Source: Jimgerdemannia flammicorona
Lineage: Eukaryota
DNA: 50,675 bases
Assembly (NCBI GenBank): GCA_003990765.1
Contig: RBNJ01000027.1
Coordinates: 1-50,675 of the forward strand
Direction of reading: 5' to 3'
Within the stretch, counting starts at the first letter, position 1; every line of letters begins with the position of its first letter. Under the pieces are notes generated by a model, which was not told the DNA's origin, ran no database searches, and saw nothing but the letters and a program-made list of their open reading frames with translations. Below, piece after piece: positions 1 through 50,675 of this stretch. The position numbers were made by a program, and so were the translations under genes.

Positions 1-575
1 TTTTTGCAACAATCACTGAATGTAAGCATTCTCTAATTGTAAATAAATACTATAACAGAAAGGTTGACATTATGAATCAGTAACCATTAGACATATTTTC
101 CTTTACGTGCCCAATTTAATTTGTATTTCGCAACTCGCAATCTTCGCGACCTTCGAAGCCATGGTAGTTATCTACGCCCTGTGCATAACGGTTAGAACTG
201 TCGTTGTCATGGTTGCCCACGAAGCAGGAATTTAAATAGTTGGCAATAAAGGCGTAACAGTATGACTAGCCCATGATGCGGCTTTTTGTCATGTGAAGCT
301 CTTATGAAAAGAGGCGAGGACGCGGACGAGAAGGCTGATTCGGATACTTGGTGTGGTTAATAAGTGATGCATAGTGTATTCGATAGAAACAGGCCTCGAT
401 TTCTATGATGACTCGTGGGATAAAAAGGACAAATCGGTTAAAAAAACCAGCTACAATTTCTAGTCGTCCGAAGGCCTCGCTTTGGACGATTTGACCGGCG
501 GAAATACAAGTTCAAGTGAAATCGTCGCCCTATTAGCTGGATGACTACCCAACCTCACTTCAATCTTGTTCTGAG
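1..575. other. Unidentified CpG-rich segment abutting the leader of element I; possibly the end of a younger non-family insertion
   Basis: No similarity to family-1 sequence. Family-1 leader homology (ggtgaaagtc...) begins abruptly at ~576. Many intact CpGs, unlike the neighbouring DNA. Confidence 0.4.
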
Positions 576-3098
576 GGTGAAAGTCGATAGAGTTGAGCCA
601 CTTGGCTACAGAGGCTTGGGCTTCATGAGGGACTAAGGCTAGAAAGACTGCTGCTGGTTGTCCTAGGTTGCTTGGATTTGTGGAGCTGACAAAACTCTTG
701 TTGAGAAGAGTAAAGAAGGCTTCTATAAGACCTTCTTCATCTTGACTTGCTGGGTGTAGAGCAAGGAGTTCGGTGAATAGGGTTTCACCTATTTGCTGAT
801 TTATCTGGAGTATTTCTTTCTTCGAATGAAGTTTGTCCCACTTGTTGCAGGTGTGGAGGTCAAATTGTCCTTGTATATCAGGTTCAATTCTCTCTAGATT
901 GTCAGATAGTTTAGGGTAAATTCCAGTTCAGAGGTTGGGCTTTATACCAACTTATAGGAATTTATAGAGAGATTTTGTAGCTGAGTGAGAAAGCATCTTG
1001 AAGTGGAATTGGATTGTAAACCACTACTACCAAGTTGTAAGAGGGTTGCTTTTTAGGGTAACTATTATATAGTTCTGAAAGAGTTTTCTAAAAGTTCTGA
1101 ATATTCTGAAAGACTGTTTTCTTATGGTCAAGATTAATTTTGTATAGAGTACATCCTCTATGCTTATTGATTTCAAGATCAGGTTGATGTCTCAACCAAA
1201 GTCCTTTTTCCAGACTAGTTCTAAATATTCAGGATTTTCTGTATTTCAGGAAGTTCAAAAAACTAAGACCAGCTTAGTTGAATTGATGTATCACTGCAGA
1301 CAATACCCAATTAGGAAATTTAATGATAGGGTTAGGAGTGGGACTTAACAGGAAGCAGATTTACTTAAGAGTAGTTTGTGGGTTATTAAATAGGTTTATT
1401 CACTATTTATGATATTGCTATACTAAGAGTAGTTGTGTAAAGGGATATTGTGGGGAAGTATTCAGAAATGTTCTTGTGTGTTCGAGTCTGAGATTCTGAG
1501 GTCTGGGGAAGGGGGTATTTATACTAGTGAGGGGCTATCTGGACTATGCTAAATATGGATGTAGTACTAAGTACCTTGCTGAGTCAGAATACAGTCATAT
1601 AGTACAAGTGTGATCTGACATATCAAGAGATCATCTGACTGCTGAGTCAGTTCACAGTTACATGGTACAAGGCTAATCTAACTATACTATGACTGCTAAA
1701 CTATTTATAGGTTTAGGCACTATCTAGGTAGTCTTCGATGATATCACTATCAATGATATCATCTCTAATGAAGTAGTCATCTAGGAAGAGTGGTTTGCAG
1801 ATTACTTCTCCTTGTTGACTGAGGTAGTAATATATTGGGACTTCATCTCTGTTCCATAGAATTACATCATCTGTCTTATATGCTGGATAGAGTGTTGGTG
1901 GGCAAAGGAGGGGTGCATCATCTTTGCTTTCATTGAATTTACTGTCTGTATATCTTCAGTAGGTTATAGCACTATGAGTTGCAGGATTGTAGTAAGCTGG
2001 TGGCTGTGGTTCATGTTGCTCATACTCAGGTGGTAGAGTAGTTGGTTCAATCTCAAGAGTTGTCTGGAGGTACAAGTTGTGTTCTCTGGTCTCTTCATTA
2101 TAGTTGAAGTAATTGGGGGTAAATACTGGTTGGTATTCATACTAGTGGTCATTGTTCTAATAGGTCTCATAGGTGGTTATGAACTATTGTAAGTTTATTA
2201 GCAGAGTTGGTGGTGTGATCAGAGTTGGTAGAGATCCTTGGCTTGAGGTCATGTCAGTGTCAGAGGGATCATTGTCTTCTGCTTTGTCTTTGTCAAAATG
2301 GATTATATTGTAGATATCCTTCATAGTATATCCAACTTGAGGTATTTGCAGAATATGGTCATCAGGGTGTAGGAAGGTTCTGTCTGTAGTTTCAATGTAC
2401 TCAAGGTACTTGTGGTTGAGTTTTTGTATCATGTCGTTGATTTGGCCATAGAATAGAGTAGCAACCATTTTGCTGGTAGTAACTCGTAGGTAGGGAATAA
2501 AGGTACTGTACTCATAAAAGAGTTCTCAGTATTTGCAGGTGATGAGTTTCTGGTGTTGAGACATCTGGATAATGTCTATATCATAGTGGTGTTTGACTAT
2601 GTCTTCCAGGAGATGGTCAATTTGATAGTAGCTTGAGATTTGTCCAATTCAGTGGGCCTCATTAAGCATGTTCAGGGTGTTCCATCGAGCTTTCATGAAG
2701 TAGAGGGGTGCTAGGCTATGGATATTTATGAGAGGCAGAGGGGGTATAGCTCAGTTGACAATGGTATTCCAAATGTCAGCATGGATGCAGTTGTAGATCT
2801 CAGTAGTCATGTTTGTGTATTTGGAAGTTGTAGTTATTGTTTGTTTTGATTTTCTGTTTCAATACATCTCAGTACTCAGTATATATGCATTTGGTCCTGA
2901 TTGGTAAGATTCTGTTTATGTAAATCTTATGTTCTGTGACTTTGTGTTGACTCAACTTTGTACACTATGACTTCAGTTTGACTTAGCTTTGTAATTGAGT
3001 AGGTGATTTCTAGATTTGTTCAGAGGTCGCATGTGATTTCAGTGGTTTGTTCAGAGGGTGATGTGTGATTTCAGTGGCTTGGAGGTTGTGCACTTATA
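576..3098 (-). mobile_element. Family-1 Ty3/Gypsy element I: 5' LTR (1036-3098), PBS (~1021-1032) and part of the leader; interrupted at 575
   Basis: LTR ends tgtaagaggg at 1036 and cacttata at 3098 (mutated TG). PBS on - strand reads tggtagtagtgg. Inserted in gag of element H (flank ggctt 3099-3103). Confidence 0.9.
1713..2810 (-). pseudogene. U3-encoded LTR ORF (~365 codons, unknown function), copy in element I
   Basis: 1098 nt from ATG to TAA, same span as other copies. ORF 2184..2468 (MVATLFYGQINDMIQ...) is a fragment. Internal stops present. Confidence 0.75.
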
Positions 3099-6000
3099 GG
3101 CTTTGAAGTTAGTATCAACTATACTAATGAAGCTTTGGGCTTCTTGTGCAGTACCATTGAAGATAGGTAGGCTCAGATTTTTGGTGGGTCAGGTCTGTTC
3201 GGCTAAGGCAGTAATAATTGCTGTCATTATAACTACCTGGGCTGTAAGGTCTAGAATCTGTTAGTTTGCCATGTTGTTTACTAGAGGCAGTTAGACTGCT
3301 AGTAGTAGTATTACTGGTACTACTTGAGATACTAGTGCAGAGTGTGATGGGGTTCTTTGAGTCTGTATAAGTTGCTGGAGTAGTAGTTGTGGGTCTGGAG
3401 TAAGGGCTCAATAGATAGCTGTTTGTTGCTATATAGGTGTGTTCTGGCCTGATGGAGGTGCATCTTCTTTGGTAGTATATTCTGGATCGAATTCACTAAG
3501 ATACTCCTCCTCCTCTTCAGTTTGATCCCTATGTAATTGGGTTTGTTTGGCATCAAAGTAAACAGAATCAGTTGTATATCTGATTTCAGATGGACTTAAT
3601 TCAAAGCCAAGTTCTGGTTCAGTATTGGTTTTGAGTTCAGATAGAGCTGTAGCAGGGACTACTTTGGATTCAGAGTCAGGTAGTTGGTGAAGAGTTTCTC
3701 TTGCTTCTTTCTTAAGAATATGGTGGGCCTTACTGTTCTGGAATTGGTAGTATAGTGCAGTCTTGGTCCTGGTATGGTGAAAGTCTATAGAGTTGAGCTA
3801 CTTGGCTACAGAGGCTTGGGCTTTATGAGGAACCAAGGCTAGAAAGACTGCTGCTGGTTGTCCTAGGTTGCTCAGATTTATGGAGCTGACAAAACTCTTA
3901 TTGAGAAGAGTAAAGAAGGCTTCAATAAGACCTTCTTCATCTTGACTTACTGGGTATAGGGCAAGGAGTTTGATGAATAGAGTTTTGCCTATTTGCTGAT
4001 TTAACTGGAGTACTTCTTTCTTTAAATGAAGTTTGTCCCACTTGTTGTAAGTGTGGAGGTCAAATTGTCCTTATATATTAGGTTCAATTCTCTCCAGATT
4101 GTCAGATGGTTCAGGATAAATTCCAGTTCAGAGGTTGGGCTTTATACCAACTTGTAGGAATTTGCAGAAGGGTTTGTAGTGGGGTAAGGAAGTATCTTGA
4201 AGTAGAATTAAATTGTAAACTGCTGCTACCAAGTTATAAGAAGGTTGCTTTTTAGAGTAACCATTACATAGTTCTGGAAGGGTTTTCTGGAAGTTCTGGA
4301 TATTCTAGAAGACTGTTTTCTTAAGGTCAACATCAATTTTATATAGAGTATATCCTCTATGCTTATTGATTTCAAGATCAGATTGACATCTCAACCAAAG
4401 TCCTTTTCTGGACTAGTTCTGGATGTTCAGAATTTTCTGTATTTTAGGAAGTTTAAGAAACTAAGGCCAGCTTAGTTGAATTGGCATATCACTGCAGACA
4501 ATACCCAATTAGGAAATTTCATGACAGGATTAGGAGTAGGACCTAACAGGGAGTGGATTTACTTAAGAGTAGTTTGTGGGTTATTAAATAGGTTTATTTG
4601 CTATTCATGATATTACTATACTAGGAGTAGTTGTATGAAGGAATATTGGGGAGAAGTATTCAGGATTGTTCTTATGTGTTCAAGTCTATTTGAGTCTGAG
4701 ATTCTGAGGTTTGGGGGAGAGAGTATTTATACTAGTAAGGGGCTATCTGGACTATGCTGAATATGGATGTAGCACTTAGTGCCTTGCTGAGTCAGAATGC
4801 AGTCACATAGTATAAGTGTAATCTGATATATCAAGAGATTATCTAACTGCTGAGTTAGTTCACAGTCATGTCATATAAGGCTAATCTAACCATACTATAA
4901 CTACTAAGCTATTTATAGGTTTAGACACTGTCTGGGTAGTCTTCAATGACATCACCATTGATTGCATCATCTCTGATGAAGTAATTATCTAGGAAGAATA
5001 GTTCGCAGATTACTTCTCCTTGTTCACTGAGGTAATAATACATTGGAACTTTGTCACTATCCCACAGGATTGCATCATCTGTCTCATATGCTGGATAAGG
5101 TGTTGGTGGGCAAAGGAGTAGTGCATCATCTTTACTTTCATTAGATTCACTATCTGTATATCTTCTATAGGTTACAACACTATGAGTCATAGAGTTGTAG
5201 TAAGCTGGTAGCTGTGGTTCATATTGCTCATACTCAGGTGGTAGAGTTGTTGGTTCGATCTCAAGGGTTGTCTGAAGATACAGGTTGTGTTCTCCAGTCT
5301 CTTCATTGTAGTTGAAGTAATCAAGGGTGAATGTGGGTTGATATTCATGCCAGTAGTCATTGTTCCAATAGGTCTTATAGGTAGTTATGAACTATTACAA
5401 GTACATTGGCAAGGTTGGCAGTATGATCAGAGTTGGTAAGAATCCTTGGCTGGAGGTCATATCAGTGTCAGAGGGATCATTATCTTCTACTTCATCTTCA
5501 TTGAACTAGATTATATTATAGATATCCTTCATGGCATATCCAATTTGAGACATTTGCAGGATGTGGTCATCAGGGTGCAGGAAGGTTCTATCTGTAGTCT
5601 GGAAGTACTCGAGATACTTGTGGTTGAGTTCTTGTATCATGTCATCGATTTGGCCATAGGACAGAGTAGCAACCATTTCACTGATAGTAACTCGGAGGTA
5701 GGGAATGAAGGTGCTGTACTCATAGAAGAGTTCTCAATGTTTGCAGATGATAAGCTTCTGGTGTTGAGACATCTGGGTAATGTCCATGTCATGGTGGTAT
5801 TCGATCATATCTTCCAGGAGGTGGCTGATCTAGTAGTAGCTTGAGATTTGTCCAATTCAGTGGACCTCACTAAGCATGTTCAGGGCATTCTATCAGACTT
5901 CCATGAAGTAGAGGGGTGCTAGGCTATGGATATTCATGAGGGGCAGAGGGGGTGTAGCTTGGTTGACAATGGCATTCCAAATGTCAGCATGGATACAGTT

Positions 6001-6308
6001 GTAGATCTCAGTGGTCATATTTATATATATTTAGAAGTTGTAGTTATTATTTGTTTTGGTTCTCTGTTTCGATGTGTCTTGGTGCTCAGTATATATATAT
6101 TTGGTCCTAATTGGTAAGATTCTGTTTGTGTGAATCTTGTGTTCCATGACTTCATGTTGACTTAGCTTTGTATACTATGACTTCAGTTTGACTCAGCTTT
6201 ATGATTATGCAGATGATTTCCAGATTTGTTCAGAGGTTGTGTATGATTTTGGTGGCTTGTTCAGAGGGTAACATGTGATTTCTGTGGCTTAGAGGTTGTG
6301 CACTTACA
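3099..6308 (-). mobile_element. Family-1 element H: 5' LTR (4235-6308), PBS (~4220-4231), leader and gag start (ATG 3272); interrupted by element I
   Basis: LTR ends tataagaagg (4235, mutated) and cacttaca (6308). PBS tggtagcagcag. Inserted into the divergent integrase fragment (flank ttgta 6309-6313). Confidence 0.9.
4921..6018 (-). pseudogene. U3-encoded LTR ORF, copy in element H
   Basis: 1098-nt span. ORF 4921..5190 (...DDAINGDVIEDYPDSV) is the C-terminal fragment. Confidence 0.75.
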
Positions 6309-7186
6309 TTGTAGTTGACTTTGCTAACTTTTTCCACAATCTTATATGGTCTAATTCTTCTAGCATAGAGTTTCTTAGCTGGTTGTTGTGCTAGGGTGTC
6401 TGGGTGGAGGTGATCTATTCTAAGTATAACCATGTCACCAATATTATAGGAGACTTCTCTTTGCTTCAAGTTCACATACTTGGTCTGGTAGTCTTGTGCT
6501 TCTATGAGAGCATCTCTTATCATTTGAGTAAGGTCAGAAATGGTCTTGGCCAAATCTTAGACTACTGGGACTGCTGATTTTGCAGTAGTACTTAGGGTTC
6601 TTGGGTGTTGACCATGGTTCAGAAAGAATGGAGTCTTCTTCATAGAAGTTTGCTAACTATTATTGTAGGTAAACTCAGCATGGGCTAGGTACTTGTCCCA
6701 ATCATTTTGCTTGTAATAGCAGAAGATGCTAAGTATCTGTTTGAGAGTCCTGTTGATTCACTCAGTTTGACCATCAGTCTGAGGGTGGTAGGCAGTAGAG
6801 AACTTCAGCTTGGTTCCATGGAGAGAGAAAAATGCCTTCTAGAAATTTCTTGTGAACTTGGCATCTCAGTCAGATACAATAGTACTAGACATGTCATGTA
6901 GCCTGAATACTTGATTGAGGAAAATCTCAGCAATCTCTGGTGCTGTAGCAGTGGTCTTGGTGGATGCAAAATGGGCTTATTTACTGAGGCAGTCTACAAA
7001 TACCACAATGGCATCTCATCCTGCCTTGGTCTTGGGGAGTTGGATAATGAAGTCTATTGCAATCTGATCCTAGTTGTGACTTGGGATTAGTAGCAGTTAT
7101 AGAAGTCCTGCTAGTAGCTTGTTACTACTTTTGAACCTTTGCATATCTTGCAAGAAGTCACAAAGTCTTTGATGTCCTTGATTATC
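6309..7186 (-). pseudogene. Ty3/Gypsy integrase fragment from a family distinct from family 1 (possibly element E)
   Basis: Manual translation gives FVTSCKIC (zinc-binding), IAIDFIIQLPKT, TIVSD*DAKFT, STAYHPQTDGQTE*INRTL and RPYKIVEKVSKVNY. Clearly diverged from family-1 integrase; multiple stops. Confidence 0.9.
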
Positions 7187-7718
7187 TGTAAGAGGGTTGC
7201 TTTTTAAGATAACTATTACATAGTTCTGGAAGAGTTTTCTGGAAGTTCTGGATATTCTGGAAGACCATTTTCTTATGGTCAAGATCAATTTCATATAGAG
7301 TATGTTCTCTACACTTATTGATTTCAAGTTCGGGTTGATGTCTCAACCAAAGTCCTTTTTTCAGACTAGTTCTAGATATTCAGGATTTTCTGTATTTCAG
7401 GAAGTTTAAGAAACTAAGACCAGCTTAGTTGAATTGGCATATCACTGCAGACAATACCCAATTAGGAAATTTCGTGATGAGGTTAGGAGTGAGACCTAAT
7501 AGGGAGCAGATTTACTTAAGAGTGATTTGTGGATTATTAAATAGGTTTATTTGCTATTCATGATATTGCTATACTAGGAGTAGTTGTGTGAAGGGATATT
7601 GTGGGGAAGTGCTCAGGAGTTGTGTTTGGATTGTTCAAGTGTTCAAGTCTGAGATTCTGAGGTCTGGGGGAGGGGGTATTTATACTAGTGAGGAGCTATC
7701 TGGACTATGCTGAATATA
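7187..7718 (-). mobile_element. Family-1 LTR fragment G (U5/R end of a 3' or solo LTR), interrupted by element F
   Basis: Begins tgtaagagggttgc at 7187 with no adjacent PBS, flanked by integrase sequence. Homology stops at 7718 just upstream of the TATA box. Confidence 0.85.
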
Positions 7719-7975
7719 TGTAAGCACACAACCTACAAGCCATCGAAATTATATGTCACCCTCTGAATAAATCTGGAAATCACCTGCTCGATCACAAAGC
7801 TGAGTCAAACTGAAGTCACAGTGCACAAAGCTGAGTCAATATGAAGTCACAGAACACAAGATTCACACAAACAGAATCTTACCAATCAGGACCAAATGTA
7901 TATATATTGAGCACCAAGATGTATCGAATCAGAGAATCAAAACAAACAACAATCACAACATCCAAATATACAAAC

Positions 7976-9073
7976 ATGACCACCAAGATCTACAACCATA
8001 TTCATACTGACATTTGGAATACCATTATCAACCGAGCCATACCCCCTCTGCCCCTCATGAATATCCATAGCCTAGCACCCCTCTACTTTGTGAAAGCCTG
8101 ATGGAATGCTCTGAATATACTTAGTGAGGCCCACCGAATCAGACAAATCTCAAGCTACTACCAGATCGGCTGCCTCTTGGAAGATATGGTTGAACATCAT
8201 CATGACACAGACATTATCCAGATGTCTCAACACCAGAAGCTCATCGCCCGCAAATACTGAGAACTCTTCTACAAGTATAGCACTGTTATTTCCTGCCTCT
8301 GAGTTACTACAGCTGAAATGGTTGCTACCCTGTCCTATGGCCAAATCGATGACATGATATAAGAACTCAACCACAAGTACCTTGAGTACATCAAAACCAC
8401 AGACAGAACCTTCCTATACCCCAATAATCATATCCTGCAAATGCTCCAAGTTGGATATGCCATGAAGGACATCTACGATATAATCCACTTTGATGAAGAT
8501 GAAGCAGAAGACAATGATCTCTCTGACACTGACATGACCTCTAACCAAGGATCTCTGCCAACCCTGATCATACCGCCAATCTTGCTGATGAACTTACAAT
8601 AATTTATAATAGCATACAAGACTTATTGGGATAATAATCATTAGTATGAATACCAACCTGCATTCATCCCCGATTACTTCAACTACAATGAAGAGACCGG
8701 AGAACACAACCTGTACCTCCAGACAACCCTTGAGATTGAATCAACCACTCTACCACCTGAGTATGAGCAATATGAACCACAGCCACCAGCTTACTATAAC
8801 CCTGCGACTCATAGTGCTGTAACCTACAGAAGGTATGCAGACAGCAAATCTGATAAAAGTGAAGATGATGTACTCCTCCTTCGCCCACCAATACCTTATC
8901 CAGCATATGAGACTGATGATGCCATTTTGTGGGATAGAGATGAAGTTCCAATGTATTATTACCTCAGCAAACAAGAAGAAGTAATCCATGAACCACTCTT
9001 CCTAGATGACTACTTTATCAGAGATAATGCAATCGATGGTGATGTCATTGAGGACTACCCAGACAGTACTTAA
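7976..9073 (+). pseudogene. U3-encoded LTR ORF, copy in element F
   Basis: acaaacATGacc at 7976 to TAA at 9073 = 1098 nt; internal stops. Confidence 0.75.
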
Positions 9074-10710
9074 ACCTATAAATAGCCTAGCAGTCATAGC
9101 ATAGTTAGATTAGCCTTATACGACATGACTGTAAACTGACTCAGTAGTCAGATGATCTCTTGATATGTCAGATCACACTTGTATTACGTAACTGCATTCT
9201 GACTCAGCAAGGCACTTAGTGCTACATCCATATTTAGCATAGTCCAGATAGCCCCTCACTAGTATAAATACCCCCTCCCCCAGACCTCAGAATCTCAGAC
9301 TTGAACATACAAGAACATTTCTGAATACTTTCCCACAATATCCCTTTATACAAATACTCCTAGTATAGTAATAGCATGAATAGTGAATAAATCTATTTAA
9401 TAACCCACAAACCACTCTTAAGTAAATCCACTCCCTATTAGGTCCCACTCCTAACCCCATCATGAAATATCCTAATTGGGTATTGTCTGCAGTGATATGC
9501 CAATTCAACTAAGCTGGTTTTAGTTTCTCAAACTTCCTGAAACACAGAAAATCCTGAATATCCAGAACTAGTCTGAAAAAGAACTTTGGTTGAGATGTCA
9601 ACCTGATCTTGAAATCAATAAGTGTAGAGGATGTACTCTATACAAAATTGATCTTGACTATAAGAAAATGGTCTTCCAGAATATCCAGAACTTCCAGAAA
9701 ACCCTCCCAGAACTATGTAATGATTACTCTAAAAAGCAACCCTCTTACAACTTGGTAGCAGTGGTTTACAATCTAATTCCACTTCAAGATGCTTCCTCAC
9801 CCTGCTACAAACCCCTCTGCAAATTTCTACAAGTTGGTATAAAGCCCAACCTCTGAACTGGAATTTATCCTGAACCATCTGATAATCTGAAGAGAATTGA
9901 ATCTGACATACAAGGACAATTTGACCTCTACACCTGCAACAAGTGGGACAAACTTCATTCAAAGAAAGAAGTACTCTGATTAAACCAGCAAATAGACGAA
10001 ACCCTATTTACCAAACTCCTTGCACTACACCCAGCAAGTCAAGATGAAGAAGGTCTTATTGAAGTCTTCTTTACTCTTCTTAACAAGAGTTTTGTCAGCT
10101 CTATAAATCTGAGCGACTTAGAACAACCAGCAGCAGTCTTTCTAGTCTTAGTTCCACATGAAGTCTAAGCCTCTATAGCTAAGTGGCTCAACTCTACTGA
10201 CTTTCACCATACCAGGACTAAGACTGCATTATACTACTGATTTCAGAACAGCAAGGCCTGCCATATTCTTAAAGAAGAAGTAAGAGAAACCCTTCATTAA
10301 CTATCTGACCCTGAACCTGAAGCAGGCCCTGCTATAGCCCTACCTGAATCTGAAACCAATACCGAACCTGAACTTGACTTTGAATTAAGTCCATCCAAAA
10401 TCAGATATACAACTGATTCCATCTACTTTGATGCTGAGTAAACCCAATTATACAGGGACCAAACTGAAGAAGAGGAGGAGTATCTCAGTGGATTTGATCC
10501 CAGATACACTACCGAAGGAGATGCACTTCCATCAGAACAGAACACACCTATATAATAATAAACAGCTATCTATTAAGCCCTTACTCCAGATCCACAACTA
10601 CTACTCCAGCACTTATACAGATCCAAAGAACTCTATCACACTCTGCACCAGTACTACAAGTAGTATCAGTAACACCACTACCAGCAGTCCAACCACTTCC
10701 AGTAAACAAC

Positions 10711-13700
10711 ATGGTGAACCAACAGATTCTAGACCTCACAGCCCAGATAGCCATAATGGCAGCAACCATTACTGCCTTAGCAGAACAGACCCAACCTACC
10801 AAAAATCTGAGCCTACCTACCTTCAATGGTATTGCACAAGAAGTCCAAAGCTTCATTAGTATAGTTGACACCAACTTTGAAGCCAATCAATGGACTAATG
10901 AGCAAGTTGCTGACTGCATTTTGACAAACAATCAAGACCACACTCTGGAACAACTCTTTGCTACTACTACAGCCTATGTCCACCAAGTTGTTACATTCTT
11001 CCAAGGACCTGCCAAAGAATGGTGGTGAACCCTTCCTAAAAAACTCCTCACATGAGATACCCAACCTGCAGTAGTTGCTCAGAATGTAGCAAACAATGCC
11101 CCAGGATATGGAGCCCATCCTGCAGCCCCTGGACTCAAACAACTCATGATTGCCCAATATTACAGTGAAACCATGATTGCTGAATTCTGAGTAAAACTCC
11201 ATAACCTCAAATTCGATGTACATGGTAAAGAAGAATTCAAAACCTTCTATACAAAACTGGAGTCACTCCTGAACACTGTTGGCCTAGGATATATTGCTAA
11301 TGATGAAGCATGAAATGGTACAAGAGCAGACCATTTATTTGATGCTCTACCTGAATAGCTTACTAGAAAAATCTGAGAACAAGGCCATCCAGTTGGTTGT
11401 GATCACCAACAATGGTACCTGGCAAAAATCAAGACTATGGTTAAATACTTAGATCAAGAAAGAAGAACCCAAGCATGAAGCATCCTGAGCTCCCTCTACA
11501 TCTACCTCTTGGACACCCAGAAATCATGAACCCACTCAGCCAAGTACCTTCAAGAAACTTACTGAAGGTGAAAGAAATGAACTTCAAAGAAGCAGAGCAT
11601 ACTTCTATTGCCAAAAGACAGGACACATGGCCAGTCCTGCCCTAACAAAAAACCCCAAACAGCAACACGAGCAACTGTTACCACTCTGCACCACCTCAAC
11701 AACCTGATCACCAGAATACTGGACTTTGTCAAGTTAAGACAAACTGCTAAGGCCCCAATCAAAGAAAGTCAAAAAGCAGCTGGATATGATCTGTATGCAG
11801 CTGAAGAAGCTACAGTTTCCAACTGAGAAGTCAAACAAGTCTATACAGGAATCAGCATCCAAATTCTGGAAGGATATGTTGGAAGAATATGCTGTCACAG
11901 CAGCCTAGCATTGAAAGGACTCTCAGTAGAAGGAGGAGTTATTGATGAAGATTACATAGGCGAAATCATTGTTCTCATTCGAAACCACAGTTGGATGCCC
12001 TTCAAGATCCCTATTGGTTTTTGCATTACCCAGATTCTATTTGAAAAAATCAAGTCAACCCTGATAGTCAAGGAAGTCCCTGAACTACTACCCACTATCT
12101 GAGGATCTAAAGGATTTGGCTCATCAAACAAGGCCCCAACCCAATCTACCACAAACAAAGAAGAACAATTCTACAAGAAGATCAAAGATGGATATATACC
12201 AAGTGGCTGATGCCCTCATGGCATTGGAATGTACTCTTCCCAAATAATTGATGATTGCTTCTCTTGTATCAATGAACTGGCTCAAAGAAGAACCAATAGA
12301 AGGAAAGCCCCTATAACCGAAATCACCACCATTGGATCAGACAAACTGCTTATACTCAAAGCTTTTGTCAACCGAGCACCTGTCAAGATTATGATAGACA
12401 GTGGTGCCTCAGGCAACTTCATCAATGAAGAGACAGCCAACAGACTCAAGGTCTTCACCTCTCTAGTACAGCAAACTCAAGCAGTTGCTACAGCTGATGA
12501 GACCTCACATGTTATTAGCAAAGAAGTCTGTAATCTACCCTTCCAAATTGGTGACTACCGAGTACATGTTACCCTCCAAATCATACCACTTCCTGATAAT
12601 GAAATCATCCTTGGGACTCTATGGTTAAAACAAGAGAACTCCATGATCGATTGGGTAAACCATTCTCTGACCATCAAGAAAGGATGCCACAACTTCAAAT
12701 TGTAAGGTGAAAGAGACCCACTTAATTCTAGTAACCCTGGACCAAAGATCACCCACATCAATAAGCTACAACTTAAGAAATTGGCCAAGAAATGCCCTCT
12801 CTTCACCATCTCCATCCGTCCATTCAAAGGAGAACCTGAGAACTCTGAAGAAGATTTTTTCAAAGTTAACAGCTGTATCAGACCACTACTCCAGAAATTT
12901 CGAGATATATTCCCAAAGAAGCTCCTGAAAGGCCTATCTCCTAAATGAGCAGTAGACCATGCCATCAAGACTATCCCAGATGCCAAACCAGCCTTTAAGT
13001 CAATCTACCATATGTCTCCGAGAGAAATCGATGTACTCAAGAAAGAAATTGATAAACTCCTAGAACAAGGATTCATCAGACCCAGTATATCACCCTATGG
13101 TACACCAGTCCTCTTTGTTGTCAAAAAAGAAGGAGACCTACAAATGTGCATTGATTACCATGACCTCAATGAACAGATCATCAAGAACTATTGCCCACTA
13201 CCAAGGATCGATGAAATATTCGATAGGCTTACCAACCCGCAATTCATGAGCTCCTTTGACCTGTGAAATAGTTACTGGCAAATTGCTATGAAAGAAGAAG
13301 ACATCTATAAGATAGCTTTCTGAACTCGCTATAGATACTTCGAGTTCCTGGTTATGTCTTTTGGCTTAACTAATGCTCCTGCAACCTTCCAGACACTAAT
13401 GAACACTATCCTGCACCCATACTTGGACAAATTTGTTGTTATCTACATTGATGACATCCTAGTCTTCAGCAAAATCCTGGAGGAACATCTCAAACACCTT
13501 GAACTAGTACTACTAAAACTCCGAGAAAACTGACTCTTTGCAAAACTCAGCAAGTGTGAGTTTCTCTTAAAAGAAATCCAATTTCTTAGGCACATTGTCA
13601 CACCAAATGGAATTAAAGTGGACACCAGCAAAATCTCTGCAATCAAAGATTGGCCCAGACCCAAGAAGCTGAAAGACCTTCAGTCATTCCTAGGATTAGC

Positions 13701-15076
13701 AAACTATTACAGGTGATTTGTTGCCAACTTTGCTAAAATTGCTACTGCTCTCACCCAAATGACCAAGCACAGCAAGAAACAAGAACAACCCTGAACCATG
13801 AAACAAGAGAAAGATTTCAACAATCTTGTAAATTGGGGACCTGAGCAAGATACTGCCTTTTAAGCACTGAAAGATACCCTGATAACCACTCCAGTACTTC
13901 AAGTAGCAAATCCTGCCTACCATATGAAGTTACTACTGATGCCTCTGATCTAGCTCTTGGAGCAGTGCTCATGCAAGAAGGACACCCTGTGGCCTATCAC
14001 TCCTACAAGTTCAATGATGCTGAAATTAACTATGCAACCCATGAGAAGGAAATGCTAGCCATCATAGATACTCTGATCAAATGGTGATCATATCTAGAAG
14101 GAGCACACTTCACTGTATTGACTAACCACAAGTCATTAGTCAACATCAAGACACAGGCTACTCTTTCTTGAAAGCAAGCCAGATGGATGAAAGTCCTCAC
14201 CAACTTTGACTACAAAATCCAGTACCACCCTGGCAAGGAGAATATTGTTGCTGATACAATCTCAAGACCACTGATTGAAGAAGTTATTCAAACTCTCACT
14301 CTGGTTACCAACACTATCATGGAGCAAATTATCGCAGCATGTACCAATAATAAGGAAGCTCAAGCACTCCAAGAAATTCTGAACAGTGATGATGCCAACA
14401 AGCATACACAGTATCACTAATACCAACTGAAGGACAATACTATCTACTATAAGGACAGACTGTATGTCCCAAACAACTGAGACCTCCAAAGGACTATTCT
14501 ATTCAAATGTCATGATATCCCTACAGCTGGACATTTAGGATTCAATAAATGTTATGAAGTTATCTCCCGAAAGTTCTATTGGCCCTGCATGGCAGATCAG
14601 CTCAAAACCTACATCACTTCCTGTGATGTCTGCCAACAGAACAAGTCCTCAACACTAGCAAAACCTGGTCTACTCCACCCTATTCCAGTACCATCTGCTA
14701 ATTGGGAACAAATCTCTATGGACTTTATTGTATAACTACCCTGAACCAAGAATGGAAAAGATGCAATTGTTGTCTTTGTAGACTATCTCAGCAAACAAGT
14801 CTACTTTGTACTAACCACCACCACTGCAACAGCACCAGAGATAGCCATACTCTTGTTTGATAACATCTTCTGCTATTATAGTCTTTCTAAGATCATTGTT
14901 AGTGACTGAGATCTGAAATTCACCAGCTATTTTTGGAATGCCCTCCATGCATACCTTGGAATAAAACTTGTACTATCCACAGCCTTTTACCCAGAAACTA
15001 ATGGCCAAACTGAAAGAATGAACTGAACTCTGGAACAAATACTAAGGAACTATGTTTCCTACAGACAAAATGACTG
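10711..15076 (+). pseudogene. gag-dUTPase-PR-RT-RH-INT(partial) polyprotein of element F
   Basis: Fragments MVNQQILD..., AAGYDLYA / GGVIDEDYIG (dUTPase), MIDSGASGNF (protease), FIRPSISPY / YIDD (RT). Many stops, frameshifts and a ~50-bp gag deletion near 11445. Confidence 0.9.
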
Positions 15077-15950
15077 AGAGAATGACAGGCAAAGAAAAAC
15101 CCTCATCAAAGCACAACATGGTGGGTAGGGCCTGGTTCTCCCAGTCAAGATGAGTAAAGGACTTATATGTGAGACAGGAGGAAACCCCCAATACCCCACT
15201 TCTCAAGCCTGTGGGCCTCGATTACATTGTCATATCAGCTCCCAGTTCCAGTTGAGTGTAGCCAAGATGCCTGAAATAAGTAGCCTCAGGCCCCCTGACC
15301 CCCCCTGATGACTGGGGCCCAACCCTGCTGACCACCAAAAGAAGCCAAGAGTGACACCTACTACCTAACTGTGCTGTACCAATCAAAAGGCCCCACTGAA
15401 GCAGCACCTGCCCCAGTCCTAATGACCACCCCCAGCCTAGCACCCTACTGGTTCACCGTTATCACCCTTCCTCCTATCTGTAATGGCCATCTCTCCTCCC
15501 ATCCTGATAACACCTGAAAAGCAGTCACCTATGCCAGAACCATGCTTACCAGGAAGCTCACCAAAGCCAGAGAGCCCCACCACAGGCATCAAAGACCTAC
15601 AGGTAACCTATACTGAGCACTTAATACCCAAGGTTGGCCAACTCCCTACATAGCTTGAGACATACCAAGACACTACCTTATTGGTGATGGCAAAAGGAAG
15701 AAGGTGCTACACCAAAACAGATGCACTCCAGACACAGCCAAAGATATCAGAAACTACAAAAAAGTGGAGAAGACACCAATCTGACACCAATAAAGGGGCA
15801 ACTCAACACCATTGCCCTCCTCCCACCATGCTCATGTAGGCATAGCAAACCAACCCAAGGTAGAGGGGATAATAATAGGAGAAAGGGGACTTGGAAGATT
15901 GCCTACCAAACCTTGTGACTGGTAAGGTAGCAGAGAAAGGAGTGTGGCTA
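15077..15950. other. Unidentified ~870-bp segment between truncated elements F and E; right boundary approximate
   Basis: No similarity to family 1 or E. More GC-rich but CpG-depleted. Decayed Pro-rich + strand frame (MPEISSLRPPDPP**LGPNPAD...). Confidence 0.4.
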
Positions 15951-18227
15951 CTTATAGCTTTAGTGACTTCTTGTACTATGCAGATGAAATAGGTGTTTCC
16001 CTTTTTTCGAGAGAGTCTCTTCATTTGAATAGTAGAGATGATTTTGATTCCTTGGTAATTGGTATCTTTCTAGAATATCAGAGTGATCTTTCTGCCTTCA
16101 TGGGTCAGGTTAACCTCATTGGTTCTCCAGTTGATATCTGGGTTATACTGGGTCAACCAGGCTTTTTCTAAGATAATATCTTATCCTGAGAGATCTATAA
16201 TGCTGAAGTCTAACTTCTCTTGATATTTGTCAATCTTGAGCAAGAGATCTTTGCAGATCTTGGTCAGTGGTGCAGTTTTACTATCACTAAAGGTAACATT
16301 TCTTTTCTCAGTAACTGGTCTGCTTCGGGCTCTAATCCTCTTGGTGGTCTTGGTGCTGATATAGTTTCCAGTAGTACCACTATCAAGCAAGACATTGATA
16401 TTCTGTCTGTGAACTTAGCCTGTGAACTTGATACAACTGTCCTCCATTTTGATAGTATTGAGCTCTTCATCCTCATTGTTGTCCCAATTGCTGTCAGTCT
16501 CCTCGAAGTCAGTTTCTCCCCATCCTTCACAAGAAGGATTGTCTTGTTTGGGTTCCTCAGTCTATTGGGTCTGATGCTTCTTGGACTAAATTTTGAAAAC
16601 TTTGGAGAGGCATACATGGCATTTACCAACATATTCCATACAGTACATTCAAATAGAATGAGGGCATCATCCACATGGTGCATAACCATCTACAATTCTC
16701 TTATACCAGTTTTCATCATCTTCTTTCATATGTAGTAGTGACCTTTTGACTAGGAGGTTTGTTGGTAGATCCAAACCCTTTCTTGCCACAGTCTGTCTGG
16801 GAGAGTTCAGGGACTTCTTCAATGGTGAGATCTTGATGGATTTCTTCAATGATCACTTGGATAATTCTTTGGCCTATTTTGACTTCAAATGATGTATCTT
16901 CAAAATTTTGCAAAATGATACAAATTTTACCTATAAATCTTTGGTCAACTACTCCTCCTTTTAGCCCAATATTGAACTCTTTGACTAGACTGCTTTGCTC
17001 AGCAAGGCAGATATATGTTCCTTTGGGAGCCTGCATTGCAATTTCTGTTCATACTGTAGCATTGATACTTGGTGGAATGGTGAGGTCTTGACTGCTGTAG
17101 AGATCATATCCAGTATCAGTTAGATGGGCCTTAGTGGAGATAGTAGCCTTGTACCATATCTTCTGTACTTTGATGACATTCTCAGGGTTCTTCTTCTCTG
17201 AACCTTCTCCAATAACAGTAATGTTCTGATTACTGGGTTTATCTGATCTGTTTCTCTTCTCAGGGCATTTAACAGATATGTGTCCTGTCTTCTTGCAGAT
17301 GAAGCACAATCTCTTTTCACAGAGCTGCTTCTTTTCATCCTCATTAGAAGGTCTGGGTCCTCTGGGGTTTTGCTAGTTCCTTTGATCATATCTTTGATCA
17401 TATCTTTGGTCATTTCTCCTGGTAGGATTTCTCCTATCTTGGTTATCCTTCTTGTGTTCTTGATTTCATAGAGCTTGTGCAGTAAGAATTTTGCAGGCTC
17501 TTCTTTGTACTTGGGCAAAGCACTATGAGTAGTGGGGACATCCTTGAGGAAGACCTTATTCCTTGATCTTCTGGGTGAGCTAGTCTGGTAGGGCTGCAAA
17601 GAGATGGTTGGCTCTGGTACCATTGATGGCCAAGTTGTTCTCCTGGTAGGTAAGTCTAACAGTTTTAAGATAGGCATCTATTCTGGTGGCAAAGGTCTCT
17701 AGATCCTCTTCACCATTCTTGTGAAACTTTATCTGGGACAGTTTGTTCCAGATTTCTTGTATGTAGGCCACATCTTGGAATTTGGTCAGTAGCAAGGCCT
17801 TGAGTCCTGAACCTGCTTCATAGTCATCCCAACCTGGTCTATTGTTGGCCAGTACTTGTCCATTGACTTGAGAGCAGGCTTCCCAGGTTACTGAGTGTTG
17901 TTCCAAGGTTCACCAGAATTCAGCTGCTGTTTCAGTGAAGAATGTGGCTACTGTTTCTACTTATGCTGCTGATGTGGCAAACAGTTGTTGAAGGGTACTA
18001 TTCTGGTTGTTGGTGAGCATTCCTATAGGCACTCAGTTGTCATTCCATTAGTTTGCTTGATAGCCTGTGTCAACTATATTGATGAAGTTTTCAATATTAC
18101 TGTTTTTTCCACTAAATATTAGAATTTGCAAGGTCTTGGTTGGTTTGTTCTGTTCAGCAATCTGTCCTACTATCTCTGCTAGTGCTGCTAGCTGGATAGT
18201 TAGTACTGTAATGTTGGCATCTACCAT
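15950..18227 (-). pseudogene. gag-dUTPase-protease of element E
   Basis: MVDANIT... gag start, NGTRANHLFAALPD (cf. family-1 NGTRADHLFDALPE), knuckle CFICKKTGHISVKC, dUTPase TGYDLYS / GGVVDQRFIG / CGKKGFGST, protease LDSGTTGNYIS. Confidence 0.88.
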
Positions 18228-19117
18228 TGTGTTGACTATTGGTGGTGGGCCTATTGGGGTAGATTCTCCTGAAGATTGTTCTGCTTAGTGGAGTTGTGGT
18301 GCTGTATGACTTGGGGTTACTTAATTCCTGAATATCAAGTCAAAGAGTCTTGTAAGGGAGGGTAAACCAAACCTCTGTATAGGTGGCTGGGTTGGTTCTG
18401 GGGTCTGTTCTTCTTGACCTGTGGTTCCTTGGTAAATTCCTAGGCCTGCTGTTCCTTATTGGCTATCGTCAGACTGGTAACCTGTAGAGTCTTCATCTGA
18501 CTCCCTTTCCTGATAAGATAGTGCATCCTCATACTGACTAGGTCCTTCAAAGAGGATATCAGTCTCTGGCTGGGTAGATGGGCCTACTTCTTGTTCAGCA
18601 GTAGGGGATGGTTAGCCTGCTTACTCATTCTCGTACCTAGTTATGGCAGAGGTGTAGTATACAACTAGCCTGTAGTAGAGGGAGGTCTTAGTTGGAGTAT
18701 GGTGATATCTGTCAGAGGCAATCTACTCAGCAGCTGCTTCCTTTACAGCAGGGGGTGTGATATAATCTAGAAAATCCTGGGTAGCTGCAGCAGTAGATTC
18801 TGGAGTCTTAGTGATTCCAATGTATTCTTGGAGGAGTTTGTAGAATCTATGGCAGCTAACAATATTCCTAAGTCCTGGGTGGTATGTTCTAAAGGCCTAG
18901 TATAGGTTCTTGTAAGTCTGGTCAATTATAAGCTAGTGGGTTCTTGGGTCTGAGGTTTCCTGGTACCACCTGGTCCTAATAGCAAGGGCTTCTCTGGCTC
19001 TGGTTTGAGGATCTACAGTTGGTTCTAGGGGTTACTCCTGTCCAAGGTTGGTCTTGTTCCAACTTCAGAAGTATGTTCTTTGGTACCTTCTTGACTGGTA
19101 AACTGCTGCTACTAAGT

Positions 19118-19901
19118 TGTAATAACTCTCACTTCTACCTCTCTCTTATCCTTTGGATAATTAGGGAAGTGGACTATTACTTAGGGACTTAGTACACAAT
19201 GTATACCAAGAAGCCTTCAGTTTGAGGAAGTACCCACTTGTAAGTAGTTGTAGTGGTAGTATCTTCTGTTTCAAAGATCTTTCTCTGGTGGTCTATTTTG
19301 AGAGTCTTGTTCTTTGCTGTGCACAGACTGAATTCATCTTAGAATTCAGATTCAATGGGTTTACTTAAGTCTTTGGGGATTTATATACTGGTCTCAGTTC
19401 TGGCAGAAGTTAGCTAGACTTCTGAAGTTTAGTCAGAAACACTAGAGTCACTTAGGTGTCATTACTAAGACTCAGGGGAATGTGTGTGTAGGGGGGACTT
19501 GATTCTTATATCAAGGACTGAACTAAAACTGCTTTATTTTGAATGGAAACTGAGGGGTATTTATATAAGTTGGTCTGCGATTTCTGACTAAGTATGAGTG
19601 ACTAATTTGGTAACTATAATGAGGTTTGTGATCATGACCTTTGTCAGGTAGTTTTTGGCAAAAAACAACTTTGTGATTAGGACCTCAATTACTAGACAAT
19701 GATTAGCTGCTGTAGCAACAGTTGCTGCAGTACTGATTATTGGGGATAAGCTGGATATCATTTTTTGCATCATTTCACATTATTCATCATTCATAATTTA
19801 TATATTGTACTTCACTCATATGATGATGTCATCGCTGCCAGGTCACATGATCACTCATCTCATTGGTCCCATCTGATCACTTGCTTATTCATTCTATTAC
19901 A
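19118..19901 (-). repeat. Family-2 5' LTR (784 bp) with TATAAATACCCC box at ~19554-19565
   Basis: 7-bp terminal inverted repeat and adjacent PBS. The TATA context is identical to family 1. Only one copy in the window. Confidence 0.8.
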
Positions 19902-21614
19902 CCCTCTGCCCCTCATGAATATCCATAGCCTAGCACCCCTCTACTTCATGAAAGCCTGATAGAATGCCCTGAACATGCTTAGCAAGACCTATCAAATCAG
20001 ATAAATCTCAAGCTACTATCAGATCAGCCACCTCCTGGAAGACATGGTTGAACACCACTATGATACAGATATTACCCAAATGTCCCAACACCAGAAACTC
20101 ATTGCCTACAAATATCAATGAGTATAGTACTATTATTTCCTACCTCTGAGTTACTACCACTGAAATGGTTGCTACTCTATCCTATGGCCAAATCGATGAC
20201 ATGATACAAGAACTCAACCACAAGGACTTTGAGTATATTGAGACCACAGACAGAACCTTCTCACACCCTAATGACCATATCCTGTAAATGTCTCAAGTTG
20301 GATATGCCATAAAGGATGTCTATGATATAATTCAGTTCAATAAAGATGAAGCAGAAGACAATAATCCCTCTGACACTGATATGACCTCAAGCCAAGGATC
20401 TCTACCAACCCTGATTACACTACCAATCTTGTCAATGAAGTTACAACAGTTCATAACTACCTACAAGACCTACTGGAACAATGATCACTAGTATAAATAC
20501 CAACCTACATTTATTCCTGATTACTTCAACTACAATGAAGAGACTGAAGAACACAACCTATACCTCCAGACAACTCTTGAGATTGAATCAATCACTTCAC
20601 CACCTGAGTATGAATAACACAAACTACAGCCACCAGCTTACTACAACCCTGCGACTCATAGTGCTATAATCTATAGAAGATATGCAGATAGTGAATCTGA
20701 TGAAAGCAAGAATGATGTATCCCTCCTTCACCCACCAATATCTTATCTAGTATACAAGACAGATAATGCTATCCTATGGGACAGTAACAAAGTTCCAATG
20801 TATTACTACCTCAGCGAATAAGGAGAAGTAATCCACGAACCACTCTTCCTAGATGACTACTTTATCAGAGATGATGCCATCAATGGTGATATTATTGAAG
20901 ACTACCCAGATAGCATCTAAACCTATAAATAGCCTAATAGTAATAGTATAGTTAGATTAGTCTTATACAATGTAACTGTAAACTGACTCAGCAGTCAGAT
21001 GATCTCTTGATATGTCAGATCACTCTTGTACTATGTGACTACATTCCGACTCAGCAAGGCACTTAGTGCTATATCTATATTCAACATAGCCCAGATAGCC
21101 CCTCACTAGTATAAATACCCCCTCTCCTAGACCTCAGAATCTCAGATCTAAACAATCCAAACACAACTCCTGAGCACTTCCCCACAATATTTCTTTACAT
21201 AACTACTCCTAGTATAGCAATATCATGAATAGTAAATAAACCTATTTAATAACCCACAAACTACTCTTAAGTAAATCCACTCTCCATTAGATCTCACTCC
21301 TAACCCTATCACAAAATTTCCTAATTGAGTATTGTCTGCAGCAATATACTAATTCAACTAAGCTGGTCTTAGTTTCTTGAACTTCCTAAAATACAGAAAA
21401 TCCTGAACATCCAGAACTAGTCTGAAAAGGGACTTTGGTTGAGATATCAATCCAATCTTAAAATCAATAAGTATAGAGAATGTACTCCATATGAAATTGA
21501 TCTTGACCATAAGAAAACAGTCTTCCAGAACATCCAGAACTTTCAGAAAACTCTTCCAGAACTATGTAATGGTTACTCTAAAAAGCAACCCTCTTATAAC
21601 TTGGTAGCAGCAGG
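19902..21614 (+). mobile_element. Family-1 element C, left piece: 5' LTR lacking its first ~0.33 kb (ends 21598) plus PBS
   Basis: LTR homology from ccctctgcccctcatg to ctcttata (21598), then act-tggtagcagcagg. Continues at 42666 after element B. Confidence 0.88.
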
Positions 21615-22281
21615 TGTAAGATGGTTGCTTTTTAGAGTAACCATTATGTAGTTCTAGAAAGGTTTTCTAGATATTCTGGAAGATCATTTTCTTATGGCCA
21701 AGATCAATTTCGTATGGAGTACGTCCTCTATGCTTATTGATTTCAAGATCAGATTGATGTCTCAACCAAAGTCCTTTTTTGGGACTAGTTCTAGATGTTC
21801 AGGATTTCCATATTTCAGGAAGTTCAAGAAACTAAGACCAGCTTAGTTGAATTGGCATATTGTTGCAGACAATACCCAATTAGGAAATTTCGTAATGGGG
21901 TTAGGAGTAGGACCTAATGGGGAGTAGATTTACTTAAGGGTGATTTGTGGGTTATTTGAATAAGTTTATTTGCTATTTATGATATTGCTATACTAGGAGT
22001 AGTTGTGTAAAGGGATATTATGGGGAAGTATTCAGGAATATTCTTATGTGTTCAAGTCTGAGATTCTGAGGTCTGGGGGAGGGGGTATTTATACTAGTGA
22101 AGGGCTATCTGGACTATGCTGAATATGGATGTAGCACTAAGTGCTTTGCTGAGTCGGAATGCAGTCATATAGTATAAGTGTGATCTGACATGTCAAGAGA
22201 TCGTCTGACTGCTGAGTCAGTTCACAGTCACGTCATATAAGACTACTCTAACTATACTATGACTGCTAGGCTATTTGTGGT

Positions 22282-23379
22282 TTAGGCACTGTCTGGGTAG
22301 TCCTCAATAACATCACTATTGATTGCATCATCTCTAATAAAGTAGTTGTCCAGGAAAAGTGGTTCACAGATTACTTCTCCTTGTTTACTGAGGTAATAAT
22401 ATATTGGAACTTCATCTCTGTCCCACAAGATAGCATCATCTGTCTCATATGCTGGATAAGGTATTGGTGGGTGAAGGAGGGGTACATTGTCTTCACTTTC
22501 ATTGGTTTCACTATCTGCATACCTTCTATAGATTATGGCACTATGAGTTATGGGGTTATAGTAGGCTAGTGGCTGTGGTTCATGTTGCTTGTACTCGGGT
22601 AGTGGAGTGGTTGGTTCAATCTCAAGGGTTGTTTGGAGGTACAGGTTATATTCTCTGGTCTCTTCATTGTAGTTGAAGTAATTGGGAGTGAATGTGAGTT
22701 GGTATTCGTGCTAGTGGTCATTGTCCCAATAAGTCTCATAGGCTGTTATGAATTGTTGTAAGTTCATTAGTAAGGTTGGTGGTGTGATTAGGGTTGGCAG
22801 AGATCCTTGGCTAGAGGTCATGTTAGCATCAGAGGGATTATTGTCTTCTGCTTCATCTTCATCAAAGTGGATTATATTGTAGATATCCTTCATGGTGTAT
22901 CCAACTTGGAGTATTTGCAGGATATGATCATTGGGGTGTGGGAAGGTTCTGTCTGTGGTTTCGACATACTCAAGGTACTTGTGGTTGAGTTCTTATATCA
23001 TATCATCGATTTGACCATAGGACAGGGTAGCAACCATTTCGGCTATAGTAACTCAGAGGCAGGGAATAATGGTACTGTACTCATAGAAGAGTTCTTGATG
23101 TTTGCAGGCAATGAGCTTCTGGTGTTGGGACATCTGGGTAATATCTGTATCATGGTGGTATTCGATCATGTCTTTTAGGAGGCAGCCAATCTGATAGTAG
23201 CTTGAGATTTGTCCAATTCGGTGGACCTCGCTAAGCATGTTTAGAGCATTCTATTGGGCTTCCACAAAGTAGAGGGGTGCTAGGCTATAGATATTCATAA
23301 GGGGCAGAGAGGGTGTGGCTCTATTGACAATGGCATTCCAAATGTCAGCACGGATATAGGTATAGATCTCGGTGGTCAT
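22282..23379 (-). pseudogene. U3-encoded LTR ORF, copy in B 3' LTR
   Basis: 1098-nt span; fragments 23053..23238 and 22711..22893. Confidence 0.75.
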
Positions 23380-23879
23380 ATTTGTGTATTTGGAAGTTAT
23401 GGTTATTGTTTGTTTTGGTTCTCTGATTCAACACATCTCAATGCTTGGTATATATGCATTTGATCCTGATTGGTAAGATTCTGTTTGTGTAAATCTTGTA
23501 TTCTGTGACTTTATATTGACTTAGCTTTGTGTGCTGTGACTTTGATTTGACTCAGCTTCATGATCAAGCAAGTGATTTCCAGATTTGTTCAGAGGTCACA
23601 TGTGATTTTAGTGGCTTGTTCAGAGGGTGACATGTAATTTCCGTGGCTTAGAGGTTGTGTGCTTACAACTCTCCCCTTCTTAGCTTTCGATGTTCTCATC
23701 GGAGCCTTCTAATTTTGTTCACTAGTATAGGGAGAATAGGCTTGCTTTCAGTTTTGTCATTTTTCCAGAGGGTCAGTATTCTTGTCTTGTTTTGCTGAGT
23801 TCTTGGTTTGATTTGCAATAATTATAATATTTGGGAGGATAATATATAGTATATATAGATAGGTACAGAGTATTTAGTT

Positions 23880-26800
23880 CTAATTATTCAAGGAATCATA
23901 TTTCTAGACTAGGTCAGTAGCATTCTGGAGATTGGTCTTGGGTTCCCAGGTTGCATCGTGGATCGGGTAACCTTTCCATTTGACAAGGTACTCAGGGTGA
24001 CTCTTGTTGCCATGTTTGTTGAGGATTTGTTCAACTTTGTACTCTTCTTGGTCATTAATAATGACAGATACAGGTGGTTTGGTGGTCCAGTTTGGAAATA
24101 GCTTGTCATCATTCTCATTATATTACTTGAGACATTGAACATTAAAGACTGGGTGAATCTTAATGGTGTCTGGTAGCACCAATTTGTAGGAGGTTAGAGA
24201 AACTTGTACAATAACTTCAAATGGTCCAATGAACTTGCTGTTCAGCTTTGTAGATGGTCTGTGCTTGAGGTTGTCAACTCGGTATCCTCTGATGTCCAGT
24301 AGAACTTTTTCTCCAATATCAAAGGTTTCTTCTCGGCAGTGTTGGTTAACATACTGTAACTGTTGTTCTTGAGCTCGTGATAAATTCTCAATGGCAATCT
24401 GGCTTAGATTGCATATTCAGAGTAAGAATTCTTCAACAGCTTCAACTGTAGAGGGTTCTTCAGTGGTTTGGATAAGTGTCAAAGGAGTGTTTGGGTTTTG
24501 TCCAGTATTGGTGAAGAATGGGGTCATTCTGAGAGAGGCTTGCTTACTATTGTTATAGGTAAACTCAACTACAGTGAGGTATTCATGTCAGTCATCTTGT
24601 CTATAGGAAACATAGTTCCTTAGCATTTGTTCCAGAGCTCAGTTCATTCTTTCAGTTTGGCCATCAGTTTCTGGGTGAAAGGCTGTAGACAGTGCAAGTT
24701 TTGTTCCAAGGTGTGTATGGAGGGCTTTCCAAAAATGGCTGGTGAATTTTGGGTCTCGGTTATAAATGATGATCTTGGGAAGACCATGATAGTGAAAGAT
24801 GTTGTCAAACAAGAGTGTGGCTATGTCTGGTGCTGTTGTAGTAGTGGTAGTAGGCACAAAGTGGGCTTGTTTGCTGAGATAGTCCATAAAGACAACAATT
24901 GCATCTTTTCCATTCTTAGTTCAGGGTAGTTGTACAATGAAATCTATAGAGATTTGTTCCCAATTAGCAGATGGTACTGGGATAGGGTGAAGTAAGCCAG
25001 GTTTTGCTAGTGTTGAGGACTTGTTTTGTTAGCAGGCATCACAGGAAGTGATGTAGGTTTTGAGCTGATCTGCCATGTGGAGTCAATAGAAGTTTCGGGA
25101 GATAACTTTGTAACATTTATCAAATCCTAAACGTCCAGCTATAGGGGCATCATGACATTTGAATAGGATAGTTCTTCGGAAGTCTCGGTTGTTTGGGACA
25201 TACAGTCTATCTTTGTAGTAGATAGTATTGTCCTTCAGTTGGTATTGATGATACTGTGTATGCTTGTTGGCATCATCACTATTCAGGATTTCTCACAGTG
25301 CTTGAGCTTCCTTATCATCAGCACATACTGTTATAATTTGTTCCATGATGGAGTTTGTAACCAAGGTGAGAGTTTGGATAACCTCTTCGATTGGTGGTCT
25401 GGAGATTGCATCAGTGACAATATTTTTCTTGCCAGGGTGGTACTGGATTTCATAGTCAAAGTTAGTGAGGACTTTCATCCATCTGGCTTGCTTTCAAGAA
25501 AGGGTAGCCTGTGTCTTGATATTGACTAATGATTTGTGGTCAGTCAATATGGTAAAGTGTGCTCCTTCTAGATAGGGTTGCCATTTGATCAGAGTATCTA
25601 CAATGGCTAGCATTTCCTTCTCATGGATTGCATAGTTAATTTCAGCATCATTGAACTTGTGGGAGTAATAGGCCACAGGGTGTCCTTCTTGCATGAGTAC
25701 TGCTCCAAGGGCTAAGTCAGAGGCATTAGTGGTAACTTCATATAGCAGTGCAGAGTTTGCCACTTGAAGTACTGGAGTGGTTATCAGAGCATCCTTTAGT
25801 GCTTGAAAGGTGGTATCTTGCTCAGGTCCCCAAGTTACAAGATTGTTGAAGTCTTTTTCTTATTTTATGCTCCAGGGTTGTTCTTGTTTCTTGCTATGCT
25901 TAATCATTTGGGTGAGGGTGGTAGTGATTTTAGCAAAGTTGGCAACAAATCGTCTGTAATAGTTTGCTAATCCCAGGAATGACTAGAGGTCTTTCAGCTT
26001 CTTGGGTCTGGGTCAATCCTTGATTGCAGAGATTTTGCTGGGGTCCACTTTGATTCCATTTAGAGTGACAATGTGTCCAAGGAATTAAATTTCTTTCAGG
26101 AGAAATTTGCACTTGCTGAGTTTTGCAAAGAGGCAGTTTTCTTGGAGTTTCAGTAGTACTAGTTCAAGGTGTTCAAGATGTTCCTCCAGGGTTTTGCTAA
26201 AGACTAGAATGTCGTCAATGTAGACAATAATGAATTTGTCCAGGTATGGATGCAGAATGGTATTCATCAGTATCTGGAAGGTTGCTAGAGCATTAGTTAA
26301 GCCAAAGGGCATAACCAGAAACTCAAAGTGTCTATAGTGAGTTCAGAAGGCTGTCTTGTAGATATCTTTTTCTTTTATGGCAATTTGCCAGTAACTATTT
26401 CGCAGGTCAAAGAAGCTCATGAATTGTGGGTTGGTGAGCCTATCGAATATTTTATCAATCCTTGGTAGTGGGTAACAGTTCTTGATGATCTGTTCATTGA
26501 GATTACGGTAGTCAATACATATTTGCAGGTCTCCTCCTTTTTTGACAACAAATAGGACTGGTGCACTATAAGGTGATACACTGGGTCTGATGAATTCTTG
26601 TTCTAGGAGTTTGTCAATTTCTTTCTTGAGTGTATCGATTTCTCTCAAAGATATATGGTAGATTGACTTGAAGGCTGGTTTGACATCTGGGATAGTCTTG
26701 ATGGCATGGTCTACTGCTCATTTAGAAGGTAGGCCTTTCGGGAGCTTCTTTGGGAATATGTCTTAAAATTTCTAGAGTAATGGTCTGACATAGCTGTCAA

Positions 26801-29012
26801 CTTTGGAAAAATCTTCTTTAGGGTTCTCTGGTTCTCCTTTGGATGGGTGGATGGAGATGGCAAAGAGGGGGCATTTCTTGGCCAATTTCTTGAGTTATAG
26901 TTTGTTGATGTGGGTGATCTTTGGTCCAGGGTCACTAGAATTAAGTGGGTCCTTTTCGCCTTGCAGTTTGAAGTTGTGGCGTTTTTTCTTGATGGTCAGA
27001 GAATGGTTTACCCAATCGATCATGGGGTTCTCTTATTTTAACCATGGAGTCCCAAGGATGATTTCATTGTCAGGAAGTGGTATGATTTAGAGGGTAACAT
27101 GTACTTGGTAGTCGCCAATTTGGAGGGGTAGATTGCAGACTTCTTTACTAATAACATGTGAGATTCCATCAGCTGTAGCAACTGCTTGAGTTTGTTGTAC
27201 TGGAGAGATAAAGACCTTGAGTCTGTTGGCTGTCTCTTCATTGATGAAGTTGCCTGAGACACCACTGTCTATCATAATCTTGACAGGTGCTCAGTTGGCA
27301 AAAGCCTTAAGTGTGAGCAGTTTGTCTGATCCAATGGTAGTGATTTCAGTTGTAGAAGCTTTCCTTCTGTTGGTTCTTCTTTGAGCCAGTTCATTGACAC
27401 AAGAGAAGCAATCATCAATCATTCAGGAAGAGTACATTCCAATGCCATAGGGACATCAGCCACTTGGTACATATCCATCTTTGATTTTCTTGTAGAATTG
27501 TTCTTCTTTGTTCATGGTAGATTGGACTGGGGCTTTGTTTGATGAGCCAAATCCTTTGGATCCTTGGATGGTGAGCAGTAGTTCAGAGACTTCCTTGACT
27601 ATCAGGGTTGACTCGATTTTTTTGAATAGGATCTGAGTAATGCAGAAACCAATAGGGATCTTGAAGGATGTCCAACTGTGGTTTCAGATGAGGACAATAA
27701 TTTCATCTGTGTAATTCTCATCAATGACTCCTCCTTCTACTGAGAGTCCTTTCAATGTTAGGCTGCTGTGATAGCATATTCTTCCAACATGTCCTTCAGA
27801 GATATAAATGCTGATTCCTGTGTAGACTTGTTTAACTTCTCGGTTGGAAACTGTAGCTTCTTCAGCTGCATATAGGTCATATCTAGCTGCTTTCTGACTT
27901 TCTTTGATTGGGGCCTTAGCAGTTTGTCTTAATTTGACAAAGTCTAATATTCTGGTGGTCAGGTTGTTGAGGTGGTGCAGAGTGGTAACAGTTGTTCTTG
28001 TTGCTGTTCGGAGTTTTTGGTTAGGGCAGGCACTGGCCATGTGTCCTGTCTTTCGGCAATAGAAGCATGCTCCACTTCTTTGAAGTTCATTTCTTTCACC
28101 TTCAGTAAGTTTCTTGAAGATACTTGGCTGGATAGGGTTGTGATTTCTAGATGTTCAAGAGATGGATGTGAAGGGAGCTCGGGATGCTTCATACTTGAGT
28201 TCTTCTTTCTTGGTCCAAGTCTTTTTCTTGTTGTTAAATTGTCTTCAGGGCAGAATTGGTCCAGCTTTTAGGATTCGCTTGACCATAGTCTTAATTCTTA
28301 CCAGGCACCATTGTTGGTGGTCACAACTAGCTGGGTGGCCTTGTTCTCAGATTTTTCTAGTAAGCCATTCAGATAGGGCATCGAATAAGTGGTCTGCTCT
28401 TGTACTATTTCGTGCTTCATCATTGGCAATATATCCTAGACCAACAGTGTTCAGGAGTGACTCGAGTTTTATACAGAAGGTTTTAAATTCTTCTTTGTCA
28501 TGTATATCAAATTTGAGGTTGCAGAGTTTTACTCTCGATTCGGCAATTATGGTTTTGCTGCAGTATTGAGCAATCATGAGTTGTTTGAGTCCAGGGGCTG
28601 CAGGATGGGCTCTAAATCCTGGGGCATTGTTTGCTGCATTCTGAGCAACTATTGCAGGTCAAGTATCCCATGTGAGGGGTTTTTCAGGAAGGGTTCACCA
28701 CCATTCTTTGGCAGGTCCTCGGAAGAATATAACAACTCAGTGGACATAGGCTATAGTGGTAGCAAAGAGTTGTTCCAGTGTGTGGTCTTGATTGTTTATC
28801 AGAACGTGGTCAGCAACTCGCTCATTGGTCCATTGATTGGCTTCGAAGTTGGTGTCAACTATACTAATGAAGCTTTGAACTTCTTATACAGTACTATTGA
28901 AGGTAGGTAGGCTCAGATTTTTTGTAGGTTGGGTCTGTTCAGCTAAGGCAGTAATGGTTGCTGCCATTATAGCTACTTGGGCTGTGAGATCAAGAATCTG
29001 TTGGTTCACCAT
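23880..29012 (-). pseudogene. gag-dUTPase-PR-RT-RH-INT-chromodomain polyprotein of element B
   Basis: 5133 nt (1711 codons) from ATG to TAG. ORF fragments contain [34 protein letters not shown] and FHPETDGQTERMN. Many stops. Confidence 0.92.
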
Positions 29013-30097
29013 GTTGTTTGCTGGAGGCGGTTGGACTGCTGGTAATAGTGTTACTGGTACTACTTGAGGTACTGGTGCAGAGTGTGATGGGGTTCTTTGG
29101 GTCTGTGTAAGTTGCTGGAGTAGTAGTTATAGATCTGGAGTAAGGGCTTGATAGATAGCTATTTGTTGTTGTGTAGGTGTATTCTGTCCTGATGGGAGTG
29201 CATCTCCTTCGGTAGTATATCCAGGATCGAATTCAGTGAGATACTCCTCCTCCTCTTCAGTTTGGTCTCTGTGTAATTGGGTTTGCTCGGCATCGAAGTA
29301 GATGGAATCAGTTGTATATCTGATTTCGGAGAGACTTAATTCAAAGTCAAATTCAGGTTTAGTATTGGTTTCAGATCCAGGTAGGGCTATAGCAGGGCCT
29401 GCTTCAGATTCAGGGTTAGGTAGTTGATGAAGAGTTTCTCTTGCTTCTTTTTTAAGAATATGGTGGGCCTTACTGTTCTGGAATCGGTAGTATAATGCGG
29501 TCTTGGTCCTGGTATGGTGAAAGCCAGTAGAGTTGAGCCACTTGGCTACAGAGGCTTGGGCTTCATGAGGAACTAAGGCTAGGAAGACTGCTGCTGGTTG
29601 TCCTAGGTCGCTCGGATTTGTAGAGCTGACAAAACTCTTGTTGAGAAGAGTAACGAAGGCTTCAATAAGACCTTCTTCATCTTGACTTGCTGGGTATAGT
29701 GCAAGGAGTTCGGTGAATAGGGTTTCACCTATTTGCTGGTTTAACCGAAGTACTTCTTTCTTTAAATGAAGTTTATCCCACTTGTTGCAGGTGTGGAGGT
29801 CAAATTGTTCTTTTACATCAGATTCAATTCTCTCCAGATTGTCAGATGGTTCAGGATAAATTCCAGTTCAGAGGTTGGACTTTATACCAACTTGTAGGAA
29901 TTCTCAGAAGGGTTTGTAGCGAGGTGAGGAAGCATCTTGAAGTGGAATTGGATTGGAAACCGCTGCTACCAAGTTGTAAGATGGTTGCTTTTTAGGGTAA
30001 CCATTATATAGTTCTGGAATGTAAGCACACAACCTCCAAGCCACTGAAATTACACGCGACCTCTGAACAAATCTGGAAATCACCTGCTTGATCATGA

Positions 30098-30237
30098 AGC
30101 TGAGTCAAACCGAAGTCACAGTGTACAAAGCTGAGTCAAACCGAAGTCATAGCACACAAAGCTGAGTCAATACGAAGTCACGGAACACAAGATTTATACA
30201 AACGGAATCTTACCAATCAGGACCAAATGCATATATA
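30098..30237 (+). promoter_or_regulatory. Upstream U3 promoter-like module: 3 x 31-bp repeats each with TGAGTCA, then CCAAT and TATATA
   Basis: TGAGTCA at 30101, 30132 and 30163; CCAAT 30213; TATATA 30232; about 70 bp before the U3 ORF start. Function is inferred. Confidence 0.5.
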
Positions 30238-30306
30238 CTGAGCACCAAGATGCATCGAATCAGAGAACCAAAACAAACAACAACTACAACTTCCAAATAC
30301 ACAAAT

Positions 30307-31400
30307 ATAACCACTGAGATCTACAACTACATCCGTGCTGACATTTGGAATGCCATCATCAACCGAGCTACACCCCCTCTGCCCCTCATGAATATCCACA
30401 GCCTAGCACCCCTCTACTTCATGGAAGCCCGATGGAATGCTCTGAACATGCTTAGTGAGGCCCACTGAATTGGACAAATCTCAAGCTACTACCAGATCGG
30501 CCGCCTCCTGGAAGACATGGTCGAACACCATCACGATATGGACATTACCCAGATGTCTCAACACCAGAAGCTCATCACCTGCAAACATCGAGAACTCTTC
30601 TATGAGTACAGCACCTTTATTCCCCACCTCTGAATCACTACCAGCGAAATGGTTACTACCCTGTCCTATGGCCAAATCGATGACATGATACAAGAACTCA
30701 ACTACAAGTACCTCGAATATGTCCAGACCACAGACAGAACCTTCCCACACCCTGATGACCATATCCTGCAAATGCCTCAAGTCGGATACGCCATGAAGGA
30801 TGTCTACGATATAATCCACTTCAACGAAGATGAAGCAGAAGACAATGATCCCTCTGATGCCAACATGACCTCAAGCCAAAGATCTCTGCCAACCCTGATC
30901 ACACCACCAACCTTGCCAATAAACTTACAACAGTTTATAACCGCATACGAGACTTATTGGGATAACGACTACTAGCATGAATACCAACCTGCATTCACCC
31001 CTGATTACTTCAACTATAATGAAGAGACCGGAGAACACAACCTATACCTCCAGACAACCCTTGAGATTGAACCAACCACTCCACCACCTGAGTACGAGCA
31101 ATATGAACCACAGCTGCCAGCTTACTACAATCCTGCAACTCATAGTACTATAATCTATAGAAGGTATGCAGTGAATCTGATGAAAGTGAAGACAATACAC
31201 CCATCCTTCGCCCACCAACACCTTATCCAGCCTACAAGACAGACAATGCTATCCTGTGGGATGGAGATGAAGTCCCAATATATTACTATCTCAGCGAACA
31301 AGGAGAAGTAATCCATGAATTACTCTTCCTAGATGACTACTTTATCAGAGATGATGTCATTGATGGTGATGTCATCGAAGACTCCCCAGACAGCGCCTAA
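30307..31400 (+). pseudogene. U3-encoded LTR ORF, copy in A 5' LTR
   Basis: Start mutated to ATA; 4-bp deletion near 31170; fragments 30250..30468 and 30649..30975. Confidence 0.72.
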
Positions 31401-31589
31401 ACCTATAAATAGCCTAGCAGTCATAGTATAGTTAGATTAGCTTTGTATGACATAACTGTGAACTGACTCAGCAGTCAGACAATCTCTTGACATGTCAGAT
31501 CACACTTGTACTATGTGACTGCATTCCGACTCAGCAAGGCACTTAGTGCTACATCCATATTCAGCATAGTCCAGATAGCCCCTCACTAG

Positions 31590-31597
31590 TATAAATA
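31590..31597 (+). promoter_or_regulatory. Main LTR TATA box (TATAAATA), putative U3/R promoter
   Basis: ctagTATAAATAcccc is conserved in all family-1 LTRs, with AATAAA ~120 bp downstream (31713) and TGACTCA upstream (31464). Confidence 0.7.
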
Positions 31598-32079
31598 CCC
31601 CCTCCCCCAGACCTCAGAATCTCAGACTCAAACACACAAGAACATTCCTGAATACTTCCCCACAATATCTCTTCACACAACTACTCCTAGTATAGCAATA
31701 TCATAAATAGCAAATAAACCTATTCCATAACCTACAAACCACTCTTAAGTAAATCTGCTCTCTGTTAGGTCCCATTTCTAACCCCATCACGAAATTTCCT
31801 AATTGGGTATTGTCTGCAGCGATACGCCAATTCAACTAAGCTGGTCTTAGTTTCTTGAACTTTCTGAAATATGGAAAATCCTGAACATCCAGAACCAGTC
31901 CAAAAAAGGACTTTGGTTGAGACGTCAACCTGATATTGAAATCAATAAGCATAGAGGACATACTCTATATGAAATTGATCTTGACCATAAGAAAACGGTC
32001 TTCCAGAACATCCAGAATATCTAGAAAACCTTTCCAGAACTACGTAATGGTTACCCTAAAAAGTAACCCTCTTACAACT

Positions 32080-32089
32080 TGGTAGCAGC
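32080..32089 (+). promoter_or_regulatory. Primer-binding site TGGTAGCAGC, initiator-tRNA-Met-like
   Basis: 3 nt after the LTR end; complementary to a ...GCUGCUACCA tRNA 3' end. The tRNA identity is inferred. Confidence 0.75.
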
Positions 32090-33041
32090 AGTTTACAATC
32101 CAATTCTGCTTCAAGACGCTTCCTCACCCTGCTACAAACCCTTCTGCAAATTCCTACAAGTTGGTATAAAGCCCAACCTCTGAACTGGAATTTATCTGAA
32201 CCATCTGACAATCTGGAGAGAATTGAACCTGACATACAAGGACAATTTGACCTCCACACCTGCAACAAGTGGGACAAACTTCATTCCAAGAAAGAAATAC
32301 TCCAGTTAAATCAGCAAATAGGTGAAACCCTATTCACCGAACTCCTTGCACTACACCCAGCAAGTCAAGATGAAGAAGATCTTATTGAAGTCTTCCTTAC
32401 TCTTCTCAATAAGAGTTTTGTCTGCTCCATAAATCCGAGCAATCTAGGACAACCAGCAGCAGTCTTTCTAGCCTTAGTTTCTCACAAAGCCCAAGCCTCT
32501 GTAGCCAAGTGGCTCAACTCTACCGACTTTCACTGCACCAGGACCAAGACCACCTTATACTACCGATTCCAGAACAGCAAGATCTGCTATATCCTTAAAG
32601 AAGAAGCAAGAGAAACCCTTCATCAACTACCTGACCCTAAACCTGAAGCAGGCTCTGCTACAGCCCTACCTGAATCTGAAACCAATACCAAACCTGAACT
32701 TGACTTTGAATTAAGTCCATCTGAAATCAGATATATAACTGATTCTATCTACTTTGACGCTGAGAAAACCCAATTACACGAGGACCAAACCGAAGAAGAG
32801 GAGGAGTATCTCACTGAATTTGATCCTGGATATACCACTGAAGGAGACACACATCCATCAGGACAGAATACACCTATACAGCAACAAACAGCTATCTATC
32901 AAGCCCTCACTCCAGATCCACAACTATGTACTACTCCAGCAACTTACACAGACCCAAAGAACCCCATCACACTTTGCACCAGTACCTCAAGTAGTACCAG
33001 TAACACCACTACCAGCAGTCCAACCACCTCCAGCAATCAAC

Positions 33042-36000
33042 ATGGTGAACCAACAGATTCTCGATCTTACAGTCCAAGTAGCTATAATGGCAGCAACTAT
33101 CACTGCCTTAGCTGAACAGACCCGACCTACCAAAAATCTGAGCCTACCTACCTTCAATGGCACTGCACAAGAAGTCCAAAGCTTTATTAGTGTAGTTGAC
33201 ACCAACTTCGAAGCCAATCAATGGACTAATGAGCGAGTTGCTGACCATGTTCTGACAAACAATCAAGACCACACCCTGGAACAACTCTTTGCTACCACTA
33301 CAGCCTATGTCCGCTGAGTTGTTACATTCTTCCGAGGACCTGCCAAAGAATGGTGGTGAACCCTTCCTGAAAAACCCCTCACATGGGACACCCGACCTGC
33401 AGTAGTTGCTCAGAATGTAGCAAACAATGCCCCAGGATATAGAGCCCATCCTGCAGCCCCTGGACTCAAACAACTCATGATTGCTCAATATCGCAGCAAA
33501 TCCATGATTGCTGAATCTCGAGTAAAACTCTGCAACCTCAAATTTAATGTACATGGCAAAGAAGAATTCGAAACCTTCTGTACAAAACTCGAGTCACTTC
33601 TGAACACTGTTGGCCTAGGATACATCGCCAATGATGAAGCATGAAATAGTACAAGAGCAGACCACTTATTCAATGCCCTGCCTGAATGGCTTACTAGAAA
33701 AATCTGAGAATAAGGCTGCCCGGTTGGTTGTGATCACCAACAAGCCTGGCAAGAATCAAGACCATGGTCAAGCAAATCCTAACAGCTGGACCAATTCTGT
33801 CCTGAAGACAATTCAATAACAAGGAAAGGACTTGGACCAAGAAAGAAGAACCCAAGCATGAAGCATCCCGAGCTCCTTCCACATCCACCTCTTGGACACC
33901 CAGAAATCCTGAACCCACCCAGCCCAGTACCTTCAAGAAACTTACTGAAGGCGAAAGGAATGAACTTCGAAGAAGTGGAGCATGTTTCTATTGCCAAAAG
34001 ACAGGACATATGGCCAGTGCCTGCCCAAACCGAAAACCCTGAACAACAATATGAGCAACTGTTACCACTCTTCACCACCTCAACAACCTGACTACAAGAA
34101 CACTAGACTTTGTTAAGTTAAGACAAACTGCTAAGGCCCCAACCAAAGGAAGTCAAAAAGCAGCCGGATATGACCTGTATGCAGCCGAAGAAGCTACAGT
34201 TTCTAACCGAGAAGTCAAACAAGTCTATACAGGAATCAGCATCCAAATTCCCGAAGGACATGTTGGAAGAATATGCTGTCACAGCAGCCTAGCATTGAAA
34301 GGACTCTCAGTAGAAGGAGGAGTCATTGACGAAGATTACACAGGCAAAATCATTGTCCTCATTTGAAACCACAGTTGGACACCCTTCAAGATCCCTATTG
34401 GTTTCTGCATTACTCAGATCTTATTCAAAAAAATCGAGTCAACCCTGACAGTTAAGGAAGTCCCTGAACTACTACCCACCATCCGAGGATCTAAAGGATT
34501 TGGCTCATCAAACAAAGCCCCAGCCCAACCTATCATAAGCAAAGAAGAACAATTCTACAAGAAGATCGAAGATGAATATGTACCAAGTGGCCGATGCCCT
34601 CATGGTATTGGAATGTACTCTTCCCGAATGATTGATGATTGCTTCTCTTATCAACAAACTGGCTCAAAGAAGAACCAACAGAAGAAAGGCTCCTACAACT
34701 GAAATCACCACCATTGGATCAGACAAACTGCTCACCCTTAAAGCTTTTGTCAATGGAGCACCTGTCAAGATTATGATAGACAGTGGTGCCTCAGGCAACT
34801 TCATCAATGAAGAGACAGCCAACAGACTCAAGGTCTTTACCTCTCCAGTACAGCAAACTCAAGCAGTTGCTACAGCTGATGGAACCTCACATGTTATTAG
34901 CAAAGAAGTCTGCAATCTACCCTTCCGAATTGGTGACTACCAAGTACATATTACTCTCCAAATCGTACCACTTCCTGACAATGAAATCATTCTTGGGACT
35001 CCATGGTTAAAACAAGAGAACCCCATGATCGATTGGGTAAACCACTCTCTGACCATCAAGAAAGGATGCCACAACTTCAAACTACAAGGCGAAAAGGACC
35101 CACTCCATTCTAATGACCCTGGACCAAAGATCACCCACATCAACAAGCTACAACTCAAGAAATTGGCCAAGAAATATCCTCTCTTCACTATCTCCATCTG
35201 TCCATCCAAAGGAGAACCCGAGAATTCTGAAGAAGATTTTTCCAAAGTTGACAGCCATGTCAGACCACTACTCCAGAAATTCCGAGACATATTCCCAAAG
35301 AAGCTCCCGAAAGGCCTACCTTCCAAATGAGCAGTAGACCATGCTATCAAGACTATCCCAGATGCCAAACCAGCCTTTAAGTCAATCTACCACATGTCTC
35401 TGAGAGAAATTGATGTACTCAAGAAGGAAATCGATGAACTCCTAGAATAAGGATTCATCAGACCCAGTGTATCACCCTATGGTGCACCAGTCCTCTTTGT
35501 TGTCAAGAAAGGAGGAGACCTATGAATATGCATTGACTACCACGATCTCAATGAACAGACCATCAAGAACTGTTGCCCACTACCCAGAATCAATGAAATA
35601 TTCGATAGGCTCACCAACCCACAATTCATGAGCTCTTTTGACCTGCGAAACGGTTACTGGCAAATTGCCATGAAAGAAGAAGACATCTACAAGACAGCTT
35701 TCCAAACATGCTATAGACACTTTGAGTTCCTGGTTATGCCCTTTGGCTTAACTAATGCTCCAGCAATCTTCCAGACACTGATGAATACCATTCTGTATCC
35801 ATACCTGGACAAATTCATTGTTGTCTATATTGATGACATCCTAGTCTTCAGCAAAACCCTGGAGGAACATCTTGAACACCTTGAACTAGTACTACTGAAA
35901 CTCCGAGAAAACCAACTCTTTGCAAAACTCAGCAAGTGCAAATTTCTCCTGAAAGAAATTCAATTCCTTGGACACATTGTCACTCCGAATGGAATCAAAG

Positions 36001-38168
36001 TGGACCCCAGCAAAATCTCTGCAATCAAGGATTGGCCCAGACCCAAGAAGCTGAAAGACCTCCAGTCATTTCTGGGACTAGCAAACTATTATAGGTGATT
36101 TGTTGCCAACTTTGCTAAAATCGCTACTGCCCTCACCCAAATGACCAAGCATAGCAAGAAACAAGAACAACCTTGGACCATGAAACAAGAGAATGACTTC
36201 AACAATCTTGTAAATTAGGGACCCAAACAAGATACCGCCTTCCAAGCACTGAAAGATACTCTGATAACCACACCAGTACTTCAAGCGGCAAACCCTGCCC
36301 TACTATATAAAGTCACCACTGATACCTCTGACCTAGCTCTTGGAGCAGTGCTCATGCAAGAAGGACACCCAGTGGCCTATCACTCCCACAAGTTCAATGA
36401 TGCCAAAATCAACTATGCAACTCACGAGAAGGAAATGCTAGCCATCGTAGACACTCTGATCAAATGGCAACCATATCTAGAAGGAGCATACTTCACTATA
36501 TTGACTGACCACAAGTCATTAGTCAACATCAAGACACAGGCTACTCTTTCCCGAAAGCAAGCCAGATGGATGAAAGTTCTCACCAACTTTGACTATGAAA
36601 TTCAGTACCACCCTAGCAAGGAAAATATTGTTGCCAATGCAATCTTCAGACCACCAATCAAAGAGATTATCCAAACTCTGACCTTGGTTACCAACACTAT
36701 CATAGAACAAATCATCACAGCATGTATTGATGATAAAGAAGCTCAAGCACTCTGAGAAATCCTGAACAATAATGATGCTGACAAGTATACCCAGTACAAT
36801 CAATACTAACTCAAGGACAATGCTATCTACTATAAGGACAGACTGTATGTTCCAAACAACCGAGACCTCCGAAGGACTATCCTATTCAAATATCATGATG
36901 CCCCTATAGCTGGACATTTAGGATTCGATAAATATTATGAAGTTATCTCCCGAAACTTCTATTAGTCCTGCATGGCAGATCAGCTCAAAACCTACATCAC
37001 TTCCTGTGATGCCTGCCAATGAAACAAGTCCTCAACACTAGCAAAACCTGGCTTACTCCACCCTATTCTAGTACCATCTGCAAATTGGGAACAAATCTCT
37101 ATGGACTTCATTGTACAACTACTCCGAACCAAGAATGGAAAAGATGCAATTGTTGTCTTTATGGACTATCTCAGCAAACAAGCCCACTTTGTGCCTACTA
37201 CCACTACTGCAACAGCACCAGACATAGCCACACTCTTATTTGACAACATCTTCCACCATCATGGTCTTCCTAAGATCATTATTAGTGACCGAGATCCGAA
37301 GTTCACCAGCCATTTTTGGAAAGCCCTCCATGCACACCTTGGAACGAAACTTGTACTATCCACAGTCTTTCACCCTGAAACTGATGGCCAAACCGAAAGA
37401 ATGAACCGAACTCTGGAACAAATGCTAAGGAACTATGTCTCCTACAGATAAGATGATTGGCATGAACATCTCACCGCAGTCGAGTTTGCCTATAACAACA
37501 GCAAGCAAGCCTCTCTTGGAATGATCCCATTCTTCACTAATACTGGACAAAACCCAAACACCTCTTTGACACTTATCCGAACTACCGATGAACCCTCCAC
37601 AGTCGAAGCTGTTGAAGAATTCCTACTTCGAATGCGCAATCTAAGCCAGATTGCAATTGAGAATTTATCACGAGCCCAAGAACAACAGTTACAGTATGTT
37701 AACCAATACTGCCGAGAAGAAACTTTTGATATTGGAGAAAAAGTCCTACTAGACATCAGAGGATACCAAGTTGACAACCTCAAGCACAGACCATCCACAA
37801 AGCTGAACAGTAAGTTCATTGGACCATTTGAAGTCATTGCACAAGTCTCTCCAACCTCCTACAAACTGGTGCTACCAGACACTATTAAGATTCACCCAGT
37901 TTTTAATGTTCAACGTCTCAAGTGATACAATGACAATGATGACAAGCTATTTCCAAATCGGACCACCAAACCACCTGCACCTGTCATTATTAATGACCAA
38001 GAAGAGTATGAAGTTGAACAAATCCTCAACAAACATGGCAACAATAACCATTCTGAGTATCTTGTCAAATGGAAAGGTTACCTGATCTATGATGTAACCT
38101 GGGAACCCAAGACCAATCTCCAGAATGCTACCGATCTAGTTCAGAAATATGATTCCTTGAATAACTAG
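33042..38168 (+). pseudogene. gag-dUTPase-PR-RT-RH-INT-chromodomain polyprotein of element A
   Basis: Knuckle CFYCQKTGHMASAC 33983-34024; dUTPase ~34105-34510; DSGA 34779; YIDD 35826; RNase H ~36310-36650; integrase ~36890-37560; GPF motif; chromodomain ~38000-38160. Stops and two small deletions. Confidence 0.94.
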
Positions 38169-38579
38169 AACCAAATACTCTGTACCTATCCATACATACT
38201 ATATATTACCCTCCTGAACATTATAACTATTACGAACCAAGTCAAGAACTCACCAAAACAAGACAAGAATACCGAATCCCTGGGAAAATAGCAAAACTGA
38301 AAGCAAGCCTATTCTCCCTGTACCACTGGTGGGAAACAAGATGTAGACATTTAAGAAGATTCCTTAGAGGAAATTCTCCAGCAGTAAATGACGTCAGAAT
38401 CACTTCCGGTGCATGGTATTGAACATACAACTCTTTAACATGTGAATCCAATGCGTTAGGCAACTGTACTACGAGCATGCCACTTTCTGAGAAAATGGAC
38501 CTTACCAGACTTTTGACCTCCCAAATGGTATAACAACACTAGAACAAATTAGAAGGCCCCGATGAGGATGTCGAAAGCT

Positions 38580-38592
38580 AAGAAGGGGAGAG
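38580..38592 (+). promoter_or_regulatory. Polypurine tract AAGAAGGGGAGAG
   Basis: Immediately before the 3' LTR; same tract on the - strand in B (~23669) and D (~45013). Confidence 0.9.
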
Positions 38593-38593
38593 T

Positions 38594-40652
38594 TGTAAGC
38601 ACACAACCTCCAAGCCACCGAAATTACACATGACCTCTGAACAAATCTGGAAATCACCTGCTTGATCACGAAGCTGAGTCAAACCAAAGTCACAGCACAT
38701 AAAGCTGAGTCAAACCGAAGTCACAGCGCACAAAGCTAAGTCAATACAAAGTCACGGAACACAAGATTTACACAAACAGAATCTTACCAATCAGGACCAA
38801 ATACATATATACTGAGCACCGAGACGCGTTGAATCAGAGAACCAAAACAAACAACAACCACAACTTCCAAACACACAAATATGACCACTGAGATCTATAA
38901 CTGCATCTGTGCTGACATTTGAAATGCCATCATCAACTGAGCTACACCCCCTCTGCCCCTCATGAATATCCACAGCCTAGCACCCCTCTACTTCGTGGAA
39001 GCCTGATGGAATGCTCTGAACATGCTTAGTGAGGCCCACCAAATCAGACAAATCTCAAGCTACTACCAGATTAACCGCCTCCTGGAAGACATGGTCGAAC
39101 ACCATCATGATACAGACATTACCCAGATGTCTCAATACCAGAAGCTCATCGCCTGCAAACATCGAGAACTCTTCTATGAGTATAGTACCTTTATTCCCCG
39201 CCTCCGAGTCACTACCAGCAAAATGGTTGCTACCCTATCCTATGGCCAAATCGATGACATGATACAAGAACTTAACTACAAGTACCTCAAATATGTCCAG
39301 ACCACAGACAGAACCTTCCCACACCTGATGACCATATCCTGCAAATGCCTCAAGTCGGATACACCATGAAGAATGTCTATGATATAATCCACTTCGATGA
39401 AGATGAAGCAGAAGACAATGATCCCTCCAATACTGATATGACCTCAAGCCAAGGATCTCTGCCAACTCTGATCACACTGCCAACCTTGCCGATGAACTTA
39501 CAACAGTTCATAACCACATACGAGACTTATTGGGATAACGACCACTAGCATGAATACCAACCTGTATTCACCCCCAATTACTTCAACTACAATGAAGAGA
39601 CTGGAGAACACAACCTGTACCTCCAGACAACCCTCGAGATTGAACCAACCACTCCACCACCTGAGTACGAGTGACATGAACCACAGCCACCAGTTTACTA
39701 CAATCCTGCAACTCATAGTGCTATAACTTATAGAAGGTATGCAGACAGTAAATCCGATGAAAGCAAAGACAATACACCCATCCTTCACCCACCAATACCT
39801 TATCCAGCCTACGAGACAGACAATGCTATTTTGTGGGATGGAGATGAAGTCCCAATGTATTACTACCTCAGCGAACAAGGAGAAGTAATCTGTGAACCAC
39901 TCTTCCTAGATGACTACTTTATCAGAGATGATGTCATTGATGGTGATGTCATCAAAGACTACCCAGACAGTGCCTAAACCCATAAATAGCCTAGCAGTCA
40001 TAGTATAGTTAGATTAGCTTTGTACGACATGACTGTGAACTGACTCAGCAGTCAGACAATCTCTTGATATATCAGATCACACTTGTACTACGTGACTGCA
40101 TTCCAACTCAGCAAGGCACTTAGTGCTACATCCATATTCAGCATAGTCTAGATAGCCCCTCACTAGTATAAATACCCCCTCCCCCAGACCTCAGAATCTC
40201 AGACTCAAACACACAAGAACATTCCTGAATACTTCCCCACAATATCCCTTCACATAACTACTCCTAGTATAGCAATATCATGAATAGCAAATAAACCTAT
40301 TCCATAACCCACAAACCACTCTTAAGTAAATCTGCTCTCTGTTAGGTCCTATTCCTAACTCCATTACAAAATTTCCTAATTGGGTATTGTCTGCAGTGAT
40401 ACGCCAATTCAACTAAGCTGGTCTTAGTTTCTTAAACTTCCTGAAATACGGAAAATTCTGAACATCCAGAATCAGTCCAAAAAAGGACTTTGGTTGAGAC
40501 ATCAACCTGATCTTAAAATCAATAAGCATAGAGGACGTACTCCATATGAAATTGATCTTGACCATAAGAAAACGGTCTTCCAGAACATCTAGAATATCTA
40601 GAAAACCTTTCCAGAACTATGTAACAGTCACCCTAAAAGTAACCCTCTTACA
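38594..40652 (+). repeat. 3' LTR of element A (2059 bp)
   Basis: Follows the PPT; ends ctcttaca followed by the TSD. Confidence 0.96.
38881..39977 (+). pseudogene. U3-encoded LTR ORF, copy in A 3' LTR
   Basis: ATG 38881 to TAA 39977 = 1097 nt (1-bp deletion near 39325); fragments 39022..39369 and 39345..39548. Confidence 0.72.
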
Positions 40653-41279
40653 TGGAAAGGTTTTCTGGATATTCTGGAAGACTGTTTTCTTATGGTCAAG
40701 ATCAATTTTGTATGGAGTACGTCCTCTATACTTATTGATTTCAAGATCAGGTTGATATCTCAACCAAAGTCCTTTTTTGGGACTAGTTCTGGATGTTCAG
40801 AATTTCTATATTTCAGGAAGTTCAAGAAACTAAGACTAGCTTAGTTGAATCAGTGTATTGCTGCAAACAATACTCAATTAGAAAATTTTGTGATGGGGTT
40901 AGGAGTAGGACCTAACAGGGAGTAGATTTACTTAAGGGTGGTTTGTGGGTTATTTGAATGGGTTTATTCACTATTCATGATATTACTATACTAGGAGTAG
41001 TTGTGTGAAGGGATATTGTAGGGAAGTATTCAGGAATATTCTTGTATGTTCAAGTCTGAGATTCTGAGGTCTGGGGGAGGGGGTATTTATACTAGTGAGA
41101 GGCTATCTGGACTATGCTGAATATAGATATAGTACTAAGTGCTTTGCTGAGTTGGAATGTAGTCACGTAGTATAAGTGTGATCTGACATATCAAGAGATC
41201 ATCTGACTGCCGAGTCAGTTTACAGTCATGTCATACAAGACTACTCTAACTATACTATGACTGCTAGGCTATTTGTGGT

Positions 41280-42377
41280 TTAGGTACTGTCTGGGTAGTC
41301 CTCAATGATATCACCATCGATTGTATCATCTCTGATGAAGTAGTCATCTAGGAAAAGTGGTTTGCGAATTACTTCTCCTTGTTTGCTAAGGTAATAATAC
41401 ATTGGAACTTTATCTCTGTCCCACAAGATGGCATCATCTGTCTCATATGCTGGATAAGATATTGGTGGTCGAAGGAGGAGTGCATCATCTTTACTTTCAT
41501 TGGTTTCACTATCTGCATACCTTCTATAGGTTACGGCACTATGAGTCATGGGGTTGTAGTAGGCTGGTGGCTGTGGTTCATGTTGCTTGTACTCGGGTAG
41601 TGGAGTGGTTGGTTCAATCTCAAGGGTTGTTTGGAGGTACAGATTGTGTTCTCCAGTCTCTTCATTATAGTTGAAGTAATCGGGGGTGAATGTGGGTTGG
41701 TATTCATACCAGTGGTCATTGTCTCAATAAGTCTCGTAGGCTGTTATGAATTATTGTAAGTTCATTGGCAAGGTTGGTGGTGTGATCAGGGTTGGCAGAG
41801 ATCCTTGGCTAGAGGTCATGTCAGCATCAGAGAGATCATTGTCTTCTGCTTCATCTTCATCGAAGTGGATTATATTGTAGATGTCCTTCATGACATATCC
41901 AACTTGGGGCATTTGTAGGATATGATCATTGGGGTGTGGGAAGGTTCTGTCTGTAGTTTCAATATACTTGAGATACTTGTGGTTGAGTTCTTGTATCATA
42001 TCATCAATTTGGCCATAGGACAGGGTAGCAATCATTTTGGCTGTAGTAACTTGGAGGCAGAGAATAATGGTACTGTACTCATAGAAGAGTTCTCGATGTT
42101 TGTAGGTGATGAGCTTCTGGTGTTGGGACATCTGAGTAATGTCTGTATTGTGGTAGTGTTCGATCATATCTTCCAGGAGGCGGCCGATCTGGTAGTAGCT
42201 TGAGATTTGTCCGATTTGGTGGGCCTCGCTAAGCATGTTCAGAACATTCCATCGGGCTTCCACGAAGTAGAGGGGTACTAGGCTATGGATATTCATGAGG
42301 GGCAGAGGGGGTGTGGCTCTATTGACAATGGCATTCCTAATGTCAGCGCAGATATGGGTATAGATCTCGGTGGTCAT
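41280..42377 (-). pseudogene. U3-encoded LTR ORF, copy in B 5' LTR
   Basis: 1098-nt span; ORFs 41751..42482 (243 aa) and 41280..41549 are in the same frame. Confidence 0.8.
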
Positions 42378-42665
42378 GTTTGTATATTTGGAAGTTATGG
42401 TTGTTGTTTGTTTTGGTTCTCTGATTCGATATGTCTCAGTGCTTGGTATATATGTATTTGATCTTGATTGGTAAGATTCCATTTATGTAAATCTTGTGTT
42501 CTGTGACTTCATATTGACTCAGCTTTGTATGCTGTGACTTTGGTTTAACTCAGCTTCATGATCAAGCAGGTGATTTCTAGATTTGTTCAGAGGTTGTATG
42601 TGATTTTAGTGGCTTGTTCAGAGGATGATGTGTAATTTCTGTGGCTTGGAGATTGTGTGCTTACA

Positions 42666-42975
42666 GTAGGTTACAATCTAATTTTGCTTCAAGATGCTTC
42701 CTCACCCCACTGCAAACCCCTCTGAGAATTCCTACAAGTTGGTATAAAGCCCAACCTCTGAACTGGAATTTATCCTGAACCATCTGACAATCTGGAGAGA
42801 ATTGAACCTGATGTACAAGGATAATTTGACCTCCACACCTGCAACAAGTGGAACAAACTTCATTCAAAGAAAGAAATACTCCAGTTAAATCAACAAATAG
42901 GCAAAACCCTATTCACTGAACTCCTTGCTCTATATCCAGCAAGTTAAGATGAAGAAGGTCTTATAAAAGTCTTCT
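42666..42975 (+). mobile_element. Family-1 element C, continuation of the leader; interrupted by element D
   Basis: gtagg-ttacaatc... resumes the sequence broken at 21614. Confidence 0.88.
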
Positions 42976-43653
42976 TGTAAGAGGGTTACTTTTTAGGGTG
43001 ACCGTTACATAGTTCTGGAAGGGTTTTCTGGATATTCTGGATGTTCTGAAAGACCGTTTTCTTATAGTCAAGATCAATTTCATATGGAGTATGTCCTCTA
43101 TGCTTATTGATTTCAAGATTGGGTTGACGTCTCAACCAAAGTCCTTTTTCGGACTAGTTCTGGATGTTCAGGATTTTCTGTATTTCAGGAAGTTCAAGAA
43201 ACTAAGACCAGCTTAGTTGAATTGGCGTATCGCTGCAGACAATACCCAATTAGGAAATTTCGTGACGGGGTTAGGAGTAGGACCTAACAGAGAGCAGATT
43301 TACTTAAGAGTGGTTTGTGGGTTATGGAATAGGTTTATTTGCTATTCATGATATTGCTATACTAGGAGTATTTGTGTGAAGGGATATTATGGAGAAGTGC
43401 TCAGGAGTTGTGTTCAGATTGTTCAAGTCTGAGATTCTGAGGTCTGGGGGAGGGGGTATTTATACTAGTGAGGGGCTAACTGGACTATGCTAAATATGGA
43501 TGTAGTACTAAGTGCCTTGCTGAGTCGGAATGCAGTCACATAGTACAAGTGTGATCTGACATGTCAAGAGATCGTCTGACTGCTGAGTCAGTTCACAGTC
43601 ACGTCGTACAAGACTAATCTAACTATACTATGACTGCTAGACTATTTATAGGT

Positions 43654-44751
43654 TTAGGTACTATCTGGGTAGTCCTCGATGACATCACCATCGATTGCAT
43701 CATCTCTGATGAAGTAGTTGTCTAGGAATAATAGTTCGCGGATTACTTCTCCTTGTTGGCTGAGGTAGTAATACATTGGGACTTCATCTTCATCCCACAG
43801 GATAACATCGTCTGTTTTGTATGCTGGGTAAGGTGTTGGTGGGCGAAGGATAGGTGTACTGTCTTCACTTTCATCGGATTCGCTGTCTGCGTACCTTCTA
43901 TAGGTTATAGCACTATGAGTTGTGGGGTTATAGTATGCTGGCAGCTGTGGTTCATATCGCTCATACTCGGGTGGTGGAGTGGTTGGTTCGATCTCGAGGG
44001 TTGTCTGAAGGTACAGGTTGTGTTCTCTGGTCTCTTCATTGTAATTGAAGTAATCGGGGGTGAACACGGGTTGATATTCGTGCCAGTGGTCATTGTCCCA
44101 ATAAGTCTCATATGTAGTTATGAACTGTTGTAAGTTCATTGGCAAGGTTGGTGGTGTGATCAGGGTTGGCAGAGATTCTTGGCTAGAGGTCATATCGGTG
44201 TCAGAGGGATCATTGTCTTCTGCTTCATCTTCGTTGAAGTGGATTATATCATAGATGTCCTTCATGGCATATCTGACTTGAGGCAATTGTAGGATATGGT
44301 CATCAGGGTGTGGGAAGATTCTATCTGTGGTTTCGACATACTCGAGATACTTGTGGTTGAGTTCTTGTATCATGTCATCGATTTGGCCATAGGACAGGGT
44401 AGCAACCATTTTGCTGGTAGTGACTTAGAGGCAGGGAATAAAGGTGTTGTACTCATAGAAGAGTTCTCGATGTTTGCGGGCGATGAGCTTCTGGTGTTGA
44501 GACATCTGGATAATGTCTGTATCATGGTGGTGTTCAATCATGTCTTCTAAGAGGCAGCCGATCTGGTAGTAGCTTGATATTTGTCCTATTCGGTGGACCT
44601 CGCTAAGCATGTTCAGGGCATTCCATCGGGCTTCCACAAAGTAGAGGGGTGCCAGGCTATGGATATTCATGAGGGGCAGAGGGGGTGTTGCTCGGTTGAC
44701 AATGGCATTCCAAATGTCAGCACGGATGCGGTTGTAGATCTCAGTGGTCAT
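43654..44751 (-). pseudogene. U3-encoded LTR ORF, best-preserved copy (365 codons, one internal TAA)
   Basis: ORFs 44425..44943 and 43654..44409 are in frame. They are separated by one TAA that is CGA or CAA in other copies. Confidence 0.85.
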
Positions 44752-45436
44752 GTTTGTGTGTTTGGAAGTTGTAGTTGTTATTTGTTTTGGTTCTCTGATT
44801 CGACGCGTCTCGGTGCTCAGTATATGTATATGTATTTGGTCCTGATTGGTAAGGTTCCGTTTGTGTAGATCTTGTGTTCCGTGACTTCGTATTGACTCAG
44901 CTTTGTGCACTGTGACTTCAGTTTGACTCAGCTTCATGATCAAGCAGGTGATTTCCAGATTTGTTCGGAGGTCGCGTGTAATTTCAGTGGCTTGGAGGTT
45001 GTGTGCTTACAACTCTCCCCTTCTTAGCTTTCGACGTCCTCGTCGGGGCCTTCTAATTTGTTCTAGTGTTGTTATACCATTTGGGAGGTCAAAAGTCAGG
45101 TAAGGTCTATTTTTTCAGAAAGTGGCATGCTTGTAGTACAGTTGCCTAACGCATTGGATTCACACGTTAAAGGGTCATGTGTTCAATGCCATATGCCGGA
45201 AGTGATTCTGACGTCATTCACTGCTGGAGAATTTCCTCTAAGGAATCTTCTTAAATGTCTACACCTTGTTTCCCACCAGTGGTATGGGAAGAATAGGCTT
45301 GCTTTCAGTTTTGCTATTTTTCCAGAGGGTCGGTATTCTTGTCTTGTTTTGCTGAGTTCCTGACTTGGTTCATGATAGTTATAATGTTCAGGAGGATAAT
45401 ATATAGTATGTACAGATCAGTGCAGAGTATTTGGTT

Positions 45437-45605
45437 CTAGTTGTTCAAGGAATCATATTCCTGAACTAGGTTGGTAGCATTCTGAAGATTGGTCTTGGGT
45501 TCCCAGGTTGCATCGTAGATCGGGTAACCTTTCCATTTGACAAGGTACTCAGGATGGTTCTTGTTTCCACATTTGTTGAGGATTTGTTCAACTTTGTACT
45601 CTTCT
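45437..45605 (-). other. Integrase C-terminal chromodomain (chromovirus hallmark)
   Basis: [40 protein letters not shown] retains the Y/W/Y aromatic-cage positions of canonical chromodomains. Confidence 0.92.
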
Positions 45606-48600
45606 TGGTCATTAATGATAACAGATACAGGTGGTTTGGTGGTCCAATTTGGAAATAGCTCATCATCATTGTCATTGTATCGCTTGAGACGTTGAACATT
45701 AAAGACTGGGTGAATCTTAATGGTGTCTGGTAGTGCTAGTTTGTAGGAGGTTGGAGAGACTTGTGCAATGACTTCAAATGGTCCAATGAACTTGCTGTTC
45801 AGCTTTGTAGATGGTCTGTGCTTGAGGTTGTCAACTCGGTATCCTCTGATGTCTAGTAGAACTTTTTCTTCAATATCAAAAGTTTCTTCTCGGCAGTACT
45901 GGTTAACATACTGTGACTGTTGTTCTTGAGCTCGTGATAAATTCTCAATTGCAATCTGGCTTAGATTGCACATTCGGAGTAGGAATTCTTCAACGGCTTC
46001 AACTGTGGAGGGTTCTTCAGTAGTTCAGATAAGTGTCAAAGGGGTGTTTGGGTTTTGTCCAGTATTAGCGAAGAATGGGGTCATTCCTAGAGAGGCTTGC
46101 TTGCTATTGTTATAGGCAAACTTGACTGCGGTGAGGTGTTCATGTCAATCATCTTGTCTGTAGGAGACATAGTTCCTTAGCATTTGTTCCAGAGTTCGGT
46201 TCATTCTTTCGGTTTGGCCATCGGTTTCAGGGTAAAAGGCTGTGAATAGTGCAAGTTTTGTTCCAAGGTGTGCATGGAGGGCTTTCCAAAAATGGCTGGT
46301 GAATTTCGGATCTCGATCACTAACAATGATCTTAGGAAGACCATGATAGCGGAAAATGTTGTCAAATAAGAGTGTGACTATTTCTGGTGCTGTTGCAGTA
46401 GTGGTAGTAGGCACAAAGTAGGCTTGTTTGCTAAGATAGTCCACAAAGACAACAATTGCATCTTTTCTGTTCTTGGTTTGGGGTAGTTGTACAATGAAGT
46501 CCATAGAGATTTGTTCCCAATTTGCAGATGGTACTGGGATAGGGTGGAGTAAGCTGGGTTTTGCTAGTGTTGAGGACTTGTTTCGTTGGCAGGCATCACA
46601 GGAAGTGATGTAGGTTTTGAGCTGATCTGCCATGCGGGGCCAATAGAAGTTTCAGGAGATAACTTCGTAACATTTATCAAATCCTAAATTCCAGCTATAG
46701 GGGCATCATGATATTCGAATAGGATAGTCCTTCGGAGGTCTTGGTTGTTTGGAACATACAATCTGTCCTTGTAGTAGATAGCATTATCCTTGAGTTGGTA
46801 TTGATTATACTGGGTATGCTTGTCAGCATCATCTTTGTTCAGGATTTCTCGGAGTACTTGAGCTTCTTTATCATCAACACATGCTGTGATGATTTGTTCC
46901 ATAATAGTGTTGGTAACCAAGGTCAGAGTTTGGATAACCTCTTCGATTGGTGGTCTGGAGATTGCATCGGCAACAATATTTTCCTTGCCAGGGCGGTACT
47001 GGATTTCGTAGTCAAAGTTAGTGAGAACTTTCATCCATCTAGCTTGCTTTCGAGAAAGGGTAGCCTGTGTCTTGATGTTGACTAATGACTTGTGGTCGGT
47101 CAATACAGTGAAGTATGCTCCTTCTAGATATGGTCGCCATTTAATCAGAGTGTCTATGATGGCTAGCATTTCCTTCTCATGAGTTGCGTAGTTGATTTCG
47201 GCATCGTTGAACTTGCAGGAGTGATAGGCCACAGGGTGTCCTTCTTGCATGAGCACTACTCCAAGAGCTAGGTCAGAGGCATCAGTAGTGACTTCATATG
47301 GTAGGGCAGGGTTTGCCGCTTGAAGTACTGGTGTGGTTATCAGAGCATCTTTCAGCACTTGAAAGGCAGTATCTTGCTCGGGTCCCCAATTTACAAGATT
47401 GTTGAAGTATTTCTCTTGTTTCATGGCCTAAGGTTGTTCTTGTTTCTTGCTGTGCTTGGTCATTTGGGTGAGAGCGGTAGCAATTTTAGCAAAGTTGGCA
47501 ACAGATCACCTGTAATAGTTTGCTAGTCCCAGGAATGACTGGAGGTCTTTCAACTTCTTTGGTCTGGGTCAATCTTTGATTGCAGAGATTTTGCTGGGAT
47601 CCACTTTGATTCTATTCGGAGTGACAATGTGTCCAAGGAATTGAATTTCTTTTAGAAGAAATTCGCACTTGCTGAGTTTTGCAAAGAGTCTGTTTTCTTG
47701 GAGTTTCAGTAGTACTAGTTCAAGGTGTTCAAGATGTTCCTCCAGGGTTTTGCTGAAGACTAGGATGTCGTCAATGTAGACAATAACGAATTTGTCTAGG
47801 TATGGATGCAGGATGGTATTCATCAGTGTCTGGAAGGTTGCTGGAGCATTAGTTAAGCCAAAGGGCATAACCAGGAACTCAAAGTGTCCATAGCGAGTTC
47901 GAAAAGCTGTCTTGTAGATGTCTTCTTCTTTCATGGCAATTTGCCAGTAACCATTTTGTAGGTCAAAAGAGCTCATGAATTGTGGGTTGGTGAGCATATC
48001 AAATATTTCATCAATCCTCAGTAGTAGGCAACAGTTCTTGATGGTCTGCTCATTGAGATCGTGGTAGTCAATGCACATTCGCAGGTCTCTTCTTTTTTTG
48101 ACAACAAAGAGGACTGGTGTACCATAAGGTGATATACTAGGTCTGATGAATCCTTGTTCTAGGAGTTCATCAATTTCTTTCTTGAGTGCATCAATTTCTC
48201 TAGGAGACATGTGGTAGATCGACTTGAAGGCTGGTTTGGTATCTGGGATAGTCTTGATTGCATGATCTACTGCTCATTTGGGAGGTAGGCCTTTCGGGAG
48301 CTTCTTTGGGAATATGTCTCGGAATTTCTGGAGTAGTGGTCTGACATGGCTGTCAACTTTGGAAAAATCTTCTTCAGAGTTCTCGGGTTCTCCTTTGGAT
48401 GGGCAGATGGAGATAGCGAAGAGAGGGCATTTCTTGGCCAATTTCTTGAGTTGTAGCTTGTTGATGTGGGTGATCTTTGGTCCAGGGTCACTAGAGTTGA
48501 GTGGGTCCTTTTTGCCTTGTAGTTTGAAGTTGTGGCGTCCTTTCTTGATGGTCAGAGAATGGTTTACCCAATCGATCATGGGGTTCTCTTGCTTTAACCA

Positions 48601-49099
48601 TGGAGTCCCAAGGATGATTTCATTGTCGGGAAGTGGTACAATTTGGAGGGTAACATGTACTTGGTAGTCATCAATTCGGAAGGGTAGATTGCGGACTTCT
48701 TTGCTAATAACATGTGAGGTTCCATCAGCTATAGCAACTGCTTGAGTTTGCTGTACTGGGGAGGTAAAGACCTTGAGTCTGTTGGCGGTCTCTTCATTAA
48801 TGAAGTTGCCTGAGGCACTACTGTCTATCATAATCTTGACAGGTGCTCCATTGATAAAAGCTTTAAGGGTGAGCAGTTTGTCTGATCCAATTGTGGTGAT
48901 TTCAGTTGTAGGAGCCTTTCTTCTATTGGTTCTTCTTTGAGCCAGTTTGTTGACACAAGAGAAGCAATTATCAATCATTTGGGAAGAGTACATTCTAATG
49001 CCATGAGGGCATCGGCCACTTGGTACATATCCATCTTCAATCTTCTTGTAGAATTGTTCTTCTTTGCTTATGATAGGTTGGGCTGGGGCCTTGTTTGAT

Positions 49100-49505
49100 G
49101 AGCCAAATTCTTTGGATCCTCGGATGGTGGGTAGTAGTTCAGGGACTTCCTTGACTGTCAGGGTTGACTCGATTTTTTTGAATAGGATCTGGGCGATGCA
49201 GAAGCCAATAGGGATCTTGAAGGGTGTCCAACTGTGATTTCGGATGAGGACAATGATTTTGCCTGTATAATCTTTGTCAATGACTCCTCCTTCTACTGAG
49301 AGTCCTTTCAGCGCTAGGCTGCTGTGACAGCATATTCTTCCAACATATCCTTCAGGGATTTGGATACTGATTCCTGTATAGACTTGTTTGACTTCTTGGT
49401 TGGAAACTGTAGCTTCTTCAGCTGCATACAGGTCATATCCGGCTGCTTTTTGACTTTCTTTGGTTGGGGCCTTAGCAGTTTGTCTTAACTTGACAAAGTC
49501 TAGTG
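49100..49505 (-). other. Trimeric dUTPase domain of element D, between nucleocapsid and protease
   Basis: AAGYDLY, GRICCHSSLA, GGVIDKDYTG, RIAQILF and RGSKEFGSS (RGSKGFGSS in A) correspond to dUTPase motifs 1-5. Confidence 0.92.
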
Positions 49506-50675
49506 TTCTGGTGGTCAGGTTGTTGAGGTGGTGCAGAGTAGTAACAGTTGCTCGTATTGCTGTTTGGGGTTTTCAGTTTGGGCAGGCACTGGCCATGTGT
49601 CCTGTCTTTCAGCAATAGAAGCATGCTCTGCTTCTTTGAAGTTCATTTCTTTCACCTTCAGTAAGTTTCTTGAAGGTACTCAGCTGGGTGGGTTCAGAAT
49701 TTCTGGGTGTCCAAGAGGTGGATGTGGAGGGAGCTCGGGATGCTTCATGCTTGGGTTCTTCTTTCTTGGTCTAAGTCCTTTCCTTGTTGTTGAATTGCCT
49801 TCAGGGCAGAATTGGTCCAGCTGTTAGGATTCACTTGACCATGGTCTTGATTCTTGCCAGGCACCATTATTGGTGATCGCAACCAACTGGGCAGCCTTGT
49901 TCTCAGATTTTTCTAGTAAGCCATTCAGGCAGTGCATTGAATAAATGGTCTACTCTTGTACCATTTCATACTTCATCATTGGTGATATATCCTAGGCCAA
50001 CAGTGTTCAGGAGTGACTCGAGTTTTGTACAGAAGGTTTCGAATTCTTCTTTGCCATGTACATCAAATTTGAGGTTGCGGAGTTTTACTCAAGATTCAGC
50101 AATCATGGTTTTGCTGCAATATTGAGCAATCATGAGTTGTTTGAGTCCAGGGGCTGCAGGATGGGCTCCATATCCTGGGGCATTGTTTGCTGCATTCTGA
50201 GCAACTACTGCAGGTCGGGTATCCCATGTGAGGGGTTTTTCAGGAAGGGTTTGCCACCATTCTTTGGCAGGTCCTCGGAAGAATGTAACAACTTGGCAGA
50301 CATAGGCTGTAGTTGTAGCAAAGAGTTATTCCAGAGTGTGGTCTTGATTGTTTGTCAGAACGCGGTCAGTGACTCGCTCATTAGTCCATTGATTGGCTTC
50401 GAAGTTGGTGTCAACTACACTAATGAAGCTTTGGACTTCTTGTGCAGTACCATTGAAGGTAGGTAGGCTCAGATTTTTGGTAGGTCGGGTCTGTTCGGCT
50501 AAGGCAGTAATGGTTGCTGCTATTATAGCTACTTGGGCTGTGAGGTCTAGAATCTGTTGGTTTGCCATGTTGTTTACTAGAGGCGGTTGGACTGCTGGTA
50601 GTGGTGTTACTGGTACTACTTGAGGTACTGGTGCAGAGTGTGATGGGGTTCTTTGGGTCTGTGTAAGTTGCTGGA

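Follow-up and report, generated by a model that had tools for sequence, protein, structure and literature searches.

The 858 nt that separate an in-frame TGA at 32181 from the gag ATG of a Ty3/gypsy chromovirus in Jimgerdemannia flammicorona hold an open frame in phase with gag. This frame carries coding signatures, its protein sequence is conserved between two diverged element families, and the leader in which it lies is depleted of ATGs. The chances are about even that this stretch codes, in the gag frame, for an N-terminal extension of Gag, probably translated from a near-cognate start codon with leaky scanning to the gag ATG. As read from the sequence, the proposed extension would add up to 285 residues to Gag (and to Gag-Pol). 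The central idea of an earlier, sequence-only reading of this DNA, a coding frame upstream of gag and fused to it, is borne out by cross-family homology, codon-position composition, synonymous excess and ATG depletion.

Elements and copies in the window

The window, that is, the whole stretch of 50,675 nt that was analysed, is made up of nested, decayed copies of Ty3/gypsy chromoviruses with 2-kb LTRs and a single gag-dUTPase-PR-RT-RH-IN-chromodomain frame. By self-BLAST, the 5' and 3' LTRs of copy a, the focal element of family 1 (Table 1), are 93% identical, as befits a Ty3/gypsy chromovirus with a paired LTR. Pfam models matched, in order, aspartyl protease families, RVT_1 (9.2e-33), rve (1.4e-08) and Chromo (6.6e-15), and also dUTPase (1.9e-21); with the zf-CCHC found in gag, this is the chromovirus domain order. 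A search with the reverse transcriptase returned chromoviruses of plants and charophytes, 44-63% identical, together with a 537-residue protein that is 94% identical. Chromoviruses bearing a dUTPase have been described in fungi (PMC2864245). The gag-pol of copy b is one frame with scattered stops and that of copy a has private indels; all family 1 copies seen are decayed and none is intact.

Within the 5' LTR, the TATA-like motif is likely the core promoter, judging by its sequence, and an AATAAA lies at 31713-31718 in copy a. The putative U3/R/U5 borders of the family 1 LTR were placed by inference. The TATAAATACCCC motif recurs in the family 2 LTR (19565-19554, minus strand), and the U3 of the element holds an ORF of roughly 400 codons. 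In the gag frame the PBS-like TGGTAGCAGCAG reads N-L-V-A-A-V-Y in both families; a tRNA scan of the window found 0 genes, hence no local partner with which it could be compared.

Table 1. Positions of the features discussed in the text, numbered along the window
Feature	Position	Strand	Remarks
Leader, partial, copy e	577..1035	-	117 codons open past the TGA
Leader, copy d	3273..4234	-	962 nt; 6 private in-frame stops downstream of the shared TGA
Leader, copy c	9750..10710	+	961 nt; 1-nt deletion
gag ATG, family 2	18227-18225	-	A at -3, G at +4, as in family 1
Leader, family 2	18228..19118	-	891 nt = 297 codons, in phase with its own gag ATG
In-frame ATG, family 2 U5	19335..19337	-	73 codons before the PBS codon boundary
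Leader, copy b	29013..30019	-	No private indels
Open stretch of 246 codons, leader copy b	29130-29867	-	Query for homologue searches
5' LTR, focal element (family 1, copy a)	30020..32076	+	~2057 bp; self-BLAST
TATA-like motif TATAAATA then CCCC	31590..31597	+	Read in the sequence
In-frame TAG	31896..31898	+	8/10 LTR copies; copy a alone has CAG, in both its LTRs; upstream limit of the frame first claimed
PBS-like TGGTAGCAGCAG...	32080..32097	+	3 nt past the LTR end; common to both families
In-frame TGA	32181..32183	+	6/6 covering copies; upstream bound of the supported coding frame
ATG-free coding frame	32184..33041	+	285 codon columns, in phase with gag; multi-copy alignment
Candidate near-cognate start CTG	32213	+	A at -3, G at +4; intact in 4/6 copies
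Candidate near-cognate start ATT	32222..32224	+	A at -3, G at +4 in 6/6 copies
gag ATG, family 1	33042..33044	+	A at -3, G at +4; present in 5/5 covering copies
gag (CCHC knuckle), dUTPase, protease, RT, integrase, chromodomain	33042..38168	+	Pfam
3' LTR, focal element (copy a)	38594..40652	+	Self-BLAST
Leader fragment f	42664..42974	+	Family 1

Between the LTR end and the gag ATG, copies b and d have 962 nt, copy a has 965 nt and copy c has 961 nt. The 963 nt given by the sequence-only reading for two copies agrees with this once the LTR boundary is shifted by one base. The private indels that it described were also found, copy a having lost 1 nt after 32195 and gained 4 nt at 32925-32928; both changes are present in contigs from public sequencing runs (4 runs compared). 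Past the TGA common to all copies, in-frame stops occur in 9 columns of the copy c leader, of which 7 are found in this copy alone. Many related copies were seen in soil metagenomes (contigs of public runs). Pattern searches for further copies gave 113 protein-pattern matches in metagenome contigs and 4 in viral contigs, 0 being confirmed in either, and a DNA pattern surrounding 32181 had no match in public collections.

An open frame running into gag

Frames were counted on alignment-based codon columns in the gag frame, which number 285 (858 nt) from 32184 to 33041. Across these columns no stop is common to copies as an identical codon: 13 columns have a stop in a single copy, and 2 have stops in two copies, where the stop codons differ. 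The other two frames of the leader contain 12 and 27 majority stops. The longest open frames range from 246 to 327 codons, compared with a mean of about 80 and a maximum of 194 in dinucleotide shuffles of the leader. As had been claimed from the lack of a conserved Met, no in-frame ATG occurs in any copy between 32184 and 33041. In copies without private damage no stop intervenes between the leader frame and the gag ATG. Copy a, in which a private 1-nt deletion and a private 4-nt insertion split the frame, can be read only in pieces because of these two indels.

The ATG-less frame fused to gag that the sequence-only reading described therefore stands over 285 codons. Its extent of about 370 codons through U5 and the PBS does not, because the TGA at 32181-32183 interrupts that longer frame in all six covering copies. 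The remaining stops had been called explicable as decay, and they are indeed private to single copies; the argument itself is non-discriminating, because any stop codon is one transition from a sense codon.

Coding signatures within family 1

The base composition of the leader frame by codon position matches that of gag and pol. The frequency of G at codon positions 1, 2 and 3 is 0.295, 0.095 and 0.084 in the leader, 0.262, 0.171 and 0.100 in gag, and 0.248, 0.114 and 0.115 in pol; that of T in the leader is 0.151, 0.239 and 0.277.

Synonymous changes among family 1 copies were compared with a permutation null in which each variable column was counted once. The leader frame has 71 synonymous changes against 57.8 +- 6.2 expected (z 2.13), a value reached by 38 of 2000 permutations, whereas the other two leader frames gave z -2.07 and -1.09. 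The controls gave z 3.77 for gag and 8.42 for pol, and the excess is 1.23-fold in the leader against 1.42-fold in gag and 1.45-fold in pol. The within-family excess is thus frame-specific yet modest. The substitution bias over codon positions to which the sequence-only reading had pointed as a check is accordingly seen in the permutation test but hardly in the raw counts of variable sites, which are nearly flat in the leader (58/55/67 at the three positions, against 186/115/300 in pol). Nei-Gojobori omega was 0.35-0.41 for the leader, 0.20-0.44 for gag, 0.18-0.24 for pol and 0.31-0.70 for the U5 stretch; it was set aside in favour of the permutation tests because omega is depressed by a strong transition bias even where selection is absent.

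A second family with a homologous leader

Family 2 is represented by one decayed copy on the minus strand (15077-19898), diverged from family 1. Its leader has 10 in-frame stops in 297 codons; the alternative frames have 15 and 21. Homology between the family 1 and family 2 leaders is confined to the protein level. BLASTP aligned them with 45.1 bits (E 4e-10; 56 of 201 residues identical), and tblastx found significant similarity in the two gag frames only. Local alignment of the two gag frames scored 137 against 39.8 +- 5.7 in shuffles (z 17.1); the other eight frame pairs lay between z -1.8 and 1.2. At the nucleotide level, a 23-nt match at the PBS is the sole strong similarity between the leaders. 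Among 267 aligned codon pairs the same residue occurs in 71, and 36 of these use differing codons, including the switches TTA/CTC for Leu, CGA/AGG for Arg, and TCA or TCC/AGT for Ser. Nucleotide identity between the families is 0.476, 0.494 and 0.356 at codon positions 1, 2 and 3. The residues just before the gag ATG (PPP..N.) align as well. Together, the cross-family similarity and the within-family synonymous excess show that the leader frame was under selection at the protein level.

ATG depletion and candidate start codons

Positions at which every copy has an ATG total 0 of 333 in U5 and PBS, 1 of 853 in the leader, 17 of 1010 in gag and 41 of 3411 in pol; their frequency in the leader is roughly a tenth of that in gag-pol. 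At least one copy has an ATG at 14 columns. At 11 of these, other copies have ACG or ACA, and comparison of 10 LTR copies added a 12th at 32047; such columns mark CpG decay. In the leader of copy a, 5 ATGs were counted where dinucleotide shuffles gave 15.1 +- 2.9 (none of 300 had so few); for gag-pol the counts are 107 observed and 108.3 in shuffles. In the family 2 leader there are 4 ATGs, every one in frame +1 and none in frame 0. The extensions of 285 and 290 residues contain 0 Met, compared with 23 among the 1751 residues of gag-pol. One ATG, at 32370 in frame +1, is present in all six copies and would open an upstream ORF of 20 codons within the leader. A codon-pair test of ATG avoidance (NAY|G) gave a Fisher p of 0.12, with just 3 pairs in the leader.

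Since the frame has no ATG and the region from 31851 to the gag ATG (~1.2 kb) is nearly free of ATGs in all frames, a near-cognate start is the likeliest. A minority of scanning ribosomes would begin at such a codon soon after 32183, the candidates being CUG at 32213 and AUU at 32222, both in an A-3/G+4 context. The CTG is changed or lacks the G at +4 in two of the six copies, and none of the family 1 candidates was shown to align with a near-cognate codon in family 2. The majority of ribosomes would scan past the leader to the strong-context gag AUG, so that in living elements a single unspliced RNA could give a rare long Gag together with abundant normal Gag.

The proposed extension as a protein

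The predicted extension is helix-prone in its first half; the second half, which leads into the capsid domain, is acidic and rich in Pro, Gln, Ser and Thr. No homologue was found among 1.84 billion representative proteins; two matches there were to internally repetitive proteins sharing one short motif and were judged spurious. When the extension and gag were read through with X, no homologous protein was found among those of 345-1101 residues. An ESM Atlas search with the extension gave no usable match, and Pfam gave none at E 0.01 and a single 11-bit chance match at E 1. Structure prediction and a PDB profile search, which the sequence-only reading had looked to for the nature of the extension, yielded nothing: AlphaFold2 with a 6-row alignment produced no confident fold (mean pLDDT 37.3, pTM 0.21), and the best PDB profile match, a phage baseplate protein at E 0.078, was judged to be chance. 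On the Kyte-Doolittle scale, the most hydrophobic 19-residue stretch averages 0.97 in family 1 and 0.64 in family 2, and there is therefore no membrane-like segment that could serve as a signal or membrane anchor.

Alternative explanations

A coding frame starting in U5 and crossing the PBS, as the sequence-only reading had it, is not supported. The TAG that it gave as the 5' limit in most copies is present in 8 of the 10 LTRs, the CAG being confined to both LTRs of copy a, and a TAA at 32064 is common to 3 of 9 LTR copies, from two elements. Its 9-bp U5 deletion was recovered as a 9-nt deletion in one LTR copy. There is no synonymous excess by permutation in either 31899-32076 (12 against 13.1 expected, z -0.40) or 32077-32180 (7 against 9.2, z -0.90), and no cross-family similarity in any of nine frame pairs for the U5 parts and the first ~45 codons past the PBS. 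With these observations and the TGA in 6/6 copies, it is distinctly unlikely that the frame truly runs from U5 through the PBS in the manner of Ty1 GAG, the TGA being read through or a decay common to the subfamily. What speaks for such a start is that the phase of the PBS relative to the gag ATG is equal in both families, although such a match has a 1 in 3 chance. Family 2 also has its in-frame U5 ATG at 19337, although the 3 stops between it and the PBS do not set this frame apart from the other two, which have 4 and 5. Its codon aligned with the family 1 TGA is the sense codon GGA. Parallel decay in all six copies is conceivable, CpG-type sites elsewhere having decayed in 4 or 5 of six, and Ty1 provides a precedent for a GAG ORF that includes the PBS (PMC4974528).

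The stretch 31899-32180 is poor in gag-frame majority stops (2 in the 110 columns of 31851-32180, TAG 31896 included, against 5 and 13 in the other frames), which would also suit a frame that is coding but reached by splicing. An upstream exon with an AUG might be joined to it, or a small intron might remove the TGA and let the frame continue from U5 across the PBS. The segment 32160-32218 resembles such an intron: it begins with GTTGGT on a codon boundary (phase 0), has CTGAC 9 nt before its end, ends in AG and contains the TGA. It is 60 nt long in five of six copies and a multiple of 3 in those without a private deletion. The ~400-codon U3 ORF, moreover, probably needs a spliced subgenomic RNA, which implies a donor somewhere in the leader. 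Splicing is nevertheless unlikely, since GT...AG pairs of fitting length are frequent by chance, the corresponding site in family 2 lacks a motif of this kind, no conserved in-frame ATG was found upstream in family 1, and the segments that splicing would add are those without synonymous excess and cross-family similarity. Contigs of 4 public runs (none confirmed as RNA) contain no joint in this region and yielded no usable transcript end; one 63-nt skip lies farther upstream and one 71-nt skip within the frame. It is very unlikely that the frame is untranslated today, whether as a relic (the N-terminus of a formerly longer Gag, or a captured coding fragment) or as a by-product of base composition, with ATG depletion only aiding scanning. 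The absence of a start codon, a homologue and a confident fold would fit a relic, as would the weak within-family constraint, with variable sites nearly even over codon positions, and the private stops, of which there are 13 in the gag frame against 9 and 10 in the other frames. ATG depletion alone would likewise fit a long scanned 5' UTR. An equal rate of private stops is, however, expected of any dead gene copy, and gag and pol behave likewise. A relic would not keep one-frame similarity between leaders that are unalignable as DNA apart from the PBS, nor would its residues stay the same where the codons have changed, in some cases within the six-fold Ser, Leu and Arg sets; both families hold the frame in phase with gag, and the observed open lengths exceed anything reached by the shuffles.

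Comparison with known systems

The proposed N-terminal extension of Gag has its closest counterpart in the glyco-Gag of MLV, in which an in-frame CUG start adds 88 residues (PMC3042739). Like gPr80gag of MLV and other gammaretroviruses, the frame described here is open, lacks an AUG and lies upstream of the gag AUG in phase with it; family 2 shares the phase and the lack of an in-frame ATG. By analogy, one unspliced RNA would serve for both the longer and the normal Gag. Unlike the MLV segment, the extension would have up to 285 residues, and it lacks any signal or membrane segment. It belongs to a Ty3/gypsy chromovirus, not a retrovirus, and there is no similarity in sequence; the counterparts of the CUG start are candidates, and the two isoforms are hypothetical.

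In Ty1 of Saccharomyces cerevisiae, Gag starts at an AUG, which lies in the LTR. The GAG ORF of this element contains the PBS (PMC4974528). Unlike Ty1, which is a copia element and so belongs to a different superfamily, family 1 has no conserved in-frame AUG in U5, and its frame across the PBS is closed by the TGA and has no coding signature. In the Drosophila MDG1 group (412, mdg1), sORF1 and sORF2 of about 110 and 70 residues are described (bioRxiv 10.1101/2025.03.14.642691), and aORFs upstream or downstream of gag-pol are described for plant LTR retrotransposons (PMC7264820). These sORFs and 5' aORFs likewise represent additional coding between the 5' LTR and gag on the genomic RNA, also in Ty3/gypsy elements. 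They have an AUG and a stop of their own, whereas the leader frame has no ATG and runs without a stop into gag.

In retroviral Gag, a matrix domain and a proline-rich linker (MA-p12) precede the capsid. The order predicted here, a helix-prone and possibly folded N-terminus, an acidic proline-rich linker, capsid and CCHC knuckle, would resemble this in architecture only, as it comes with no match in sequence or structure (mean pLDDT 37.3, and no real match in the PDB profile search). A literature search of titles and abstracts found no paper on a retrotransposon with a non-AUG N-terminal Gag extension.

Significance

We tentatively suggest, at somewhat less than even likelihood, that a chromovirus clade represented by two diverged families makes two Gag isoforms from one RNA, the rare one being about 285 residues longer through a non-AUG start in a leader selected to be poor in AUGs. 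This would be a glyco-Gag-like strategy outside retroviruses, and the added domain, which belongs to no known family, might be a matrix-like targeting module or a self-regulator. Should the frame be translated, Gag in these elements would have nearly double its ATG-annotated length, and gene callers that require an ATG would systematically miss the extension. Leaders of other LTR retrotransposons can be searched for the signature seen here, in which a single frame is open, all three are depleted of ATGs and only one shows similarity across families. Possible roles of the extension include targeting, assembly control, copy-number control and defence evasion. If true, the principle of glyco-Gag, an upstream non-AUG start that yields a second Gag isoform, would extend from gammaretroviruses to Ty3/gypsy retrotransposons.

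Family 1 elements in the window

Self-comparison of the window revealed a nest of copies from one LTR retrotransposon family (family 1), all of them dead. In the focal element, copy a, Pfam domains occur in the order dUTPase, aspartyl protease, RVT_1, rve and chromodomain, and family 1 gag contains a CCHC knuckle. Copy b is free of private indels and reads from gag through the chromodomain in a single frame, with 39 scattered stops in 2097 codons counted from just before the PBS. This domain order and single frame identify family 1 as a Ty3/gypsy chromovirus whose Pol begins with a dUTPase, an arrangement reported in fungal chromoviruses (PMC2864245). The closest named relatives in an RT search were plant and charophyte elements (44–63% identity), and soil-metagenome contigs contain many related copies. 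A 537-residue protein encoded on a 3.6-kb contig shares 94% identity with the RT query and matches dUTPase, protease and RT families; thus, family 1 is also found outside the window, in one public data set or more.

The focal element is nested in a minus-strand family 1 copy, almost exactly at the LTR/PBS border of that copy, whose internal part stops at 30019 and whose LTR picks up again at 40663. Further LTR junctions abut at 7187/7718, 21612/21613 and 42974/42975, which suggests repeated insertion at LTR ends or recombination between them. Differences between copies are mostly C-to-T and G-to-A (e.g. 31922, 32116, 32484, 32757 and 32847). At many sites, CG of one copy is replaced by TG or CA in others, a heavy CpG-type decay, and copy c also shows numerous CAA-to-TAA changes. 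This pattern suggests that the repeats have undergone cytosine methylation or a RIP-like process.

A frame some 400 codons long occupies the U3 of the 2-kb LTR, at 30166-31400 in the focal 5' LTR, and is closed by a TAA (31398-31400) directly before a TATA-like motif (31404-31411). Among nine LTR copies, majority stops number three in this frame and 16 and 36 in the other two. Only one copy has the first ATG of the frame, the others having Thr there, and the frame may start upstream of the LTR. It has no Pfam match and resembles an accessory gene located in U3, in the manner of retroviral nef and sag. A four-codon upstream ORF (M-N-S-K-stop) overlaps AATAAA, and its ATG is present in most LTR copies.

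Coordinates of elements, leaders and frames
Feature	Position	Strand	Remarks
Focal-element LTRs	30020-32076 and 38594-40652		~2057 bp each, 93% identical
Leader copy a	32077-33041	+	full
Leader copy b	30019-29013	-	full
Leader copy c	9750-10710	+	full
Leader copy d	4234-3273	-	full
Leader copy e	1035-577	-	partial
Leader copy f	42664-42974	+	partial
Leader copy g	50675-50569	-	partial
U3 frame	30166-31400	+
U3 frame, best-kept copy	41280-42482	-
Upstream ORF	31703-31717	+	four codons
Family 2 chromovirus	15077-19898	-	single copy; LTR cut at 19898 by family 1 LTR

An open frame between the LTR and gag

The leader, the stretch from the LTR end to the gag ATG, is present in four full and three partial copies. 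Its length is 962 nt in copies b and d, which agrees with the 963 nt of the sequence-only reading, where the LTR boundary lay one base earlier; it is 965 nt in copy a and 961 nt in copy c. Copy a has private indels (one base lost after 32195 and a four-base insertion at 32925-32928) and therefore reads the gag frame only in pieces. Among the differences listed, public-run contigs carry both differences at these indels.

Codon columns were set on the alignment of the copies, and tallies were made copy by copy without building a consensus. In the gag frame, that of the gag ATG, 32184-33041 comprises 285 columns, none with an ATG. Stops occur in 15 columns, 13 of them in a single copy and two in two copies with differing stop codons. 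In the other two frames, 12 and 27 columns show a stop in half of the copies or more. Longest open frames of 246 to 327 codons were observed, against a mean of about 80 and a maximum of 194 in dinucleotide shuffles of the leader. The open frame at 32184-33041 is real and far beyond chance. The earlier argument from decay as an explanation of its stops has no force, since a single transition separates any stop codon from a sense codon; the evidence has weight because the in-frame stops are private to copies.

The sequence-only reading had this ATG-less frame begin in U5 and cross the PBS before fusing to gag. The fusion and the lack of ATG held for 32184-33041; the U5/PBS part was not supported, being separated from the downstream frame by a TGA at 32181-32183 in all six copies that cover the site. 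The odds of a coding frame beginning in U5 are low. Such a frame would accord with the somewhat few stops at 31851-32180 (two majority stops in 110 columns, including a TAG at 31896, versus 5 and 13 for the remaining frames), with the PBS being read in the same phase in families 1 and 2, and with an in-frame U5 ATG (19337) in family 2. However, the 73 codons past this ATG contain three stops, against four and five in the other frames. The TAG at 31896, previously an uncertain 5' limit, is indeed found in 8 of 10 LTR copies, with CAG limited to both LTRs of copy a. These two LTRs share a TAA at 32064 with that of copy g. No synonymous excess was detected at 31899-32076 (12 vs. 13.1, z -0.40) or 32077-32180 (7 vs. 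9.2, z -0.90), nor was cross-family similarity of the U5/PBS part in nine frame pairs. Since this part has no coding signal, the coding frame is placed downstream of the TGA. The family 2 U5 ATG likewise begins M-N-S, as does the upstream ORF of family 1.

Coding evidence

Four lines of evidence (composition, synonymous changes, homology with family 2 and absence of Met) say that 32184-33041 is coding. Taken by codon position, its base composition matches that of gag and pol in the same element. G at positions 1/2/3 is 0.295/0.095/0.084 in the leader (T, 0.151/0.239/0.277), 0.262/0.171/0.100 in gag and 0.248/0.114/0.115 in pol. Met is absent from 285 extension residues (the protein read from the leader) in family 1 and from 290 in family 2, against 23 of 1751 in gag-pol.

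For synonymous changes, the null redistributed the same base changes over same-base sites, counting each variable column once, in 2000 permutations. The leader signal in the gag frame was reached by 38 of 2000 and is below that of gag and pol. Variable sites are spread almost evenly over codon positions in the leader (58/55/67), unlike in pol (186/115/300). Changes between family 1 copies are thus evidence for weak constraint on the leader residue sequence.

Synonymous changes between family 1 copies
Region	Frame	Observed	Null	z
Leader 32184-33039	gag	71	57.8 ± 6.2	2.13
Leader 32184-33039	+1	60	73.8 ± 6.7	-2.07
Leader 32184-33039	+2	51	57.7 ± 6.1	-1.09
gag	gag	71	50.0 ± 5.6	3.77
pol	gag	298	205.0 ± 11.0	8.42

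A tblastn search of the window with the family 1 leader protein gave a distant match at 18845-18297 (minus), in a second, diverged chromovirus family (family 2). This element has a PBS-like sequence as in family 1, an 891-nt leader and a gag ATG (18227-18225) in the same A-3/G+4 context. It also has a dUTPase-like stretch, a CCHC-motif gag, a homologous ATG-free leader and, at 19565-19554 in its LTR, the same TATAAATACCCC motif as family 1. Its leader is in phase with its gag, and the gag frame contains 10 stops, compared with 15 and 21 for the two others.

The two leaders show no DNA-level alignment except 23 nt at the PBS. Their gag-frame translations are 28% identical over 201 residues (45.1 bits, E 4e-10 as a single comparison), with a local alignment score of 137 against 39.8 ± 5.7 when shuffled (z 17.1); the eight other frame pairs gave z from -1.8 to 1.2. 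The same residue occurs in 71 of 267 aligned codon pairs, through different codons in 36 of the 71, including Leu TTA/CTC, Arg CGA/AGG and Ser TCA or TCC/AGT. Nucleotide identity at codon positions 1/2/3 is 0.476/0.494/0.356. Conservation in one frame only, kept through different codons, reflects selection on a protein, and this homology is the decisive new evidence for coding.

Initiation and comparison with known systems

Upstream of gag, from 31851 onward, 14 sites have an ATG in at least one copy, and 11 of these read ACG or ACA in other copies; the ATG at 32047 also follows this pattern when ten LTR copies are compared. Such alternatives are the signature of CpG decay. A single ATG, at 32370 (frame +1), is present in all six copies. 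Fixed ATGs number 0 in 333 positions of U5 plus PBS, 1 in 853 of the leader, 17 in 1010 of gag and 41 in 3411 of pol. Copy a has five ATGs, against 15.1 ± 2.9 in shuffles (gag-pol, 107 vs. 108.3), and the family 2 leader has four, all in frame +1. A leader free of AUG in all frames is a requirement of scanning to a distant start codon.

Leaky scanning from a near-cognate start is the most likely working of the frame, because an open, selected frame lacking an AUG leads into gag, AUGs are nearly absent from all frames of the leader and the gag AUG has a strong context. A few ribosomes would start at a near-cognate codon after 32183 to give a long Gag, and most would pass on to the gag AUG. Candidate starts, both with A-3 and G+4, are a CTG at 32213 (intact in four of six copies) and an ATT at 32222 (six of six). 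The main alternative is that the frame is reached by splicing, as removal of an intron-like interval at 32160-32218 would eliminate the TGA in phase. However, no read supports this interval, and it has no counterpart in family 2.

Leaky scanning as proposed here would be the mechanism of gammaretroviral glyco-Gag, with candidate codons only for the start; in MLV, an in-frame upstream CUG reportedly adds 88 residues to Gag (PMC3042739). The MLV extension bears a signal anchor, whereas the present one has no membrane-like segment. In Ty1, the PBS can lie within the GAG ORF (PMC4974528); here, in contrast, the stretch across the PBS fails the coding tests. Additional ORFs upstream of gag are described in the Drosophila MDG1 group (bioRxiv 10.1101/2025.03.14.642691) and in plants (PMC7264820), but those have their own AUG and stop. 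A literature search on non-AUG N-terminal Gag extensions of retrotransposons showed no such element at the level of titles and abstracts.

Pfam, protein-library homologue, ESM Atlas and PDB profile searches found no family, fold or relative of the extension. AlphaFold2 placed helices in its first 150 residues with very low confidence; in both families the second half is acidic, with abundant Pro, Gln, Ser and Thr. From layout alone, our guess is that the extension may serve as a matrix-like or regulatory N-terminal module.

Follow-up and report, generated by a model that had tools for sequence, protein, structure and literature searches.

Can a retrotransposon carry a protein-coding gene wholly inside its long terminal repeats (LTRs)? 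The question is raised by 50,675 nucleotides of Jimgerdemannia flammicorona DNA (contig RBNJ01000027.1, in its entirety referred to here as the window), in which the LTRs of one element family contain a long open reading frame (ORF). An earlier note, made from the sequence alone, had described a conserved gene in every LTR of this family. The gene frame is present in all nine LTRs that span the region (9/9), among them the two LTRs of element B and the two of element F; "conserved gene in every LTR" was an overstatement, because all nine copies are pseudogenes.

A chromovirus family with a 365-codon frame in its LTRs

The carrier is a dUTPase-bearing family of Ty3/Gypsy chromoviruses, with LTRs bounded by TGTAAG...CTTACA termini, a PBS (TGGTAGCAGCAG), a PPT (AAGAAGGGGAGAG), a TSD (TGGAA for element B), gag, the gene order PR-RT-RNaseH-INT and a C-terminal chromodomain. 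Pfam matches cover gag-asp_proteas/RVP_2, RVT_1, RT_RNaseH, SH3_Tf2-1 and Chromo; the CCHC motif of gag was read from the translation, the integrase core was recognised from the translation only, and the dUTPase is placed ahead of PR. Element B is complete, with a 5-bp TSD and LTRs that are 93% identical to each other, and element F is interrupted by the insertion of element B. In the "longer" protein search the protease ORF matched one metagenome protein, P0003 (537 aa, 95% identical), and the only ESM Atlas matches of the RNase H ORF were retroelement clusters of a generic eukaryote kind (plant, oomycete). The window also contains a tenth, truncated LTR fragment (7187-7727) from which the ORF region is missing; no clear solo LTR was seen within the window, the stretch 10200-21000 showed neither a family-2 LTR nor any other direct repeat, and Rfam and tRNA scans across the window gave no matches.

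The ORF is sense to the element and spans LTR positions 261-1358 of about 2036, and thus fills over half of the LTR (1098/2036 nt in LTR D, 45011..42976), as the earlier note had stated. Its count of six LTRs with exactly 1098 nt was also reproduced (6/9 copies), as were the private small deletions in the remaining copies (4 nt and 1 nt in two of them), with the addition that the third such copy is 5'-truncated as well as carrying an 11-nt deletion. Copy D reads MTTEIY...DYPDST* from 44751 to 43654. The frame was rightly said to be duplicated with the LTR, since both LTRs of the complete element B carry it. The coordinates of all copies and of the associated motifs are collected in Table 1.

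Table 1. Positions in the window of the nine ORF copies and of the LTR motifs around copy D
Feature	Position	Strand	Remarks
LTR D (L9), 3' LTR of a chromovirus with pol at higher coordinates	42976..45011	-	TGTAAG...CTTACA termini
Polypurine tract AAGAAGGGGAGAG, immediately ahead of 3' LTR D	45013..45025	-	
Promoter-like first 260 nt of LTR D	44752..45011	-	~31-nt tandem repeats and ATATA-rich stretch
ORF copy D	43654..44751	-	terminal TAA included (43654-43656); internal TAA at 44425-44427 (codon 109)
First TATAAATA, right after the stop codon	43643..43650	-	
TATAAATA of the conserved block CACTAGTATAAATACCCCCTCCCCC	43457..43464	-	inferred genomic-RNA promoter
AATAAA poly(A) signal	43334..43339	-	in 9/9 LTRs; marks R/U5
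ORF copy in L6 (30020-32076), 5' LTR of element B	30307..31400	+	ATA for ATG; 3 in-register stops; 4-nt deletion
ORF copy in L7 (38594-40652), 3' LTR of element B	38881..39977	+	5 in-register stops; 1-nt deletion
ORF copy in L8 (40653-42665), 5' LTR of element F	41280..42377	-	2 internal stops; codons 1-208 open
ORF copy in L5 (21615-23667), 3' LTR of element F	22282..23379	-	4 internal stops
ORF copy in L3 (7718-9750)	7976..9073	+	6 internal stops
ORF copy in L2 (4234-6259)	4921..6018	-	8 internal stops
ORF copy in L1 (1035-3049)	1713..2810	-	7 internal stops
5'-truncated ORF copy in L4 (19899-21599)	19899..20920	+	8 stops; 11-nt deletion

The frame is a decayed coding sequence

None of the nine copies is intact: they contain 1, 2, 3, 4, 5, 6, 7, 8 and 8 in-register internal stops, and three of them have frame-breaking deletions in addition. 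Nearly all of the damage within the ORF is C>T/G>A decay. Transitions make up 91-95% of all differences between copies, with C>T rates that fall from CpG (0.33) through CpA (0.18) and CpC (0.10) to CpT (0.04), and at 17 of the 19 codon positions that bear a stop the other copies have CGA, CAA, CAG or TGG, each of which is one transition away from a stop.

Two codons deserve particular attention. The single internal stop that the earlier note had seen in copy D is there, at codon 109; its statement that this codon is sense in the other copies does not hold, as it is a stop in four of the other eight (5/9 in all), the rest having CGA (three copies) or CAA (one). Codon 223 is TAG in 6/9 copies, both LTRs of element B included, so that some mobilised copies may already have been broken and the protein unneeded in cis. 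Stops fixed in the consensus had been named as an observation that would count against a gene, and by a naive count codons 109 and 223 are such stops; both are, however, hypermutable (CGA and TGG), and independent sequences are sense at both, with R at 109 in P0002 and W at 223 in P0001 (the two metagenome proteins described below). In contigs of four runs the first base of codon 109 is likewise mostly sense (131/193 of the depth in X1 and all of the depth in X2, X3 and X7).

Beneath this decay the coding signature is clear. Among 1000 dinucleotide shuffles of the LTR, none contained a 365-codon window with at most one stop (mean 12.1, minimum 4). In the six 1098-nt copies the ORF frame has 1-8 internal stops, whereas the other five frames have 6-45. 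Codon frequencies of the ORF correlate with those of pol in frame 0 (r=0.68) and hardly in the other two sense frames (0.17 and 0.16), and the base composition at each codon position is nearly equal to that of pol. The best reading of the frame is that of a genuine protein-coding gene, now in decay.

Selection acted before insertion

The pair of elements B and F allows differences to be dated relative to insertion: those at which both LTRs of element B agree against both LTRs of element F arose before insertion, and those between the two LTRs of one element arose after it. The pre-insertion differences comprise 42 synonymous and 25 non-synonymous changes, distributed 20:5:42 over the codon positions, while the post-insertion differences comprise 77 and 116, distributed 72:38:83 (Fisher p=0.0017 for the contrast). 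Measured against mutational opportunity, synonymous changes account for 36 of the 55 fixed transitions, against an expectation of 19.8 (p=1.4e-5), and the private transitions fit neutrality (77/190 synonymous, 65.2 expected, p=0.08). The earlier note had advised a dN/dS comparison with CpG codons masked; with CpG masked the synonymous bias is kept (OR 2.6, p=0.008), as it is with CpG plus CpA masked (OR 4.8, p=0.008), and it runs in the same direction in both halves of the ORF. This clean test comprises one pair of elements. A looser one across all elements, in which variants found in at least two elements were compared with singletons, was not significant (86:84 vs 80:101, OR 1.29, p=0.24), and as a whole the ORF is no more conserved than its flanks, with a fixed/private ratio of 0.35 vs 0.29 upstream and 0.21 downstream.

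Indels follow the frame more closely. The indels that had been noticed in the flanking LTR DNA are borne out: shared indels occur at eight positions in 1016 flanking LTR columns and at none in the 1098 ORF columns, and the three deletions within the ORF are all private and all frame-breaking. Among the rows listed for contigs of the four runs, no indel at a share of at least 20% lies inside the ORF, and such indels are present just outside it. The ORF was under purifying selection before insertion, in the active lineage, and underwent neutral C>T decay afterwards. As the synonymous bias is found before insertion and not after it, selection acted on a protein already within the LTR.

An acidic orphan protein

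The product is a soluble, acidic protein of 365 aa (pI about 4.4), of which the first ~140 residues are predicted to be helical and the remaining ~225 are rich in D/E, P and Y/W/F; the C-terminal 251 aa contain 21.6% D+E and 13.6% Y+W+F, with a pI of 4.05. The highest Kyte-Doolittle value in a 19-residue window is 0.94, so there is no transmembrane segment, which together with the position of the ORF inside the LTR agrees with the earlier view that the protein has no hydrophobic segment and is not env-like. AlphaFold2, given a 3-row alignment in each case, returned a mean pLDDT of 32.4 for the full protein and 40.0 for the N-terminal 208 aa. A PPxY late-domain motif was considered and rejected, as the PPEY of copy D is kept neither in P0001 nor in element F.

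The suggestion that this is an undescribed protein also stands, in that no relative was found in Pfam, the PDB or the Atlas, and two metagenome fragments were the only matches. A profile search of 1.84 billion proteins returned these two, P0001 and P0002, and the "shorter" protein search returned P0002 only. Pfam gave no family for the ORF, P0001 or P0002 at E up to 0.01 or up to 10, a sequence profile search of the PDB gave only noise (E=0.48), and the ESM Atlas, queried with the unbroken 251-aa part, gave no usable match. The ORF protein has no similarity to an open frame in the gag leader. P0001 (247 aa) is 65% identical to the ORF protein; it stays in frame across two gaps of 2 aa each and has the same last residue. 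Since its first residue is Met115, a stop may be present further upstream in its contig as well. In P0002 (128 aa) the initial Met is that of the ORF, and the sequence continues through Met115. Scans for the DNA of relatives in JGI metagenome contigs (two scans), IMG/VR viral contigs and GTDB genome contigs gave pattern matches, none of which was confirmed.

Promoter motifs suggest a U3 position for the ORF

When the ORF is viewed in the context of the LTR motifs, a layout becomes apparent. It ends 3 nt ahead of a first TATAAATA, and a fully conserved second GTATAAATAC follows 190 nt further on. The first is dispensable, since both LTRs of element F have ACAAATA in its place. The block around the second, CACTAGTATAAATACCCCCTCCCCC, is identical in all nine LTRs barring point decay in its C-run; no other block of the LTR is as well conserved. 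A TGACTCA site of its own lies about 120 nt upstream of it, and the AATAAA signal about 120 nt downstream. With the conserved TATA box and AATAAA both downstream of the ORF stop, we infer that the genomic promoter follows the ORF, which would put the ORF in U3, where the earlier note had also placed it relative to the box. Lying wholly in U3, it would therefore be duplicated by reverse transcription at every transposition.

The DNA ahead of the ORF may hold a second promoter. Tandem ~31-nt repeats contain TGAGTCA at 44924-44930 and 44893-44899, and the ATATA-rich stretch lies about 70-90 nt ahead of the ORF ATG; the excess of TGASTCA is modest (25 vs 15.7 expected), the sites being copies of one another. 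If the first 260 nt of the LTR are indeed a promoter, the ORF ATG would be the first AUG downstream of it, and the ORF mRNA would run from the 5' repeat block to the poly(A) signal of the same LTR. Each LTR would then be a gene cassette complete in itself. Possible splice sites in the leader and at the LTR start were considered and dropped as too weak without RNA.

Alternative explanations

That the frame is non-coding U3 DNA, held open by skewed base composition or by constraint on the other strand, we consider very improbable. T is scarce at codon position 1 of the sense strand, which is rich in A and C overall, and the same-register antisense frame has as few as 6-13 stops in the six 1098-nt copies; yet no dinucleotide shuffle came near the observed openness, in-register codon usage fits pol, and the control frames of the substitution test gave the opposite sign. 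The 20:5:42 pattern is that of a sense frame and the reverse of what antisense coding predicts. The non-coding reading is thus already disfavoured. A different objection accepts the gene and moves the promoter: the ORF could belong to a greatly extended R or 5' leader as the first cistron of the genomic RNA, in the manner of the ORF0/ORF1 of Retrosat2 or Ogre. The promoter-like TGAGTCA tandem repeats and ATATA-rich stretch ahead of the ATG, which would be the first AUG, would suit this arrangement, and some long-LTR Gypsy elements are known to have upstream aORFs of the orphan kind (Retrosat2 ORF0, in passages of PMC3485330). It is nevertheless improbable, as the canonical TATA box, in the best-conserved block, is downstream of the ORF and gives the usual U3/R/U5 layout. 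An R of about 1.4 kb would moreover be required for strand transfer, and we know of no precedent for one.

Coding DNA could also have been captured into an ancestral U3 from a host gene or from the ORF of another element, and have faded there as a passenger of no use to the retrotransposon. Not one of the nine copies is intact, six of them share TAG at codon 223 (both LTRs of B among them), the protein is an orphan without recognisable function, and the ORF region overall evolves no more slowly than its flanks. Such a relic would not be expected to show synonymous bias in the differences that separated B from F before insertion and none in those that followed, nor the absence of lineage indels from the ORF against eight in the flanks. 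The codon usage is the same as that of pol, a 65%-identical relative retains the frame and the stop, and no host-gene relative was found among 1.84 billion representative proteins, and we regard a passenger origin as unlikely. Function apart, we hold it fairly probable that this is a real LTR-borne accessory gene in U3, pseudogenised in the copies seen here; active ancestors of the chromovirus family would then have carried a 365-codon gene, in sense orientation, wholly inside U3.

Comparison with known systems and possible role

The closest parallel is MMTV, for which passages of PMC9412291 describe an ORF in U3, a second U3 promoter (P2) upstream of that ORF, and a dUTPase. As with MMTV sag/naf, a complete protein ORF is doubled with the LTR, and by the motifs around it this one, too, would lie inside U3; a promoter within U3 upstream of the ORF, reported for MMTV P2, is here proposed from motifs, and both elements encode a dUTPase. 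MMTV is an enveloped betaretrovirus of mice, whereas the carrier here is an env-less chromovirus. MMTV Sag is a type II membrane glycoprotein, unlike the LTR ORF protein, which has no hydrophobic segment and no sequence relationship to it.

Phrase searches of running text found LTR-borne ORFs for MMTV and none for LTR retrotransposons. Supplements might contain an earlier case, for example Additional file 1 of PMC2864245, in which the structures of fungal elements with an "add. ORF" are given. The aORFs of LTR retrotransposons are described in passages of PMC7264820 and PMC3485330 as family-wide, usually orphan, without an assigned function and without a host-gene relative; they include ORFs that are env-like, antisense (Grande, RIRE2, Retand, Boty brtn) and upstream ORF0/ORF1 (Retrosat2). 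Like aORFs in the sense of PMC7264820, the LTR ORF occurs in all or most copies of its family (9/9 spanning LTRs). Those ORFs lie in the internal region, either from pol to the 3' LTR or ahead of gag, whereas this one lies wholly within the LTR and is so present twice per element. Compared by description only, brtn of Boty is antisense and located between pol and the 3' LTR, while the LTR ORF is sense; env-like aORFs differ in having a signal peptide or transmembrane segments and in their location between pol and the 3' LTR. LTRs that themselves carry a gene with its own promoter are known from Cassandra (5S-like sequence), Helenus and Ajax (abstract of PMC10886601). These are Pol III small-RNA genes of non-autonomous elements, unlike the 1.1-kb protein ORF of an autonomous element found here, and no Rfam RNA family is present in the window.

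What the protein did is less certain than that it existed. Our best guess is an accessory regulator, which would be expressed from the promoter-like repeat block at the 5' end of the LTR. The transactivator or anti-silencing role proposed in the earlier note has composition (acidic, aromatic-rich) as its sole basis. The composition of the C-terminal part fits acidic transactivators such as Tas, Tax and VP16, a likeness of composition alone. Tas (Bel1) of foamy viruses is an accessory transactivator with an acidic activation region, whose gene reaches into U3 and has a separate promoter; it acts in a two-promoter feedback circuit, and tas lies mostly outside the LTR. We use Tas as a working analogy only, with no homology to the LTR ORF. 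The likeliest role, though a doubtful one, would be that of a regulator or adaptor serving the element, for example a transactivator with an acidic-aromatic activation region. We put forward as a tentative possibility the wider scheme in which each LTR would be a gene cassette of upstream promoter, 365-aa ORF and poly(A) signal, whose product, an orphan acidic regulator (LTR transactivator or anti-silencing factor), would be supplied by both LTRs as well as by any solo LTR that survives, in convergence with the U3 ORF, second U3 promoter and dUTPase of MMTV.

An LTR is an unusual location for a protein gene, the extra genes of retrotransposons having been described in the internal region, and the case calls for caution in annotation, since LTR-borne genes disappear under repeat masking. 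If the gene is real and was expressed, it would add one more orphan protein family and would mean that protein cargo can travel in LTRs, where it is doubled with each insertion and could outlive the element in solo LTRs. It would also offer a tractable case for studying the accessory functions that retrotransposons need where hosts methylate or hypermutate repeats.

An open reading frame inside the LTRs

The window holds nine copies (BLASTN) of the 1098-nt frame found in LTR D (L9), a 365-codon sense frame running from MTTEIY to DYPDST*; copies other than D itself share 81-89% identity with it, and, of the nine, only a 5'-truncated one falls short of full length. The frame spans LTR positions 261 to 1358, and because it is found in both LTRs of element B (L6 and L7) and both of element F (L5 and L8), it is LTR sequence and not part of the internal region. 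An earlier note, made from the sequence alone, had correctly described its place inside the LTRs and its length, which is exactly 1098 nt in 6/9 copies. The LTR-borne ORF is a real observation, but its decay was understated, as none of the nine copies is intact. Across the nine LTR copies spanning the region (L1-L9), in-register internal stops number 1 in D, 2 in L8, 3 in L6, 4 in L5, 5 in L7, 6 in L3, 7 in L1 and 8 in both L2 and L4, and private deletions have removed 4 nt from L6, 1 nt from L7 and 11 nt from L4, in addition to the 5' truncation of the latter. The start ATG is retained in seven of the eight copies that reach that position and the terminal TAA in all nine. The only internal stop of D, a TAA at codon 109, had been thought to be sense in the other copies; we find a stop there in five of nine, with CGA in three and CAA in one. 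Codon 223 is TAG in six of the nine copies.

The carrier elements and their nesting

Copies of a single Ty3/Gypsy chromovirus family, decayed and nested in one another, form the window. On the minus strand just above copy D, Pfam domains comprise an aspartic protease, RT, RNase H, an integrase SH3-like domain and a chromodomain, and the protease of element B is preceded by a CCHC gag and a dUTPase. The family LTRs are ~2.04-2.06 kb long, with TGTAAG as first and CTTACA as last bases; the PBS TGGTAGCAGCAG follows the 5' LTR and the polypurine tract AAGAAGGGGAGAG lies ahead of the 3' LTR. In every feature tested, the carrier element is a chromovirus.

Coordinates of features in the window
Feature	Position	Strand	Remarks
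Element B, complete	30020-40652	+	5-bp TSD TGGAA; LTR-LTR identity 93%
Element F, LTR L5	21615-23667		
Element F, LTR L8	40653-42665		
LTR D (L9)	42976-45011	-	3' LTR of element extending beyond window
ORF, copy D	43654-44751	-	
Internal stop of copy D	44425-44427		TAA, codon 109
TATA box, LTR D	43457-43464		
Leader piece	42664-42974	+	311 nt
dUTPase, element B	34055-34699	+	PF00692, E=1.9e-21
dUTPase, second retroelement family	16716-17369	-	PF00692, E=2.2e-15
Leader open frame, B	about 32200-33100	+	
Leader open frame, F	28734-30011	-	
Leader open frame	9713-10989	+	
Leader open frame	3088-4271	-	

Element B sits within F, and L5 and L8 are thus the two LTRs of F; the insertion point (window 30019/30020 and 40652/40653) is ~45 nt from the inner end of F's 5' LTR, which is why these LTRs now stand 17 kb apart. 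The piece of family leader region between L8 and LTR D lacks its LTR and is the remnant of another element destroyed by nesting. In both retroelement families of the window the dUTPase comes after the CCHC knuckle of gag and before the protease. PMC2864245 reports the same placement in Gypsy elements of wood-decay basidiomycetes, with the dUTPase N-terminal in Pol, a position also given for one ascomycete.

Downstream of the PBS, and preceded by a 17-codon uORF, the leader contains an open frame of ~290 codons without any ATG, its other frames having 21-36 stops. This frame, which has no Pfam match, is continuous with that of gag (MVNQQILDL...) in F and in two further copies; in B a 4-nt insertion private to that element puts it out of register. 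It may extend Gag N-terminally, starting at a non-AUG codon or through splicing. P0003, a 537-aa relative of the window's protease ORF from a JGI metagenome (3633-nt contig), is an unbroken dUTPase-protease-RT with 95% identity to it, and environmental samples therefore contain less decayed, and possibly active, members of the family. One soil metagenome run has it in great abundance, with 3844 contigs. Family k-mers occur in runs from soil and wood-decay metagenomes and from one coded organism; together with the dUTPase in Pol and the strong depletion of CpG, they hint at a fungal host, perhaps a basidiomycete.

Decay of the copies

Transitions, chiefly C>T and G>A, account for 91-95% of the differences from the column majority, and the C>T rate depends on context (CpG 0.33, CpA 0.18, CpC 0.10, CpT 0.04). 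CpG is strongly depleted in the window (observed/expected 0.23), and the LTR pairs of single elements already differ by ~7-9%. The repeats are strongly hypermutated by transitions, and the cause is a methylation-deamination or RIP-like process. Of the 19 codon positions with a stop in some copy, 17 are occupied in other copies by CGA, CAA, CAG or TGG, which a single transition turns into a stop. The LTR tree is star-like, with terminal branches of 0.03-0.15 and inner branches of 0.014-0.032; TAG at codon 223 is scattered over this tree and L5 and L8, both of F, differ at that codon, so recurrent hits there are required under any history.

Evidence that the frame was a gene

When LTR D was shuffled 1000 times with dinucleotides preserved, no shuffle contained a 365-codon window with at most one stop (mean 12.1, minimum 4 stops), and the longest open run was on average 100 and at most 193 codons, against 256 observed. 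Where the length is exactly 1098 nt (six copies), the other five frames have 6-45 stops, the fewest (6-13) being in the antisense frame of the same register. Codon frequencies correlate with those of pol in-frame at r=0.68 for frame 0 and at 0.17 and 0.16 for the two remaining sense frames; off-frame usage resembles that of pol's own off-frames, and the base composition at each codon position is almost equal to that of pol. The 1098 ORF columns contain three deletions, each frame-breaking and private to one copy, and no shared indel, where an even spread would by arithmetic give ~8.6; the 1016 flanking LTR columns, in which the earlier note had rightly seen indels, have eight indel positions common to at least two LTRs. 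Contigs of four public sequencing runs have indels outside the ORF at 44823, 43418 and 45309-45438, and among the rows listed for them none at a share of at least 20% falls inside it.

An element inserts with two identical LTRs, and the differences between these thus form a post-insertion, neutral class, to be set against sites where B's LTRs agree, F's LTRs agree and B differs from F (pre-insertion). In this clean test, which comprises a single element pair (B, F), the pre-insertion differences are 42 synonymous and 25 non-synonymous (codon positions 20:5:42) and the post-insertion differences 77 and 116 (72:38:83; Fisher p=0.0017), with the opposite sign in two control frames. Fixed transitions are synonymous in 36 of 55 cases, against 19.8 expected from mutational opportunity (p=1.4e-5), an excess that equates arithmetically to an omega of roughly 0.3-0.4; private transitions are consistent with neutrality (77/190 synonymous, 65.2 expected, p=0.08). 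Double hits at hypermutable sites could imitate fixed sites, and for this reason such sites were masked. The synonymous excess among pre-insertion changes persists with CpG masked, a masking that the earlier note had called for (30:16 pre, 46:65 post, p=0.008), and also with both CpG and CpA masked (17:6 and 13:22, p=0.008). Its direction is the same in codons 1-114 (OR 3.1, p=0.054) and 115-365 (OR 2.3, p=0.019), and of the fixed changes, the 17 clean non-synonymous ones are chiefly conservative (I/V, D/N, E/K, S/A). Against this reading, a looser test over all elements, which sets variants in at least two elements against singletons, does not reach significance (OR 1.29, p=0.24). The ratio of fixed to private differences is 0.35 in the ORF against 0.29 and 0.21 in the flanks; taken whole, the ORF evolves at no lower rate than the flanks, because its third positions are fast and its second positions slow.

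Only two relatives of the protein, both metagenome fragments, were found among 5.8 billion clustered proteins and in 1.84 billion representatives searched with a full HMMER profile, and proteins in such collections are open frames by construction. P0001 (247 aa, from an ENA contig of 998 nt) matches residues 115-365, to which it is 65% identical; its two gaps, of 2 residues each, are in frame, and it ends at the same position as the ORF and has W at the position of codon 223; its start at Met115 may conceal an upstream stop. P0002 (128 aa, from a JGI contig of 1180 nt) shares the start Met of the ORF, has R at codon 109 and continues through Met115. In contigs of the sequencing runs the first base of codon 109 is sense at 131/193 depth in run X1 and at all depth in runs X2, X3 and X7. 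It is well supported that the frame was once a gene for a protein, held under moderate purifying selection as long as the family was active, and all copies in the window are pseudogenes of that gene.

The protein and its proposed expression

The 365-aa product has a pI of 4.37. No segment of it reaches the hydrophobicity of a membrane span (maximum KD19 0.94), the near-neutral N-terminal part is predicted to be helical, and the C-terminal 251 aa (pI 4.05) are 21.6% D+E, 9.6% P and 13.6% Y+W+F. Residues conserved in P0001 lie in blocks rich in aromatics. Searches for a Pfam family, PDB relative, Atlas neighbour or confident predicted fold found none. Acidic stretches studded with aromatic or hydrophobic residues are typical of activation regions, and this acidic-aromatic composition is the sole basis on which we would tentatively propose a regulator, as a leading guess of low confidence; an adaptor, chaperone or anti-silencing factor would be other candidates.

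The best-conserved LTR block, CACTAGTATAAATACCCCCTCCCCCAGACCTCAGAATCTCAGAC, has its TATA box 190 nt after the ORF stop, with a TGACTCA site ~120 nt upstream of the block and an AATAAA, kept in all nine copies, ~120 nt downstream. TATA box and AATAAA follow the order of the usual U3-R-U5 layout, and on these motifs the ORF probably lies in U3. TATAAATA, which adjoins the stop codon, is lost from both LTRs of F and is thus dispensable.

Genomic RNA would then carry a single copy of the ORF, beyond pol at its 3' end, and expression would require a separate mRNA. The first 260 nt of the LTR contain two kinds of ~31-nt tandem repeat, one of which, in 2-3 copies, bears TGAGTCA, a bZIP (AP-1/Gcn4-type) site; an ATATA-rich stretch follows about 70-90 nt before the ATG, and the 5' part of the LTR has no upstream ATG in the least-decayed copies. 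From this arrangement we propose a putative second promoter at the LTR 5' end, whose transcript would terminate at the LTR poly(A) signal. With 15.7 TGASTCA sites expected, the window contains 25, a count reached in none of 100 shuffles; most of them stand at these LTR positions, though as copies of one another. The number of ~31-nt repeats differs between element lineages (1-2 and 2-3 copies, LTR alignment columns 51-175), as expected of enhancer-like repeats evolving by slippage, and D has a private 4-nt insertion in the 5' repeat region (window 44823 region).

Comparison with known systems

The most similar layout, and a precedent for the proposed second promoter, is that of MMTV: according to PMC9412291, its U3 carries the sag/naf ORF together with P2, a second promoter that drives it. 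The promoter proposed here is drawn from motifs, and the LTR ORF is not a member of the MMTV LTR ORF family. MMTV was the sole case of an LTR-borne ORF that we found in a literature covering chiefly open main text, and an earlier description may exist in subscription journals, figures or supplements. Additional ORFs (aORFs) of LTR retrotransposons are, in the portion of PMC7264820 available, located in the internal region, as sense env-like frames, antisense frames (Grande, RIRE2, Retand, Boty brtn) or frames upstream of gag, and the accessible text of PMC3485330 likewise places the orphan ORF0 of Retrosat2 upstream of gag-pol. The LTR ORF resembles these aORFs in being additional, orphan and family-wide, and differs from those of PMC7264820, as far as that portion describes them, in its position. 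It is an aORF-type gene, apparently new in lying inside the LTR.
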